In this document: piece by piece, positions 1-64,000 of the stretch
Layout of the letters: each line of letters begins with the position of its first letter
Numbering within the stretch: the stretch's first letter is position 1
Assembly: GCA_050290185.1 (NCBI GenBank)
Contig: JBNKHE010000005.1
Coordinates: forward strand, 128,001 to 192,000
Reading direction: 5' to 3'
DNA from: Pontiella sp.
Lineage (GTDB): Bacteria; Verrucomicrobiota; Kiritimatiellia; Kiritimatiellales; Pontiellaceae
Length of the DNA stretch: 64,000 bases
Position numbers and translations under genes: made by a program
The notes under the pieces: model-generated
Databases searched by the model: none
Seen by the model: only the letters and a program-made list of their open reading frames with translations
Told to the model about the DNA's origin: nothing

Positions 1-1
1 T

Positions 2-319
2 CCGGAAGGGCTGAATATCCATTGGTATCATCAACGTCTCGGAGACAACCTGAAAAAGAAAGAGAGTTTGGGAAACTCGGATTTGCAGTATTTTATGGTC
101 ATCCGAAGTACTCAACTGAATATGGATGCGGAACCGGATGTGCTGCCGGAGGAGACCGTCGATACCGACTCATCAACTGAAGAAGAGCATGCTGATGTGA
201 TCGAGGAGAATCCGTTGACAAATGAAGTCCCGGAGGCCGTTGTTGACACAGGGGATGCAGATGAATCCGTCAAGGCGGAAGCTGCTCCCGCTGATGGCGA
301 ACCCGAAGAGCAGGAGTAG
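2..319 (+). CDS. 3' part of a hypothetical protein with an acidic low-complexity tail (truncated by window edge)
   Basis: Frame is open from position 2 to TAG at 317-319; D/E-rich C-terminus. Confidence 0.6.
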   Translation, partial: PEGLNIHWYHQRLGDNLKKKESLGNSDLQYFMVIRSTQLNMDAEPDVLPEETVDTDSSTEEEHADVIEENPLTNEVPEAVVDTGDADESVKAEAAPADGEPEEQE

Positions 320-326
320 AAATACC

Positions 327-644
327 ATGACCAAAAGATTTCTAGCTGTTTTGTTGGCGAGTGCTTCTCTGACTTTGGCAGGTTGCGTATCCAAAACAAT
401 CGAACCCATGTACATCCCCAACGTGGCGGCATCACAAAACCACGATGGTCTGGTTACGATTAGTTGGCCCTCACGTACAGGATACAACTACCGCCTGGTT
501 GCGCGTGATCAGGGAAAGACAATTCTGGATAAGAAGGTCTACCGGGGTACCGGCCAGACCATTACGGTTCAGTTTATGCGCAAGTCGGACAGGCCTTTGC
601 CTAACTACACCGTCAAACCGGAAAAAACCGGGGGTGAGAGGTAG
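327..644 (+). CDS. Small predicted lipoprotein
   Basis: ATG at 327 preceded by AGGAG; signal peptide with lipobox LAGC (MTKRFLAVLLASASLTLAGC). Confidence 0.7.
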   Translation: MTKRFLAVLLASASLTLAGCVSKTIEPMYIPNVAASQNHDGLVTISWPSRTGYNYRLVARDQGKTILDKKVYRGTGQTITVQFMRKSDRPLPNYTVKPEKTGGER

Positions 645-665
645 GTGTCTGCGTTCAAAAGAACG

Positions 666-2162
666 CTATAGAACCGGAGTCATCAGGGCGCAAAGGTTTT
701 CCGCAAGTTTCTGGATTGAAGGTCGTTTAATCCATTCATTCAGCGAGATCTCCGTGCTGCGATCCATATCTTCATGAATCATGCCTTTCAATTTATTGAT
801 GGCCGACTCATCTTCAATCAACGATAAGGTCTCGTAGTTCAATTCCAGACTGCGCACATCCAGATTGGCTGTTCCAACCAGTGCAACGGAATCGTCGACC
901 ACCATGGCTTTGGCATGGATAAATGGAGGCTTGCGCAGGTAGATACGTCCTCCGGCAGCAAGCAACTCCTCGTATAGTGCTTTTGATGCCAAACCGGCGT
1001 ATCTGTGGTTGTTCTTTTCGGGAACAACAATGCGGACATCCACTCCCCGGCGGGCGGCTGAGCGTAAAGCGCGCATGATATCGTTGGTTGGCACAAAATA
1101 GGGGGTAACAATCAATACCTGCCGCTGGGCAAGGATGATTGCATTGAATACCGTTTCGCTTGCCAGATCCGGGGGTTCGGAGGGGCCACTGTCGATCAGG
1201 CGGGCGCGAGCGTTTCCGATGGACAGCATCTGTGGAAAATGATTGGCATTGATCAGATTGTCCGTCGGTTCGGCGGTCATAAAATACCAGTCGCGCAGAA
1301 AAGAAAACTGCAACTCATGAACCATGGGGCCTTCCACTTTAAAATGATAATCCCGTATGGCATCGTGATCTTCGGTAGTGATATTTTCATCGGAAATATT
1401 GACCCCGCCGAAAAAGGCAATACATCCGTCAACGATTAAATTCTTGCGATGGTTCCGTAGATTAATCTGGAATTGCCGTTTAAATGGATTGGCCTGGGTC
1501 CACCCGCAGATTTTAAGGTTTTCCACTTTCCCGTACTGATGGAACATACCGGTCAGATAAGCATACGCGGAACCGAAACGGTCGAACATGAGCCGGATAT
1601 CGACCCCTTCCCTTGCTTTCTTTTCGAGCTCTTCGAGAAATTGCCGGCCTACGGCACCACGATGAATAATGTAGCTTTGTAGATGGATATGGTTTTTTGC
1701 ATTCCGTATGGCTTCCAGCATGAGCGGATAGGTTTCATCGCCGCACTCCAATGGAGTGATGAAGTTTCCATCAAGAAGAGGATGATCAGGGTTGAGTGCA
1801 TCTAGGGCACGATTGAGTTTTTGGCAACACGCGCTTTCGATATCCGCGAGGGAAGTGCTGAAATTGTAATGCCAGGCCACGAAGGGCGTCTCATCCTTAT
1901 GGCGGGCCCGCCGTTGCTCCATCATCTCCTGATTCTTGGCTTTTTTTAGCAGGCCCTTGCGGGGAATGCGGTCGATGCCAAATGCCAGATAGAGCAGGGG
2001 GCCGATGAAGGGAATGGACCAGGCAACGAATATCCACAGAATGGTGGCACTTGCGTTGCGGCGCCTTTTCAGGGCGTGGAGGCACACGCCCACAAACGCC
2101 ACTAAATGCAGGGCGGTGCTTAAGACAACCCAGTATCTGACATCAAGTAGGCCTTCTTGCAT
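666..2162 (-). CDS. cls: Cardiolipin synthase
   Basis: N-terminal PLDc_N transmembrane hairpin and two HKD motifs (HRKNLIVD, HAKAMVVD). Confidence 0.92.
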   Translation of the reverse strand: MQEGLLDVRYWVVLSTALHLVAFVGVCLHALKRRRNASATILWIFVAWSIPFIGPLLYLAFGIDRIPRKGLLKKAKNQEMMEQRRARHKDETPFVAWHYNFSTSLADIESACCQKLNRALDALNPDHPLLDGNFITPLECGDETYPLMLEAIRNAKNHIHLQSYIIHRGAVGRQFLEELEKKAREGVDIRLMFDRFGSAYAYLTGMFHQYGKVENLKICGWTQANPFKRQFQINLRNHRKNLIVDGCIAFFGGVNISDENITTEDHDAIRDYHFKVEGPMVHELQFSFLRDWYFMTAEPTDNLINANHFPQMLSIGNARARLIDSGPSEPPDLASETVFNAIILAQRQVLIVTPYFVPTNDIMRALRSAARRGVDVRIVVPEKNNHRYAGLASKALYEELLAAGGRIYLRKPPFIHAKAMVVDDSVALVGTANLDVRSLELNYETLSLIEDESAINKLKGMIHEDMDRSTEISLNEWIKRPSIQKLAENLCALMTPVL

Positions 2163-2253
2163 GTATTCATGCTAGCGGGATGTGCGATCGAAGCATAGTT
2201 AAAAGTGAACGTGAAGTGTTGTCATCGGAGGGAAAGAGACTAGATTTGTACCC

Positions 2254-2979
2254 ATGAGATTTCTGCTCTACAACATTTGCTATGGAACCCATGGTAATCA
2301 ACGAAAACTTCCGTTACTTGGATTGCTCGGACGAACGCACAACCATCTCGGTGAAATCACGAATTTTATCAAAAAACAAAACCCTGACGTAGTGGGTTTG
2401 ATTGAGGTGGACAGTGGCTCTTATCGTTCAGGGAAAAAAAGTCAGGTTGAAACCATGGCGGCAGAACTCGGACACTTTCATGCCTACTGTTCCAAATATG
2501 CCACGAATTCCCGGTGGCAACGCATCCCCATCTACAACAAACAAGGCAATGCCTTTCTTGCCAAGGATACCATTCATGGGGAACGGTTCCATTATTTTGA
2601 GCGTGGCATGAAAAAGCTGGTGATCGAGCTGGAGCTCGAAAAAGTGACCTTCTTTCTGGTCCACCTTGCGCTCAGCTACAAAGCCCGGCAGGCACAGATA
2701 CTTCATCTGTATAACATGATCAAGCAGACGGGACGGCCCTATATTGTAGCCGGTGATTTCAATGCATTCATGGGAGAGGATGAAATCCAGCTGCTGATGT
2801 CTGCCAGCGGGTTGAAAAATGCCGATGTGAACATGCAGCCTTCCTACCCGAGCCGTAAGCCCAAACGGCATCTCGATTTCATTCTGCACAGTCCCGAAAT
2901 CGTGATAAAACACTTTGAAATGCCACAGGTTGAATTATCGGATCATCTTCCCTTGGTGGTTGATTTTGACGTCAAGTGA
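2254..2979 (+). CDS. Endonuclease/exonuclease/phosphatase (EEP) family protein
   Basis: YNI, DVVGLIEVD, AGDFN, LDFI and SDHLP motifs. Confidence 0.88.
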   Translation: MRFLLYNICYGTHGNQRKLPLLGLLGRTHNHLGEITNFIKKQNPDVVGLIEVDSGSYRSGKKSQVETMAAELGHFHAYCSKYATNSRWQRIPIYNKQGNAFLAKDTIHGERFHYFERGMKKLVIELELEKVTFFLVHLALSYKARQAQILHLYNMIKQTGRPYIVAGDFNAFMGEDEIQLLMSASGLKNADVNMQPSYPSRKPKRHLDFILHSPEIVIKHFEMPQVELSDHLPLVVDFDVK

Positions 2980-3059
2980 TGTTGCGTTGGATGAACAGGA
3001 AAACCGTTGGTTTCAAGGCATGAAACCTTCTGTTGATCTGGATATTGAAGGAGGATCTA

Positions 3060-3743
3060 ATGAATGAATTTTTGATAGGTATGCTGGTTGCTTTAATCAT
3101 TGGTATTGTTGTCTGGATAGCGTTAATGAAAAAAAGAAAGCCAGGGAAAGAACTTCGGGTTTTTTCAAGCATCGAGCAGCTGCGTTCGATTGGCCAGCTG
3201 TCGGTCTATAAAGTGCTGACCAAGGAAATTGTGACTGAAACCGATCACTCTTGGGGAGAGGTTGGATCGCGCTATCTGAGCTGGGTGCTCAGCAACAAGA
3301 AGATGGCGATGATATTCGAATTCGCAATAGACTTCCGCTACAACCTTCAAAGTCCGCAGTTCAAGATCAGGGAGTCCGGCGCAGATCAGTATTCAATTCT
3401 TATGCCGCCATGCGACTATGAAGTCCATATCCGAGATATTCGTTTTTATGATGAGCAGGGTTCAAAACTATTTCCCTGGTTGCTGCCCGATCTTCTGAAC
3501 GGATTCCTTGGCGGTGGTTTTTCAGAGGAAGACAAGAACAAGCTGGTTAATGCGGCCAAGAATCATGCCGAACAGCAGGCCCTGGAGTTAATCAATAATA
3601 TTCAATCCGAAGTGCAGAAATCAGCCAAAACCACGCTGGAGTCCATTAGTCGGGCCTTTGGAGCTGTCGATATTGAGTTTGAATTTTCCTCCAAGCGCGC
3701 TACCGAGGTTGAGGTGGAAGTGTCGGATCAAATCGCATCCTAA
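3060..3743 (+). CDS. Membrane-anchored DUF4230-like protein
   Basis: GAGGA RBS before ATG 3060; single N-terminal TM, then IEQLRSIGQLSV, similar to DUF4230. Confidence 0.6.
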   Translation: MNEFLIGMLVALIIGIVVWIALMKKRKPGKELRVFSSIEQLRSIGQLSVYKVLTKEIVTETDHSWGEVGSRYLSWVLSNKKMAMIFEFAIDFRYNLQSPQFKIRESGADQYSILMPPCDYEVHIRDIRFYDEQGSKLFPWLLPDLLNGFLGGGFSEEDKNKLVNAAKNHAEQQALELINNIQSEVQKSAKTTLESISRAFGAVDIEFEFSSKRATEVEVEVSDQIAS

Positions 3744-4423
3744 TAGTCAGCGGTTGAAAGGCCGCCTTCAAGTACGGCCTGGGTTGCTCCTATTCCCAAT
3801 CGCGTTGCGCCTTGCTCAAGATAGCCGACGGCCTGCTCCCAGGTTCGGATTCCTCCAGACGCCTTGATGCCCATTTTCCCTCCCACTGTCTTCACCATGA
3901 CATCGATGATTTCTGGCGAGGCTGAAGCGGGTCCGAATCCGGTTGAGGTTTTAACAAAATCCGCGCCCGCCTTGAATGCGATCTCGCAGGCAACGGCAAC
4001 CTGATCTAGGGTGAGATAGCAACTTTCCTGTATAACCTTAACTATCACGCCATTGGCATGGCATTCATCGACAACTGATGTGATGTCGTTGAGGACATAG
4101 TCCTGCTTCCCGCTCAGAAATTGTCCGATATTCATCACCATATCGATCTCATGCACCCCGTCTTTTATCGCTTGTCGGGCCTGAAAAACCTTGGTCTCTG
4201 TCGTGTCGTCCCCGTGGGGAAAGCTCAATACGGACGAGACCTTTACGCAGGAATCCTTCAAGAGCACCGCTGCAAGGCGTATATCGCATGGACGTACACA
4301 CATGCTGGCGACACTAAAACCACGGCACATGTCTGCATTGGATCGAATGTCGCCTTCCGTCAGGTTGGCTTTCAGGACGGCATGGTCGATCGTCGCAGCT
4401 AATTCTTTGATACTGAGTTTCAT
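3740..4423 (-). CDS. deoC: Deoxyribose-phosphate aldolase
   Basis: IDHAVLK, FPHG, EIDMVMN, DFVKTSTGF and IKASGGIRT motifs. Confidence 0.95.
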   Translation of the reverse strand: MKLSIKELAATIDHAVLKANLTEGDIRSNADMCRGFSVASMCVRPCDIRLAAVLLKDSCVKVSSVLSFPHGDDTTETKVFQARQAIKDGVHEIDMVMNIGQFLSGKQDYVLNDITSVVDECHANGVIVKVIQESCYLTLDQVAVACEIAFKAGADFVKTSTGFGPASASPEIIDVMVKTVGGKMGIKASGGIRTWEQAVGYLEQGATRLGIGATQAVLEGGLSTADY

Positions 4424-4489
4424 CCGGCTTCCTTTCCGCAAAGAAAAGGCCGCCATGACTGACGGCCTTGCGGGCATATGATTAGACGG

Positions 4490-5284
4490 TTATTTAGCCA
4501 GCTTTTTTAGATAGGCTTGATCCTCAGGGGAAAAATCGCGAAAGGGGATGGTTGCGTTATTTCCGTTCTTTGCGTTCTTAAGAGTAACCTGTCCCCTCTC
4601 GTAGCTTACAAAGATTGCGGATTCCACGGTGATCATCCTGCCGCCATAGTTGATGTGCCATGACCGGTATTCCGGTTTAAGCTTCGGGGAAGCCGCACGT
4701 TCGCTGGGACTCGAACTGGCTTCTTCCGCCGCCTCTTCCCTTTCAGCCTTAATCTTGGCCTCTACCTCTTCCATGGACGGTGCTTCAACAAATTCCGAAG
4801 GGGTTCCTTTCGGAGATGGCAAGCTAAGACGTTTGGTCGGTCCGGCCTCGGTCAGGCTGATCGACTTGGTGTCCATCCGTCCGGTAATAGGATCTTCAAT
4901 GCCAACATCTTCAACCTGCATTGCTATATACCCTTTCCCACATTCAACAGGTCTGTTTTTGAGCGGATAGTACCCGAGATAGTGCGGCTCCGGGGAGTTG
5001 TCGCAGATGATCAGGTGATAGCCCCCGTCATCCGGCAATTCACCTACGAAGATCCAATAGTATGCAAGGATCTCGTCTTTATCATTGATATCGTCCTCAT
5101 AGTCGGTATCAACCCCGCCCAGATCATCCACCTCTATCCCTTCCGGATAGTGTTCGCCTCCGATCTTGGCCATGATCTTTTCAACGTCCCTCCGATCCGG
5201 CTCACGCTTTCTAACAGCGTTTGCTGTCAAAGCAAACCCTATCCCGAAAACCGCTACCAGAATCCAAGTAAGTGTTTTTCTCAT
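4490..5284 (-). CDS. Secreted hypothetical protein with C-terminal SHD1-like domain
   Basis: Signal peptide; C-terminal YRSW...G..VESAIFV...VTLK...TIPFRDFSPEDQAYLK resembles SHD1. Confidence 0.6.
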   Translation of the reverse strand: MRKTLTWILVAVFGIGFALTANAVRKREPDRRDVEKIMAKIGGEHYPEGIEVDDLGGVDTDYEDDINDKDEILAYYWIFVGELPDDGGYHLIICDNSPEPHYLGYYPLKNRPVECGKGYIAMQVEDVGIEDPITGRMDTKSISLTEAGPTKRLSLPSPKGTPSEFVEAPSMEEVEAKIKAEREEAAEEASSSPSERAASPKLKPEYRSWHINYGGRMITVESAIFVSYERGQVTLKNAKNGNNATIPFRDFSPEDQAYLKKLAK

Positions 5285-5503
5285 ACCTCTGCCTTTCTCT
5301 CCTGCCTAATCAAAACAACGGTTCGACTGCTTGAAGTAGTTATTGCTAAAGCTACATGTAGATTGCGAATCATGCCATGTTTTTCACTCAAAAAAAGAGG
5401 CCTGAGCAGACGGGAAAGACAAAATACGCACTTGGCAGCAACATCTCTTTTCTGCATAGTGTGCGGCCTTTTTGGAGCTTATAACAAATACGAGGACAAC
5501 CAT

Positions 5504-6070
5504 ATGTACAATGCATCCGATCTGAAAAAAGGGCTGAAAATCGAGATCGATGGTGATCCCTGCATGATTACCCAGTTCGAGTTTTCCAAGCCCGGCAAGG
5601 GACAGGCACTCTACCGGTGCAAAATCAAAAATCTGGTGACGGGAAACCAATTTGATAAAACCTATCGCTCTGTCGAAAAGGTTAAACGTTGCGCGCTGAT
5701 TTCCCGCGACTACACCTTTTCCTACATCGATGGAGACAACTATGTCTTTTCCGATAATGAAACCTTCGAGGAGGCACATCTGAACGAAGAGCTGCTTAGT
5801 GACTTGAAATATTTCATTGTCGACGACATGCCGGTTGAAATCCTATTCCACAACGATCGCGCCTTGGACATTACCCTGCCTAACTTTGTGGAAATGGTGG
5901 TTGCCGAAACCGAGCCGGGCGCTCGCGGCGATACCGCCACGAACGTAATGAAGCCCGCCAAACTCGAAAACGGTTACGAAATCAACGTGCCAATTTTCAT
6001 CAACGAAGGCGATACCATCCGCATTGATACCCGTACGGGGACCTATGCGGACCGCGTCTCCAAGGGGTAG
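5504..6070 (+). CDS. efp: Translation elongation factor P
   Basis: KPGKGQA loop, PGARGDTA, VPIFINEGD; GAGGA RBS. Confidence 0.97.
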   Translation: MYNASDLKKGLKIEIDGDPCMITQFEFSKPGKGQALYRCKIKNLVTGNQFDKTYRSVEKVKRCALISRDYTFSYIDGDNYVFSDNETFEEAHLNEELLSDLKYFIVDDMPVEILFHNDRALDITLPNFVEMVVAETEPGARGDTATNVMKPAKLENGYEINVPIFINEGDTIRIDTRTGTYADRVSKG

Positions 6071-6071
6071 C

Positions 6072-6917
6072 ATGGCATACGATAGCTTAAAGCTGAGAGA
6101 CGTCCTGATGCGCGGCATCCGGACGTTTTTTTATGAGCGCGGCTTCACCGAAGTGGAAACGCCGATCCGTCTGGAAACGCCCTGCATGGAGTTGCATATC
6201 GATGCAGAGCCGAGCGGGGACCACTATCTACGCACCTCGCCTGAAATCTGCCACAAGAAGCTGCTGGCAGCCGGATATGAACGGATCTTCGAGCTGGGAA
6301 AATGCTTCCGGCATGGGGAATGCGGGCCGTTGCACAATCCCGAATACACGATGCTGGAATGGTACAGGACGCATGCCGATTATATGGACGTGCTCGACGA
6401 CACGCGCACGCTGGTCGAATCCGTATGGGACAACGGGCCGACGGATTGGACGATATTACCGGTTTCCGAAGCGTTCTCCAACTTTGCGGGCTGGGATCCG
6501 GCGGGCAACTATGACGCGGACCGTTTTGATCTCGATCTGGTTGAAAAAGTCGAGCCCTCCTTGAAACGGATGGGCGGGGCCGTCGTACTCAAGGATTATC
6601 CGGTTGAAGCGGCGGCGCTCTCACGTCGCAAGCCGGACAATCCCCTGGTAGCAGAACGGTGGGAGCTTTATATAGATGGTATCGAAATAGCCAATGCCTA
6701 TTCCGAGTTGACCGATCCAGAGGAACAGAGACTTCGGTTCGAGGAATGCGCCGAACAACGCAAAGCCCTCGGCAAGCTGGTCTACGGGATTGATGAGGAG
6801 TTTATTCAGGCGCTGGGCCAAATGCCTCGATCCGGCGGGGTGGCGTTGGGGGTCGATCGCCTGCTTATGTTGATGATGGGTCAATCTTCGCTGGATCAAT
6901 CTCTTCCATTTCGGTGA
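6072..6917 (+). CDS. epmA: EF-P lysine aminoacylase (GenX/EpmA)
   Basis: LysRS-like catalytic domain only: FTEVETP, YLRTSPE, HNPEYTMLEWY, GVALGVDRL; directly after efp. Confidence 0.9.
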   Translation: MAYDSLKLRDVLMRGIRTFFYERGFTEVETPIRLETPCMELHIDAEPSGDHYLRTSPEICHKKLLAAGYERIFELGKCFRHGECGPLHNPEYTMLEWYRTHADYMDVLDDTRTLVESVWDNGPTDWTILPVSEAFSNFAGWDPAGNYDADRFDLDLVEKVEPSLKRMGGAVVLKDYPVEAAALSRRKPDNPLVAERWELYIDGIEIANAYSELTDPEEQRLRFEECAEQRKALGKLVYGIDEEFIQALGQMPRSGGVALGVDRLLMLMMGQSSLDQSLPFR

Positions 6918-7362
6918 TGGCCGGGATAATCGGCTGTTCCATCGCTTCACGACGCGTCCCGTCGCTGTGGTAGTCGATGACCGTTTTCTCGAGATTGCGT
7001 AGTTGCTTGGCAACATCATTTAAGCGGAATTCGATCGAATTCAGAATCCAGAACTGGAAATGCTCCACCTTGGTCGACTTGTGCATCATCCAGATAATCT
7101 TAATCGAAACCAATAGGATGGCGATCACCAGCGAAAATTCCGTATCAAGGGGGACATGAATATCCCACAGCTGGTGCAACAAGTCGTTTATGCCGAGTAA
7201 TGTGATGGCAATAATGAACCCCGTATTGACCCACTTGTCCCGTTCCGCCTGCTCCTTGCCGCCGATTTGGCCCATCAATTTGCGGATCTTCTCTTTTTCT
7301 TTTTTGAAGTTATCGAGTTCGGCCTTCAGCTTGATCGGGTCTAGGTCTTCCATATTGAACAC
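6865..7362 (-). CDS. Hypothetical two-TM membrane protein with coiled-coil ends
   Basis: Two hydrophobic segments; GGAG upstream of start; FQFWILNSIEFRLND motif. Confidence 0.65.
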   Translation of the reverse strand: MFNMEDLDPIKLKAELDNFKKEKEKIRKLMGQIGGKEQAERDKWVNTGFIIAITLLGINDLLHQLWDIHVPLDTEFSLVIAILLVSIKIIWMMHKSTKVEHFQFWILNSIEFRLNDVAKQLRNLEKTVIDYHSDGTRREAMEQPIIPAITEMEEIDPAKIDPSST

Positions 7363-7475
7363 TCCGTCTTTAATTATGTATAAGCTTAGAGCCGGATCCA
7401 GCTTTCATCAACAAATTAGCGTGTCAATCGATGATGGTGCGTGCTAGAAATTCCTTCCTTTGAAGGGCAGGTTAC

Positions 7476-8570
7476 ATGGGACGAAAATTAAATATAGGTG
7501 TAGCGTGCGGGGGGACCGGCGGGCATATTTTTCCGGGCCTTGCCACCGCCAATGTGCTACTGAAACGCGGTCATGATGTCACCTTATGGATGGCGGGCAA
7601 GGATGTTGAGCACGATGCCGTAAAAAGCTGGCCCGGCAATGTTATAACCATTCCTTCGGAGGGGTTTCAGTTCGGTATTTCCATGCGTAGCCTGCTGACG
7701 GTACAGAAGTTGTTCAAAGCCTATCGCCTGGCACTGGCACCCATGCGTAAAAACCGGCCCGATGCGATGCTGGCCATGGGCAGTTATGCTTCGTTCGGAC
7801 CGGTGAAAGCTGCGGATAAGCTGAAGGTTCCTTATGTTCTCCACGAAGCCAACCTCGTTCCCGGTCGAGCAGTTTCTTTGCTCGCCCGGAAAGCGCATAC
7901 GGTGGCGGTGAGCTTTGAGAAAACACGATACTACCTCAAGCACTCCAATATCGAAACAACCGGCATGCCTTTGCGTAAGGAACTTCAGGAGGCCAGCGCC
8001 CATCCGCGCGGCGAGCGGAAATCAGGAGAACCGCTTCGCATATTGATCGTTGGCGGCAGCCGCGGCGCCCGGATTCTCAATGAGATTGTCCCCTTGGCAA
8101 TTTCTTCGGTCCAAGGCAAGGGGGTAAATGTTGAGGTAGAACACATTGCGGGGCTTCAGGATAGTAGCGATGTAGAGCGGATGTATGCCGAAGCCGGCAT
8201 CAAGGCAAACGTTTCCCACTTTGTGCAGGACATGGCTAAGGTTTATTTGAAAAGTGATCTGGCCATCTGCCGCTCGGGAGCAGCAACATGTGCCGAGCTT
8301 GCGGCGTTCGCGGTGCCGGCGCTTCTGATTCCATATCCGTTCGCCGTTCGGGATCATCAGATGAGTAATGCGCGGATTCTGCAGGATTCCGGGGCCGCGG
8401 ATGTGGTCGCGCAGGAAGACCTTACGGCGACATGGCTGTGCGACTATCTGGTTAATGTTTCCGAAAATACGGAACGACTGGAGCGCATGGCAGTCGCCAT
8501 GAAAAAACGGGCGCAGACCAACGCCGCCGAACAGCTGGCCGACTTGCTTGAGCGTGTAGCGGGAGAATAG
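7476..8570 (+). CDS. murG: Undecaprenyldiphospho-muramoylpentapeptide GlcNAc transferase
   Basis: GGTGGHIFP, HEAN, GGSRGA, RSGAAT and HQMSNA motifs. Confidence 0.95.
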   Translation: MGRKLNIGVACGGTGGHIFPGLATANVLLKRGHDVTLWMAGKDVEHDAVKSWPGNVITIPSEGFQFGISMRSLLTVQKLFKAYRLALAPMRKNRPDAMLAMGSYASFGPVKAADKLKVPYVLHEANLVPGRAVSLLARKAHTVAVSFEKTRYYLKHSNIETTGMPLRKELQEASAHPRGERKSGEPLRILIVGGSRGARILNEIVPLAISSVQGKGVNVEVEHIAGLQDSSDVERMYAEAGIKANVSHFVQDMAKVYLKSDLAICRSGAATCAELAAFAVPALLIPYPFAVRDHQMSNARILQDSGAADVVAQEDLTATWLCDYLVNVSENTERLERMAVAMKKRAQTNAAEQLADLLERVAGE

Positions 8571-8572
8571 CC

Positions 8573-9853
8573 ATGACTCCGGTCGATCAAGCCGAACAAT
8601 TGATCCAGCGCGGCGGCCACGTTCACCTTATGGGGATCGGCGGCATCGGCATGGCGGGGGTGGCCTGGCTCCTCAAGGAATGCGGCTTGAAGGTCTCGGG
8701 TTGTGATCTGCAATTCAACCGCCAAACGGAATGGCTGGCAAGAAACGGCATTTCAATTTCATTGAATCATGATCCAACACATGTTGCCGAAAAGGTTGAC
8801 TGGCTGGTTCGTTCAACCGCTGTGCCGGATTCCCATCCTGAAGTTCAGCAGGCAAAAGCACGGGGCATACCCGTTTCCCGGCGGGGCGAGGTTCTCCCCG
8901 CGCTTATGCGCGATCGTATCTGCATCGCCGTCAGCGGCACCCACGGAAAAACCACCACCACCGCCATAATTGCACAGGTGCTGGATTGTGGGTATTGTGT
9001 CGGGGGAGAGATCGCCGGCATCGAAGGTGTTGCCCGCGATGGTGAAATCATGGTGGTGGAAGCCGATGAATCCGATGGAACCGTGTCCGGCTACACGCCA
9101 GACTATGCCGTTATTACCAATATCGAATACGACCACATGGAACATCATGCTTCCGAAACCGCATTCATTTCGTGTTTCGAGACGCTGATCCATAGCACCA
9201 AGCAAAAAGTCTATTACCGTGCCGACGACCCTATCTCCAGCCGCATCTGCTCCGGCAATGACAAGTGCACCTTGTTTGAGTATCCGCCCGCCCCCCTCCA
9301 GTTGCCCTTGCCAGGCAGGCATAATCAATGGAATGCCGCGGCCGCCAAGGCGGTTGCGAGGAACTGGAAGAACGATGATGAGATCATCCGAGCGTTAAAA
9401 AACATCCATCCGGTCTGTCGACGGTTTGAGAGCGTTCACAAGGGTGGGGGAATCCACATTATCTCCGACTACGCACACCATCCGACAGAAATCGCAGCGC
9501 TAATCCAAACGGCGCAGGAGCTTGAACCTAAACGTCTGCTCGCGGTCTTTCAGCCACATCGCTATACAAGAACGCTCGCGCTAGGCCCCGATTTTCCTCC
9601 CAGCTTCGAAGGTTTGGATAAGCTCTGGTTAGTACCGGTCTATGCGGCATCTGAACCATCCATCCAAGGCGGCACCACCAAGGACTTGCTTGATCGCTTC
9701 CCTGATCGCTGGGGGGGCAATTTAACATACTGCGAATCCCTGCCGGAAGTCTGGGTCGAAATCCAAACCCATCTGCAGCCTGGCGACCTGCTGCTTATCA
9801 TCGGCGCCGGCGACATCGAGCAACTAGCCGAATGGGCAAAGACTATGCACTAA
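8573..9853 (+). CDS. murC: UDP-N-acetylmuramate--L-alanine ligase
   Basis: GIGGIGM, GTHGKTTT, EADESDG, DYAHHPTEI and FQPHRYTRT motifs. Confidence 0.95.
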   Translation: MTPVDQAEQLIQRGGHVHLMGIGGIGMAGVAWLLKECGLKVSGCDLQFNRQTEWLARNGISISLNHDPTHVAEKVDWLVRSTAVPDSHPEVQQAKARGIPVSRRGEVLPALMRDRICIAVSGTHGKTTTTAIIAQVLDCGYCVGGEIAGIEGVARDGEIMVVEADESDGTVSGYTPDYAVITNIEYDHMEHHASETAFISCFETLIHSTKQKVYYRADDPISSRICSGNDKCTLFEYPPAPLQLPLPGRHNQWNAAAAKAVARNWKNDDEIIRALKNIHPVCRRFESVHKGGGIHIISDYAHHPTEIAALIQTAQELEPKRLLAVFQPHRYTRTLALGPDFPPSFEGLDKLWLVPVYAASEPSIQGGTTKDLLDRFPDRWGGNLTYCESLPEVWVEIQTHLQPGDLLLIIGAGDIEQLAEWAKTMH

Positions 9854-10187
9854 GAGATGACTGCGAGTAATGGCTTATAGAATCCCGGCCGCTGCACCTC
9901 GACGATGGCGGAACGCTGGAATTGCGCATGCTGTTATTATACAGTCTGGTGCAGTGGAAGGCATTAAACATCATGCGCACAATATACCCATCCAGACTGA
10001 CGGCACTGCCGGAAACCTTCCGGTAACCGTTGATAATCTCCGCCACGGAATCCGCTTCCAACAATGATCCAGTCTCCCGGCTGAAGGCGGTCCTTTGATC
10101 TATCTTCATATTGCGATCAGAGCCTCTTGCAGGACACCGGCACTCACAGTACCATTCTTTCAAATCGTGCTAATAAGGGTGTGACCT

Positions 10188-11372
10188 ATGAAGTTTATTT
10201 ATTCATGGCGGTGGTTTGGTCCGAACGACCGGATTCGGCTGGAGGAGATCCGGCAGGCGGGTGCGACGGGCGTTGTTTCGGCGCTGCATCAGATTCCGGT
10301 GGGCGAGGTATGGTCCAAGGACGCCATTCTTGAGCGGAAACAAATGATCGAAGCCGCCGGATTGGAATGGGTGGTGGTTGAAAGCCTGCCGGTCAGTGAA
10401 GATATCAAGAAATGCAGCGGCGACTACCAACGGCATATCGAGAACTACAAGGTGTCGATCCGGAATCTGGCCGAATGCGGTCTCACGACCATCTGCTACA
10501 ATTTCATGCCCATCCTGGATTGGTCGCGCACCAACCTGAAGCTCGACTTTAAAGACGGCTCCTATACTTCGGAATTCCAACTGCATGTCTTTGCCGCTTT
10601 CGATCTATTCATGCTTAAACGAAGTGGGGCGGAGAAGGATTATCCACTCGAAGTGCTCGAGGAGGCACAGACGTTTTTTGAGCAACTCGATGCCGGAGGA
10701 AAAACAAAACTTCAGGAAACCATTCTCTATGGATTGCCGGGCTCCATGCAGACCTACACACCGGAAGAATTCCAGCAACTACTGGATTCCTATGCCGGTA
10801 TTGATCGCACGAAACTTAAAAGCCACTTGAGCTTGTTCTTAAACGAGGTGGTACCCGTAGCTGAGGCGTACAGCATAAAAATGGCGGTCCATCCCGACGA
10901 TCCGCCATGGAACCTGCTGGGGCTTCCGCGCATTGTCAGTAACGTTGACGATTTGATGGAGATCGTCGAAATGGTGGATTCGCCTTCAAACGGTGTGACC
11001 TTGTGCACCGGTTCGCTGGGGGGCGGACACTTCAACGATCTGCCCCGCATTGTCGAAGCCGTTGCACCGTCGATCCATTTCGTACATCTGCGTAACGTGG
11101 TCCGTGATGCGGGATTGAACTTCCAGGAAGAAGTCTTCTTCGAGGGCGATATTGATATGATCGCCGTGGTGAAGGCGTTGCTGAACGAAGGCAAGCGCCG
11201 GGGTGAAGCCGAAGGCCACGAATGGATCGTGCCTATTCGCCCTGATCACGGCCACCAGATACTGGATGACGTGGGTAGAGAAAACTATCCAGGCTACAGT
11301 CTATTCGGTCGAATGAAAAATCTGGCCGAGATTAAGGGGCTTACGCTGGGCCTGATGAGTTCAATCGATTAG
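10188..11372 (+). CDS. uxuA: Mannonate dehydratase
   Basis: WRWFGPND, CYNFMPILDWSRT, HPDDPP and RPDHGH motifs. Confidence 0.95.
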   Translation: MKFIYSWRWFGPNDRIRLEEIRQAGATGVVSALHQIPVGEVWSKDAILERKQMIEAAGLEWVVVESLPVSEDIKKCSGDYQRHIENYKVSIRNLAECGLTTICYNFMPILDWSRTNLKLDFKDGSYTSEFQLHVFAAFDLFMLKRSGAEKDYPLEVLEEAQTFFEQLDAGGKTKLQETILYGLPGSMQTYTPEEFQQLLDSYAGIDRTKLKSHLSLFLNEVVPVAEAYSIKMAVHPDDPPWNLLGLPRIVSNVDDLMEIVEMVDSPSNGVTLCTGSLGGGHFNDLPRIVEAVAPSIHFVHLRNVVRDAGLNFQEEVFFEGDIDMIAVVKALLNEGKRRGEAEGHEWIVPIRPDHGHQILDDVGRENYPGYSLFGRMKNLAEIKGLTLGLMSSID

Positions 11373-11485
11373 CCCGCTTGTCAGATCCTGTCCACCGGAA
11401 CCAATGCTTCCGGATATTGTCGATGGATCAAGTTCGGGATTGCAATTCCGTCTGCATTTTTGAATTCTATGCAACTTTCTTTGGC

Positions 11486-11562
11486 GCCCCGGTAGCTCAG
11501 CTGGACAGAGCGACAGATTCCTAATCTGTAGGTCGGAGGTTCGAACCCTCTCCGGGGCACCA
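11486..11562 (+). tRNA. tRNA-Arg (anticodon CCT)
   Basis: Acceptor stem GCCCCGG/CCGGGGC plus ACCA; D arm TAGCTCAGCTGGACAGAGC; anticodon arm ACAGA-TTCCTAA-TCTGT; T loop GGTTCGAA. Confidence 0.97.
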
Positions 11563-11575
11563 CTTTTCTTTTCCC

Positions 11576-11605
11576 ATCCCCAATGACTTTCGTTGGGGAT
11601 TTTTT
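11576..11605 (+). terminator. Intrinsic terminator after the tRNA
   Basis: ATCCCCAATGA-CTT-TCGTTGGGGAT followed by a T run. Confidence 0.75.
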
Positions 11606-11703
11606 GTTTTCGGCTCCCAACAGCATTTTCCTGCCTGTGTTCTGGGCCTTTCTGTCAAAAAACAGCAATAAACAGTTTGTAAAAAGGAATATGGATAGCT
11701 AAA

Positions 11704-11730
11704 AGAAAGCAATCAGAAAGCAATAAGAAA
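11704..11730. promoter_or_regulatory. Candidate operator for the DeoR-family regulator (11-bp-period direct repeats)
   Basis: AGAAAGCAAT-C-AGAAAGCAAT-A-AGAAA just upstream of the regulator gene. Confidence 0.5.
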
Positions 11731-11751
11731 CCCACAGGGCTAGTATAGACC

Positions 11752-12507
11752 ATGACTGTAAATGTTTCAGAACGCAGGGGAATGATACTCGAAGTGCTGG
11801 CGGAGGATGGAAATGTCAGTGTTTCCGAGCTTGCCAAGCGCCTTGGGGTCACGGTGGTTACGGCCCGTGCCGATCTGGCGTCGCTGGAAGAAGAAGGTTA
11901 TCTGGTTCGCACGCATGGCGGCGCGATGCCGGCTTATCATCCCAAGATTCTCGAGCGCATCCGCAAGGATAAGGATCTTAAATCCGCGATTGCCAAGGCC
12001 GCTGCCCATGAAATCCAGAGCGGCGATACGGTGATCATCAGTGCGGGAACCACCACCGCACTCATTGCCAAATACCTGCTGGGCAAGCGCGATATCCACA
12101 TCGTAACCAATAACACCCTGCTGCTTACCTACGCCCGCACCAATCCGCAGTTGCGCGTTACGCTGGTCGGTGGCGAATTCCGCGCGGCGGAAGAGGGCAA
12201 CATTGGACCCATGGCTTTGGCGGCGTTGGATCAGTTTCATGTGTCCAAGGCCTTCATCGGAATCGACGGGGCTTCCGTAAAGCAGGGCTTTACCGCCCAC
12301 TTTGTCGAAACCGCCGACCTCGTTCGCAAGATGGCCGAGCAGGCGGACGAGGTCATCGTTATTTCCGATTCATGCAAGTTCGGCAAGCCGGGCTTTGCCC
12401 GCATTCTGCCATTCGATGGCGTTGATTCGCTTGTTACCGACAAGGAACTCACGACCGAATTTGAAACCGAATTAACCAATGCCGATGTACGTATCATCAA
12501 GTCGTAA
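11752..12507 (+). CDS. DeoR/GlpR family transcriptional regulator
   Basis: HTH (VSELAKRLGVTVVTARADL), RTHGGA, DeoR C-terminal sensor (AGTTT, DSCKFG). Confidence 0.93.
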   Translation: MTVNVSERRGMILEVLAEDGNVSVSELAKRLGVTVVTARADLASLEEEGYLVRTHGGAMPAYHPKILERIRKDKDLKSAIAKAAAHEIQSGDTVIISAGTTTALIAKYLLGKRDIHIVTNNTLLLTYARTNPQLRVTLVGGEFRAAEEGNIGPMALAALDQFHVSKAFIGIDGASVKQGFTAHFVETADLVRKMAEQADEVIVISDSCKFGKPGFARILPFDGVDSLVTDKELTTEFETELTNADVRIIKS

Positions 12508-12518
12508 AGGAGAACGTT

Positions 12519-13838
12519 ATGGCGACAGAAGTATTAATGCCGAGACAGGGACAATCCGTTGAGTCCTGCATCATCATTGAATGGAAAGTGAACGAAGGCG
12601 ACGTCGTCTCTGAGGGACAGGCACTCTGCGAGGTCGAAACCGACAAGGCCACCTTCGAAGTCGAAGCGACTGCTTCCGGAACCGTGCTCGGCATCTTTTA
12701 CCCCGCCGAAGCCGACGTTGAAGTGTTGAAAGTCATCGCCGCCATCGGTGAACCGGATGAAGACATTTCGGGACTGCGGCCCGAAATGACAGAGGTCAGC
12801 GAGCAGAAGTCTGAGGTTAGTGAAGCAGTAGAAGCGCCGAAACCGGAACCGGCTCCGGCCGCTGTCACGCCTCAATCATCAATCGTCACGTCTTCCGGCG
12901 CATCACCCCGCGCCAAGAGTTTGGCGGACAAGAAAGGCGTCGACCTTTCCTCCATCGCGGGCTCCGGTCCGGGCGGACGCGTGATTGAACGCGATGTGGA
13001 TGCCGCTCCCGCCGTAACCCCGGCAGCCGCGGCCAAGGCCGCTGCCACAGGTCTTTCCATTCCTGCGGTCGGAACCGGAATGGGCGGCCGCGTTGTGCCC
13101 GCCGATTTGGTTGCCGTTGCTTCCTTGGAATTTCCCGGCGCCGTCACCGAAATCCCGATCAAGGGAGTTCGCAAGGTTGTTGCCAGCCGCATGCTCGATT
13201 CCCTTCAGAACACCGCACAGCTCACTCTTAATTCTTCAGCCGATGCCCGTTCGATCCTGGAATACCGGGAAAAGTGCAAGGCTGCTCCGGAGGAATATGG
13301 GGTGGGTGGTATCAGCATCAATGATGCAGTTCTCTACGCCACGGTCAAAACACTGGCCGAGTTCCCCGAACTCAATACGCACTGGAAGGGCGACAAGATG
13401 GTTCAGTTCGGTAACGTCCATCTTGGGTTTGCCGTCGACACGCCGCGCGGTCTGATGGTTCCCGTCATCCGCTTTGCCAACTTGATGAGTCTCAAACAGC
13501 TGTCCGTCGAAGCCAAGCGACTGGCCAAAGCCTGCCTCGATGGCACCATTGATCCGGACTCCCTGACGGGAGGAACTTTCACGGTCACCAATCTCGGGGC
13601 CATGGGCATCGAAAGCTTTACCCCGGTACTGAACAAGCCGGAGGTCGGTATTCTCGGTGTTTGCACCATCCAGCCGAAACCGGTGATGAAAGGTTCCGAG
13701 GTCGAGTTCGTGCCGCACATGGGCCTCTCGTTGACCTTCGATCACTGCGCTGTAGACGGCGCGCCCGCCGCACGTTTCCTGTCCGTATTGCGGCAGAAAC
13801 TCGCGAATTTCATGTTTGAACTCACATCGGAAAAATAA
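12519..13838 (+). CDS. Dihydrolipoamide acyltransferase (E2) of a 2-oxoacid-dehydrogenase-type complex
   Basis: Lipoyl domain ETDKAT; E3-binding GSGPGGRV; catalytic DHCAVDG. Confidence 0.93.
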   Translation: MATEVLMPRQGQSVESCIIIEWKVNEGDVVSEGQALCEVETDKATFEVEATASGTVLGIFYPAEADVEVLKVIAAIGEPDEDISGLRPEMTEVSEQKSEVSEAVEAPKPEPAPAAVTPQSSIVTSSGASPRAKSLADKKGVDLSSIAGSGPGGRVIERDVDAAPAVTPAAAAKAAATGLSIPAVGTGMGGRVVPADLVAVASLEFPGAVTEIPIKGVRKVVASRMLDSLQNTAQLTLNSSADARSILEYREKCKAAPEEYGVGGISINDAVLYATVKTLAEFPELNTHWKGDKMVQFGNVHLGFAVDTPRGLMVPVIRFANLMSLKQLSVEAKRLAKACLDGTIDPDSLTGGTFTVTNLGAMGIESFTPVLNKPEVGILGVCTIQPKPVMKGSEVEFVPHMGLSLTFDHCAVDGAPAARFLSVLRQKLANFMFELTSEK

Positions 13839-13841
13839 ACC

Positions 13842-15185
13842 ATGGTTTACGATATTATCATTATTGGAGCGGGGCCTGGCGGCTATGAAATGGCCGAGCG
13901 GGCAGGGCATAAGGGGCTGAAGGTGCTGCTGATTGAAAAGCAGTATCTCGGCGGCGTTTGTCTTAACTGGGGCTGCATCCCGACCAAGACCCTGCTCAAT
14001 TCCGCTAAACACTATGTTCATGCCAAGGAGGCGCCGGAGTTCGGGGTCAATGTTGGCGATGTCCAGTTCGACCTCGATAAGACGATGGCTTGGAAGCAGG
14101 ACGTGATCGAAACCTTGCGTGGCGGGGTTGCGGCCATGATGAAGAAAAACAAGGTCGAAGTCCTTTACGGCACGGCCAAGCTGATTGATTCACGCAAGAT
14201 CGAAGTCGACGGCACGGTATACGAAGGCAACAACGTCGTAATCGCCACCGGCGGCTCCCCGTTTATTCCGCCGATTCCCGGTGCCGACCAGCCGCACGTC
14301 ATGACCAGCAAGGAAATCCTGAGCGTTGATACGATGCCGAAGTCGTTGGCCGTGATCGGCGGCGGCGTGATCGGGATTGAATTCGCCAGCTTCTTTAGCA
14401 GTCTGGGCGTCAAGGTCGACGTGATTGAAATGCTGGATGAAATCATTCCGTTCATGGACAACGATCAGGCGGCCCAGTTCCGCAAGGCACTCAAGGGCAA
14501 GGTCGATTTCAATCTCGGATGTCGCGTTACAGCCATCGACGGCCATGACGTGAAGTTCACCACCAAATCGGGTGAGGAAAAGTCGATCAATGCCGACATT
14601 GTGCTGATGTCCGTTGGCCGCTCGCCGAACCTGTCCGGTATGGGCGTCGAAGAAGCCGGGCTTGATTTTGATCGTCGCGGCATCAAGACCGACGACCAGC
14701 AACGCACCAATCTACCGAACGTCTACGCCATCGGCGACGTTACCGGAAAATCACAGCTGGCTCACTCGGCCACCCGCATGGGCGAGGTGGCGCTCAATAC
14801 GATTCTCGGCAAGAAGGATCGTTTCCGCACCAACGCCATTCCGTGGGCGGTGTATTCGATGCCGGAAATCGCGGGCTGCGGCCTGACTGAAAAACAAGCG
14901 AAGGAGGCAGGGCATAATGTCAAGGCCGCCTCGTTGCCGCTCATCATGAGCGGACGCTTCCTTGCTGAAAACGGCAAGCGCGGTCCGGGTTCCGTCAAGG
15001 TGGTTGTCGATGCCGATACCCAGGCGCTGCTCGGCGTGCACATGTTCGGGGCCTATAGCTCGGAAATCATTTGGGGCGTCGCCGCCATGATCGAGTCCGG
15101 ACTCCGTGTCGAGGATGTCCAGGAAATCGTCTTCCCGCACCCGACGGTCGGGGAAGTTATTCGCAGTACGATGTTTCAGTTTTAA
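13842..15185 (+). CDS. lpdA: Dihydrolipoyl dehydrogenase (E3)
   Basis: [19 protein letters not shown] and HPTVGE motifs. Confidence 0.95.
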
Positions 15186-15228
15186 TCAATCAGTCTGATC
15201 AGACGAACCCGACCGATCTGTCTGATCA
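15184..15228. repeat. Degenerate 9-nt-period tandem repeat
   Basis: ATCAGTCTG ATCAGACGA ACCCGACCG ATCTGTCTG ATC between lpdA and the E1 gene. Confidence 0.55.
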
Positions 15229-15247
15229 TTTTTTAAAGGAGCCAACC

Positions 15248-17701
15248 ATGCCAAAAGATCAAGTTATATGCCCAGAGGAAACCCGCAAGGCGGGGGAAAT
15301 AACCTTTAAGCCGATTCCGATCAACCAGTACAAATCGGACTACAAGAAGGAAGAGAAGAAGTACGGCAAGGAGCGTCTCGTCAAGATGTACTACGACATG
15401 CTCATGATCCGCGAATTCGAAACCATGCTGAACCAGATCAAGGTTCAAGGATCCTATGAAGGCATGGAATACAATCATCCGGGGCCGGCCCACTTGTCGA
15501 TTGGCCAGGAGGCCGCGGCGGTTGGTCAATCGGTCAATCTGGACACCGATGACTACATCTTCGGCTCGCACCGTTCGCATGGTGAAATTCTGGCCAAGTG
15601 CCTGTCCGCGATCTACCAACTCGACGACGCCAAGCTGAACAGCATCATGGAAGGGTTCTTTGATGGCGCTACGTTGAAGGTCGTAAAGGATGGCTCACAC
15701 GAGAGTGCCAAGGATTTGGCGGAAGACTTCATCCTTTACGGCACTCTGGCGGAAATCTTCGCCCGCGACACCGGCATCAACCGTGGCCTTGGCGGCTCAA
15801 TGCATGCCTTCTTCATTCCGTTCGGATCCATGCCGAACAACGCACTGGTGGGCGGTTCCGCGGACATTTCCGTCGGTTCGGCTATGAACAAGCTGATCAA
15901 CCGCAAGCCCGGCATCGTGATTGCAAACATCGGCGACGCCTCCATGGGCTGCGGCCCGGTCTATGAAGGCATCTGGATGGCGGCGATGGACCAATATGTC
16001 GAGCTGTGGGACAAAGAATTCGGCCATCCCCCGGTACTGATCAATATCATGAACAACCAGTATGGCATGGGGGGGCAGACGGTTGGCGAAACCATGAGCT
16101 ACAAATACGCGGCGCGTATCGGCGCGGGCATCAACTCCCATCAGATGCATGCGGAACGTGTCGACGGATACAATCCGCTGGCGGTGGCCGATGCCACCGA
16201 ACGCAAGAAAAAAGTTCTTCTCGAAGGTAAGGGGCCGGCTCTACTCGACATCGTTACCTACCGTATTTCCGGACACTCTCCATCCGATGCTTCGTCCTAT
16301 CGTTCCAAGGAAGAGATGGAGCTTTGGGAAGCACAGGATTGCGTTCGCACCTTCGGCGAATACCTCATCGAAAACGGCGCTCTCTCCGAAACGGATGCCG
16401 AAGCCTTGAAGGCCAAGGTTGTTGCCAAGGTCAGCAAAGCCATGAAGCTGGCGATCGATGAATCGGTTTCCCCGTATTCTGATGTCGGTCTGATCGAAAA
16501 GGTCATGTACTCCAACGGCAAGGTTGAGAAATTCGATGACCGCGAGCCGGAACTGCTGCAGAAGCTCGAAGACAACGATCGCGTTAAGCAGCTGAAGCGC
16601 AAAAAACGGTATGCGTTTGACGAAACCGGCCAGCCCTACAAGCCCAACCAGCTTTACACCTTCCGCGACGGCATTTTCGAAGCCATGGCCCACCGCTTTA
16701 CCGTGGACCCCTCCATGATTGCCTACGGCGAGGAAAACCGCGACTGGGGCGGGGCATTCGCCTGCTACCGCGGTTTGACGGAATTGCTGCCGTACCATCG
16801 CCTGTTCAACTCGCCGATTTCGGAAGGCGCGATTGTTGGAACCGCCTGCGGTTATGCCCTGAGCGGCGGCCGAGTGTGCGCCGAGCTGATGTATTGCGAT
16901 TTCATGGGCCGCGCCGGCGATGAAATCTTCAACCAGATCGCCAAGTGGCAGTCGATGTCCGCCGGCATCCTGAAAATGCCGCTGGTGCTCCGCGTTTCCG
17001 TGGGCAACAAGTATGGCGCGCAGCATTCGCAGGACTGGACCGCAATGGTCAACCATATCCCGGGCCTGAAGGTTTACTATCCGGCGACGACCTACGATGC
17101 CAAGGGCATGCTCAACCTGGCGCTGGCCGGAACCGATCCGGTGATCTTCTTCGAATCGCAGAAGACCTACGGCGTGGGCGAGCTGTTCGAAAAGGGCGGG
17201 GTGCCGGAAGGCTACTATGAAACGGAAGAGGGAGAGCCAGCGGTTCGTGTTCAGGGCAAAGACCTGACGCTCGTAACGCTCGGTCCGGTGCTCTACAGCG
17301 GCATGAAGGTGGTTGATGAAATGAAGGAAAAGTACGGCATGGAAGTCGAACTTATCGACCTGCGTTTCGTCGCGCCGCTCAACTACGACAAGATCGTCGA
17401 ATCCGTCAAGAAGACCGGTCGCATCGTGCTGGTCTCCGATGCGGTAGAGCGTGGTTCCGCGCTGCACAATATTGCATCGAACATCACGAACCTGTGCTTC
17501 GACTATCTCGATGCTCCGCCGGTGGTGATCGGTGCCAAGAACTGGATCTCTCCGGCCGCTGAAATGGAGAAGGATTACTTCCCGCAGTCCGAGTGGATCA
17601 TCGACGCGATCCACGAGCGCATCGTTCCGCTTCCAGGTCATGTGGTGAAGCACAACTATACCACTGGCGAAATGTTGCGCATTGCGCGGAAGGGTGTGTA
17701 A
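15248..17701 (+). CDS. Fused E1 alpha/beta TPP-dependent dehydrogenase component (acetoin/2-oxoacid dehydrogenase-like)
   Basis: [17 protein letters not shown] motif GDA..NN, YRISGHS; beta half has SPISEG, HSQ and ELIDLR; AAGGAG RBS before ATG 15248. Confidence 0.9.
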
Positions 17702-17704
17702 AAC

Positions 17705-17755
17705 TGACAAGTGACGATTGAGTCGTGACTCACGTTTTACGGCTCACTCGTCACG
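17705..17755. repeat. Heptamer-period inverted repeat
   Basis: TGA at 17705/17712/17719/17726; TCA or TTA at 17730/17737/17744/17751. Confidence 0.7.
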
Positions 17756-17771
17756 AAACCAGAGGTTTTAT

Positions 17772-18992
17772 ATGGCACTAGAAGTAAACAACCACGTTCA
17801 CTCGACCTATTCGTTCAGCCCCTACACGCCGTCGGACATTCCGGAAAAGGCCAAACAGGCTGGACTTGGGACCGTTGGCATCATGGACCACGATTCGGTT
17901 TCTGGCTGCGAGGAGTTTCTTGAAGCCAGCAAAAAGATGGACATCGCGGCGACTATTGGTTTCGAGATGCGCGTCAATATGAACGGCACGTCGGTGGAAG
18001 GTCGCAAGACCAATAATCCCGACGAGCCTAACGTCAGTTACATCGCAATCCACGGTATTCCACGTAACCAGATTGCCAAGGTAAAGGACTTCCTGAAGCC
18101 GATCCACGAGGCGCGGATTGCGCGCGACCGGAAAGAAGTTGAAAAATTGAATGCGGTCCTGAACGAGCGTGGGGCCCCAACGCTTGATTTCGACGCCGAC
18201 GTTCTAGCCATCTCCAATGCGGCTGATGGAGGATCGGTCACCGAACGCCACATTCTCTATGCGCTGTCGCTTAAGCTGATCGAGGAGCATGGCAAGGGTG
18301 AGTGGCTGGTTGGATTTGTCGAAAATCAGATGAAGATTCCATTGGCCGGCAAGCTCAAGGAACTGTTGCTTGATACGGGCAATCCGCACTATGCCTACGA
18401 TTTGCTGGGGGCGTTTAAGTCGGAATTGGTTCCCGAGTTTTTCATTGTTTCGGACTACGACGAATGCATCTCCGTCCATGACGCCGTCAAATTTGGAAAC
18501 GAAATCGGCGCGATCCCGGCCTATGCCTACCTCGGCGATGTCGGCGAATCACCGACCGGAGACAAGAAGGCAGAAAAGTTCGAGGATGATTTCCTCGATG
18601 AGCTGGTGCCCGAGCTGAAGCAGCTCGGCTTCAAGGCGATCACCTACATGCCGCCGCGCAACACCCTTGAACAACTAATGCGGTTGCAAAAGCTTTGCCA
18701 GGAAAACGGCCTGATGGAAATCAGCGGTGTGGACATCAACAGTTCGCGGCAGTCGTTCAACTGCCCGATCCTGCTGGAGCCGGAATTCAAGCATCTGGCC
18801 GATGCGGCTTGGGCGCTGATTGCGCATGAAAAGCTCGCTGACGCCGATCCGAAACTGGCACTGTTTAGTGATAAAAACCCGCTGGCCAGCAAGCCGCTGG
18901 AAGAGCGTGTTGCCCGTTATGCAGAGATTGGAAAACGGATTGATCATTCCCGTCCTGAAGAGGCGATCAATCTGAAGGGAGATTTGAAATGA
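17772..18992 (+). CDS. PHP-domain metallohydrolase (putative sugar-phosphate phosphatase)
   Basis: NNHVHSTYS and GIMDHDS PHP metal-binding motifs; GAGG RBS. Confidence 0.8.
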   Translation: MALEVNNHVHSTYSFSPYTPSDIPEKAKQAGLGTVGIMDHDSVSGCEEFLEASKKMDIAATIGFEMRVNMNGTSVEGRKTNNPDEPNVSYIAIHGIPRNQIAKVKDFLKPIHEARIARDRKEVEKLNAVLNERGAPTLDFDADVLAISNAADGGSVTERHILYALSLKLIEEHGKGEWLVGFVENQMKIPLAGKLKELLLDTGNPHYAYDLLGAFKSELVPEFFIVSDYDECISVHDAVKFGNEIGAIPAYAYLGDVGESPTGDKKAEKFEDDFLDELVPELKQLGFKAITYMPPRNTLEQLMRLQKLCQENGLMEISGVDINSSRQSFNCPILLEPEFKHLADAAWALIAHEKLADADPKLALFSDKNPLASKPLEERVARYAEIGKRIDHSRPEEAINLKGDLK

Positions 18993-20068
18993 AAAAGAAA
19001 GCACTCGAAATCGCGCCAATGCTACGCGGACTGAGCTTTGATGGAGAAAAGGGTGACGTTGTCGTATTCAAGGATCGGATCGACTATGCCGAACTCACGT
19101 GCAAGGCGGATGAGTTGGCCGAAAAATACGAGAAGGGTATGCACTCGGTCTATGTTGAAGGTGTCGGCGGCTTCCTGCTTGGCGAGGACTACGACGATGC
19201 CATGAACGGAACCTCTGCCGCACCGATCTCGACCGGTCGTGCCGCGGTGGTACACAACAAGGTTTGCGTGGTGACCGGCGGGGCGCAGGGATTCGGCGAA
19301 GGCATCGTGCGCGAACTCATCAAAAACGGAGCGACCGTGTTCATTGCGGACATGAACGTGGGTGGAGCCAAAAAGCTGGCACTGGAGCTCAATGAAGAGG
19401 CCGGGCGTACCGTGGCCTTTGGCATTTCCGTCAACGTGACCGATGAAAAGTCGGTCGAGAAGATGGTGGTGGAAATCGTTAAGACCGTGGGCGGAATCGA
19501 CCTGTTTGTCAGCAACGCCGGAGTGCTCAAGGCCGGCAGCGTAAAGGAAATGACGCTTAAGGATTTCGAGTTCGTGACCGACGTCAACTATATCGGCTTC
19601 TTCCTATGCACGAAACATGTTGCGCCGGTGATGGAGCGTATGAACAAGCCGCACGGAAACTACTACACCGACATCATCAGCATCAGCTCCAAGTCGGCGT
19701 TGGAAGGTTCCAATAAGAACGGTGCCTATGCCGGCTCAAAGTTCGGTTCTGTTGGTCTGGTGCAGAGTTTTGCCAAGGAACTGGTGGTGGATAACACCAA
19801 GGTCAACACCGTCTGCCCTGGAAACTTTTTCGACGGGCCGCTGTGGTCCGACCCCGAGAAGGGGCTGTTTACGCAGTACCTCAATACCGGGAAGGTGCCG
19901 GGAGCCAAAACCGTCGAGGATGTCCGCCATTACTACGAATCGCAAATCCCGATGGGCCGCGGATGCGATGGAGAAGACGTCACGAAGGCCATTCTCTACA
20001 CGGTCGAACAGAAATATGAAACCGGCCAAGCCATCCCCGTCACTGGCGGCCAGGTGATGCTGAACTAA
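18989..20068 (+). CDS. SDR oxidoreductase, sorbitol-6-phosphate dehydrogenase (SrlD)-like, with an N-terminal extension of about 85 aa
   Basis: TGGAQGFG, YAGSK, and the SrlD-typical SSKS..GS.KN and CPGNFFDGPLW...LFTQY. Confidence 0.82.
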   Translation: MKKKALEIAPMLRGLSFDGEKGDVVVFKDRIDYAELTCKADELAEKYEKGMHSVYVEGVGGFLLGEDYDDAMNGTSAAPISTGRAAVVHNKVCVVTGGAQGFGEGIVRELIKNGATVFIADMNVGGAKKLALELNEEAGRTVAFGISVNVTDEKSVEKMVVEIVKTVGGIDLFVSNAGVLKAGSVKEMTLKDFEFVTDVNYIGFFLCTKHVAPVMERMNKPHGNYYTDIISISSKSALEGSNKNGAYAGSKFGSVGLVQSFAKELVVDNTKVNTVCPGNFFDGPLWSDPEKGLFTQYLNTGKVPGAKTVEDVRHYYESQIPMGRGCDGEDVTKAILYTVEQKYETGQAIPVTGGQVMLN

Positions 20069-20113
20069 TGACCGACAACGAATAACCAATAACAATTTAC
20101 GATTAACTATTAC
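20069..20113. repeat. Degenerate heptamer tandem repeat
   Basis: TGACCGA CAACGAA TAACCAA TAACAAT TTACGAT TAACTAT. Confidence 0.55.
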
Positions 20114-20126
20114 CCGGAGGGTAACC

Positions 20127-21398
20127 ATGAAAACCAAGGCAGTCAGACTTTACGGCGAGAAAGATTTGCGGTTGGAGGAGTTCGAACTTCCGGCCATCGG
20201 TGAAAACGAAATCCTTGCCAAGATCGTATCCGATTCCATCTGCATGTCGTCCTACAAGGCGGCGTCGCAGGGCATCAAGCACAAGCGCATTCCTGACAAT
20301 GTGGCGGACGAGCCGATCATTATCGGGCACGAGTTCTGCGGCGAGATCGTGGAGGTCGGCAGCAAATGGGCGGATCAGTTCACGGCAGGCGACAAGTTTT
20401 CGATCCAGCCCGCGATCAACTATAAAAATGGCCCCGTAGGCATTCTTTCGGCGCCGGGCTATTCGTACCAATACATCGGCGGCGATTCGCAATATGTCAT
20501 CATTCCCGCCGAGGTCATGGCGCAGGATTGCCTGTTGCCGTTCAACGGCGAAGCCTACTATCACGGTTCGCTGGCCGAACCGATGTCCTGCATCGTGGGC
20601 GGCTTCCACGCCAACTACCACACCAAGCCCGGCAGCTATGTCCACGAAATGGGCATCGTTGAGGGCGGTGCGATGGCGTTGCTCGCCGGCGTTGGCCCAA
20701 TGGGGCTGGGCGCGATCGACTATGCGATCCACTGCGACCGCAAGCCGGGGCTGCTGGTGGTCACCGATATCGACAATGCCCGACTGGAACGTGCCGCATC
20801 GATCTACACGGTTGAAGAAGCCAGGGCCAACGGCGTTGAGCTGATCTATGTCAATACGGCGGAAGAAAGCCATGGCGTGGACTACCTGAAGTCGCTTACT
20901 CCTAAGGGTGAGGGCTTCAACGACGTCTTCGTGTATGCTCCGGTTCGCCCCGTGATCGAGCAGGCTGATAAGCTGCTGGCGTTCGATGGCTGTCTGAATT
21001 TCTTTGCCGGCCCGACCGATCCCGCTTTTTCGGCCGAGTTCAACTTCTACAACGTTCATTATGCTGCCACGCACGTGGTCGGTACAAGCGGCGGCAACAC
21101 CGATGATATGATCGAGTCGCTGAAAATGATGGAAGAGGGGCGCCTGAACCCGTCCACCATGATCACGCACGTTGGCGGTCTCGATGCGGTAATCGATACC
21201 ACCCTGAATCTGCCGAATATTCCGGGTGGCAAGAAGCTGGTCTATAACAATGTCAGCATGCCGCTGGTGGCGCTGAATGATCTGAAGGGCTTGGCCGGCG
21301 AATTCTATCAGGGCCTGGCCGCGATCGTTGAAAAACACAATGGCCTGTGGAGCCCGGAAGCCGAGCAATACCTATTGGCCAACGCGCCGGCGATTTAA
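20127..21398 (+). CDS. Zn-dependent MDR, L-sorbose-1-phosphate reductase (SorE)-like
   Basis: SDSICMSSYKA, GHEF, GVGPMGLGAIDY, NFFAGPTD and VGTSGG match the SorE-type subfamily. Confidence 0.85.
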   Translation: MKTKAVRLYGEKDLRLEEFELPAIGENEILAKIVSDSICMSSYKAASQGIKHKRIPDNVADEPIIIGHEFCGEIVEVGSKWADQFTAGDKFSIQPAINYKNGPVGILSAPGYSYQYIGGDSQYVIIPAEVMAQDCLLPFNGEAYYHGSLAEPMSCIVGGFHANYHTKPGSYVHEMGIVEGGAMALLAGVGPMGLGAIDYAIHCDRKPGLLVVTDIDNARLERAASIYTVEEARANGVELIYVNTAEESHGVDYLKSLTPKGEGFNDVFVYAPVRPVIEQADKLLAFDGCLNFFAGPTDPAFSAEFNFYNVHYAATHVVGTSGGNTDDMIESLKMMEEGRLNPSTMITHVGGLDAVIDTTLNLPNIPGGKKLVYNNVSMPLVALNDLKGLAGEFYQGLAAIVEKHNGLWSPEAEQYLLANAPAI

Positions 21399-21510
21399 AA
21401 GGGGATTGTAGGGCTGGAACGGTCACAGACCTTCAAGCCGCGGCGGGAAGGCCTTCAGCCATTCCCGCCCAACAATGTTAGCGGAAAAATCATTGAGAGG
21501 GGTTGGGACA

Positions 21511-22965
21511 ATGGCGAAGCATTATCTGGCAGTGGATCTAGGGGCATCAAGCGGACGCACCATTGTAGGAACCTTAGATGAAGGAAAGCTGACGCTCAAG
21601 GAGATGAACCGGTTCTGGAACGGTCCGACGGAAATCCGTGGCACGCTCCATTGGGATTTTGTCCATCTGTTTCGCTGTATCCAGGAAGGCATTGCTCTCG
21701 CCAAAAAGGAGTTCGGGGACGGTCTTGTTTCGATGGGAATCGATACCTGGGGCGTCGATTTTGGTTTGTTCGATGCCGACGGGAAGCTGCTTCGCAATCC
21801 GGTCAACTATCGTGACAGCCGGACCAACGGCATGTTCGAAAAGGTGTTCGAACGCGTGCCTAAGGAAGAAGTATTTGCCCAGACCGGCATCCAGTTTATG
21901 GAGATCAATACCCTCTATCAGCTGATGGCACTTTCCTTGTCGGATTCAGCCCAATACCGAATGGCCGACAAGCTGCTCTTCTCACCGGATCTGCTGGGGT
22001 ATTGGCTGACCGGCAACATGGTAGCTGAACGAAGCATCGCCAGCACCTCCCAGTTCTACAATCCGGTGACGAAAGACTGGGCATACGACCTGCTGGAAAA
22101 GTTGGGCATTCGGACCGATCTGTTTGCCGAACTAGTCGATCCCGGAACCGTGATCGGCGAAACCGATGGATTGCCGGTGGTAGCGGTCGGCGGACACGAC
22201 ACCGCCAGCGCCTTTGCGGCCGTGCCGGTTTCCGAGGGGGAACATTGCGCCTTTCTTAGTTCCGGCACCTGGTCTCTGCTTGGAACGGAGCTGACCGAGC
22301 CTGTCATTAACGAAGGATCACTAGCGGCCAACTTTACCAACGAGGTCGGCGTATGCGGTACCATCCGTTTCCTGAAGAACCTTTCCGGCCTGTGGATTAT
22401 CCAGGAGCTGCGCCGGGTTTGGAACGAACAGGACTGCGACTATTCGTGGGCAGCCATGGAACACATGGCGCTGGAGGCCCAACCATTTGAGTTCTTCATT
22501 GATCCGAGCGATGAGGGATTCCTTGCCCCGGGCGATATGCCATCACGGATCCAGGACTACTGCGAACACACGGGGCAGGGGCGTCCTGAAACCCATGCAC
22601 AGATCCTGCGCGCCGCCTATGAAGGGCTGGCCTTGCTTTATGCGGATGTCTACGAATCGCTCGAAACCCTGTCAGGCCGCAAACTGGACATATTGCGCAT
22701 CGTAGGCGGCGGATGCAAGGATACCTTGCTCAATCAGCTGGCTGCCAACGCCACCGGTCGCAAGGTCGTAACCGGCCCGACCGAGGCCACGGCAACGGGC
22801 AATCTGATTGTCCAGATGTTGGCGATGGGGGACATCCAATCGCTCGATGACGGGCGTGAAATCATCCGTAACTCCTTCGCCGGGGAAACGAAGGAGTTCA
22901 TCCCTCAGAATACCGATGCATGGCAAGCCGCACGGGTGAACTGGCGGGCATTGGTCGGAAAGTAG
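21511..22965 (+). CDS. FGGY sugar kinase, rhamnulokinase (RhaB)-like
   Basis: AVDLGASSGR, GIDTWGVDF, HDTASA, SSGTWSLLG and VGGG motifs. Confidence 0.88.
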   Translation: MAKHYLAVDLGASSGRTIVGTLDEGKLTLKEMNRFWNGPTEIRGTLHWDFVHLFRCIQEGIALAKKEFGDGLVSMGIDTWGVDFGLFDADGKLLRNPVNYRDSRTNGMFEKVFERVPKEEVFAQTGIQFMEINTLYQLMALSLSDSAQYRMADKLLFSPDLLGYWLTGNMVAERSIASTSQFYNPVTKDWAYDLLEKLGIRTDLFAELVDPGTVIGETDGLPVVAVGGHDTASAFAAVPVSEGEHCAFLSSGTWSLLGTELTEPVINEGSLAANFTNEVGVCGTIRFLKNLSGLWIIQELRRVWNEQDCDYSWAAMEHMALEAQPFEFFIDPSDEGFLAPGDMPSRIQDYCEHTGQGRPETHAQILRAAYEGLALLYADVYESLETLSGRKLDILRIVGGGCKDTLLNQLAANATGRKVVTGPTEATATGNLIVQMLAMGDIQSLDDGREIIRNSFAGETKEFIPQNTDAWQAARVNWRALVGK

Positions 22966-23124
22966 CCAAGTATGATCCAATTCGTCCTGGAAATATGGAG
23001 CTCAACGCTTCTTGTGTGGAACTACGGGGGACAATATCCATGCAAATGAGCCGAGTAATTTGATCGTTACGGGGAACGAACTCATGCGCTCCACTCAAAG
23101 GTTTTAAAGGACCATCGACCGCAA

Positions 23125-24465
23125 TTAGAAAGTGCCCATCGGTTTTTTGTCTGCATTAATTGCTGTTCCGAATACAGGCCCGTCCAGCGTCATCTCCCTA
23201 GGGTCAAGTTCCATCTTCGATACAAGTTTCTCGTCCACCGGAGTGGTTTTGAATATGGGGAGAACCGGGCGAGGGCCCGCATCGGATTCAACCATTTTAT
23301 AGCTTACTCCCTGCTTTTCGATGAGCAGTCGGCTAGCGAAGAATCCGCCCGGAAATTCTCCAATTAGGATGTCAACATCCACGGGTTGACCTTTTCTCAG
23401 TCTTACCCAGTCACCAATAACCAAACGCGATGCCAAAGACATGTAGCTGCCTTTAGGGTCGAAATTCTCGCCATCGATTTTAACCTGGCCCAAGGTATAA
23501 CCCCAGCTAACATCGCTGTCATAGCCACCTAGGTCTTCAATCTGCGAGAAGATGTCCATGAAGTCAGCACCCTTTACGCTCCCATAATTTTTCTGATTAA
23601 TAGGAAACCTATAGCTGTCGTCATTGTCGCTTTTCCAGAATGACACTTGTCCGATTAGCTCTGGCCAGCTGGCATCCAGTACCACCCGTTTTCCAACGCG
23701 GACGATCAGAATATCATCTCCGATTCCGCAGAAACGATAGCTTCCGGTTTCCGGGGCGGCAATCTGTCCCTTGTAATGGCAAATCCAATATTTACCCTGA
23801 ACCTTGTCATCAACACCGAAGGCCTCGGGAGCAGCTTCAGCGGCCATAGGCGGCATTATAAACGAGGTTGAGTATTTCAGTTTGGGTGCCTTGAAGAAGT
23901 CCTTGAGACGCCTTTCGCTAAAACCGGAACCGACGAATCCCTTGATGACCTTGCACGCAAGAACTTGAGTATCAGGACTGTATGAATTTTCCTCGGCCAA
24001 TTCCCCGATCTTAGTCAGTTCACCATCTTGGTCTTGTTTTAGGTCGTAAAAGGTACCGATGAATTCGTTACCTGTGCCTCTGCTGCTCCCAAAGAGGTCC
24101 AAATCAAATCCGAATCCCAGTCCTCCAAGTCCATCACCTTGTCCATATCCCGTGCCTCCGGGTACGCCGATGATTTCCGGCATCTGGATGTTTACGTCCT
24201 TGTATTTTGGCTTCGTTACAATGGTGTGGCGCAACTTTGGGGCCTGGGCTTTTTTCTCCTTAACGGGCACCTGCAGTTTCTTAAGCTTCATCTTGGGACG
24301 TTTGACTGCCGTGGCCTCAAAGATCTGCTCGGGTTTGACATATACCTGTACAGCGACAAAGGTGAGCGCAACGACAATAAACACAATATGTATAATGACG
24401 CTCACCACCAAAGCACTCGATTTTTTGTGGTTCAGGAAAAAAAACTTTTTCTTTTGTTCGCTCAT
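23125..24465 (-). CDS. Membrane-anchored hypothetical protein with PA14-like domain (paralog 1)
   Basis: N-terminal TM with SVIIH; K/P-rich and Gly-rich linker; HYKGQIAAPETGSYRFCGIGDD resembles PA14. Confidence 0.7.
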   Translation of the reverse strand: MSEQKKKFFFLNHKKSSALVVSVIIHIVFIVVALTFVAVQVYVKPEQIFEATAVKRPKMKLKKLQVPVKEKKAQAPKLRHTIVTKPKYKDVNIQMPEIIGVPGGTGYGQGDGLGGLGFGFDLDLFGSSRGTGNEFIGTFYDLKQDQDGELTKIGELAEENSYSPDTQVLACKVIKGFVGSGFSERRLKDFFKAPKLKYSTSFIMPPMAAEAAPEAFGVDDKVQGKYWICHYKGQIAAPETGSYRFCGIGDDILIVRVGKRVVLDASWPELIGQVSFWKSDNDDSYRFPINQKNYGSVKGADFMDIFSQIEDLGGYDSDVSWGYTLGQVKIDGENFDPKGSYMSLASRLVIGDWVRLRKGQPVDVDILIGEFPGGFFASRLLIEKQGVSYKMVESDAGPRPVLPIFKTTPVDEKLVSKMELDPREMTLDGPVFGTAINADKKPMGTF

Positions 24466-24654
24466 GTTCTATCGCCCCGGATTGTTCTTTATTCGTTTAG
24501 TAATTCAACTTTGCATTCCACATATGAAGGGTACTTTCATATATAGCAGACTCCTTACGCGCTTAAAACTAAAAAAGGTTAATGGCTATCGGGTATTTGG
24601 ACTTCACCATCAATCGATGGCGACCTCTTTAAGAGACAAAGGATCGGCTATTTA

Positions 24655-25977
24655 TTAGAATGCGCCCAAGGCCTTTTTCTTGCCATTAATACCTACGCCG
24701 AAGACAGGACCGTCCAGCGTTGCATGGTTTGAATCAATTTTCATTTGTCCGGCCAGTTTTTCATCAATCTCGGTTGTTTTGAATACCGGCAGGACCGGTC
24801 GGGGACCGGCATCGGATGGCACCATCTTATAGTGTTTGCCTTCCTGCTCGATCATGAGCCGGCACATGAAACTTCCACCTGGGATTTCGCCGATCAGAAT
24901 ATCAATATCGACCGCTTGCCCTTTCCTCAGGGTGAACCAGTCTCCATACACCATGCGGCAGGCCAGTTTCCACGAGTCGACGGCAAAGGGCTCACCATTT
25001 ACACGGATATCCTTGATCGCCTCATAAAACTGTCTGGAGCCATTCCATCCACCGAGATCCTCAATCTGTGAATAGATGTCCTTGAAATTGATGCCATCGA
25101 TCAAAGCACGATCCAAAGGAAACAAGCGGTTCTGGTCTGATTTGCTCAGCCAATCGGACATTAGCTTGATATGTTCCGCCCAGCAGGCATCGAGAACCAT
25201 TCGACGTCCCACTCGTACGAACAGCACATCGTCGCCCAATCCGCAAAAACGGTAGCGGCCACTTTCCGGCGCAGCAATTTGGCCTTTGTAGTGACATACC
25301 CAGTAACTGGGTTTCACCTGATCTTCTACGCCAAAGGCTTCCGGGGCCGCGTTGGCATCAATTGGCGGCATCATCAGTGCCGTAGCATACTTTAGTTTGG
25401 GGCCTTTGAAGTAACCGTTGAGTCGCCCTTCATTAAAGCCGGAGCCGACGAAGCCCTTGATAACCTTATACAAGGCCTCTTTCGCATGGTTCTTGTTCTT
25501 ATCCTGCACCGCCTTCCCGATATCCGTCAGGTCTCCATCCGGCTCCTGCTTAAGGTCATAGAAGGTTCCGATCAGCTCGTTTCCCGAGCCCCGGCTACCA
25601 CCGAACAGATCCAGATCAAAATTGAAACCCAACCCTCCAAGTCCATCACCTTTTCCGTATCCCGTGCCTCCGGGTACGCCGATGATTTCCGGCATCTGGA
25701 TGTTTACGTCCTTGTATTTGGGTTTCGTTACAATGGTGTGGCGCAACTTGGGGGCCTGGACTTTTTTCTCCTTAACGGGCACCTGAAGTTTCTTAAGCTT
25801 CATCTTGGGACGTTTGACATCCGTGGCCTCAAAGGTCTGCTCGGGTTTGACATACACCTGTACCGCAACAAAGGTGAGCGCTACGACAATGAACACAATA
25901 TGTATAACGACGCTCACCACCAAAGCGCTCGACTTTTTGTGGTTCAGGAAAAAAAATCTCTTCTTTCGTTCGCTCAT
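24655..25977 (-). CDS. Membrane-anchored hypothetical protein with PA14-like domain (paralog 2)
   Basis: Same architecture as 23125-24465; the 5' ~340 nt are nearly identical. Confidence 0.7.
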   Translation of the reverse strand: MSERKKRFFFLNHKKSSALVVSVVIHIVFIVVALTFVAVQVYVKPEQTFEATDVKRPKMKLKKLQVPVKEKKVQAPKLRHTIVTKPKYKDVNIQMPEIIGVPGGTGYGKGDGLGGLGFNFDLDLFGGSRGSGNELIGTFYDLKQEPDGDLTDIGKAVQDKNKNHAKEALYKVIKGFVGSGFNEGRLNGYFKGPKLKYATALMMPPIDANAAPEAFGVEDQVKPSYWVCHYKGQIAAPESGRYRFCGLGDDVLFVRVGRRMVLDACWAEHIKLMSDWLSKSDQNRLFPLDRALIDGINFKDIYSQIEDLGGWNGSRQFYEAIKDIRVNGEPFAVDSWKLACRMVYGDWFTLRKGQAVDIDILIGEIPGGSFMCRLMIEQEGKHYKMVPSDAGPRPVLPVFKTTEIDEKLAGQMKIDSNHATLDGPVFGVGINGKKKALGAF

Positions 25978-26093
25978 GCTCAATCAACCTTTAATTTTCT
26001 TTTCATGTAGTCGACATCAACTACACCTTCTGAATCCATATAGTAAACCGCACATATATAGCGGAATAATAGCGAAGTAGAAGTCCAAACTAC

Positions 26094-27113
26094 TTAATCT
26101 ATACACCAATAGGGATAGAATTCCCTAGGTAGCCTTTTGTAGTCCGACCCCATGACCTCTTTGGGGAAATCGCGGGAATTGAGTGTATTCCAGAAGAGAA
26201 CGGATTGTCCTTCGAGCCTGCCATCAGACAGGTCCTGAAGAAGGGCCGCTGCCGTTTTCCCGGTATAGGTGTTTTCGAGATATACATTTTCGGCAACTTC
26301 GAACCGGCGGACGGCTTCCTGACTCTCGGGTGTGGGAATGCCATAGTCCAGCCCGAAGAACTCGTCTCGTATGCCAATGTCGGAATCAGAGAAGTTCATT
26401 GCGATACCCAGCTTGGCGCATAGTTCGCCGCATAGCTGGCGAATATGCTTCCGGTTCCGGAAATCCGGATCGACGACACGCACGGCTTCTATGCGCGTCG
26501 TAAGTCCTGCCAGCCTCAACCCAACCAATAGCCCCGCCAATGTTCCTCCGGTTCCCATGGGGAGATAGATGACGTCCGGCGTCATTTGCCGGGCTAATTC
26601 AAAAGCAGCGTTAACAAATCCAAGGGCACCGGTGGCATTGGTCCCTCCTGCGGGGATGATATAGGGCGAGTGGCCGTCGGCGGCTTCCCGTTCTCTCGAT
26701 AGCCGTCTCGTAACCTTGGGAAACTCCCGGTAATGCCCGCACAAGTGAAGCTCGGCACCGGCTGCCATCCCCATCAGTATGTTTTTCCGGACATGGTCGT
26801 TCGGTTCCTGTGGCGCGAGGATGGAGATGGGGTGCAGGCCAACCTGCCGACAGCAGATTGCCGTAGCCAAAGCGTGGTTGGAGCCTGCAGCTCCGTAGGT
26901 GATAACGCTTTTGCATCCCTGATCGAGAGCCTCTCCTAGCAGGAATTCGAGTTTGCGGATCTTGTTCCCTCCGTATTCAGTGCCGGAAATGTCGTCTTCC
27001 TTTATAAATAGTTCAGGGTGATGATATTGGTCAGCAATACATGCCAGCGGACTTACGGGGGTGGGTAGTTGGGCCAGCGGGACCCTGGGGAATTGGGATA
27101 GCAGTTCGTTCAT
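26094..27113 (-). CDS. PLP-dependent D-cysteine desulfhydrase / ACC deaminase family protein
   Basis: GGNKIRKLE, SNHA, GTGGTLAG and TYTGK motifs. Confidence 0.85.
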   Translation of the reverse strand: MNELLSQFPRVPLAQLPTPVSPLACIADQYHHPELFIKEDDISGTEYGGNKIRKLEFLLGEALDQGCKSVITYGAAGSNHALATAICCRQVGLHPISILAPQEPNDHVRKNILMGMAAGAELHLCGHYREFPKVTRRLSREREAADGHSPYIIPAGGTNATGALGFVNAAFELARQMTPDVIYLPMGTGGTLAGLLVGLRLAGLTTRIEAVRVVDPDFRNRKHIRQLCGELCAKLGIAMNFSDSDIGIRDEFFGLDYGIPTPESQEAVRRFEVAENVYLENTYTGKTAAALLQDLSDGRLEGQSVLFWNTLNSRDFPKEVMGSDYKRLPREFYPYWCID

Positions 27114-27258
27114 GTTTAGAAAAGTAGCAAAACTGGTCTCAACCGGAAGAAGAATCGACCGGTTCAAATATCCGTAAGTCCGTTTATTTTCGGCGTTTAA
27201 AATACCGACCAAACGGTTGCGTTTCTATTTTTATAATTTTTTTCTTCACTTCCCATGC

Positions 27259-27306
27259 TGGCAATATATTGTGCGATAGTTCTCGGGAGGGCACTACATA
27301 TTGTGC
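27259..27306. promoter_or_regulatory. Two NrdR boxes
   Basis: TGGCAATATATTGTGC (27259-27274) and GCACTACATATTGTGC (27291-27306), 32 bp apart, upstream of the RNR; both resemble acaCwAtATaTwGtgt. Confidence 0.88.
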
Positions 27307-27380
27307 TTTCAGGTTATTCGTCATAACATCTCCCTCTGATTGTGAATTCGCAAAAAGCTTTAAATGAAAGGGATAAACGC

Positions 27381-29639
27381 ATGGTAATCAAGGTAAAAAA
27401 AAGGGATGCCGCGACAGTCGACTACGATGAAACAAAAATCTTCAGCGCCATTGAAAAGGCGGTAAAAAGTGCAACTCAAACGGACGAGAATGTACCGACG
27501 CATCTTCTGACCATCGTCAAGGACATTACCTCCAAGCTCGATAATATCATCAAGGGCTACGAACAGCGCGGCATGGATGAAGTGGATGTCGAACAGATTC
27601 AGGATCTGGTAGAGCAGCAATTGATGGGAGCCGGCCTCTATGATGTGGCCCGTGCCTACATTCTCTATCGCGAAGAGCACAAGAAGGCCCGTAATCAGCG
27701 TCTCCGTCCCGATGCCTCCGCCATCCAGGACTACATGCTGGCCAGCCGCTATGCCCGATTCCTCCCCGATCTGGGCCGCCGTGAAACCTTTCCCGAAGCG
27801 GTGGGCCGCGTTCGCGACATGCACCTGCGAACCTTCCCCGCTGCCGAAGAGGATATTCGCTGGGCTTTCGATCAGGTCATTGACAAGCGTTGCCTTCCTT
27901 CCATGCGCTCCATGCAGTTTGGCGGTCCCGCCATCGAGAAGAACCATGCCCGCATGTATAACTGCACCTTTGGTATCTGTGACCGCGTCGAGTTTTTCCG
28001 CGAAGGCCTCTACCTTTTACTTTGCGGTACCGGGGTAGGATTCAGCGTTGAGTTCGAGCATGTGGAAAAGCTTCCTGAACTCGCGCAGTCTATTGACGAG
28101 AGCAATGTCGTTCACTTTTCCATCCCCGATACGATTGAAGGGTGGGCGGATGCCATGCACGAACTGATGGTCAGCTACATTGAAGGCTATCTGGTCGAGT
28201 TCAACTATTCGAAGATCCGTTCGCGGGGCAGCTCCCTGAAAACCTCCGGCGGCCGTGCACCGGGCCACGTGCCGCTGCGTCGCGCACTCGAACGTTGCCG
28301 TCATATTCTGGATACGTCGCTGGGGCGCAAGCTTAAGCCGATTGAATGCTACGACCTGATGATGCACGCCGCCGATGCGGTTATTGCCGGCGGGGTTCGC
28401 CGCAGTGCAACCATCTGTCTTTTCTCGCCGGACGACGGTGAAATGATGAACGCCAAGCGGGGCAACTGGTTTAACGAAAATCCGCAACGCGGGCGCTCCA
28501 ACAACTCTGTAAAACTGATTCGAAATGAAACCTCCAAGGCCCAGTTCCTGCGAATCTTCCAGAAACAAAAGGAGTGGGGCGAACCTGGATTCTATTTCTC
28601 CAACGATCTATCGCATGGCTGCAATCCCTGCTGCGAGATCGGATTGAATCCGCACCTTGAAGTCAAGGATGCCGATGGAAACATCACCATCGAGTCCGGC
28701 TGGCAGTTCTGCAACCTGACCGAGATCAACGGCGCAAAACTGCTTACTGAAGAAGACTTCCGGACCGCCGTGCGCGCCGCGACGATCATCGGCACGTTAC
28801 AGGCCGGCTACACCACCTTCCCGTACCTTGGTGAAACCACAGAAAAGCTTTGCTGCCGCGAAGCGCTACTGGGGGTTTCCATCACGGGTATGATGGACTC
28901 GCCAACCGTTACACTTGATCCGATCATGCAGCAGAAGATGGCTAAGTATGCCATTGAGGTGAACCGCGAGATTTCGCTCAAGATCGGCACCGAGCCGGGA
29001 GCGCGACTGACCTGTGTCAAGCCTGCGGGCTCCACCTCGCTGCTGCTGGGTACCGCCTCCGGAATTCACCCGCGTCATGCCCGCCGGTACTTCCGCCGTG
29101 TACAGGCCAACAAGACGGACCCGGTATACAAGTTTTTCAATGCACAGAACCCACACATGTGCAACGAATCCGTCTGGAGCGCCAACAAGACCGACGACGT
29201 GATTACCTTCTGTGTTGAAGCACCGGAAGAAGCGATTATCCGCAACGAAATGTCTGCCATGGACTTGCTGAAGTATGTGCACTCCACCCAACAGAACTGG
29301 GTCATTCCCGGCACGGCCCGCCCGGAATCGAATCCCGGTCTCTATCACAACGTTTCCAACACCCTTACGGTGCAGGATGGCGAGTGGGATGATGTCGCGG
29401 AATATATCTGGGAAAATCGTGCCGATTTTACCGGAATCAGCATGCTGGCGGCTTCGGGAGACAAGGCCTATGCCCAGGCTCCGCACGAAGAGGTCGTGTC
29501 TGCACAGGATGAGACGCTATGGAACGAGCTGATCTCCAAATTCCAACAAGTCGACTACACCCAGATGCATGAGAAAGACGATGCTACCAACCTGCAGGGT
29601 GAAATCGCCTGTGCCGGCGGGGCCTGCGAGTTGGTGTAG
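27381..29639 (+). CDS. nrdJ: Class II (B12-dependent) ribonucleotide reductase with N-terminal ATP cone
   Basis: ATP cone VKKRD...KIFSAI; NPCCE finger loop; CNLTEIN; TCVKPAG; C-terminal CAGGAC; no radical (beta) subunit gene nearby. Confidence 0.85.
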   Translation: MVIKVKKRDAATVDYDETKIFSAIEKAVKSATQTDENVPTHLLTIVKDITSKLDNIIKGYEQRGMDEVDVEQIQDLVEQQLMGAGLYDVARAYILYREEHKKARNQRLRPDASAIQDYMLASRYARFLPDLGRRETFPEAVGRVRDMHLRTFPAAEEDIRWAFDQVIDKRCLPSMRSMQFGGPAIEKNHARMYNCTFGICDRVEFFREGLYLLLCGTGVGFSVEFEHVEKLPELAQSIDESNVVHFSIPDTIEGWADAMHELMVSYIEGYLVEFNYSKIRSRGSSLKTSGGRAPGHVPLRRALERCRHILDTSLGRKLKPIECYDLMMHAADAVIAGGVRRSATICLFSPDDGEMMNAKRGNWFNENPQRGRSNNSVKLIRNETSKAQFLRIFQKQKEWGEPGFYFSNDLSHGCNPCCEIGLNPHLEVKDADGNITIESGWQFCNLTEINGAKLLTEEDFRTAVRAATIIGTLQAGYTTFPYLGETTEKLCCREALLGVSITGMMDSPTVTLDPIMQQKMAKYAIEVNREISLKIGTEPGARLTCVKPAGSTSLLLGTASGIHPRHARRYFRRVQANKTDPVYKFFNAQNPHMCNESVWSANKTDDVITFCVEAPEEAIIRNEMSAMDLLKYVHSTQQNWVIPGTARPESNPGLYHNVSNTLTVQDGEWDDVAEYIWENRADFTGISMLAASGDKAYAQAPHEEVVSAQDETLWNELISKFQQVDYTQMHEKDDATNLQGEIACAGGACELV

Positions 29640-29658
29640 GCACACAGCTCCGCAGGAT

Positions 29659-29695
29659 AAACGCGCTTCTTCGAAATGAGGAGGCGCGTTTTCTT
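29659..29695 (+). terminator. Intrinsic terminator after nrdJ
   Basis: AAACGCGCTTCTTC...GAGGAGGCGCGTTTTCTT. Confidence 0.75.
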
Positions 29696-29799
29696 GCTAT
29701 GGAACACCAAACGTGTTTCCTATCCGTGAAAATTTGGAGTGGCCATTCTGGTAAATCTATACCAAATTAGTGCCAATTTAATCGGGAGGCCGAATTTAG

Positions 29800-31980
29800 A
29801 TGAATGAATTTGTTCAACAACGCATAACGGATGCCGAAGCACTGGATATGCTGCAGAATATGTCCACGGCTGAGCTAATGGGCCGCGCCGATGCGATTCG
29901 ACGCGCTCGCCACGGCAATAAAACCTACTATGTCCACAGTCACAACCTCAATCCGACCAACCTGTGCGTGGTCGAATGCAACCTGTGCTCCTTCTGGCGT
30001 CCGGAAGGGGCCAAAGATGCCTACATTACCACCCTCGAAGATGCCCGTAAAAACCTGGAACGCGCCCAGAACTGGAACCTGACCGACCTGCATATCGTCG
30101 GCGGGATGATTCCCGAGCTGGATATTGAATATTACGAAAAGCTGTTTGCGCTCTCCCGAGAAATGCTTCCAGGGGTATTGCTGCAAGGCATGACCGCTGT
30201 GGAAATCCATTGGATTGCCGGCAATGCCGGCATCTCGATCAAGGAATGTCTGCAACGCTTGCAGGCTTGTGGTTTTGGTTCCATTTCCGGTGGCGGGGCG
30301 GAAATCTTCCATCCGGACATCCGCAAAAAGATCGCGACCACCAAAATTCTTGCCCAGCATTGGCTCGATGTACACCGCGAAGCCCATGGACTGGGTATCC
30401 CGACGAACGCCACCATGCTCTTCGGGCATATCGAAGAAGACTGGCATCTGATCGATCACCTTTCCCGACTGCGTGAACTGCAGGATGAGACCGGAGGATT
30501 CCAGGCCGCCATTCCCTTGCCGTTCCAGACCAATGGAACCGCGCTCGGCCTAAAATACGGGCCGTCCGGGGATCGGCAGATCCGTGTTGCAGCCATGACC
30601 CGCATCTACCTCGATAACTTTCCGCATGTCCGCATGCTGGTGAACTACATGGATCGCAAACTGCTCGGAGTTCTGACGCATAGCGGCGTCGACGATATCG
30701 GAGGAACGAGCCTCGAAGAGCGCATCGCCAAGGAAGGTGGCGCACCGCAGAGCCAGAAATTCTTCACCGCACAGGAAATGGAGGATTTTCTTTCCAACCT
30801 TGGACACACCCCGGTTTTGACCAACAGCGTTTATGCACAGGTGGAAGGTCAGCCCGATGTTAGTGCGCTTCCTGCGGCGCCCGTGGTCTCCAGCCGCTGG
30901 AAAACGATTCTCGATCGCGTTGAAGCCGGTGACCGGATCAATGCGGAAGACGCCGCGATTCTTTACCACGACGCTCCATTTCAGGAACTTGGCCGCGTAG
31001 CCGATATCTGCCGTCGCCGAACGGTTCCAGGCGATCTGGCCACCTATGTGTTCGACAAGAACCTGAACACGACCAATGTGTGCGTGGTGGATTGCAAGTT
31101 CTGCGCATTCTACACCAAGCAGGAAAAAGACAATGCCTACGTCAAGAGTCCGGAGGAGATTGTCGAACAAGTCAAGGCGGCGGCCGAAGCGGGTGCCACC
31201 CAGATTCTGATTCAGGGCGGGCTGCATCCTGATTTGAAACTCGACTATTACGAAGCGTGCCTGTCGGGTATCCGCGACAACGTCGATATCTGGATCCATT
31301 CCCTTTCGCCGACCGAAATTGAATTCATGGCCAAGATGGAACACATCTCCATCAAGGAATGTCTGCAACGCCTGAAGGATGCCGGATTGCAGTCCTTGCC
31401 GGGCGGTGGGGCGGAAATCCTCAATGATGAGGTCCGAAAACGGATCAGCCCGAAAAAGACGCGCTCCAAGGCGTGGCTGGATTTAATGGAAGATGCGCAT
31501 TCCATTGGGCTCAAGACGACCGCCACCATGGTTTATGGCTTTGGCGAAACCTATGAACAGCGCATTGAACATTTGATGAAGGTGCGCGACCTGCAGGATA
31601 AGACCGGTGGGTTTACGGCCTTCATTCCGTGGAGCTTTTCCCCGGACCATACCGATCTGGAATGTCCCCGCTTGCAGAACGGCGTGGATTATTTAAGGCT
31701 TATCGCGATGGCACGCATCATTCTCGACAATGTGCCGCATCTTCAGGCGGGATGGGTGACCGAAGGCCCCGACGTTTCCCAGCTGGCGCTTCAGTTTGGT
31801 GCCGACGACTATGGCGGAGTGCTGATGACCGAAGAGGTGGTAAGTGCCACGGGCGTGGACTACAAGGTAGACGAAGCGTTGGTCATACATCTCATTCGCG
31901 AGGCCGGTTGGGTGCCGGCCCAGCGGACGACGCAATATGATTTGATCAAGATTCACAGCGAAGAAATGATAGGAGCGTGA
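29800..31980 (+). CDS. Fused double radical-SAM protein: MqnE-like N half plus MqnC-like C half (futalosine menaquinone pathway; CofH family)
   Basis: Two CxxxCxxC motifs (CVVECNLC, CVVDCKFC), each followed by GGGAEI and ATM; C half has LIQGG, AFIPW, FGADDYG and AQRTTQY. Confidence 0.8.
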   Translation: MNEFVQQRITDAEALDMLQNMSTAELMGRADAIRRARHGNKTYYVHSHNLNPTNLCVVECNLCSFWRPEGAKDAYITTLEDARKNLERAQNWNLTDLHIVGGMIPELDIEYYEKLFALSREMLPGVLLQGMTAVEIHWIAGNAGISIKECLQRLQACGFGSISGGGAEIFHPDIRKKIATTKILAQHWLDVHREAHGLGIPTNATMLFGHIEEDWHLIDHLSRLRELQDETGGFQAAIPLPFQTNGTALGLKYGPSGDRQIRVAAMTRIYLDNFPHVRMLVNYMDRKLLGVLTHSGVDDIGGTSLEERIAKEGGAPQSQKFFTAQEMEDFLSNLGHTPVLTNSVYAQVEGQPDVSALPAAPVVSSRWKTILDRVEAGDRINAEDAAILYHDAPFQELGRVADICRRRTVPGDLATYVFDKNLNTTNVCVVDCKFCAFYTKQEKDNAYVKSPEEIVEQVKAAAEAGATQILIQGGLHPDLKLDYYEACLSGIRDNVDIWIHSLSPTEIEFMAKMEHISIKECLQRLKDAGLQSLPGGGAEILNDEVRKRISPKKTRSKAWLDLMEDAHSIGLKTTATMVYGFGETYEQRIEHLMKVRDLQDKTGGFTAFIPWSFSPDHTDLECPRLQNGVDYLRLIAMARIILDNVPHLQAGWVTEGPDVSQLALQFGADDYGGVLMTEEVVSATGVDYKVDEALVIHLIREAGWVPAQRTTQYDLIKIHSEEMIGA

Positions 31981-32050
31981 TTGGTGACGATTGATTTCTG
32001 ATCTTTCCTGCTTATCGAAAAAGGTCACGACTCATAAATCACACATCACG
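31978..32050. repeat. Heptamer-period inverted repeat
   Basis: TGA at 31978/31985/31992/31999; TCA at 32025/32032/32039/32046. Confidence 0.7.
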
Positions 32051-32056
32051 AAAAAC

Positions 32057-32416
32057 ATGGCAAAAAACGTTTTAGGAACAGCATTGATTACTTGCAGCGA
32101 GGATCCGATGACCGGGTTCTTCCGCAATGGAAAGTGCGATACTCGCGCAGAGGATCAGGGCATGCACACCATATGCGTCCTCATGACGGACGAGTTTCTG
32201 GAGTTTTCGCGTGAGCAAGGAAATGATCTTTCCACGCCCATTCCAGAATTTGGTTTTCCCGGACTATCAGGTGGCGACTATTGGTGCCTCTGCCTGTCCC
32301 GCTGGATTCAAGCCTATGAAAAAGGAATGGCGCCTAAGGTAAAGTTGGAATCCACCCACGCCTCCGTCCTTGAATTCATTGAGTTGCACCGGTTGCAGGA
32401 ATACGCCGTCCGTTGA
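32057..32416 (+). CDS. DUF2237 family protein
   Basis: NVLG..L..CS.DPMTGFFRNG.C, GNDLSTP and WCLC motifs. Confidence 0.88.
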   Translation: MAKNVLGTALITCSEDPMTGFFRNGKCDTRAEDQGMHTICVLMTDEFLEFSREQGNDLSTPIPEFGFPGLSGGDYWCLCLSRWIQAYEKGMAPKVKLESTHASVLEFIELHRLQEYAVR

Positions 32417-32424
32417 TTGCCTTT

Positions 32425-32522
32425 TTGAGTGCGGCGGAAATCGAAGGGCCACGCCGCTTTCTAAACGGAAGGCCGATGCCGAGAAAATCGGTGTCGCACG
32501 GCGTTTGCCGCCGCAGTCCAAA
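32425..32522. repeat. REP-like palindromic element between convergent genes (possible bidirectional terminator)
   Basis: GAGTGCGGCGGAAA...CGCCGCTTT...AATCGGTGTCG...TTGCCGCCGCAGTCC, nested inverted repeats. Confidence 0.65.
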
Positions 32523-32530
32523 TTTTATTT

Positions 32531-34294
32531 TTAAAACAACCCGGTTACCTTGCCCGTTTCCACATCCACATCGATGCGGCGGAAGCCGGGATTCGAGCCG
32601 GTTCCAGGCATCAGTTTAATGTCTCCGGCCACAGGCACGACAAATCCGGCTCCCTTGTAGATCAATACATCACGAATCGGCAAACGCCATCCTTTCGGAG
32701 CGCCTTTAAAGTCCGGATCGTGCGAGAGGCTCAGATGCGTCTTGACCATACAGATGCCCATGCGGGCCGCCTCGGGGTCGCCTTGGTACTGCGCGATCTT
32801 TCTTTCAGCTTCGGGGGACCAATCGACGCCGCTGGCGCCATAAAGCTCATCGGCAATTAGCGAAACCCGTTGCTTGAGCGGAAGGTCCAGATCGTAGAGG
32901 TAGTCGAACTGATTTTCCTCTTCACAGGCCTCCACAACGGCTTCGGCCAATTCGATCGCCCCTTCGCCGCCTTTTAACCAGTGCTCGGAAACCGCACATC
33001 GCGCACCCTGCTCTTCGGAAATGCGACGGATCAGATCATGTTCGGCATCGGTATCGGTATGGAATCCGTTAATGCAGACGACAGGAATGGAACCACTGCG
33101 TTGAACGGTGCGGATGTGGGCAACGAGGTTACTGCATCCCTTTTCCAGCAGGCCGAGATTTTCTTCAAGATAGGCGGGATCGAGCGGCTTGCCCGGTTTG
33201 ACGATTGGGCCACCTCCGTGCATCTTGAGCGCGCGCACGGTGGCCACGATCACGACGGCGTCGGGTTTGAGACCCGAACAGCGGCATTTAAGGTTCCAGA
33301 ATTTTTCGAACCCGATATCCGCGCCGAAGCCGCTTTCGGTGACGAGATAGTCGCCCATGCGGACGCCAAGCAGGTCGGCGATGACCGAACTTTGGCCGAT
33401 GGCGATATTGGCAAACGGACCGGCGTGTACAAGGACAGGATTTCCTTCAATGGTCTGCACCAGATTCGGATTGATCGCTTCGAGCATGAGTGCCGTCATG
33501 GCGCCGTCTACCTCAAGATCGGCAGTCGTCACTTCGTCTCCGTTGCGACTGTAGGCCACCACCATTTTCCCAATGCGTTCGCGCATATCTTTCAAACTGT
33601 TGGAAACCGCCAGAATGGCCATTAGCTCGCTGGAAACGGAAATCTGGAAGCCGGAGTCCATCTCGTAGCCATCCATCTTCCCGCCTTTTCCAATGGTAAT
33701 GTTGCGCAGCGACTGAGCACAAAAATCAATGCTCCATTTGATTTGAACGCGTTCCGGATCAATGTCCAAACGTTTGATCCCAATGGAGTCGAGCCGCTCG
33801 TCGTCATAGTTGTTTTCGTGCTGCATACGGGCTGTCAGGGCCACCATGCAGAGGTTATGCGCATTAGTAATGGCATCGATATCCCCGGTCAATCCGAGCG
33901 AAAATGGAGCAAGCGGTATACATTGGGCCAGGCCGCCACCGGCGGCAGAACCCTTGATATTGAAGGTCGGCCCACCGCTGGGCTGACGGATAGCGCCGAC
34001 CGGTTTTTTGCCGATTCTGCCCAGTCCCTCGACAAGTCCCATGGTGGTGGTCGTCTTCCCTTCGCCTAGCGGGGTGGGGGTTATCGCGGTGACATCGACA
34101 TACTTCCCAACGGGCAGATCCTTCACGCGCTGCCAGGTTTTGGTGTAGTCGATTTTGGCGACATTTCGTCCACGCGGGATCAGTTCTCCGGGCATTAAAC
34201 CGAGCTTTTCGGCAATCTGTTCGATGGGAAGAATATTCTGTTCGGCGGCTTCGGCAATCTGCCAGTCCGCCATCTGGGTTGGATCAAGATTCAT
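32531..34294 (-). CDS. fhs: Formate--tetrahydrofolate ligase
   Basis: [35 protein letters not shown] and VATVRALK motifs. Confidence 0.96.
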
Positions 34295-34427
34295 ACGGTC
34301 ATGCCCTTATGTTTATACATGGTAATATACCTTTCAAATCTACAGCCGAATGGCTGATTAACCAACGAAAATCATGTCCATGAAACTCTTCCAGAAAATG
34401 GAGATCCAGCGGGCGAGTCTCATCTAC

Positions 34428-34452
34428 AAAAAAAAGTGCGGCGAACCGCACC
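34428..34452 (-). terminator. Intrinsic terminator about 135 nt upstream of fhs
   Basis: Minus strand GTGCGG-TTCG-CCGCAC followed by T8. Confidence 0.8.
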
Positions 34453-34724
34453 TTGTACTTGCCCCGGGGAGGCTTTAATTTCGATTTAGTAGTTGATGAT
34501 TGCCGGCGCGAGACTCGCGGAATGGAGGCTGCCGCGCAATCCGTCCACAACACTGAATCGACTGATTTCAACTAGGTGGCCCAGATGGGGCCGAGTTCGG
34601 GGAATCGGCAGGGAATAGCGTTAGTCGTGGATACGTAGAGGGAGAAAAGATCGATTCAGCTTTTCATGCGTCCTCATTTGTAAGGATCGTAGAAATCGGC
34701 AAAAAACCGAAAAGAATTAATTCA

Positions 34725-36548
34725 TCAAAAGGAGTTCTGCTTATGTTCAAGGATCCGTTCCTGCCGATCGCGCAGTATTTCCTTGTTGGTCCAGACGCCG
34801 TAGGGATCGCAATAGGGCAGGCCGCGCGTGGTTTCGCGGATCGTTTTCAGTTCATCATCGGGTAGGGGAATTTCGATGTCTTCCGCCCGCATAGCTGCAA
34901 TTGTTCCGCCACGTTGCCGGCCAACCGGCGTGGTTTCTCCCACGAAAAAGCCGGCTTCCAGCAATCCCGCCCGCACCGGGATTGCGGCGCAATAGGTCAG
35001 CAACACGGCATCGGGTTTCATCACGCATTTTAGTTTGCGGAAAAAATCCACGGTCCAAAGTTCACTGTTGCGCTGGGTGGAAAAGGCGTCGAGGAAGACG
35101 AGGTCGAAATTGGACGTGGCTAGTTTGGTGATGGTGTGGCGCGCATCGCCCCAGTGAAGCATTGCCGATTGCCGATTGCTGATTTCCGATTGGCCATACA
35201 GATAAAGTTCTTCAAGAAACCGTTTCCAGTCGAAGGTGTCGGTTTTCAGCGTTTGGATGTTTTTAGCAGCGGCTCCCACCACGCGCCGATCCATTTCGAG
35301 AGCGGTGATTGATAGTCCTGGAGGGACGACGTCCTCGTCGTCCGCGGACAGCGGGGACGTTGTCGCTCCGGTTTTTCTCCCTCCAACCGCAAGGTTCATC
35401 GCGCAAAGGCTGTTGTAGCCCAATCCGAAACAGACATCCAGCAACTGGACATCGCCTTGCGCCAACCGCTCCTTGAGCTGGCTCGGCACGATATATTTTT
35501 CCTCTGCCTCCATTCGCGCGCCGGCCGGCGTGTGGTAGTGCTCCTTGTACTCCTCGTTCCAGAAGGTCACAGAGCCATCTTCGGTTTCGACGGATTTGAG
35601 CGATGTGCAAGGCCGGCAAGATGCCGGCGATACGTTCCGCAGGCTTCCAGCCTGTAAATCCCCTTGCCGCCATTCCCTGCAGATCATCTGCTGGATGACA
35701 TAGTCCTTGAACTGTCCCTTGGCCATGTGCCATTTCGGGGCGATGAGTTCTTCGTCGAGGGTGTCGGTCGTGAGCCGCATGATCGGAATGTGAGGCGGCA
35801 TCCGGCGGATGAAATCTATCAGGTGTTCGGCGAAATCGTATTCCATCAGAACAGGCAGGGGCGATAGCGCATGTTCCAGCGCCAACGTGGTTCCTTTTTC
35901 AATATGGAGATTGTGAATCTTGACCGCGTCGATCGGTAGCGCGGCCAACGTGACGGCCGTTTTTTGGAAATCCTCCGCAGTTTCCCCCGGCAGACCGAGG
36001 ATGGCGTGGACGGCGACTTTGATTCCTAGTTCATGTAGTTTCTGGATCGCTAGTTCGCTCGAAGCCCAATCGTGGCCGCGATTGACGCGTTCCAAGGTTT
36101 TGTCGTGTACGGTCTGGACGCCCAGCTCGACCCACACCTCGATATGCTTGTTGAGCTCGACGAGAAAATCGTATGCCTGCGGCGTAAGGCAATCGGGGCG
36201 CGTGCCGATGCTCACGGCAGTGAAGTCGAACGCATCGAGCAGGTCGAGATACATGGGTTGCTGGCTCTCGCCGAACGTGGCTGAAAACGCCTGGATGTAG
36301 GCCATGAATTTTTTCGCGCCGTAGCGCTCGCGCGCAAAGCGAATCGCTTCGGCCATTTGTTCCTCAACGGTGTTCTTTCCGATGGTTTGCACCGCCGCCG
36401 ACCCGCGTACATTGCAGAAGGTGCAACCGCCGGAACCATCGAGTTCCCGGTTGGGACAGCCTAGGTTGAAATCGATTGGAACGCGAAAGAGCGGCTCGCC
36501 GTAACGCTCTCGCATGAATTCTTTGTATTGGAGGTAAGGGGATTGCAT
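34725..36548 (-). CDS. Fusion of TIGR01212 radical SAM (YhcC/YtqA) and MnmC-type methyltransferase (MnmD) domain
   Basis: CPNR.(x5)GGCTFC, GTRPDC, VELGVQT, GLPGE; C half DGSVTFW..EYKEHYH, DVCFGLGYN, FLDAFS...NSELW, L.TYCAA. Confidence 0.85.
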   Translation of the reverse strand: MQSPYLQYKEFMRERYGEPLFRVPIDFNLGCPNRELDGSGGCTFCNVRGSAAVQTIGKNTVEEQMAEAIRFARERYGAKKFMAYIQAFSATFGESQQPMYLDLLDAFDFTAVSIGTRPDCLTPQAYDFLVELNKHIEVWVELGVQTVHDKTLERVNRGHDWASSELAIQKLHELGIKVAVHAILGLPGETAEDFQKTAVTLAALPIDAVKIHNLHIEKGTTLALEHALSPLPVLMEYDFAEHLIDFIRRMPPHIPIMRLTTDTLDEELIAPKWHMAKGQFKDYVIQQMICREWRQGDLQAGSLRNVSPASCRPCTSLKSVETEDGSVTFWNEEYKEHYHTPAGARMEAEEKYIVPSQLKERLAQGDVQLLDVCFGLGYNSLCAMNLAVGGRKTGATTSPLSADDEDVVPPGLSITALEMDRRVVGAAAKNIQTLKTDTFDWKRFLEELYLYGQSEISNRQSAMLHWGDARHTITKLATSNFDLVFLDAFSTQRNSELWTVDFFRKLKCVMKPDAVLLTYCAAIPVRAGLLEAGFFVGETTPVGRQRGGTIAAMRAEDIEIPLPDDELKTIRETTRGLPYCDPYGVWTNKEILRDRQERILEHKQNSF

Positions 36549-36579
36549 GGCGGGAATGTGCCGTAGTCCGTCGCACCGA

Positions 36580-38601
36580 TCAATTCCCAATAACCGCCGA
36601 AAAGCAAATCCGGCCATCGTCGGTTTCACGGGCCGTGACGCTGAGTTCTAGGTTTGGACTAAGCTGTCGGGCCCACCCCTCATCGCGGGCCGTCCATCGT
36701 CCGTTTTCCAGTTGACCCGGACGGGCCGTCCACGATTTCCCAAACTCCCGCTGGTTCGTCATGGACAGTCTCCAATGCGCCCTGGGATCATCGGCAGAAA
36801 AACCAGTGGTTGGCCCTGATGTTGCCTCCTCGAAGACCCTGAACACGCACGTGCGAAGCGAATTTCCGGAATCAGCTTCGCGGTCGTCTCCCCCATACTC
36901 GTAAAAGCCGAAGGACTCGTTGAGAGCGACTGTGCACGTGATATTGGTGGATTGAAGGGCGATGGGAATCAAGCCGATCGACTGCAGCACCGAGTCCGTG
37001 AGTGGTAGATCTTCCAACTTGTCTACACCCAGATCCTTCCCGAGTTTGTTCAAATTCTGCTGATTATCGTTTGGGTTCTGCAACAGGCGGTCCATGGCCA
37101 CGGCCCGGGCCAGCATATCAATGGCCCGCACTTGGTCATCTCTGCTTTTCCAGATCCGTGCCATTTCCATACAGGCTCTGACCGAGCATGGCTTGGCCTC
37201 GATCAAGTGGTTTTCGTATCGTTTTCGGAAGTCGTCGGTGTTTGGCCGGTTAAGGTATTGTTGCGAAAACGCCAACAGCAGTTCGACCGCTGTGGATTTA
37301 GTATTCAGCAGCGACTCGGCGGCCTGCAGAATTTCATCCTCGTTGAATGGCCGGAAATAGCAGGCCGTCATGACATCCGATTCCTTCCGTTCATACATGC
37401 CGGTGCTGGGTGGCTTGGTCTGGCGTATTAGCAGCAGATGTTCTCCATCATGGTTGAGTTCCAACGGGGTGGGGTAGCTGGAATCGAGATAGTCGTCGCT
37501 CCCGTTCCAACCTTCTTTTTCAAGGGCATTTTGAACGGCCTGCATGGCTTCATGCATGGGGCGCTCGTCGCGGTAGCTCCAGATCGTCATGTTATGGAAC
37601 AGGAAGCCGCATCCGCTTAGCTTGCTGATCACTTCCCGGTTCGCCTCAAAGGGCATCGTCGGCGCCGGTGAATAATTACCGTAGAATGCGTCGGGCATGC
37701 GTGGAAGAAGGCCGTTTTCATCGGCGGTTTGCGTGAGTGGTTTCAAGAGCTGATCACAGATGCTTTTACCGATGGCCTTGGCTTCGTCATCATGCACGGC
37801 CGATCCGGATTCGATGCCGGAGATCACACCTTTGTAGTTCACCGTGATGTTCTGGCTCAAGTCGACGAGCGGAATGTGGAAATTGTACGGAAAGTCCAGA
37901 TGATCGACCCCGCCGAATGCATTGCCGGAACAGGTGATGACGGCTTCCACGGCCCGGCCCGCCGGTCGTATGGATTGAGCATATGAAGGCATGTCGAGCC
38001 GCAGGTAATAGGAGGGAAGCAGGGCGCCGGGTTCGGGCGCAGAGCCCGCTGGATAGTACACCACTTCATCCACCATGGGCAGTCCGATCAGGGCCTGCTG
38101 GAGGAGATGCGCCGTTTTGATCATGAGGGGGTGGTCGCTGTCGTTCAGAATCGCGATGCGGCGGATATCCAACAATGCATTGGCCGGCACCGCCTTGCTG
38201 CTGGTTGCCGACGTATTGATCTGCGATTCACACGTGGTGGTCTTGAAGCCGGTCGGGCTTTGCTGCACAGGATCGCCTTTTCTGGCGGTAACGATATGGT
38301 CCGATGGTTTGGTTAGATGCAGTTCAAGAAACGTCACGATGACGGCGGACATGCCGAATACGATAATGCGGGAGCGAATCAGGTGTTTAGGTTTGTGTCC
38401 GGTCGGGCGAAGGAATACCCCAAACACGACATAGAGCAGTGTCATGAGCGGGTTGAACAGCAGGAAGGTCAGCCCCCACCACACCTTGGTCCCAAAATGG
38501 TTGTTCAGCACGGGGTAGAACGCCTTGCAACGGACCCAGTGAACAAGCAGGGCTATCCAGATCAGCAGGTAGGCTCCTCCGAGAAGTTTAATGAATGACA
38601 T
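36580..38601 (-). CDS. Hypothetical membrane protein with large extracytoplasmic domain (paralog A)
   Basis: Three N-terminal TM segments; shares motifs with 38641-40635. Confidence 0.7.
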   Translation of the reverse strand: MSFIKLLGGAYLLIWIALLVHWVRCKAFYPVLNNHFGTKVWWGLTFLLFNPLMTLLYVVFGVFLRPTGHKPKHLIRSRIIVFGMSAVIVTFLELHLTKPSDHIVTARKGDPVQQSPTGFKTTTCESQINTSATSSKAVPANALLDIRRIAILNDSDHPLMIKTAHLLQQALIGLPMVDEVVYYPAGSAPEPGALLPSYYLRLDMPSYAQSIRPAGRAVEAVITCSGNAFGGVDHLDFPYNFHIPLVDLSQNITVNYKGVISGIESGSAVHDDEAKAIGKSICDQLLKPLTQTADENGLLPRMPDAFYGNYSPAPTMPFEANREVISKLSGCGFLFHNMTIWSYRDERPMHEAMQAVQNALEKEGWNGSDDYLDSSYPTPLELNHDGEHLLLIRQTKPPSTGMYERKESDVMTACYFRPFNEDEILQAAESLLNTKSTAVELLLAFSQQYLNRPNTDDFRKRYENHLIEAKPCSVRACMEMARIWKSRDDQVRAIDMLARAVAMDRLLQNPNDNQQNLNKLGKDLGVDKLEDLPLTDSVLQSIGLIPIALQSTNITCTVALNESFGFYEYGGDDREADSGNSLRTCVFRVFEEATSGPTTGFSADDPRAHWRLSMTNQREFGKSWTARPGQLENGRWTARDEGWARQLSPNLELSVTARETDDGRICFSAVIGN

Positions 38602-38640
38602 GAGACTTTTCCTGTTTTGCGAACAGATCGCTGGATGCAC

Positions 38641-40635
38641 TTACAATTTCAACAGGTCGGGGATCGTCGGGACCTGTCTTTTCAAGGGAGTTACCGTAAA
38701 CTCAAATTTCTCGGTGCCGACCTGGGTTACCTCAACCTGGATGCGATCCAGTGGTTCGGGCACTTGTTCGCTGATGGCAGCATGCCATAGCCCCTTACTC
38801 GTTTGGCCTTCGGTAAAAGACCAGGAATGCATACCGATGGAATTATTTCCGTTGTATACCAGCGCCCAGTAATTATTCGGTAATGTTTTCCACCCCAGGA
38901 CCGGTGTAATTTTGAAGGGATCCTGAACAATTTTAAAAACATAGGTGCGTAGGCTGGCTCCCTTATCGACTCGATCATCGACATGATCTTGAAACAGATA
39001 GAAGCCCACGGGTTCTTCCGCCGAGACGGTCAGTGTCAGGTTAGTGGTTATCCTGGCCAGCGGGATCAAACCGTATTGCTGGATCATTTTTTCTGTCGGC
39101 AGCGCGTCGGCAAGTTCGGGGACGCCCAGATCCTCGGCCAACCTCCTCAGTTCGATGCGGGAACTTCCATCCTGTCTCAGGCTGAGGCCGCCGACGGCAG
39201 AGGTCAGTTCCTCGCTCGCTTTGTCTTTTTCCCCCTGGCTTGCCCAGAAACGGGCCAGTTCGAGGTGACCCTGCATGGATTTCGGCTCCTCCGACGCTAT
39301 CCGTTCCCTGAACTGTCCCATGATATCAGTCGATTGCGTTTCCCTGAACTGTCGCCCAAAGAACAACAGGGTGTACAACGGGTAGTCTGCATTCAGCAAC
39401 CCGGCGAGAACTGCATCCGTCTCTTCTGCCGAAAAGGGATTGCGGTAACGGGCGATCATGGGGAGGTAGGAGCCTTTTTTAAGCGGGTTGTCGGATCGAT
39501 AAACCCGCAGTTCCTCCTGCCCGCGGTGCATGCGAAGAAAGGTATCCCTGTCGGAATCGTCCACCCATCCGTCCTCCTCAAGCGCTTTCCGATAGAGGGC
39601 CAGGGCATCATCCGTTGATCGCACCTCCTCGACCCACCAGGTGGTGTGGTTGTGTGTGAGCAGGTCGGTACCGCTGATCATTTCCCGGATGGTGTCGTCG
39701 TCAAACGGCATGGGCGGAGTAGGCGTGCAGGTGCCTAGGGCGTTGTCCGGGACCGGTGGCTGGGGGAGACTGGCATACCAGGTTGTGCCAATCATCGATT
39801 TGAGATGGACGAACAAGGTTTTCACGATGTCCTCGGCCGCCGTCGAATATTTGGCCGCATATGATTCGTAGCCGAGCGTGGTGGATTCATGGTTGATGCT
39901 GATGGCCGTATCTTGTTTTCCCATAGGAAGAGGTAGCCAGGGGGCAGCAAGAGCTTGCGCAGCCTTGATCTTGAAATCCACCTTGGCACTGGTCATGTGC
40001 ATCATCGGAAGCACCGGGGCGCTGACACGCTCAACGTCCATGATAATGTAGATTCCGGGAAGGCGCGCGCCATCACGGGGGCTAGTTCCGGCGGGATAGT
40101 ACGATACCTCATCGACGGCAGGGGACTTCAATAGATACTGCTGAAGAATCTGAGCGGTTTTGACCGCGAGCGGATCCCTGCTTTTATTGAGGATCGCGAT
40201 ACGGCGCGCATCCAGAAAGGTAATGTTTTCAAAGCCGAATCCGCCGCTTACGGTGGTCGCATTGGAGGAGATCCGTATCGTTGCCTTGGATGACAGGTCG
40301 TATGCCTTGCGGGGGGTATCACTGACGACGATGCGGGGTTTGTCGGGAAGCCTGCCGATAGGCAGGGCCAGCAGAAGCGAAAGCCCAAAAAAAGGAAACA
40401 CGATTACCCGGGAACGTTTAAGATGCCGTGGTGGAGTTTCGCTCGGGCGCATTTTAACGCCATAGATAAAATAGAGCAGGGCCATTGCTGGATTCAGTGT
40501 CAGCAAGCCCACGCCCCAGAAGATCTTGGTGCGCCAACCCTTCCCCGCAATCGGATAAAACTCGGTTTTACCCATCCAGTGAATCAAAAGCCCAAGCCAC
40601 ACGAGAGCCGGGATTACGCCCATCACCAAGCCCAT
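38641..40635 (-). CDS. Hypothetical membrane protein with large extracytoplasmic domain (paralog B)
   Basis: GAAAGGGGGA RBS; RRIAILN..(DP)L..KTA..LQQ.L and VDEV.YYPAG..P..GA.LP shared with paralog A. Confidence 0.7.
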   Translation of the reverse strand: MGLVMGVIPALVWLGLLIHWMGKTEFYPIAGKGWRTKIFWGVGLLTLNPAMALLYFIYGVKMRPSETPPRHLKRSRVIVFPFFGLSLLLALPIGRLPDKPRIVVSDTPRKAYDLSSKATIRISSNATTVSGGFGFENITFLDARRIAILNKSRDPLAVKTAQILQQYLLKSPAVDEVSYYPAGTSPRDGARLPGIYIIMDVERVSAPVLPMMHMTSAKVDFKIKAAQALAAPWLPLPMGKQDTAISINHESTTLGYESYAAKYSTAAEDIVKTLFVHLKSMIGTTWYASLPQPPVPDNALGTCTPTPPMPFDDDTIREMISGTDLLTHNHTTWWVEEVRSTDDALALYRKALEEDGWVDDSDRDTFLRMHRGQEELRVYRSDNPLKKGSYLPMIARYRNPFSAEETDAVLAGLLNADYPLYTLLFFGRQFRETQSTDIMGQFRERIASEEPKSMQGHLELARFWASQGEKDKASEELTSAVGGLSLRQDGSSRIELRRLAEDLGVPELADALPTEKMIQQYGLIPLARITTNLTLTVSAEEPVGFYLFQDHVDDRVDKGASLRTYVFKIVQDPFKITPVLGWKTLPNNYWALVYNGNNSIGMHSWSFTEGQTSKGLWHAAISEQVPEPLDRIQVEVTQVGTEKFEFTVTPLKRQVPTIPDLLKL

Positions 40636-40696
40636 AACACATCCCCCTTTCAATAAAGTTTAAAGGGTATGTTTAAATCAGCGAGGTGGCAAGCGG

Positions 40697-42025
40697 TTAC
40701 CAAGAATTGCGGTCGAATAATAGGCGCTGGCCGCGGATGGCATCGTTGATCTGTCCGTTTTGATAGGCAAGCTGGCCATTGACGAGGGTGGCTGCAATGG
40801 AGGTTTTGAAGGTGACACCTTCGAAGGGCGACCAGCCGCATTTATATTCGATGTTCTCTTTGGTGACCGTGGACGGGGTTTCCGTGTCTATCAGCACGAG
40901 GTCGGCCCAATAGCCCTCTCGGATAAAGCCACGGTCCAGACATTGGAAAATCCGGGCCGGATTATGTGCCGTCTTTTCGGCGACCATTTCCAACGGGAAG
41001 AATTCCAGTGCGGTGGTCATGGCGCTTTGGATCAGGGGAAGACCGGAAGGTGCCGAGCCGTAGGGGTTTTGCTTTTCTTCCCATAGATGCGGCGCATGGT
41101 CGGTTCCGATGGTGTCGATGACTCCATCGATGACGGCTTGACGGAGTGCGGTGCGGTCGGCTGGCGTTTTAATGGATGGGTTGCATTTGATGAGCGCGCC
41201 TTTTTCTTCGTAGTCGTCCGAAGAAAACCAGAGCATGTGCGGGCAGGCTTCGGCCGTGATTTTTTTTCCGGTAACCGGGCCCGCTTTAAAGAACTCGAGC
41301 TCCTTGGCGGTCGTCAGGTGCAGCACGTGAATCTGCGAGTTGTATTTGGTGGCCAGTTCAACGGCAAGAGCGGTGGAGCGGTAGCACGCTTCTTCGGAGC
41401 GGATTTTCCAGTGCTCGGAGAAGGGGATGTTCTCGCCATATTTTGCGCGGGCGGCTTTTTCGTTTTCGCGGATGGTATTGGTGTCTTCGCAGTGCAGGGA
41501 AATGGGCACTTTGATCTGTCCGAAAATGTTCTCCAACTGCTCGGTGCGGTCGACCAGCAGTCCGCCGGTGGAAGCTCCCATGAACAGCTTGACGCCACAG
41601 ACGGTTTTCGGGTCCATCGCAAGCAGTTCGTCGATATTGTTGTTGGAGGCGCCGAGATGGAAGGAATAGTTCGTGATGCATTTTGTGGCGGCAAGCGCAA
41701 ATTTATCTTCAAGCACGGCGTTTGTGATGGCCGCCGGCTTGGTGTTGGGCATTTCCATGATGGACGTGACGCCGCCTGCCGCGGCGGCCCGGCTTTCGGA
41801 ATGCATGTCTGCCTTGATTTCCAGGCCGGGCTCGCGGAAATGGACGTGGCAGTCGATCATCCCTGGCAACAAAGCCTTTCCGGCGGCGTCGATGACCGTA
41901 TCGGCGGACTGGTTCGTCAGGCCGGGGGCGATTTTCTCAATCCGTCCGTTCTTGATGAAAACGTCGGCGTCGGAGGTTTTGCCCTCGTTTACAAGCTTGG
42001 CGTTGGTAATCAGTGTCGTTTGCAT
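40697..42025 (-). CDS. pyrC: Dihydroorotase
   Basis: DCHVHFREPG, MPNT, KLFMGASTG, HCED, KCNP and TDHAPH motifs. Confidence 0.92.
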   Translation of the reverse strand: MQTTLITNAKLVNEGKTSDADVFIKNGRIEKIAPGLTNQSADTVIDAAGKALLPGMIDCHVHFREPGLEIKADMHSESRAAAAGGVTSIMEMPNTKPAAITNAVLEDKFALAATKCITNYSFHLGASNNNIDELLAMDPKTVCGVKLFMGASTGGLLVDRTEQLENIFGQIKVPISLHCEDTNTIRENEKAARAKYGENIPFSEHWKIRSEEACYRSTALAVELATKYNSQIHVLHLTTAKELEFFKAGPVTGKKITAEACPHMLWFSSDDYEEKGALIKCNPSIKTPADRTALRQAVIDGVIDTIGTDHAPHLWEEKQNPYGSAPSGLPLIQSAMTTALEFFPLEMVAEKTAHNPARIFQCLDRGFIREGYWADLVLIDTETPSTVTKENIEYKCGWSPFEGVTFKTSIAATLVNGQLAYQNGQINDAIRGQRLLFDRNSW

Positions 42026-42086
42026 GCGGGGCAAGATAGTGGAGCAGCGAATGCAGGAAAAGCAACGATTACGGATTATTGCAAGG

Positions 42087-42329
42087 TTAGCTGATTATCA
42101 GCAATACCAGCCAGGGCACGAACACGAATACGATGAATACAATCTTGTAGACCCCGAGAAAACCGTAGAGCGTGGCTTTGATCGCATCTGGAGACAACCC
42201 GAACAGCTTGCCATGCACCCGTACGATAAAATCCTTAAGCACTATGCACATGACCGCCGAGAATATAAGCATCCCCAGATTGATCACCGTCATCCACATG
42301 AAGAAATCCTTAAGCAGTAAAACATTCAT
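42087..42329 (-). CDS. Small two-TM membrane protein (DUF6868-like)
   Basis: GGAGG RBS; FFMW.TVINLG...H.KLF.LS....Y..LG.YKI..IVF..VPW. Confidence 0.65.
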   Translation of the reverse strand: MNVLLLKDFFMWMTVINLGMLIFSAVMCIVLKDFIVRVHGKLFGLSPDAIKATLYGFLGVYKIVFIVFVFVPWLVLLIIS

Positions 42330-42530
42330 ACACCCTCCGTATTTATAGGACACCACTCCAGCGTTTTTGTTGACTCAATCATGGTTCTTAATCGAATTGA
42401 TCAGTACGGTCCAATATGGGTCTAATTACTTGTTATACAACGGGATTTAACATGGAATAAGTCGAAATGCTTTACTTTTCACGGGCTTTCCGGCATATAT
42501 GAAAGGCTATTTCATAACATAAGGAAAAAC

Positions 42531-45500
42531 ATGCATAAAACCACGTTTACCATTTTGGCTACACTACTTTCCGTGGCTGCTGCAAGAGCGGCGGTAGACC
42601 CGATCACATCGTTCAACAACCTTGATTTTGATAATTCGACGTCAGGAACAAGCGGTGGATTTGATACGGGCGGTTATGACGTTCCCGGTTGGACGGATTA
42701 CGATGCCCCCCTTGCCGACGCAGGAATTGGTGGAGTGCCTGGCGATTGGTGGAGTGCCCAGGATGGTTACGCCGCTTTTATGGCATCTGGCGACGCAGCC
42801 TACACGATGAGCACGTATACCATCCAGTCGGGGGATCGATTTGCCATCGACTTTTATGCCATGCACTGGGAATGGGAGGGGACGGGTGAATGGACCGTCA
42901 CTTTGTTTTATGACAATCCTGCCAATGTAATCGGTACCTTTGTACAGGGAGGTCTTCCCAACAGCGGTACATGGACCCGCTACACCAGCCCTGCAATTGC
43001 AGCAACACCCGCCTCGGTCGGCCATACGCTCGGTGTCCTGTTTACAAGCACGGGCACGGGCATCTCGCAAGTGGACGAAATTACGGTGGGTTGGCCATTG
43101 GACCTGCAGTATTACTGGGGCGATGACTTTTCCGGCACCTTGGTTAATGAAGACAAATGGCAAGTTAACGGGCCCGATTGGGGCATGTCCACTGCGTCTC
43201 CCACTGCGGCGTCGGCCAGCAAGGTGCATGTGGGTGATGGTAGTCTGTCGCTTGAGGCCACCCGGACGAAAGTCAACGGATCCAATAATGCTGGTGATGA
43301 AATATTTGATGGAGGTCTGATTTCGACCGACGGGAAACCCCGTTTCAGTGGAGATTGCTACATCGAGGCCCGCATCCTGCTCCCCGATACCATAGGCTCA
43401 TGGCCCGCATTCTGGGCGCTGCACAACGGCTGGCCGCCGGAGATGGACATCATGGAATATCCATACGGAGCCTACGGCAATGACCAGTATCATACGGCAT
43501 TTCACTACACGAATCCCAGTGGCGGGCAATCCGCCGGCGCCGGTGCGGTGAATCCGGGTTCGGCAGGCGACCTGCGAGGCTCGTACCATATCTTTGGTGT
43601 CGATTGGGACTATAACAACTCGGTCAGGTTTTATTTTGACGGAGCCGAGGTCAGCTCGTTCTATAGCACGACAGAAGTCTCTGAAATGGCGGACCTTTAC
43701 CTGATCCTCAACTACGCCGTCGGCGGCTGGCCTGCCGTGCCAAGCACCACCGACTGGCCGGTGGGTTTCACGGATGAGACATTGGTAGACTGGGTCCGCG
43801 TCTGGAAATACGGCGCAACCAAGGCGACGGCATGGCAGGGCGACGGTGCTGGATCAAATGCGGCTTGGAACAATGCCGGCCACTGGTCGAACGGGGAGCC
43901 TACCCTCAGCGGCGTGACGGCAAACTTCGATACAATTTCCCCGGAGACATCGCAAACCGTCGATATTCCCGGAACGCGCAGGGCATCGGTCATCAATCTC
44001 GACGGCAGCACCCGCTACCGATTCGGAAACGACACGGATCGACTCATTCTCGGCTTCGGCAATCTGGGCGCGATTCAGCCCGCCATCAATATGGCCGCCA
44101 CCACGACCACCGAGCAGGAATTCTGGTCTATACTCGAATGGTCCGGCACCCTCGGCATCAACAACGACTCGTCTTATCCCTTGCTGCTAACCGGGGGGCT
44201 TGTGGGTGGTGACGGGATCAATATCGACGGTCCCGGTGTGGTCAGTTTTGATGGCAGCGGCAACAATTTCATTGGAACGGTCAAGATTGGTGTCGGGCAG
44301 GGCCCCGGCATCGTCCGTGCGCGCGGGCAGCATGCGCTGGGTCATGGGGACACCGTGATTATCGGTGACACCGGCAATGCGACAACCGCCCGACTGGAAC
44401 TCGAGAACGATAGCCTTGTATCCAATCCGATCAATCTAAGTGGGCGTAGCAACGCCTCGGCCGGAATCGTCAACAACAGCGGCAGCAATACGATCTCCGG
44501 AACGGTCCGTGCCCAAACCGGCGGCGCCAACTACTGGGTCCAATCGGACGCCGGCCAACTTAACCTGACAGGTCCTGTGGCTATGAGCAGTATCGCAACC
44601 GGCACGCGAACCTTCACTCTGCGAGGAGCCGGAGACGGCATGGTCGACGGAGCCATCGAAAACGGAAGCGCCGGAACAATGAATATCGTCAAAGACGGTA
44701 CTGGCACCTGGACGCTCACGGACGGAATCGGCTCATTGTACTTCGAAGGTGCGAATACCTATTCCGGTACGACCACGGTTTCAGACGGCACCCTGGTTGT
44801 AAACGGAACCACCGGCTCCGGCGCAACCACCGTGGCCAGCGGCGCGACACTGGCAGGTCGGGGCTTGGTTCACAACAATCTGGTTGCCCAGTCCGGAGCC
44901 ACGATCCGTATCGGTGAAGATGGAATTCCCCATCTATCGAACCCGACATTTGCTCTGATCGACAATTTCGATAGCTACAACAACAGTGGCACCACCACGA
45001 TCGGCTCCAGCGGTAGCGGCGACTGCACCGCCGGTGTTTGGGACGGGGTGTTCGACGGAACCGGAAATGCAAGGGTTCTTGATGTCTCCGGGGCTGGCCA
45101 GGTGTTGGACGTTTACGGGATCCCCGCCAATGGGGCCACGGGGTGGCGCGGAGCAAAGACAGACCTGGCCAACAATTTCGGAGCGGACTTCACCGTGCCC
45201 GATAGTTCGGTTACCACACTCTTTTTCCGGTTCCGGGCCCGGAGCGGCGGCGGCAACTTCGACTGCATGTTCGGGTTGACCGACCAGGTCTACAATCTTG
45301 ACAACACGGATTCATGGCAGGATTTCGCGGTCATGCCGTTTCTGGCCGGCGGCGGCGTTGGCGCGGCTGATTTCCAGGTTGCTGAAACAACCATTATCAA
45401 TAACGTCGCGGCGGACACGTGGTACAATGTCTGGCTCGTAGTGGACACCACCGCCAATGATTTCGATGTCTATACCTCGACGGGAACCGCGGCCGGGACA

Positions 45501-46331
45501 CTTAAGTATGCCGGCTCCGCGTTCAGGAACGGTCTGGGCAAGGGATCGCTCACGACCTTTGGCGTGGCACAGCGGGAAGCAGGTCATGTCCAGATTGACA
45601 ACATCCACATTTCCAGCGGGGTGGATATTTCTAATCCACTGAACGTGGCGTCCCCCGCGCTGACGGCGGAAACGTTGTCGGTTGAAAACGATTGTTTCCT
45701 CGCGGCCAGCACGGCACTTGAGTTTGACCTCTTTGACACCAGCACATACGACCGCTTGGCCGTTGGCGGAAACCTCTCGGCAGGAGGAACCCTGCGAGTT
45801 GCTCAAGATGCCGCAGGAACCCCTCCGGCTCTGGGTGATACGTATGATCTGTTCGATGCCACGGGCTTCTCCGGAAACTTCGCGAGCTATGATCTGCCCT
45901 CGTTGGCTGCCGGATTGAAATGGAACACCGATTCCATCGGCAACGGTGTGATCAGCGTGGAAGCTGATCCGTCCGTCTTTGCCGGCTACATGCTCAACTA
46001 TGGCATTCCGGGTGCGCTGTTCGAGGATGATGCAAACTCCAATGGAATTCCGAACGGCATGGAGTATTATCTGGGCTGGAATCCAACCAATCCATTGACC
46101 ACGAACCGTGTTCTGTCCTTTACCAGCAACTATCTTTCCGTGGTGCACCCGTACAATTCTTCGGCATCCGGTGTGACGGGGTCCGTGGAATGGACAACGG
46201 ACCTGTTGTCCAGCAATTGGTTCACAACCGGCATCACCTATGCGACAAATAGTTCGCCGGATGAAATCGAAGCAACACTGGGAAGCACAACGACCAATCA
46301 GCTTTTCATTCGCTTGAAAGTGGAGCAGTAG
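42531..46331 (+). CDS. Large secreted multidomain glycoside hydrolase family 16 protein with autotransporter-associated beta-strand repeats
   Basis: Signal peptide; GH16 WPAFW and EMDIME; repeat-like KDGTGTWTL...ANTYSGTTTVSDGTL; C-terminal DANSNGIPNGMEY...NP and LFIRLKV motifs. Confidence 0.85.
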   Translation: MHKTTFTILATLLSVAAARAAVDPITSFNNLDFDNSTSGTSGGFDTGGYDVPGWTDYDAPLADAGIGGVPGDWWSAQDGYAAFMASGDAAYTMSTYTIQSGDRFAIDFYAMHWEWEGTGEWTVTLFYDNPANVIGTFVQGGLPNSGTWTRYTSPAIAATPASVGHTLGVLFTSTGTGISQVDEITVGWPLDLQYYWGDDFSGTLVNEDKWQVNGPDWGMSTASPTAASASKVHVGDGSLSLEATRTKVNGSNNAGDEIFDGGLISTDGKPRFSGDCYIEARILLPDTIGSWPAFWALHNGWPPEMDIMEYPYGAYGNDQYHTAFHYTNPSGGQSAGAGAVNPGSAGDLRGSYHIFGVDWDYNNSVRFYFDGAEVSSFYSTTEVSEMADLYLILNYAVGGWPAVPSTTDWPVGFTDETLVDWVRVWKYGATKATAWQGDGAGSNAAWNNAGHWSNGEPTLSGVTANFDTISPETSQTVDIPGTRRASVINLDGSTRYRFGNDTDRLILGFGNLGAIQPAINMAATTTTEQEFWSILEWSGTLGINNDSSYPLLLTGGLVGGDGINIDGPGVVSFDGSGNNFIGTVKIGVGQGPGIVRARGQHALGHGDTVIIGDTGNATTARLELENDSLVSNPINLSGRSNASAGIVNNSGSNTISGTVRAQTGGANYWVQSDAGQLNLTGPVAMSSIATGTRTFTLRGAGDGMVDGAIENGSAGTMNIVKDGTGTWTLTDGIGSLYFEGANTYSGTTTVSDGTLVVNGTTGSGATTVASGATLAGRGLVHNNLVAQSGATIRIGEDGIPHLSNPTFALIDNFDSYNNSGTTTIGSSGSGDCTAGVWDGVFDGTGNARVLDVSGAGQVLDVYGIPANGATGWRGAKTDLANNFGADFTVPDSSVTTLFFRFRARSGGGNFDCMFGLTDQVYNLDNTDSWQDFAVMPFLAGGGVGAADFQVAETTIINNVAADTWYNVWLVVDTTANDFDVYTSTGTAAGTLKYAGSAFRNGLGKGSLTTFGVAQREAGHVQIDNIHISSGVDISNPLNVASPALTAETLSVENDCFLAASTALEFDLFDTSTYDRLAVGGNLSAGGTLRVAQDAAGTPPALGDTYDLFDATGFSGNFASYDLPSLAAGLKWNTDSIGNGVISVEADPSVFAGYMLNYGIPGALFEDDANSNGIPNGMEYYLGWNPTNPLTTNRVLSFTSNYLSVVHPYNSSASGVTGSVEWTTDLLSSNWFTTGITYATNSSPDEIEATLGSTTTNQLFIRLKVEQ

Positions 46332-46358
46332 GAATGAAGCGAAACCGGCGAGGTAGGG

Positions 46359-46812
46359 CGTATCAGCGGGCCAGCACTTACGCCGGGAAAATGGACCCAT
46401 GTTGGAGTGAGTGCGTCTGAACTATATCGGCAAGGGACAATCCGCTGAATCACCCTTCTTTCAAGGGCAGATCTTTCAACTGCGCCTGATGTCGAATGAA
46501 CTGACGGATATGAATGTAAGGAAGCTCGCGGAGCACGTGTCCGTTTATTTTAACGCCGGAGAGTTAAAGTTCGGGGTCTCTTCAGGCATGAAATTTTCAA
46601 AATCACTGGCAGGCACAGCCCAGGGAGGAAGCGGGAAGCTGCGATATGCAAAGACTGCCGGATCAGAATGGCTTACCATCCATCCGGATGGCAGCATGGA
46701 AGGGCGGTCGTCAAAATCCGACAAAGGTCTCAACATATTCATCATTACCGTGCAGGATGAAGAGGGCCGTATCGACGCAAAGAAGATGATGGTCGAGGTT
46801 CGGGGACGCTGA
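46359..46812 (+). pseudogene. Remnant of a LamG-like plus Ig-like (He_PIG) domain gene
   Basis: One frame reads ALTPGKWTHVGVS; the next reads NYIGKGQSAESPFFQGQI..LRL, then Ig-like WLTIHPDG.MEG...FIITVQD; no plausible start. Confidence 0.55.
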
Positions 46813-46816
46813 CGGT

Positions 46817-48244
46817 TCAGCATCTAAGCAGGTTAAACCGATGGGGTTGAAGAAAACAGTCCAGTAGCTTTCCGGCCTTCACCGAAGTCACATCGCGCGG
46901 CTGTGTTTCCGCCAGTTGCTGGTACAGGTTAAGCAGCCGGTTTCCATAGGCTTCGATGCCGTAGTGCTCCTGCACGATCCGGCGGTTATGTCCGATGCAT
47001 TCCGAGTCGATTAACGACGCGAAGGGGGGCATCTTGCTATGATCCTCCGGATGGTCAACGAGATGTTCAAGAACCCGACGTTGCAACGGCTCATCAAGAA
47101 TCCCGAAGTCCACCATGCCGTTGCTCATGAGAGTTGATATAGCCTCTTCAAGATATATCGGATTCCAGTCTCTTCCATACGATTGATAACTCTGCTTCAT
47201 CGCCCGTTCCAAGGTGCTCATGAACGCCGATTCTCCGACCCACTCGATCGGTACGGGAAGGGTGTCGTAGAGCGCGGACAGATCCAGTCCTTCTTCTTCG
47301 AAATCGGTGGTGATCTCGGGGAGCTTGCGACCCATGATCGATTTGCCTTCGAGCCACGGTTCAAGAAAGGCGAGCCCAAAACCTTCGGCAATACTGGTTG
47401 TGATCAACGCGTCTGCGTGTTGCACCAATTGTGAAAAATCGTGCTTTCGTCCAGCATCGAACTCAACGGGAAGGTCCAGCTCCTGAGCAAAGACGACCCA
47501 TTCGTTGTAGTACTTCTGCCATTGGGGGTTTTGAGGTGCGAGTGTGCTTTGGAACCGGTAGTCGTCCGGCGCCAACACGCTCCATAATAAAAACTCGCCC
47601 AGATTCTTCCGGCGAATTGCACGAGCAGGGTAGACAATCGTTTTAGTCCCCGTTGGATCCCGGACGACTTCCTGTTGGCTATGAGCCGCAATGGCGTTAG
47701 GGAGTTCGTGCACATGCGATAGCCCGATGTCGGCAAGGAAGGACTTGTCGCGATAGTTGATGGGGGCATACCAAACGTGTTCGGCCAACGGGTAGAGTAT
47801 TCGGTTAAGGGCATCCCCAAGATGCCCCCGCAGGAGCTGGTAGTTCTTCGGACGGCCGTCTTCTGCAAAATCGTGCGGTTGAAGCAACAGGCGGCAGCCG
47901 GCATTGGCCAGATGCCAGACCAGTTGTGGCATGAAGTTGTTTTTACCAAGTGCGTGGTTGTGGATGTGCCATATGTCGGGATCGCGCCCCAGCAGACTGC
48001 GGGCGGTAAAACGCAGATCCTCCGCCACCTGTTCGAAATCGTTGTGATGGTCTTCCGAATAACCAAGTGCTTCAAACGGTTCCGTGATCGGTGTCAATGC
48101 GTCGTCGGGAGCAGGGGCCTCTCCCGTAAGAACCAGAAAATCAACCTGGTCGCCAACCGCCTCGACCGCGCGTTCGATCACCCGCGTGACTCCTCCGGGG
48201 CGCAAGTGATAGTGAAGGATTGCAACTGCGAGTTTTCCGACCAT
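46817..48244 (-). CDS. Glycosyltransferase family 4-like protein
   Basis: HYHLRPGGVT, HNHALGKN, RAIRRKN and TTSIAEGFGLAFLE motifs. Confidence 0.8.
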   Translation of the reverse strand: MVGKLAVAILHYHLRPGGVTRVIERAVEAVGDQVDFLVLTGEAPAPDDALTPITEPFEALGYSEDHHNDFEQVAEDLRFTARSLLGRDPDIWHIHNHALGKNNFMPQLVWHLANAGCRLLLQPHDFAEDGRPKNYQLLRGHLGDALNRILYPLAEHVWYAPINYRDKSFLADIGLSHVHELPNAIAAHSQQEVVRDPTGTKTIVYPARAIRRKNLGEFLLWSVLAPDDYRFQSTLAPQNPQWQKYYNEWVVFAQELDLPVEFDAGRKHDFSQLVQHADALITTSIAEGFGLAFLEPWLEGKSIMGRKLPEITTDFEEEGLDLSALYDTLPVPIEWVGESAFMSTLERAMKQSYQSYGRDWNPIYLEEAISTLMSNGMVDFGILDEPLQRRVLEHLVDHPEDHSKMPPFASLIDSECIGHNRRIVQEHYGIEAYGNRLLNLYQQLAETQPRDVTSVKAGKLLDCFLQPHRFNLLRC

Positions 48245-49218
48245 TACTCAATGCCGAATTTTTCGCGGTACTCAGAGATTTCAATCATGGGCGGGCGCTC
48301 TTCCTCGACAATTTCATAGGCGATCTGTTCGAAGGTTTCGTCCTTGGCCTGAAACTGACGCAGCAGGGTGCTGAGATCGGGCAACTTACCAATGACGCCG
48401 AGTGCTTCGGCTCTGAACAGAAACGCACGGAGAATACCGAAAGCCATTTTCCCGAGGTCGCGGGTTTCCTGGTTTCGGTGGACCCGCTGGTCGAGATCAA
48501 CCTGGGCAATCGCATCCATGCCCCATTTTTCATAGACATCTATCAGGTGCGAGGTTTCAACTCCGTAGCCGATGGGGAAGGGGATTTTGTCCAGGACTTC
48601 GCGCCGGACGGCATATTCGCCGGAGAGCGGCTGGATCAGCCCGGTCAGGTCGGGGAAGAAAAGCGAAAACAACGGCCGCACAAGAATCTCGGTCACCCGT
48701 CCGCCGCCGGATGGCCGCACCCCCTGGGAGAAAGCCAGCGGCCGGTCGTAGAAGGCTTTGACGTAGTGGACTTCCGGGCGGTAGATCAGAGGCGCAACGA
48801 GCCCGTATACAAAACGCGGATGAATGTTCTTAATGTCGGCGTCGACATAGACGATGATGTCGCCCGTCAGCTCGTATACCGCTTTCCATAGGTTTTCTCC
48901 CTTGCCCTTCTTTTCTCCGTATTGCGGAAGGATATCCTTGGAAAGATAGACGTCGGCACCAAAGGTCGATGCAATTTCCCGTGTGCTGTCGGAGGAGCCG
49001 GAATCGATTACGGCAATTTCATCAAGCAAAGGATAGCGGTCCATCAATTCAGATTTGAATATGACGATTTCTTTGCCAATCGTCTTCTCCTCGTTGAGGG
49101 TCGGCAGGCACAGGGAAATTTTAAGGCCCTGTTTCTCCTTTTCCTGTACAAGCTTCTTGAGGTCCCAGAATTGGGAGTGGTGGATGGTGTTGTTCTTGAT
49201 CCAGTTATTCAGGCTCAT
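48244..49218 (-). CDS. gpgS: Glucosyl-3-phosphoglycerate synthase
   Basis: LPTLNEE, DSGSSD, GKGENLW, DAD, GGGRVTE, QPLSGEYA and GYGVE motifs. Confidence 0.9.
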   Translation of the reverse strand: MSLNNWIKNNTIHHSQFWDLKKLVQEKEKQGLKISLCLPTLNEEKTIGKEIVIFKSELMDRYPLLDEIAVIDSGSSDSTREIASTFGADVYLSKDILPQYGEKKGKGENLWKAVYELTGDIIVYVDADIKNIHPRFVYGLVAPLIYRPEVHYVKAFYDRPLAFSQGVRPSGGGRVTEILVRPLFSLFFPDLTGLIQPLSGEYAVRREVLDKIPFPIGYGVETSHLIDVYEKWGMDAIAQVDLDQRVHRNQETRDLGKMAFGILRAFLFRAEALGVIGKLPDLSTLLRQFQAKDETFEQIAYEIVEEERPPMIEISEYREKFGIE

Positions 49219-50386
49219 TGCAAAATCCTCCGTCGATGGCGAGTAGCACGGCAAGCAGCTGTGCAAGACCGGTATAGATGGGTTTGATGAGAATCGTTTC
49301 GTTAAGATCGTGCAGATTGCTGGCCTCGGTGATGCCCAGGGTGACTGATGGAAGTCCCCGGCTGATAAGTTCCGAAACCTCGGACATGCTTGGACGTATA
49401 GTGGGTTTGAGCTCCAGCTTTTCCATGATCCGTCGACAGTTCTTCACCAACGGATGGCCAACTTCGATACCGCCTGGTTCACGACTGGAAACCACGGTAA
49501 ATTCAAAATCAGCCTTATGCGACGCTGTGGCATGGGCAATGATATCGTCGATCCGTTCGCGGATCGATTCCACCAGCTCGGCACTTTCGCTACGCACTTC
49601 GAAGCGCAGGCTCGACTGCGTGGCCATGATGTTATAGCTCTTTCCTCCTCGGATGGCACCAAGCACAATCGTGGTTCGGGGGCGGCGCGGTATCGGTATT
49701 TCCAGTATGCGGTTAATAATATCATTCAATGCAATGATGGCACTGTTTTGGCCCGCCTTTTTCCAATCCAGCTCCTCGGGTAGTTTACAGGTAATGACAC
49801 CGCGGAACATCCCTTCGGCGCTGTAGCTGAGTCGGCCGATCTGCGCCCCCTCGACACAGATGCCGGCATCAAAGGGGATGCTGTTGTTTTCCATAAAAAA
49901 ACGGAGCCCGTCTAGATTGCCGCTGCCCAATCCCTTGGTGCTGCTCAACAACACGAGGTTTGCATTCAGCTGTATATCCAGCAACTCGAAGATACTGGGC
50001 AACGTGGCAAGAACGGCCATGCCCAGGCTGTTGTCGGCTACGCCGGGGCCGATAATTTCATCCGAGCGCACCGAGAGGGTGTGATCGGCCTTTTCCGTGT
50101 AGACCGAATCCGCATGCGCCACCAGCAGAATGTTGCGATCAGGATCCGTACCGCGAATAATGCCGACTCCATTCCCTTCTTCGTCGGAGGAAACGTTTTC
50201 AAGTCCGCATTCGACCATGCGTTGTAAAAGCAGTTTCACGCGGGCTTCTTCTTCAAAGGTCGGGGAGGGGATTTCGCTGAGCATGATCAGGTTGGCGATC
50301 AAAGTTTCCTGGATGCCTTCAAGTTGGTGAGGCAACTCAGGAACCCATGCCATGAGGTCATCGATGTCCTTGAATTTTGTTTTCAT
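49205..50386 (-). CDS. M20-family peptidase homolog with degenerate active site
   Basis: PSPTFEE, AHADSV, GPGVADN, dimerisation domain, C-terminal H..NE; the catalytic EE position reads TK. Confidence 0.7.
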   Translation of the reverse strand: MKTKFKDIDDLMAWVPELPHQLEGIQETLIANLIMLSEIPSPTFEEEARVKLLLQRMVECGLENVSSDEEGNGVGIIRGTDPDRNILLVAHADSVYTEKADHTLSVRSDEIIGPGVADNSLGMAVLATLPSIFELLDIQLNANLVLLSSTKGLGSGNLDGLRFFMENNSIPFDAGICVEGAQIGRLSYSAEGMFRGVITCKLPEELDWKKAGQNSAIIALNDIINRILEIPIPRRPRTTIVLGAIRGGKSYNIMATQSSLRFEVRSESAELVESIRERIDDIIAHATASHKADFEFTVVSSREPGGIEVGHPLVKNCRRIMEKLELKPTIRPSMSEVSELISRGLPSVTLGITEASNLHDLNETILIKPIYTGLAQLLAVLLAIDGGFCNEPE

Positions 50387-50544
50387 ATAAATCCTTGGTT
50401 GATGCTGCTACGCCTAAACATTAGCAGAGCACTGAAATATGGCAAAGGGACATGATGTTAATCTTCGATTATGTATTGCTCTGCAAAAAGGCTTCACATG
50501 AACCATGGGGCGGCTATGCTTCCTTCTAGAACGAAAAGGTGGCC

Positions 50545-51807
50545 ATGAGCGAAAATATCGGATTTGTTTCAACGCGATTTGCAGGCACCGACGGCGTTTC
50601 GCTCGAGAGCGCGAAATGGGCCAAGGTTCTGTGGGATTTTGAACACCACAGCTTCTGGTATGCCGGCCGGCTGGACCGGGCATCAGAAGTGAGCTATTGC
50701 ATTCCAGAAGCCCACTTCGAGCATCCGGAAAATGTGTGGCTCAATGAGCGGATCTGGGGAAAATCCTGTCGCGATCCGATTGTCAGCCGGCGCATCCGGG
50801 ACATGGCCGAGTATCTGAAAACAACGCTCTATGAATTCGTCAAACGGTTCGACCTGCAGATTCTAGTCTTTCAGAACGCGCTCACCATTCCTATGCATGT
50901 TCCACTGGGTGTGGCCATCACCGAATTTCTGGCGGAAACACGCCTGCCTGCAATCGCACACCATCACGACTTTTACTGGGAGCGCGTACGCTTTTCCGTC
51001 AATGCCGTACCGGATTATCTCGATCTTGCGTTCCCTGCGCGCGACGACATGCTTCAGCACGTGGTCATCAACCAGGCCGCCCGGGAAGAGTTGTCGTGGC
51101 GAAAGGGACTGTCTTCGGAGCTGATTCCCAACGTCTTTGATTTCGAGATGCCCGCCCCCCAGCCGGACAACTACACGAAGAACCTGCGGGAAGATCTCGG
51201 TTTTGCGGAAGACGACATCCTGATTCTTCAGCCCACGCGCATCGTACCCCGCAAGGGCATCGAGCATTCCATCAAGCTGGTAGAATCGCTGAACGATCCG
51301 CGGGTCAAACTGGTGATATCACACTCTGCGGGCGACGAAGGGTATGAATACCAGTACATGCTGCAGGAACTGGCACACGATTCCGGGGTTGACCTGCGGC
51401 TCATCGACGACCGCATCGGCGAACTGCGCCAGATGAATTCGCTTGGACAGAAGATGTATACGCTTTGGGATCTATATCCGTTCGTGGATTTCGTCACCTA
51501 TCCGAGCCTGTATGAAGGATTCGGCAATGCCTTTCTGGAAGCGATCTATTTCAAGTTGCCGATCCTGATCAACCGCTACTCCATTTTCGCGCGAGACATC
51601 GAACCCAAGGGATTTCGCGTCCCCCTCATGGACGGCTACCTGACCAAACAAGTGATCGATGATGTCCGGCGTCTGCTGCAAGACGAAAACTATCGACGCG
51701 CCACCGTAGAACACAACTACGTCGTGGCCACCCGTTTCTATAGCTATGCCGTATTACGTCGCAGCCTGCGCACACTCATCACCAATATACGGGGACTGGA
51801 ATCATGA
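50545..51807 (+). CDS. GT4 glycosyltransferase, mannosylglucosylglycerate(-phosphate) synthase MggS/MggB-like
   Basis: DGVSLE..KW, HHHDFYWER, HVVIN, LQPTRIVPRK and VTYPSLYEGFGN motifs; clustered with gpgS. Confidence 0.75.
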   Translation: MSENIGFVSTRFAGTDGVSLESAKWAKVLWDFEHHSFWYAGRLDRASEVSYCIPEAHFEHPENVWLNERIWGKSCRDPIVSRRIRDMAEYLKTTLYEFVKRFDLQILVFQNALTIPMHVPLGVAITEFLAETRLPAIAHHHDFYWERVRFSVNAVPDYLDLAFPARDDMLQHVVINQAAREELSWRKGLSSELIPNVFDFEMPAPQPDNYTKNLREDLGFAEDDILILQPTRIVPRKGIEHSIKLVESLNDPRVKLVISHSAGDEGYEYQYMLQELAHDSGVDLRLIDDRIGELRQMNSLGQKMYTLWDLYPFVDFVTYPSLYEGFGNAFLEAIYFKLPILINRYSIFARDIEPKGFRVPLMDGYLTKQVIDDVRRLLQDENYRRATVEHNYVVATRFYSYAVLRRSLRTLITNIRGLES

Positions 51808-53537
51808 TCAAAAACCTGGATATTCACGTGTTGGAACGCATGCGCACGCGCTTTAACCGGTTGTATGGCCCAAACGAAGTGGAGCACCTGCTCGAACGCA
51901 TGGTGGCCTTGATCGGACGTTATGGAATCGGGCTGGAAGGGTACAGCTCAGATGAGCTTTGGAACGAAAAAACGGCAGTTCTGATCACCTACGGCGACAT
52001 GGTGCAGAATGAGGGTGAACCGCCCTTGCAAGTGCTGAAGCGGTTTGTAGACCGGCATTTGGCCGGTTCCATCAACACCATTCATATCCTGCCGTTTTAT
52101 CCATACTCGTCGGATGACGGGTTTTCGGTGATCGATTATCGGGTCGTTGATCCAGCGCTGGGCGTTTGGAAAGATGTGCAGGAAACCGGACGGGAGTTTC
52201 GCTTGATGTTCGATCTGGTGCTCAACCATTGCTCGCGGAAGAGCAAATGGTTTGTCGACTACATCGGGAATATCGCGCCATACCGGGATTATTTTATCGA
52301 AGCCGATCCGAAGACCGACTTGTCCGCGGTAGCGCGGCCACGCGCGCTCCCGTTGCTGACACCGGTCCACACCCGGCACGGAGACACCCACATATGGACG
52401 ACCTTCAGCGACGACCAGATGGATCTCGATTTTTCCAACCCGGATGTCCTCTTCGATTTTCTCGATATCCTCCTGTTCTATATCTCAAAGGGCGCCACCA
52501 TCATCCGCCTGGATGCCATTGCCTATCTTTGGAAGCAGGTCGGGACGAGCTGCATTCATCTCGAACAGACACACGAAGTGGTCAAGATGATGCACGACCT
52601 GCTCGATATGGTTGCGCCGGAAGTCGTGCTGCTCACGGAAACGAATGTCCCTCATGAGGAAAACATTTCCTATTTCGGTTCAGGCGACGAGGCGCACATG
52701 GTTTATCAATTCAGCCTGCCTCCGCTTCTGCTGCATGGCCTGATCAACAATAATGCATCCTATCTCACCCATTGGGCCGCTTCACTAGGCAAACTTCCGA
52801 AGCACTGCACCTTTTTTAATTTCACGGCGTCGCATGATGGCATCGGGGTGCGACCTCTGCAGGGAATCATCCCCGATGATGCACTGGGAAAACTGGCTGA
52901 TCACGTTCGCTCGCTCGGTGGACACGTGTCAACGAAGTCCAACAGCGATGGCACCGAAAGCCCCTATGAGCTGAATATTACCTATTTCGATGCGCTGGGC
53001 GACGGTTCCGAATCCGTGACGGATCTGCACATAGCCCGCTTCCTCTGCTCGCAAACCGTGGCGATGGAGCTGCGCGGCGTGCCGGCTCTATATTTCCACA
53101 GCCTCACGGCAACGCGCAACTACGCGGAAGGGGTGGAAGAAACGGGCAGGGCACGTACCATCAATCGCCGCAAATGGAACGAAGAGGAACTCAATGCTTT
53201 ATTGAGCGATCCAAAGTCGTCGGCCGCCCGCGTGCTGAAAATCTGCAAGCAACGGCTTCAACTGCGCTCCCAGCACAAGGAATTCCATCCGGATGCTGAC
53301 CAGGAGATTATCGACCTCGGATCAGACTGGTTTATCGTGGTGCGAAAATGGAAAAACAAACTGGTAGTCTGTATCAGCAACTTCACTGCTGAATACCGGG
53401 AGTTGAAAATTGATGACCGGCTCGATCTTCTGAATCGTGCCGATGCGTGCTCGGATATACTAACGGGAAACCGCTATATGGGTGAGGGGAAAGTCATTGC
53501 CTTCGACCCCTACCAGACCGTCTGGCTGCAGTTTTGA
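51804..53537 (+). CDS. GH13_18 sugar phosphorylase (glucosylglycerate phosphorylase-like)
   Basis: LITYGD, HILPFYP, SSDDGF, RLDAIAYLWK, TETNVPH, ASHDGIG and YELNITY motifs. Confidence 0.85.
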   Translation: MIKNLDIHVLERMRTRFNRLYGPNEVEHLLERMVALIGRYGIGLEGYSSDELWNEKTAVLITYGDMVQNEGEPPLQVLKRFVDRHLAGSINTIHILPFYPYSSDDGFSVIDYRVVDPALGVWKDVQETGREFRLMFDLVLNHCSRKSKWFVDYIGNIAPYRDYFIEADPKTDLSAVARPRALPLLTPVHTRHGDTHIWTTFSDDQMDLDFSNPDVLFDFLDILLFYISKGATIIRLDAIAYLWKQVGTSCIHLEQTHEVVKMMHDLLDMVAPEVVLLTETNVPHEENISYFGSGDEAHMVYQFSLPPLLLHGLINNNASYLTHWAASLGKLPKHCTFFNFTASHDGIGVRPLQGIIPDDALGKLADHVRSLGGHVSTKSNSDGTESPYELNITYFDALGDGSESVTDLHIARFLCSQTVAMELRGVPALYFHSLTATRNYAEGVEETGRARTINRRKWNEEELNALLSDPKSSAARVLKICKQRLQLRSQHKEFHPDADQEIIDLGSDWFIVVRKWKNKLVVCISNFTAEYRELKIDDRLDLLNRADACSDILTGNRYMGEGKVIAFDPYQTVWLQF

Positions 53538-53630
53538 GCCCCGATCCGTAAATTTGCTCCGTAAAAAGTTCCAGCCCATCATTTTTTTCTGCTAGATTTA
53601 CAGCCTTTCGAACGCAGAAAGGATTTTGTA

Positions 53631-54323
53631 ATGAACAAGGCGGAATTGATCGTGGCGCTGGATGTGCCGAATACGGAAGCTATGGAGCAAAAACTCCAGC
53701 AAATGCCTGATTTTATTGAATGGTACAAGGTGGGATTGGAGCTGTTTTGCGCGGAAGGGCCGGCGGTGCTCGAACCGCTTAAAAAGCGCAACAAGAAGAT
53801 TTTCCTCGACCTCAAGCTGCACGACATTCCGCGTACCGTTGGCAATGCCGTGAAAACCGCTGCCGAACACGGCGTCAACCTGATGACCGTCCACGCCATT
53901 GGCGGGCGCGCCATGCTCGAAGAAGCCGCCAAAGCGGCCACCGAATGTGCAAATCCGCCGAAGCTGGTCGCCGTTACAACACTGACCAGCCTAAGCCAGG
54001 ACGATTTCAAGGATCTCGGAATTCAACGAACCGTTTCGGAGCAGGCGCTGGAACTGGGACGGCTGGCCATTTCATCGGGCATTGACGGCATGGTTACCAG
54101 TGCACACGAGGCGAAAGTACTTCGCGATGCCTTCCCGGATGCTATTCTTGTTACGCCGGGCATTCGCATGCCGGAAGGTGACATTGGCGACCAGAAACGT
54201 GTGGCATCACCGTCTTATGCCGTGGAGCAGGGCGCGACGCACCTGGTAATAGGACGCCCGATCATGCAAGCCGATGATCCGGCCGCAGCCGCGACAGCAA
54301 TGCTGAACGATATGAACAAATAG
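53631..54323 (+). CDS. pyrF: Orotidine-5'-phosphate decarboxylase
   Basis: ALD, KVG, DLKLHDIPRT, TPGIR, DQKRV and GRPI motifs. Confidence 0.96.
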   Translation: MNKAELIVALDVPNTEAMEQKLQQMPDFIEWYKVGLELFCAEGPAVLEPLKKRNKKIFLDLKLHDIPRTVGNAVKTAAEHGVNLMTVHAIGGRAMLEEAAKAATECANPPKLVAVTTLTSLSQDDFKDLGIQRTVSEQALELGRLAISSGIDGMVTSAHEAKVLRDAFPDAILVTPGIRMPEGDIGDQKRVASPSYAVEQGATHLVIGRPIMQADDPAAAATAMLNDMNK

Positions 54324-54423
54324 AATTTAGATTTTTGAATGCCGAATTGTGGGTCTGCGACCGCTTTGCTTTACGGACATGGCCAGAACCCATCCACAAA
54401 TCAAAATTCGAAAATCGAAAATA
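54321..54423. repeat. Heptamer-period inverted repeat
   Basis: TAGAATT TAGATTT TTGAATG CCGAATT ... CAAAATT CGAAAAT CGAAAAT. Confidence 0.65.
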
Positions 54424-54436
54424 AGGAAAATACATC

Positions 54437-55234
54437 ATGAGCAAACCGAAGGTTTTGATTATTACGGGATATGGGGTGAACTGCGAGGCAGAGTCGGCCC
54501 ATGCGTGGAAGCGGGCCGGTGCCAAGCCCAAACTGGTGCACCTTAACGATCTGCTGGATAATCCGTCACAGCTCGAAGAATTTCAGGCCATGATGTTTAT
54601 CGGCGGATTTTCCTATGGCGATCATATGACCAGCGGCCATGTTTTTGCCATGCGCGTGAAACATCACATGCAGTCCGAGCTGCAAAAGTTCATCGATGAC
54701 GGCAAGCTCATCATGGGCATTTGCAATGGCTTCCAGGTGATGACCAAGATGGGCCTTTTGCCCGGTCTCAACAGCAACTATTTCGAGCCAACGGTTTCGT
54801 TGATGCAGAACGACTGCGGCACCTTCCAGAACTTCTGGGTGGATATCCGCTTCGAGGATAGCTCACCTTGCGTATTTACCAAGGAAATCGGCACCCTTCC
54901 GCTTCCAATCCGGCACGGTGAAGGCAAGATCTTCACCCTCGACAACGAACTGCTCGAACGCATTGAAGCGGAAGGCTGTGTGGCCGCTCGGTATGTCGAC
55001 AAGAGTAATAACCCCACGCAGGACTTTCCGGCCAATCCAAACGGCTCGCTCAACGCCATTGCCGGGCTGTGTGACCCGACTGGACGCATATTCGGCATGA
55101 TGCCGCATCCGGAAGCCTACCTCTTCCCCGAAAACCATCCCAGCTGGGACAAACAAAAGCTGGATGGCACGCTTCCTGAACAGGGCCTCGGCTTGAAGCT
55201 GTTTAAAAACGCGGTGCATCACATCACCGGATAA
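54437..55234 (+). CDS. purQ: FGAM synthase glutaminase subunit
   Basis: GVNCE, GGFSYGD, GICNGFQ, HGEG, NPNGS and MMPHPE motifs. Confidence 0.93.
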   Translation: MSKPKVLIITGYGVNCEAESAHAWKRAGAKPKLVHLNDLLDNPSQLEEFQAMMFIGGFSYGDHMTSGHVFAMRVKHHMQSELQKFIDDGKLIMGICNGFQVMTKMGLLPGLNSNYFEPTVSLMQNDCGTFQNFWVDIRFEDSSPCVFTKEIGTLPLPIRHGEGKIFTLDNELLERIEAEGCVAARYVDKSNNPTQDFPANPNGSLNAIAGLCDPTGRIFGMMPHPEAYLFPENHPSWDKQKLDGTLPEQGLGLKLFKNAVHHITG

Positions 55235-55241
55235 GCAGGTC

Positions 55242-55445
55242 TTAGTCTGGAGCTGCTTTTTTAAGGACCGAAGAGCTATCTTCCGTCTTCTTCGGAACAG
55301 AACTATCACCGCGACGTTCGACAATGTGATGTTCGGGCGTTTGGTGATGAGGTGTATGAATCGACAAATGTTCCTCGTTCCGATCCCATGCCTTCGGCCC
55401 CATGCCGCTCATGCTTGACCATTTAATATCGATTCGTTTTTTCAT
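55242..55445 (-). CDS. Small hypothetical protein (67 aa)
   Basis: GGGAGGG RBS before ATG; reads MKKRIDIKWSS...; no recognised family. Confidence 0.4.
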   Translation of the reverse strand: MKKRIDIKWSSMSGMGPKAWDRNEEHLSIHTPHHQTPEHHIVERRGDSSVPKKTEDSSSVLKKAAPD

Positions 55446-55612
55446 CGAACCCTCCCTTATACAGCCCAAAACGCTGATTTGATTGGGCAGTAGACTCCAT
55501 TGCTTAATCACCATGAATTTGATGAGAAATCCACTGACCTCCTCCATTACAGTAAGACACACGCATCGTGGAAACCGTGCAAAAATACATCGCGTTTTTT
55601 GCTTTAGTCCAC

Positions 55613-56581
55613 TCAAGGAATGGTGGTGCGCAGGATCGTGGCATTTCCGGAAAGGGTGTAGGCCGGCAGGGCGGAAGGAACGAGAATCGAGGTACCTGCC
55701 GTAGCACAAAGGCTCTCTTCCTCCCAGCCGATGACCACGTCTCCTTCGGACACGAACAGGGCGTGGAAGGTGCTGCCATCCAGCGGGACTTCCAGCGGTG
55801 CGGTGAAGACCAGTTTTTCCAGTCTGAAATATTCACACTTCAGAACGTCCCAGCACTTGAAAGTGCCCGTATCAACAAGGATCTTGGGTTCGACAAGTGG
55901 GTTGGCGCTGTCATCCCAGTTGATGACGTCGATGGCTTTTTCGATATGCAGCTCACGGGGCTTGCCGTCGTTACCCATACGGCCCCAGTCGTAGATGCGG
56001 TAGGTGGTGTTGGAATTCTGCTGGATTTCCAAAATCAGACATCCGTCATCGATAGCATGCACGCGTCCGCCACGTACAAAAACCGCGTCGCCTTTGGAGA
56101 CGGGTACGGGGCGCATGGTTTCGCCGCTGGTTCCATCGGCCACCGCCTGCAGGAAACTTTCTTTGGTGACACCTTCATTCAGACCGCAATAGACCTGCGT
56201 ATCATTTTTACCAAGCATATACCACATTTCCGTCTTGGCTTCTCCGCCGAACCTGACGGCGGTTTCGTCATTGGGATGAACCTGGACGCTGAGCTTTTGC
56301 TTGGCATCGATCAGCTTAATCAACAAGGGGAACTTGGATCCCTGCACCTTGCTCCCCATGATCTCTTGAGCATTGTTTTGCAGGATTTCCCGGAGGGCTT
56401 TTCCGGCTAACGGGCCATTGGCGATGATGCTCATGCCGTCATCGTGGTCGGCAATCTCCCAGGATTCAGCGTAGATACCGGGAGGTACATCACGGTTGAA
56501 GGTTTCAGGAATGCGGGATCCGCCCCAGGGATAATCCTTGTAGACGGGTTTGAAGGTCATGGGATAACATGGTGTTTTCAT
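55613..56581 (-). CDS. manA: Class I mannose-6-phosphate isomerase
   Basis: WGG, AESWE, PLLIKLIDA, LSVQVHP, KTEMWY, HAI and EIQQNS.TTYR motifs. Confidence 0.9.
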   Translation of the reverse strand: MKTPCYPMTFKPVYKDYPWGGSRIPETFNRDVPPGIYAESWEIADHDDGMSIIANGPLAGKALREILQNNAQEIMGSKVQGSKFPLLIKLIDAKQKLSVQVHPNDETAVRFGGEAKTEMWYMLGKNDTQVYCGLNEGVTKESFLQAVADGTSGETMRPVPVSKGDAVFVRGGRVHAIDDGCLILEIQQNSNTTYRIYDWGRMGNDGKPRELHIEKAIDVINWDDSANPLVEPKILVDTGTFKCWDVLKCEYFRLEKLVFTAPLEVPLDGSTFHALFVSEGDVVIGWEEESLCATAGTSILVPSALPAYTLSGNATILRTTIP

Positions 56582-56641
56582 GCGCGAATTAAAGGGATGA
56601 ATGGGTTGTGAATCAACCCTTCTTTGTGGCTCAATGAGCCC

Positions 56642-57025
56642 ATGGAAGACCCGCGGAACAGCAAGCGCAACGATGCGAGATGGTATATCGACAAGATTCG
56701 ATACCATCTTGCCAAGCCCGTTGCTCCCAATCGCGAAATCCGTCGCATCGACAGCGTTCTCAAGGATGTGCTGGACGGTCTTGAAGAGCCCCCCTGTGAA
56801 AACATACTAGTCCTGCGGAATGCGTGGCCGGAACTGGTGGGCAAACAAATCGCGAAGCACAGCCAACCTGTCTCATTGGAATACAATACGTTGCGAATCA
56901 GCGTAGATCATCCTGGGTGGCTTCCCGAGCTGGAGCGGTCAAAACGAATCCTGTTGCAGAAGTTGCAGGCGCAATACCCAGATCTGCGTATCCGGAAACT
57001 GTATCTGAAACTCATCCATCGATAG
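56642..57025 (+). CDS. DUF721/DciA family protein
   Basis: W.ELVG.QIA.HSQP..L....L.I.V..PGW..EL motif. Confidence 0.75.
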   Translation: MEDPRNSKRNDARWYIDKIRYHLAKPVAPNREIRRIDSVLKDVLDGLEEPPCENILVLRNAWPELVGKQIAKHSQPVSLEYNTLRISVDHPGWLPELERSKRILLQKLQAQYPDLRIRKLYLKLIHR

Positions 57026-57052
57026 GTGGAGGGTCGGGCAATGCCGTACCGG

Positions 57053-58384
57053 CTACAGCAGGCTGCCCGCCAGATCGGCCAGTTCCGAACGTTCCCCCTT
57101 GGTCAAGTTGATATGGGCATACAGCCGTTGTCCCTTCATGCGTTCGATGAGGTAGCTGAGCCCGGTTGAATGACTGTCCAGATAGGGATGGTCGATCTGG
57201 AAGATGTCACCGGTAAAAACGATTTTGGTTCCTTCGCCGGCCCGGGTAATGATCGTCTTGACTTCATGCGGCGTCAGGTTCTGGGCTTCGTCGACAATGA
57301 AAAACGTGTTTACGAGGCTTCGTCCGCGAATGTAGGAAAGCGGTTCGATAACGAGCTTCTTCTCTTCCAGCAGCTTGCCCATCTGGCTTCGCTTGGAGTC
57401 ACCTTGCCCCTGCGCATGTTCGATCACCCCCAGATTGTCGAAGAGCGGTTTCATGTAGGGATCCAGTTTGGATTGGATGTCGCCAGGAAGGAAGCCGATG
57501 TCCTTGTTGCTCAGCGCAACAATGGGACGTGCCATCAGGATTTGGCGGTAGCTCTTCTTGCGCTTCAGCGCACCGGCGAGGGCGAGTAACGTTTTTCCGG
57601 TGCCCGCCTTGCCGGTCAGGCTCACCAACCGGATCTTATCGTCAAGCACGGCGTCAAGCGCAAAGGTCTGCTCCGCGTTGCGCGGCGTGATGCCGTAGGC
57701 TGGAACCTTGTCGACATGCTTTATCAGGTTCAGTTCGTCATCATACACCGCCAATGCCGACTTATGCTCGCCTCGGAGAATAAGGTATTCGTTCGGGATC
57801 AGCGGAAAATCGACATCGAGCTCTCTGGCGTCGAATTCGTATGGCGGCGTATACATCAATGAGATCAATTCCGGAGACACATTTTCTTTAATTCGGGTTC
57901 CGGTGTAGAGTTGCTGAACATCCTGCACATGATCGTTCTTGTAGTCCTGTGCGAGCAAGCCCACGGCTTTGGCTTTCATCCGGAGGTTAACATCTTTGGT
58001 TACCAGGCAGACGATACGGTCCGGATTGTCATGCGCGACCTGATAGCCAATGTTGAGAATATGATGATCCGGTTTCTGTTGTGAAAAGTTTGCCGCAATG
58101 CTGGCGTCGAACTCCCGCTCCAGCTTAATGCTGATTTTTCCACGACCGGATCCGATGGGAACCCCCCCGTTGAACAGTTTGTCCCCGCTGAGGATATCGA
58201 GTCTTCGGGCAAACTCGCGGGCGTGAAAATTCAGGGAGTCGTTACCTTTTTTGAAATTATCAAGTTCTTCGAGAACGGTAATAGGGATCACTATGTCGTG
58301 TTCGCCAAATTGATTAATACAACTGCTGTCGTGGAGGATTACGTTGGTATCTAGGACGAATATTTTGCTTTGGCTTGTGGTCAT
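57053..58384 (-). CDS. PIN-PhoH (PhoH2/YlaK-like) protein
   Basis: N-terminal PIN VLDTNV...EELD..K; GKAGTGKT, GFLPG, RGRS, DEAQN, GD..QID and ERSELA motifs. Confidence 0.92.
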   Translation of the reverse strand: MTTSQSKIFVLDTNVILHDSSCINQFGEHDIVIPITVLEELDNFKKGNDSLNFHAREFARRLDILSGDKLFNGGVPIGSGRGKISIKLEREFDASIAANFSQQKPDHHILNIGYQVAHDNPDRIVCLVTKDVNLRMKAKAVGLLAQDYKNDHVQDVQQLYTGTRIKENVSPELISLMYTPPYEFDARELDVDFPLIPNEYLILRGEHKSALAVYDDELNLIKHVDKVPAYGITPRNAEQTFALDAVLDDKIRLVSLTGKAGTGKTLLALAGALKRKKSYRQILMARPIVALSNKDIGFLPGDIQSKLDPYMKPLFDNLGVIEHAQGQGDSKRSQMGKLLEEKKLVIEPLSYIRGRSLVNTFFIVDEAQNLTPHEVKTIITRAGEGTKIVFTGDIFQIDHPYLDSHSTGLSYLIERMKGQRLYAHINLTKGERSELADLAGSLL

Positions 58385-58759
58385 GGAGAGAAAGACCCTT
58401 TCATGTTTTATTACTTACAATATTTGTGTCCCGGTGTAGCGCGATAAGACAAACCTCCTTTCATTTTTCTTAATACGAATGCTCACGATCTACCAAGTAC
58501 AACACGCTTATACAACGAAGCAATTTTGCTGGAACCCGCCGGCATGGTCAATGGGTAAATTGTGCAACAAGCTGCATCGATGCACAAAATGTTGTGGTTG
58601 AGACGCCTGTGTTTCAAAATATTTTGCTTCCCGCGCGTCTACCATCCAGTGCACCGGATTGCCTAAACTCGTATCTGCCAAACATTGACGGGATCTTTCG
58701 AATGTTGTAATTTCCTGTTAGTCAGGAAGTTGGTTAAGATTGAAGGCTTGGAGGGGATT

Positions 58760-59440
58760 ATGAATACGATAGCCATTGTAATTGCATGCGGCAGGGAAGA
58801 AGAAGTTTCTACAGAAACAGAAGCCGGCTTCCTTACCCTAGGGGATACCCCCGTGATAGCCCACTCCCTAAAAACCCTCGAAAAAACACCTTCCATTGAG
58901 GGCATTATCATCGCGGTATCCAAGAACCGCGTAGATTCAGCAATGCACGTAATCAAACGCTTTGGCATCCAGAAAGTATTCGGCGTTGTCGTGGGCGGAG
59001 TAAATCGTCATAGCACGCTGAAGACGGTTCTAGCCAAACTTCCCCATCAGCCCTCTATCATTGTTATACACGAAGCATCGCGCCCTTTTACTACCCGGGA
59101 AGTATTCGAAGAAACGGTGAAGGCTGGCAGGCGATACGGATGCGCCATTGCCGCACACAAGTTGCCGGATGCTGTAAAACTGGCTCCCAAAGGGCTGAAG
59201 GCAACGGGTACATTGGAGAGGAATACGGCCTGGTCCGCACAAACCCCACAGGTGTTTAAAACGGATGTGCTTGAAAAAATCGCAGGAAACAAGAGTGCTA
59301 AAATCGTCGATGATGAATCGGAGTTTGTCAAAAAACCGACTGAGGTTCACATGGTTGAGGCCGGCGGGGTTAACATGAAAATCCGCACATCGGATGATTT
59401 GGCCATAGCAACGGCACTGATCAATGCCAAAATTACCTGA
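58760..59440 (+). CDS. IspD/TarI-like cytidylyltransferase homolog with a degenerate nucleotide-binding loop
   Basis: GG..R..T, HEASRP, AQTPQVF, DDE and NMKI motifs; N-terminal loop reads ACGREEE instead of AAG.G.R. Confidence 0.7.
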   Translation: MNTIAIVIACGREEEVSTETEAGFLTLGDTPVIAHSLKTLEKTPSIEGIIIAVSKNRVDSAMHVIKRFGIQKVFGVVVGGVNRHSTLKTVLAKLPHQPSIIVIHEASRPFTTREVFEETVKAGRRYGCAIAAHKLPDAVKLAPKGLKATGTLERNTAWSAQTPQVFKTDVLEKIAGNKSAKIVDDESEFVKKPTEVHMVEAGGVNMKIRTSDDLAIATALINAKIT

Positions 59441-59443
59441 ACG

Positions 59444-60169
59444 CTAGCGTCCGTAATCCAACCGTAGGGCATTCCTGAAGGGCAGACCGGCGTTTCTTAT
59501 TTTTTTCTGCGTGGCGGAAATCTCATATTCTACCCGGCGCAGCTCAATCGTTTCCTGCTCCAGGTCGTAGATGGCGTAGGCCGACTTTGGATTGCGGTCG
59601 CGCGGCTGGCCGACACTGCCGACATTAACTAGGTATTTGAAGCCGGGTTTGAGCTTCAAGGTTTCGTAGAATCCCTTTTCAATGCTGTCGCCATCGCTTA
59701 CAAATGCAAGCGGTACATGGGTGTGGCCAAAGAAGCAAACGTTTGAAAACTGATTGAGGAAACTGGACTCGGCAGCGGTGCGCTTGAATATATAATTCCA
59801 ACGGTTTGGATTGCTCAGGGAACTATGGACGATCGTGAAACTTTCGATGTCCTTGAGCATGGGAAGCTCACGCAGGTATTTTCGATCAAGCAGCGAGAGC
59901 TGCTTGCGGGTCCAGTAGATGCTCCGCTGAGCCATCGTGGTGAAAAGTTCCATGGATTCATTGCACCCGGCATAATAGTCGTGGTTGCCCTGAACCACTT
60001 CGCAACCAAGCCCGCGAACCAATTTTAAACAAGCCTTGGGGTCTGCATTATAGCCCACCACATCACCCGTACAGGCATAATGCGTTACACCCTGTTTTTC
60101 AGCATCCTGCAGGACGGCCTGCAGCGCCTCAAGATTGGCATGTATGTCGCCTAAAATTGCATACTTCAT
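59444..60169 (-). CDS. Metallophosphoesterase (calcineurin-like, YfcE/MJ0912-type)
   Basis: DIHAN, GDVVGY, GNHD, GHTH and GSVGQPRD motifs. Confidence 0.9.
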   Translation of the reverse strand: MKYAILGDIHANLEALQAVLQDAEKQGVTHYACTGDVVGYNADPKACLKLVRGLGCEVVQGNHDYYAGCNESMELFTTMAQRSIYWTRKQLSLLDRKYLRELPMLKDIESFTIVHSSLSNPNRWNYIFKRTAAESSFLNQFSNVCFFGHTHVPLAFVSDGDSIEKGFYETLKLKPGFKYLVNVGSVGQPRDRNPKSAYAIYDLEQETIELRRVEYEISATQKKIRNAGLPFRNALRLDYGR

Positions 60170-60459
60170 TAAAATGAGATCCCAAATCGGTTGTATTTTC
60201 CTGTGGCGGTTTCCCAGCCAACCCGATCCTGCATGATATACGGCCTCAATGGCGAGTTCCGGATATCATAAATAAAATCGGAAAGTTCGGCCTCTTCGCC
60301 CTCGGCGACCAGCTCCACATCGCCATTGTCCAGATTCCGCACAAAACCAGTGACCGCAAATTTCTCGGCAATGCGGCAGACGGTGAACCTGAAGCCGACG
60401 CCCTGTACCCGACCGGAAAAGAGGGCGTGGAGACGCTTCTGCTCTGCATCGGAATTCAT
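60169..60459 (-). CDS. acyP: Acylphosphatase
   Basis: GRVQGVGFR and GFVRNL.NG.VE motifs. Confidence 0.92.
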
Positions 60460-60572
60460 CGGTTTCTTATAGCCCAACATGGACTGAGCAGCAAAGTTTC
60501 AATAGGTTAAAATAAAGGTATTTAAATTCGGTAAACCATGCACAATCAAAACGCTGAACGAAGGAGATCCGT

Positions 60573-61214
60573 ATGACTGAAAATCAATTCGAAGGACGCT
60601 ACCAGTCGGGAGATACCCCTTGGGATCATGGCATGGTGGATGACAATCTTATCGAAGTCGTCTCCAGGCATACGATAAATCCATGCCGTGTTCTGGATGT
60701 GGGTTGCGGAACCGGCGAAAACGCCATCTGGCTTGCACAGCAGGGTTTTGATGTCGTCGCATGTGATTTGTCGTCAACAGCGATACAGCGGGCCAAAGCA
60801 AAGCTTTCTTCGATAACCACAGACATATGCTTTCTCGTTGCCGACTTTCTGGTCGACTCCATTTCTGATGCACCTTTTTCCTTTATATTTGACCGTGGCT
60901 GCCTGCATTGCATGTCGGGAGATTCCGACCGAAAATCCTTTGTACAAAAAATCGCCAAGCTTCTGGATGAAGAGGGCTATTGGCTATCACTTGTCGGCAA
61001 TGCCGATGAAGGGGAGCGGGGGGTTGGACCACCCCAGCTCACGGCAAGCGAACTGACTTCGGTCGTGGAACCGTATTTCGAAATCCTGTCGCTCACCGCC
61101 GGCCATTTTGGTTCGGACCAGGAGATTCCTCCCCGAGCGTGGATCTGCCTGATGCGCAAACGAAGGTCACGACGATCGTTCGGACCGGGTAAAAACCGGT
61201 TCTCCAGGCGTTGA
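60573..61214 (+). CDS. Class I SAM-dependent methyltransferase (TPMT-like)
   Basis: Y..G.TPWD, LDVGCGTG, FDRGCLH; AAGGAG RBS. Confidence 0.85.
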   Translation: MTENQFEGRYQSGDTPWDHGMVDDNLIEVVSRHTINPCRVLDVGCGTGENAIWLAQQGFDVVACDLSSTAIQRAKAKLSSITTDICFLVADFLVDSISDAPFSFIFDRGCLHCMSGDSDRKSFVQKIAKLLDEEGYWLSLVGNADEGERGVGPPQLTASELTSVVEPYFEILSLTAGHFGSDQEIPPRAWICLMRKRRSRRSFGPGKNRFSRR

Positions 61215-61931
61215 AAGTTCAGGCATGTATTCGTAGCCGTCTTCGGAAAATCCAAGAATCCCATCGGCATCGGTCACCCGGTTTTCAATAAGAAAGCGCG
61301 CCATGGTCCCGCGCGCTTTCTTGGCATAGAAGCTGATGATCTTGAATTTTCCGTTTTTCTCGTCCTTGAATACGGGGGAGATAATTTTCTTTTCCAGTTT
61401 CCTGCAGTCGATGGCCTTGAAGTATTCCTGAGAGGCCAGATTCACAAGCAACGTTCCTTTTTCGGAATTAAGGCTATCAGTAACCGTACCCCGCCAGAAT
61501 TCATACAGGTTTTTCGCTCCGCGGGTTTCCAGAGGCCGGCCCATTTCGAGCCGGTAGGGCTGGATCAGATCGAGCGGGCGAAGCAATCCGTAAAGACCGG
61601 AGAGAATGCGCAGGTGGTTCTGGGCATACTGTAGGTCGCGCTTCTTCAAGTTGGATGCATCCAGGCCTTCGTAGACATCGCCGGTAAATGCAAGCAGGGC
61701 CTGCTTGGCGTTCTCAAGCGAGAAGGGCGGATTCCAATCCGCGAAGCGTTGGTGGTTGAGCTGGGCCAGCTTTTCGCTGATGGCCATGAATTCCATCAGT
61801 TCAGAAGTAGAAAACCTGCGGGCTTTTTCAACAAGCTTTTTGGATTGTTCAAGGAACGCCGGTTGCGTGGCACCGGCCACTTCTGCGGGTTCCATATCCA
61901 TGCTTTTCGAAGGTGAGAGTACAATAATCAT
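61167..61931 (-). CDS. yaaA: Peroxide stress protein YaaA
   Basis: LSPSK, FTGDVY, ILSGLYGLLRPLD, YRLEMG, NLAS.EY and AKKARG motifs. Confidence 0.93.
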   Translation of the reverse strand: MIIVLSPSKSMDMEPAEVAGATQPAFLEQSKKLVEKARRFSTSELMEFMAISEKLAQLNHQRFADWNPPFSLENAKQALLAFTGDVYEGLDASNLKKRDLQYAQNHLRILSGLYGLLRPLDLIQPYRLEMGRPLETRGAKNLYEFWRGTVTDSLNSEKGTLLVNLASQEYFKAIDCRKLEKKIISPVFKDEKNGKFKIISFYAKKARGTMARFLIENRVTDADGILGFSEDGYEYMPELSTPGEPVFTRSERSS

Positions 61932-62208
61932 TTTTCAAGCATCTTACGAATTACGAATGGGTTCGAGCAGGAATAAATCGCGCCCTTTGTCTGAAGGTTC
62001 CCGGCAATTCGGGATTGAATCCGCAGATGTGTTGGGAGCCGGACAGCGCGTGAAAAATAAGGATGGCGTTATCCTTGTTTTCATTCTGTGTACCCTAGGT
62101 TTCGTAGGTCAGAGAGACCGGATCAAATTCCTGTCCATCGTGCAGCATAAGGCGGGATTCTGAATTTTCATCATAGGTGTAGAATTGAGTGCCTACTTCC
62201 GCCGCATC

Positions 62209-62246
62209 CAATAAGGCCATCCCCGTAAAAAGGGATGGCCTTATTG
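62209..62246 (-). terminator. Hairpin terminator after metY
   Basis: CAATAAGGCCATCCC...GGGATGGCCTTATTG, perfect 15-bp inverted repeat. Confidence 0.75.
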
Positions 62247-62252
62247 CATTAC

Positions 62253-63533
62253 TTAAACATTCGACAAAGCCTGATCAATATCAGACAGGATGTCGTCGAT
62301 ATGCTCAAGTCCTACCGAGAGACGAACCAGATCCGGAGTGATGCGTGCTCCGGCCTGTTGCTCTTCGGAGAGTTGCGAGTGCGTCGTTGTCGCCGGATGG
62401 ATCGCCAGACTGCGCGCATCGCCGACGTTGGCGAGATGAGAGAACAACTCGAGGTTCTCAATGAACTTCTTGCCGGCTTCCGCACCGCCTTTGATGCCGA
62501 AGACCACCATGCCGCCAGCGCCATCGGGGAGGTATTTCTGGGCCAGCTCGTAGGACGGGTCGCCTTCGAGTGCCGGATGGCGGACCCAGGTCACCTTGTC
62601 ATGATTCTTCAGATGCTTTGCAACAGCAAGACCGTTCTGGGAATGCCGCTCCATGCGCAAGCCCAGGGTTTCAATGCCCTGTAAGGCCATCCAGGCGTTG
62701 TCCGGCGATATGCAGGCACCGAGATTACGTAATGGAATCAGTCGCATGCGAAGAATGTAGGCAAGCGGTGCTAGATCTCCGAGATCGTTGGCAAAGCTGA
62801 CGTTCCAATAGCTCGGTTCGGGATCGGAGAGCAGGGGATGCTTGCCGGTGGTCCAGTCGAACTTTCCGGAGTCGACCACAACCCCGCCGATGCCGGTGCC
62901 GTGTCCGCCCAGCCACTTGGTGAGCGAGTGAACAACAATGTCAGCGCCGTGTTCCAGCGGACGACAAAGTGCCGGGGTGGTGAAGGTGCTGTCGACGATC
63001 AGTGGAAGACCATGCGCGTGAGCGATATCGGCAATGGCCTGAATATCAACCACGTCTAGCAGCGGGTTCCCGACGGTTTCAGCGTAGAGCGCCTTGGTCT
63101 TGCTGGTAATGGCCGCTTCATAGTTTTTCGGATCGGTGGGATCAACGAAATTGACCTTAATCCCCATCGACGGAAGAATATTGTTAAACTGCGTGTAGGT
63201 GCCGCCATACAGATTGTTGGCCGATACGATTTCATCGCCGGATTTAGCCAGATTGATGATACTGTAGAAAATGGCACTCGTACCGGATGCAAGCCCCAAA
63301 CCGGCCGCGCCGCCTTCGAGCGCGGCAATGCGCTGCTCAAGCACATCTGTCGTCGGGTTCATGAGCCGGGTATAGATATTTCCAAGCTCTTTCAGTGTAA
63401 AGAGGTTCGCGGCATGTTCGGTGCTGTCGAAGCGATAGGATGCAGTACGGTACAACGGTACGGCATGTGATTTTGTCGTGGCTTCCACGGACTCGTAGCC
63501 TGCATGGAGGCATTTTGTTTCCAGTTTGCTCAT
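62253..63533 (-). CDS. metY: O-acetylhomoserine aminocarboxypropyltransferase (sulfhydrylase)
   Basis: YTRLMNPT, YGGT, HSLTKWLGGHG, HLANVGD and HPATTTH motifs. Confidence 0.93.
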   Translation of the reverse strand: MSKLETKCLHAGYESVEATTKSHAVPLYRTASYRFDSTEHAANLFTLKELGNIYTRLMNPTTDVLEQRIAALEGGAAGLGLASGTSAIFYSIINLAKSGDEIVSANNLYGGTYTQFNNILPSMGIKVNFVDPTDPKNYEAAITSKTKALYAETVGNPLLDVVDIQAIADIAHAHGLPLIVDSTFTTPALCRPLEHGADIVVHSLTKWLGGHGTGIGGVVVDSGKFDWTTGKHPLLSDPEPSYWNVSFANDLGDLAPLAYILRMRLIPLRNLGACISPDNAWMALQGIETLGLRMERHSQNGLAVAKHLKNHDKVTWVRHPALEGDPSYELAQKYLPDGAGGMVVFGIKGGAEAGKKFIENLELFSHLANVGDARSLAIHPATTTHSQLSEEQQAGARITPDLVRLSVGLEHIDDILSDIDQALSNV

Positions 63534-63633
63534 GGTTTTTCCCTTTCTGTGTTTAACTGCACGTAATGCGAACATGCAATAGAGAGAGAGGAACTTTGAG
63601 GAAAGTCGCCGACTATTTTCCCTTCCCGGGAAC

Positions 63634-63730
63634 ACATCGTTCTTTGCTCAGCAAAGCCTGGCCTTGGCACCTTAACTTTTCAGGTTGCCGGGCGATCAAT
63701 GGGCCAGTTCCCTCACGCCACTCTCAATGC
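63634..63730 (-). ncRNA. SAM-I riboswitch
   Basis: Minus strand GCATTG-AGAG-TGGCGTGAGGGA-ACTGGCCC-ATTGATCGCC-CGGCAACC...AAGGTGCCAA...CTTTGCTGAGCAAAG-AACGATGT; P1 GCATTG/CGATGT; upstream of metY. Confidence 0.92.
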
Positions 63731-63853
63731 ATAAATATGATTAACAAGGTAGTATATTGGGTGATTTAGTCAAGTGCTCTAGGTGACAATTTTTACCCCA
63801 TGAACACCAACCAATTACACCACCTGCGCATGAGTTGCAATAGGGTTCGCAGG

Positions 63854-64000
63854 CTAGGTGTCCATCGATTTTTTATCCGCGATGGCTTTGCGCAACAGTT
63901 TTAATTCGGCCGGTTTTGCATATCGCCATTCGCCTGGCTTGAGGTCTTCCATGCGAATCGGTCCGATGGCAATACGCATCAACCGGAACACCTTTTTTTC
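63854..64000 (-). CDS. C-terminus of an RsuA/RluB-family pseudouridine synthase (truncated by window edge)
   Basis: Reads VFRLMRIAIGPIRMEDLKPGEWR...; stop at 63854. Confidence 0.75.
   Translation of the reverse strand, partial: EKKVFRLMRIAIGPIRMEDLKPGEWRYAKPAELKLLRKAIADKKSMDT

Follow-up and report, generated by a model that had tools for sequence, protein, structure and literature searches.

Fucose and rhamnose rank among the main sugars in algal fucoidan, pectin and mucus. In the classical FucIKA and RhaABD pathways, in RhaEW systems and in the PVC microcompartment, they pass through an isomerase and a kinase, and an aldolase then splits the C3-C4 bond to yield dihydroxyacetone phosphate (DHAP) and lactaldehyde. 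The route proposed here for a Pontiella operon would share the isomerase and kinase steps, often with a RhaE-like domain nearby, but not the aldolase split. Other known systems resemble parts of it. In the L-sorbose pathway (SorE and SorD), and likewise with SrlD, a ketose-1-phosphate is turned end for end into a hexitol-6-phosphate and then a ketose-6-phosphate; the operon would follow the same logic but, unlike the L-sorbose pathway, has no sorbose PTS, the 1-phosphate being made by a kinase. The acetoin dehydrogenase system (AcoA/AcoB/AcoC/AcoL) has the E1/E2/E3 architecture and the HRxHG motif of E1 alpha in common with the operon and cleaves a methyl ketol to acetyl-CoA and an aldehyde, a reaction that for the operon complex is proposed only. 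Unlike AcoA/AcoB, E1 alpha and beta of the operon are fused, carry an alpha insertion of ~45 aa, show 26-37% identity and form a separate clade; moreover, the catalytic domain of the operon E2 is of the PDH type, and the context is one of sugar phosphates rather than of acoX, acoR and butanediol genes. A precedent for a ketose phosphate as donor to a lipoyl group is given by QncN/QncL which, like SclQ2-4, pair ThDP E1-like subunits with a lipoyl acyltransferase to withdraw C2 units from ketose phosphates (PMC6335953). These enzymes of NRPS clusters, likened to the operon by their described function, are biosynthetic, load an ACP and form a glycolyl product.

A similar gene set has been reported in Caldicellulosiruptor. 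Indeed, PMC8579813 lists SrlD-like, SorE-like, E2, E3, E1, DeoR and RhaA genes in the rhamnose cluster Athe_0695-0706/Csac_0865-0876, which by these gene names is like the operon; unlike the operon, it includes two predicted aldolases, FucA and RhaD1. In that list, the label "Sorbose?" is attached to SorE and SrlD, while lactaldehyde is the substrate proposed for the complex. According to PMC4187192, rhamnose upregulates the cluster, whose presence correlates with growth on this sugar. The initial annotation knew of no characterised pathway with this gene set, which still holds in that the Caldicellulosiruptor function is a proposal, but the set itself is already in print (PMC8579813, PMC4187192). 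A search of the freely accessible literature found no paper describing the route outlined below.

The operon comprises eight plus-strand open reading frames (11752-22965) of the 64-kb window, that is, the whole stretch of DNA analysed, with intergenic gaps of 11, 3, 62, 70, -4, 58 and 112 bp. Family-model searches give the order DeoR, E2, E3, fused E1 alpha-beta, PHP, SDR, Zn-MDR and FGGY kinase (Table 1), and ribosome-binding sites point to 15248, 17772 and 21511 as the likely starts of E1 (817 aa), PHP (406 aa) and the kinase (484 aa). The eight co-oriented genes described initially are thus borne out, with all frames on one strand, their families matched and the set conserved across phyla; as had also been claimed, neither a transporter nor an intact aldolase is encoded in the operon. 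At 80 loci fetched around E1 relatives, many of them on short contigs, the partners found are E2 (64), E3 (48), PHP (41), SDR (35), DeoR (34), the SorE-like gene (31) and the kinase (15), a clustering that exceeds chance; a transketolase gene adjoins the cluster in 8 of the 80. Upstream, the operon is set apart from uxuA by a tRNA-Arg gene and a terminator-like hairpin; uxuA was considered as a pathway member and rejected, being found in 0/80 loci. A sigma-70 and terminator scan gave the same counts as shuffled sequence.

Table 1. Features of the operon and its upstream boundary (positions in the window).
Feature	Position	Strand	Length	Basis or remark
tRNA-Arg(CCT) and terminator-like hairpin	11486..11600	+		upstream boundary, outside the pathway
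Candidate DeoR operator	11704..11731	+		AGAAAG-type direct repeats, 11-bp period
DeoR/GlpR-family repressor	11752..12507	+	251 aa	Pfam DeoRC, HTH_DeoR; in 34/80 loci
E2 dihydrolipoyl acyltransferase	12519..13838	+	439 aa	lipoyl, E3-binding and catalytic domains
E3 dihydrolipoyl dehydrogenase	13842..15185	+	447 aa	TIGR01350 493 bits, cut-off 409
Fused E1 alpha-beta ThDP enzyme	15248..17701	+	817 aa	motif set, own clade
PHP-fold (TrpH/YciV-like) protein, reduced metal site	17772..18992	+	406 aa	predicted structure, ligand comparison
SrlD-like hexitol-6-phosphate 2-dehydrogenase (SDR)	18989..20068	+	359 aa	best PDB match SrlD 5o3z
SorE/YggP-family ketose-1-phosphate reductase (Zn-MDR)	20127..21398	+	423 aa	full-length identity, residues
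RhaB-like ketohexose kinase	21511..22965	+	484 aa	FGGY family

The ThDP motif, the catalytic His/Glu, the lipoyl Lys and the redox disulfide are all intact in the complex. In particular, E1 carries GDAS..NN, HRSHG, GHSPSD, ISEGAI and GAQHSQ, E2 the lipoyl ETDKA at 40 and the catalytic DHCAVDG at 408, and E3 the CxxxxC and H-x4-E motifs. The HRSHG of E1 alpha resembles the HRGHG of AcoA rather than the RDHG of PDH. Quick trees built on 41 rows place E1 in a clade of its own (SH-aLRT 98 for alpha, 97 for beta) apart from PDH, BCKDH and AcoAB; the alpha tree puts this clade beside AcoA, with E1 outside the AcoA/AcoB clade. E1 misses both PDH family models (193 bits vs a cut-off of 394; 217 vs 321) and is 26% (alpha) and 35% (beta) identical to BkdA/BkdB, grouping with neither BCKDH nor PdhA/PdhB, while E2 scores under every PDH, OGDH and AcoC equivalog cut-off. 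A PDH-like architecture and the JGI automatic name of 2-oxoisovalerate dehydrogenase would suit a second, sugar-induced pyruvate or branched-chain 2-oxoacid dehydrogenase; against these scores far under the PDH cut-offs, the separate clade in both trees, a housekeeping AceE-type PDH encoded elsewhere in the genome and the near-perfect co-occurrence of E1 with PHP, this explanation is highly improbable. Since E1 stands apart from the housekeeping enzymes and the dehydrogenase genes occur with sugar genes in other genomes (the neighbourhoods of the 80 loci, Kiritimatiellia and Spirochaetota), the initial view of E1 as distinct from PDH and BCKDH, in an uncharacterised sugar module, survives on both counts on which it could have failed. 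All in all, these results support the operon as a conserved, widespread sugar module whose function is so far only predicted. Of the two activities suggested at first, that of splitting a ketose phosphate oxidatively is consistent with these findings, whereas decarboxylation of a 2-keto sugar acid finds no support in the gene context. We propose that E1 is a 1-deoxy-ketose-6-phosphate:lipoamide oxidoreductase (acetylating). The clade is not deoxyhexose-specific everywhere, since its members from Chloroflexi, Poribacteria and rhizobia have no PHP, SorE or SrlD in the fetched flanks and adjoin XylB, RPE-like or PfkB genes.

The SDR finds its best match among 203 models in SrlD (PRK12384, 225 bits, under the equivalog cut-off of 307) and is 36% identical to E. 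coli SrlD. On the RhaEW model TIGR02632 it reaches 128 vs 568 bits, and it has no intact N-terminal aldolase domain; its first ~85 aa correspond by alignment to an eroded remnant, the tail of a RhaE-like class II aldolase domain that relatives have kept intact. Among 13 clusters compared, the SDR slot is filled by SrlD-like (9/13) or SorD-like (4/13) enzymes, two D-glucitol-6-phosphate dehydrogenase lineages that are only 26% identical. The Zn-MDR belongs to the SorE/YggP family, as it keeps the Zn-MDR residues (C39, GHE) and shares 53% identity with E. coli YggP and 50% with the SorE of a Klebsiella sor operon, the two assignments being indistinguishable by sequence. P. sulfatireligans and P. 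desulfatans do not grow on L-sorbose or D-sorbitol (PMC7356697). The kinase matches best the rhamnulokinase model TIGR02627 (472 bits vs a cut-off of 528), with 42% identity to E. coli RhaB and 27% to FucK, and its 73-75% identical paralogs adjoin rhaA in relatives. Because no other RhaB-like gene turned up in the genome (a single genomic match), it likely serves as L-fuculokinase.

The PHP protein has the PHP fold, as its structure model (pLDDT 94) finds its best Foldseek matches in 3e0f and 2yb1. At the positions that we take to be metal ligands in E. coli RNase AM, H8, H10, E65 and D321 are kept, while the SDG Asp is replaced by F15, a His by Y90, the AHP His by Y253 and the DxH His by N323, so that the full three-metal ligand set of the PHP trinuclear phosphoesterases (TrpH/YciV/RNase AM) is absent. 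Because several canonical ligands are lost, the label of hydrolase given initially is doubtful, and the protein is probably no canonical hydrolase; a comparison with the ESM Atlas returned unnamed PHP clusters only. PHP accompanies E1 in 60/62 Kiritimatiellia and 17/18 Spirochaetota carriers and is the single universal E1 partner without an assigned role. We propose that it is a sugar-phosphate epimerase and, more tentatively, that it could be specifically an L-fuculose-1-phosphate 3-epimerase; we know of no PHP-fold epimerase.

Taken as a whole, the gene set leads us to lean slightly towards reading the operon as the lower half of an aldolase-free 6-deoxyhexose route, for L-fucose in this genome, that would release the methyl end as acetyl-CoA. 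FucP, FucU and FucI, encoded elsewhere, would deliver L-fuculose, which the kinase would convert to L-fuculose-1-phosphate. The PHP protein would then invert one carbon, most simply C3, giving 6-deoxy-L-sorbose-1-phosphate, whose C2 the SorE-like enzyme would reduce to form 1-deoxy-D-glucitol-6-phosphate (the same molecule, named from the other end). Oxidation of the methyl-adjacent carbon by the SrlD-like enzyme would yield 1-deoxy-D-fructose-6-phosphate, an acetoin-like methyl ketol, and E1/E2/E3 would cut it between C2 and C3 to acetyl-CoA, D-erythrose-4-phosphate and NADH, the erythrose-4-phosphate entering the pentose-phosphate network. Stereochemical bookkeeping requires one inversion, with which SorE and SrlD retain their known configurations for fucose; the inversion might also come later, on the ketose-6-phosphate or on threose-4-phosphate. 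In rhamnose users, the set would be extended by RhaA and by a protein of the class II aldolase fold that may act as a C4 epimerase. The broader reading, to which we give somewhat less than an even chance, is that this gene set, common in anaerobes of several phyla, represents a third phosphorylated L-fucose/L-rhamnose route, with an end-for-end flip by sorbose enzymes and a lipoamide-dependent cut and with neither lactaldehyde nor a microcompartment. It would require a PHP-fold protein that epimerises a sugar phosphate, which would be the first of its kind, and, for rhamnose, a 4-epimerase in the form of a stand-alone RhaE-fold protein.

The distribution of E1 points to the same sugars. Among 111 Kiritimatiellia and 151 Spirochaetota genomes, mostly incomplete MAGs and with relatives that are not independent, E1 is carried by 62 and 18, respectively. 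Each of the 62 Kiritimatiellia carriers encodes RhaA or a FucI-like isomerase (G003 and G007 through weak FucI-like matches alone, E about 1e-36), and E1 occurs in 0/35 genomes that lack the two of them. The E1-FucI odds ratio in Kiritimatiellia is 26, vs 3.3 for the xylA control (statistics that ignore kinship), and the link persists in xylA-negative genomes (26 with both, 4 and 3 with one, 34 with neither). In addition, FucI adjoins the cluster in 4/80 loci from two phyla. These data support a narrowing of the substrates to L-fucose/L-rhamnose. D-arabinose and L-galactose are also substrates of FucI-family enzymes, so that another sugar might be used: L-galactose, D-arabinose, an ordinary ketose-6-phosphate cut to glycolyl-CoA, or a 2-keto sugar acid that is decarboxylated. 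QncN/L-type enzymes do form glycolyl units from ketose phosphates, E1-clade members beside XylB may use xylulose-5-phosphate, and uxuA lies upstream within the window. However, the non-deoxy L-galactose would finish as fructose-6-phosphate and make E1 needless, RhaA is present in 8/8 E1 carriers without FucI, uxuA occurs at none of the 80 loci, and sugar-acid dehydratases and lactonases are not recurrent in the clusters examined; such a substrate is thus unlikely.

As for the fate of fucose in this genome, genes elsewhere encode a permease for fucose and, beside mtnA, an aldolase resembling FucA; this aldolase could cleave fuculose-1-phosphate, an observation that speaks against the route. The genome has no BMC, no RhaA or RhaI match and no lactaldehyde reductase above cut-off, and RhaI is above cut-off in 0/111 Kiritimatiellia, a count that carries no information on the route. 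P. desulfatans, which carries the same E1 (90%) and PHP (79%), produces H2, acetate and ethanol when fermenting fucose; 1,2-propanediol is not reported, and neither fucK nor aldA was identified (PMC6388578, PMC7356697). P. sulfatireligans carries the operon yet forms 1,2-propanediol from fucose. In C. saccharolyticus, with its rhamnose-induced cluster, 1,2-propanediol and acetate are formed 1:1 (PMC4187192), which argues against acetyl-CoA formation as the main route there.

This product also favours the published proposal, in which a class II aldolase splits the ketose-1-phosphate to DHAP and L-lactaldehyde, E1/E2/E3 oxidise the lactaldehyde (e.g., to lactyl-CoA), and SorE and SrlD have an unrelated "sorbose" function. 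Indeed, the acetoin-dehydrogenase-like Athe_0702-4 is stated to be the likely catalyst of the lactaldehyde step (PMC8579813), RhaEW is a proven aldolase/dehydrogenase (PMC3870299), and many modules are accompanied by RhaE-like or FucA-like genes. Still, we regard the proposal as rather unlikely for this operon: it leaves SorE, SrlD/SorD and PHP without a role, though PHP tracks E1 (60/62, 17/18); three genomes that combine E1 with FucI or a FucI-like gene (G073, G007 and G113) have no class II aldolase match; and the SDR scores higher with SrlD (225 bits) than with RhaEW (128 bits), its aldolase domain being eroded in this genome. Propanediol may have another origin. After the same flip, a fructose-6-phosphate aldolase (FSA) could split 1-deoxy-D-fructose-6-phosphate to hydroxyacetone (acetol) and GAP, with the acetol cut by E1/E2/E3 to acetyl-CoA and formaldehyde or reduced to 1,2-propanediol. 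An FSA-type gene, 41% identical to E. coli FsaA and retaining Gln59 and Tyr131, lies divergent from the operon in 4/80 loci, including that of the 1,2-propanediol-making P. sulfatireligans, and FSA accepts hydroxyacetone as donor (PMC7767278); such a split could also account for propanediol in Caldicellulosiruptor, which has no known lactaldehyde reductases (PMC8579813). This alternative is nonetheless improbable, as it would release formaldehyde, and it cannot be general, since searches of this genome, G073 and G007 revealed no gene of the TAL/FSA family; it is best seen as a redox-balancing side branch of the acetyl-CoA-forming route.

If true, the acetyl-CoA-forming route would be a new way of eating fucose and rhamnose and would explain the fucose fermentation of P. 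desulfatans, with no 1,2-propanediol reported and neither fucK nor aldA identified. A catabolic ketose-phosphate:lipoamide oxidoreductase would join the 2-oxoacid-dehydrogenase family, the PHP fold would gain a new chemistry, and engineers would have a direct step, free of CO2 release, by which deoxy sugars yield acetyl-CoA. By its methods, a 2026 survey recognises fucose users solely through two MetaCyc pathways, and organisms using the module could therefore be missed (PMC13668718). Cultured hosts exist, and each step of the pathway is assayable.

BMC shells and E1 occur together in only 4/111 genomes. An anticorrelation with BMC as general proof of alternative fucose routes was rejected, since most BMC loci sampled are not of the PVC type: in a survey that scanned 67/160 candidate ORFs, 10 loci comprised eight with RpiB-DeoC, one with deoB and nucleoside phosphorylase genes and one with the PVC-microcompartment layout. 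The sole fit to the idea is a single lineage, family f23 (E1 0/8, BMC 7/8, RhaA 8/8).

With regard to regulation, 31 upstream regions taken from other genomes served to train an operator matrix, and 30 of them fit it well. The matrix yields no convincing site at the fucP operon of this genome or at fuc genes in six locus stretches; the fucI upstream region is unassembled here and thus lay outside the scan. A regulon shared with fuc genes was rejected, as none of the fucP and fucI regions scanned showed the operator. Within the genome, the top match of the matrix is the repeat at 11704-11731 (29.7 bits vs 23.2 for the runner-up), where DeoR would bind, and weaker AGAAAG-type repeats reach back to about 11682.

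The eight genes of the operon were found with the positions and families given in the initial annotation, at gaps of -4 to 112 bp, and the co-occurrence of dehydrogenase and sugar genes on which its proposal of a dedicated pathway depended is seen in other genomes. A genome scan returned at least 586 stretches encoding E1 relatives, of which 80 were kept as loci, the closest among the matches listed being from Pontiella and other Kiritimatiellales (80-94% E1 identity). In these 80 of at least 586, E1 is accompanied by E2 in 64, E3 in 48 and PHP in 41 loci, as well as by SDR (35), DeoR (34), SorE-like (31) and kinase (15) genes, the full set being seen in Kiritimatiellia and Spirochaetota and variant sets in Chloroflexota, Planctomycetota and Sumerlaeota. 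Further neighbours are transketolase (8 of 80), FucU (4), a fructose-6-phosphate aldolase (FSA)-type gene (4) and FucI, which adjoins the cluster in two Kiritimatiellia and two spirochaete loci; uxuA lies beside the E1 cluster in none of the 80. A set of three direct repeats, recurring every 11 bp, is shared by 30 of 31 regions 5' of DeoR. Inorganic pyrophosphatase lies within the operon in five of the 80 loci (L001, L005, L010, L013, L026). In L005, L012, L017, L019, L024 and L148 the E3 (571-579 aa) has an additional lipoyl domain at its N terminus, which the E3 of the window lacks.

Coordinates of features in the window and, where prefixed, on contig C2 of its genome (G000) or in a fetched locus (L063)
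Feature	Position	Strand	Remark
uxuA (mannonate dehydratase)	10188-11372		upstream of operon; second copy on contig C9
tRNA-Arg and hairpin			between uxuA and operon; boundary
Repeat site	11704-11731		genome's best match to repeat matrix; site outside training set
Operon	11752-22965	+	eight genes
Tandem paralogous pair	23125-24465, 24655-25983	-	no Pfam match; N-terminal hydrophobic stretch in each
ATP-cone ribonucleotide reductase	27342-29639		class II-like by appearance
726-aa ORF	29800-31980		two radical-SAM-like halves; presumably resembles a fusion of menaquinone futalosine-pathway enzymes
FucA-like class II aldolase	G000:C2:299428-301118 (L081)		divergent from mtnA-like gene
Inorganic pyrophosphatase	G000:C2:354955		weak operator-matrix match over start codon
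PHP-like fusion	L063:12478-16964		PHP-like protein behind mannitol-1-phosphate-dehydrogenase-like N-terminal domain; intact RhaE-SDR fusion next

The E1 matches of 111 Kiritimatiellia genomes form two groups, 28 at ≥56% and 34 at 38-42% identity, both DeoR-headed and each with PHP, SDR, kinase or FucI linked in some cases. In quick alpha and beta trees (41 rows each, with long branches meeting among the outgroups) the two groups join with SH-aLRT 98 and 97, respectively, apart from AcoA/B, PdhA/B and BkdA/B references taken from annotated plasmids. An alpha insertion is common to both, as is a Lys-Tyr-Gly that precedes the beta QHSQ; the catalytic motifs are intact, and the alpha motif HRSHG is closer to AcoA (HRGHG) than to PDH (RDHG). 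Since an AceE-like PDH (a label from ORF reading) with its own E2 is encoded elsewhere in the 3.58-Mb genome (95.5% complete), the operon complex is not the housekeeping PDH, the case that had been named as fatal to the proposal, and a second PDH is highly improbable. Relatives on rhizobial plasmids (L163, L164, L165; 50-51% identical) adjoin an XylB or PfkB kinase, and instead of a normal E2 they are accompanied by a free lipoyl domain and an alpha/beta hydrolase; SorE, SrlD and PHP are missing from the regions fetched. Their product may be free acetate or glycolate, derived from a pentulose phosphate. Chloroflexi copies adjoin XylB or RPE-like genes. Because these copies sit in other contexts, cleavage by the clade probably extends to several ketose phosphates, and we restrict the deoxyhexose reading to its PHP-SorE-SrlD form; that the operon itself serves another sugar or a keto acid is rather unlikely. 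More distant sugar-linked E1 systems (L178, L179) come from Arthrobacter, where an FGGY kinase and a class II FBA accompany the E1, and from Priestia, where a glucitol PTS does; in the alpha tree they branch, weakly supported, next to the clade.

The operon would work like acetoin dehydrogenase and the sorbose pathway joined together, being a member of neither system. SorE followed by SrlD would shift the carbonyl of a ketose-1-phosphate from the phosphorylated end to the opposite one, which on a 6-deoxy sugar would yield a methyl ketol, and we consider it somewhat probable that this ketol is cleaved directly by E1/E2/E3. The MDR shares 53% identity with E. coli YggP and 50% with the SorE of a sor operon from Klebsiella, and the best PDB match of the SDR is SrlD. 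Among 13 module SDRs (12 hand-picked and the window's own), nine are nearer SrlD and four nearer SorD (46-56%), two proteins with only 26% identity; two separate D-glucitol-6-P dehydrogenase lineages in one slot would thus point, at the sequence level, to a substrate resembling glucitol-6-P. Pontiella type strains, however, do not grow on sorbose or sorbitol (PMC7356697). By bookkeeping, fucose and rhamnose give acetyl plus D-threose-4-P without inversion and acetyl plus D-erythrose-4-P with C3 inversion; with the latter, fucose passes through exactly the deoxy analogues of L-sorbose-1-P, D-glucitol-6-P and D-fructose-6-P, and rhamnose would require an extra C4 inversion for the same intermediates. 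No description of this route was found in the literature outside subscription papers.

The module is very probably tied to deoxy sugars. Among the 111 Kiritimatiellia genomes, a FucI-like gene (E≤1e-20) occurs in 54 of 62 E1 carriers (30 over the cut-off), RhaA in 56 and at least one of the two in all 62; E1 occurs in none of the 35 genomes without either. A further 14 genomes have one of these isomerases without E1, and eight of the 14 belong to one family with a microcompartment. The odds ratio for E1-FucI is 26 versus 3.3 for the xylA control, and the link persists among xylA-negative genomes; these counts treat kin as separate, so that the p-values exaggerate the link, and two carriers are counted through weak FucI-like matches. 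As G000 has fucI, fucU and fucP, no match to RhaA, RhaI or a microcompartment, and one RhaB-like kinase, within the operon, L-fucose is its likely substrate. Many Kiritimatiellia carry a microcompartment with an RpiB-DeoC fusion and aldehyde dehydrogenase (L153, L155, L156, L158-L162), often with deoB and nucleoside phosphorylases; xylA is present in only 4 of 32 microcompartment genomes outside family f23.

A RhaE-like domain without RhaW, absent from G000, occurs in 35 of 111 genomes (31 stand-alone, four fused to an SrlD-like SDR). E1 is present in all 35 and RhaA in 34; none of 11 genomes that have RhaA and lack E1 has the domain. This distribution fits the need for an added C4 inversion on rhamnose. 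RhaEW, an aldolase/dehydrogenase fusion, releases no DHAP without NAD+ (PMC3870299), a result consistent with the aldehyde being retained by the fold. Speaking against a general role, the domain is missing from 22 genomes that have both E1 and RhaA; some have other class II proteins.

P. desulfatans, which carries this E1 and PHP, grows fermentatively on fucose, forming H2, acetate and ethanol, with succinate and lactate as minor products, at 80% electron recovery, and P. sulfatireligans also forms 1,2-propanediol (PMC6388578); the P. desulfatans fucose pathway was scored incomplete (PMC7356697 and its Table S2). Two genes of P. sulfatireligans could each be the source of its propanediol: one of FSA type next to the operon, the other FucA-like, with 70% identity to the mtnA-linked one of G000. 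The mtnA-linked aldolase probably serves methylthio- or deoxy-ribulose-1-P, with a side route for fuculose-1-P being possible. A branch through FSA and acetol is quite improbable, as no transaldolase/FSA family match was found in G000, although xylA and xylB are present; erythrose-4-P would there be recycled by a transaldolase-free route, which xylose-derived pentoses presumably must take likewise. A Caldicellulosiruptor cluster, similar in its listed gene names, comprises FucA, RhaD1, SrlD, SorE, E2, E3, E1, DeoR and RhaA, and its complex was proposed to process lactaldehyde (PMC8579813). Rhamnose upregulates the cluster, in which most genes have a function that 'remains unclear', and the products formed from rhamnose are propanediol, acetate, H2 and CO2 in a 1:1:1:1 ratio (PMC4187192); this ratio is the strongest result against carbonyl transfer and ketol cleavage, at least as that organism's main route. 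For the operon, a lactaldehyde route is unlikely; no class II aldolase match was found in G073, G007 and G113, all carrying E1 and FucI or a FucI-like gene.

With a profile built from 32 relatives, PHP was found in 61 of 111 Kiritimatiellia (60 with E1, one PHP only; two E1 only, 48 neither), often on a different contig from E1, and with E1 in 17 of 151 Spirochaetota (one E1 only, none PHP only). When unlinked from E1, it often lies beside a SorE-like or other MDR gene, an SDR and a kinase. The predicted model (pLDDT 94) is TrpH/YciV-like. Compared with E. coli RNase AM, PHP keeps HxH, Glu65 and Asp321, has three or four other ligands replaced, and gains invariant R118, E158-R159-H160, R296-N297 and N323. 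By the ligand roles that we assume, one of three metal sites is left. A phosphosugar-binding, single-metal enzyme suits better than a trinuclear phosphoesterase, and we infer an epimerase. Stand-alone MtlD-like genes occur in L048, L065 and L073 and GutQ-like genes in L063, L065 and L073, neighbours that hint at D-series deoxy sugars.
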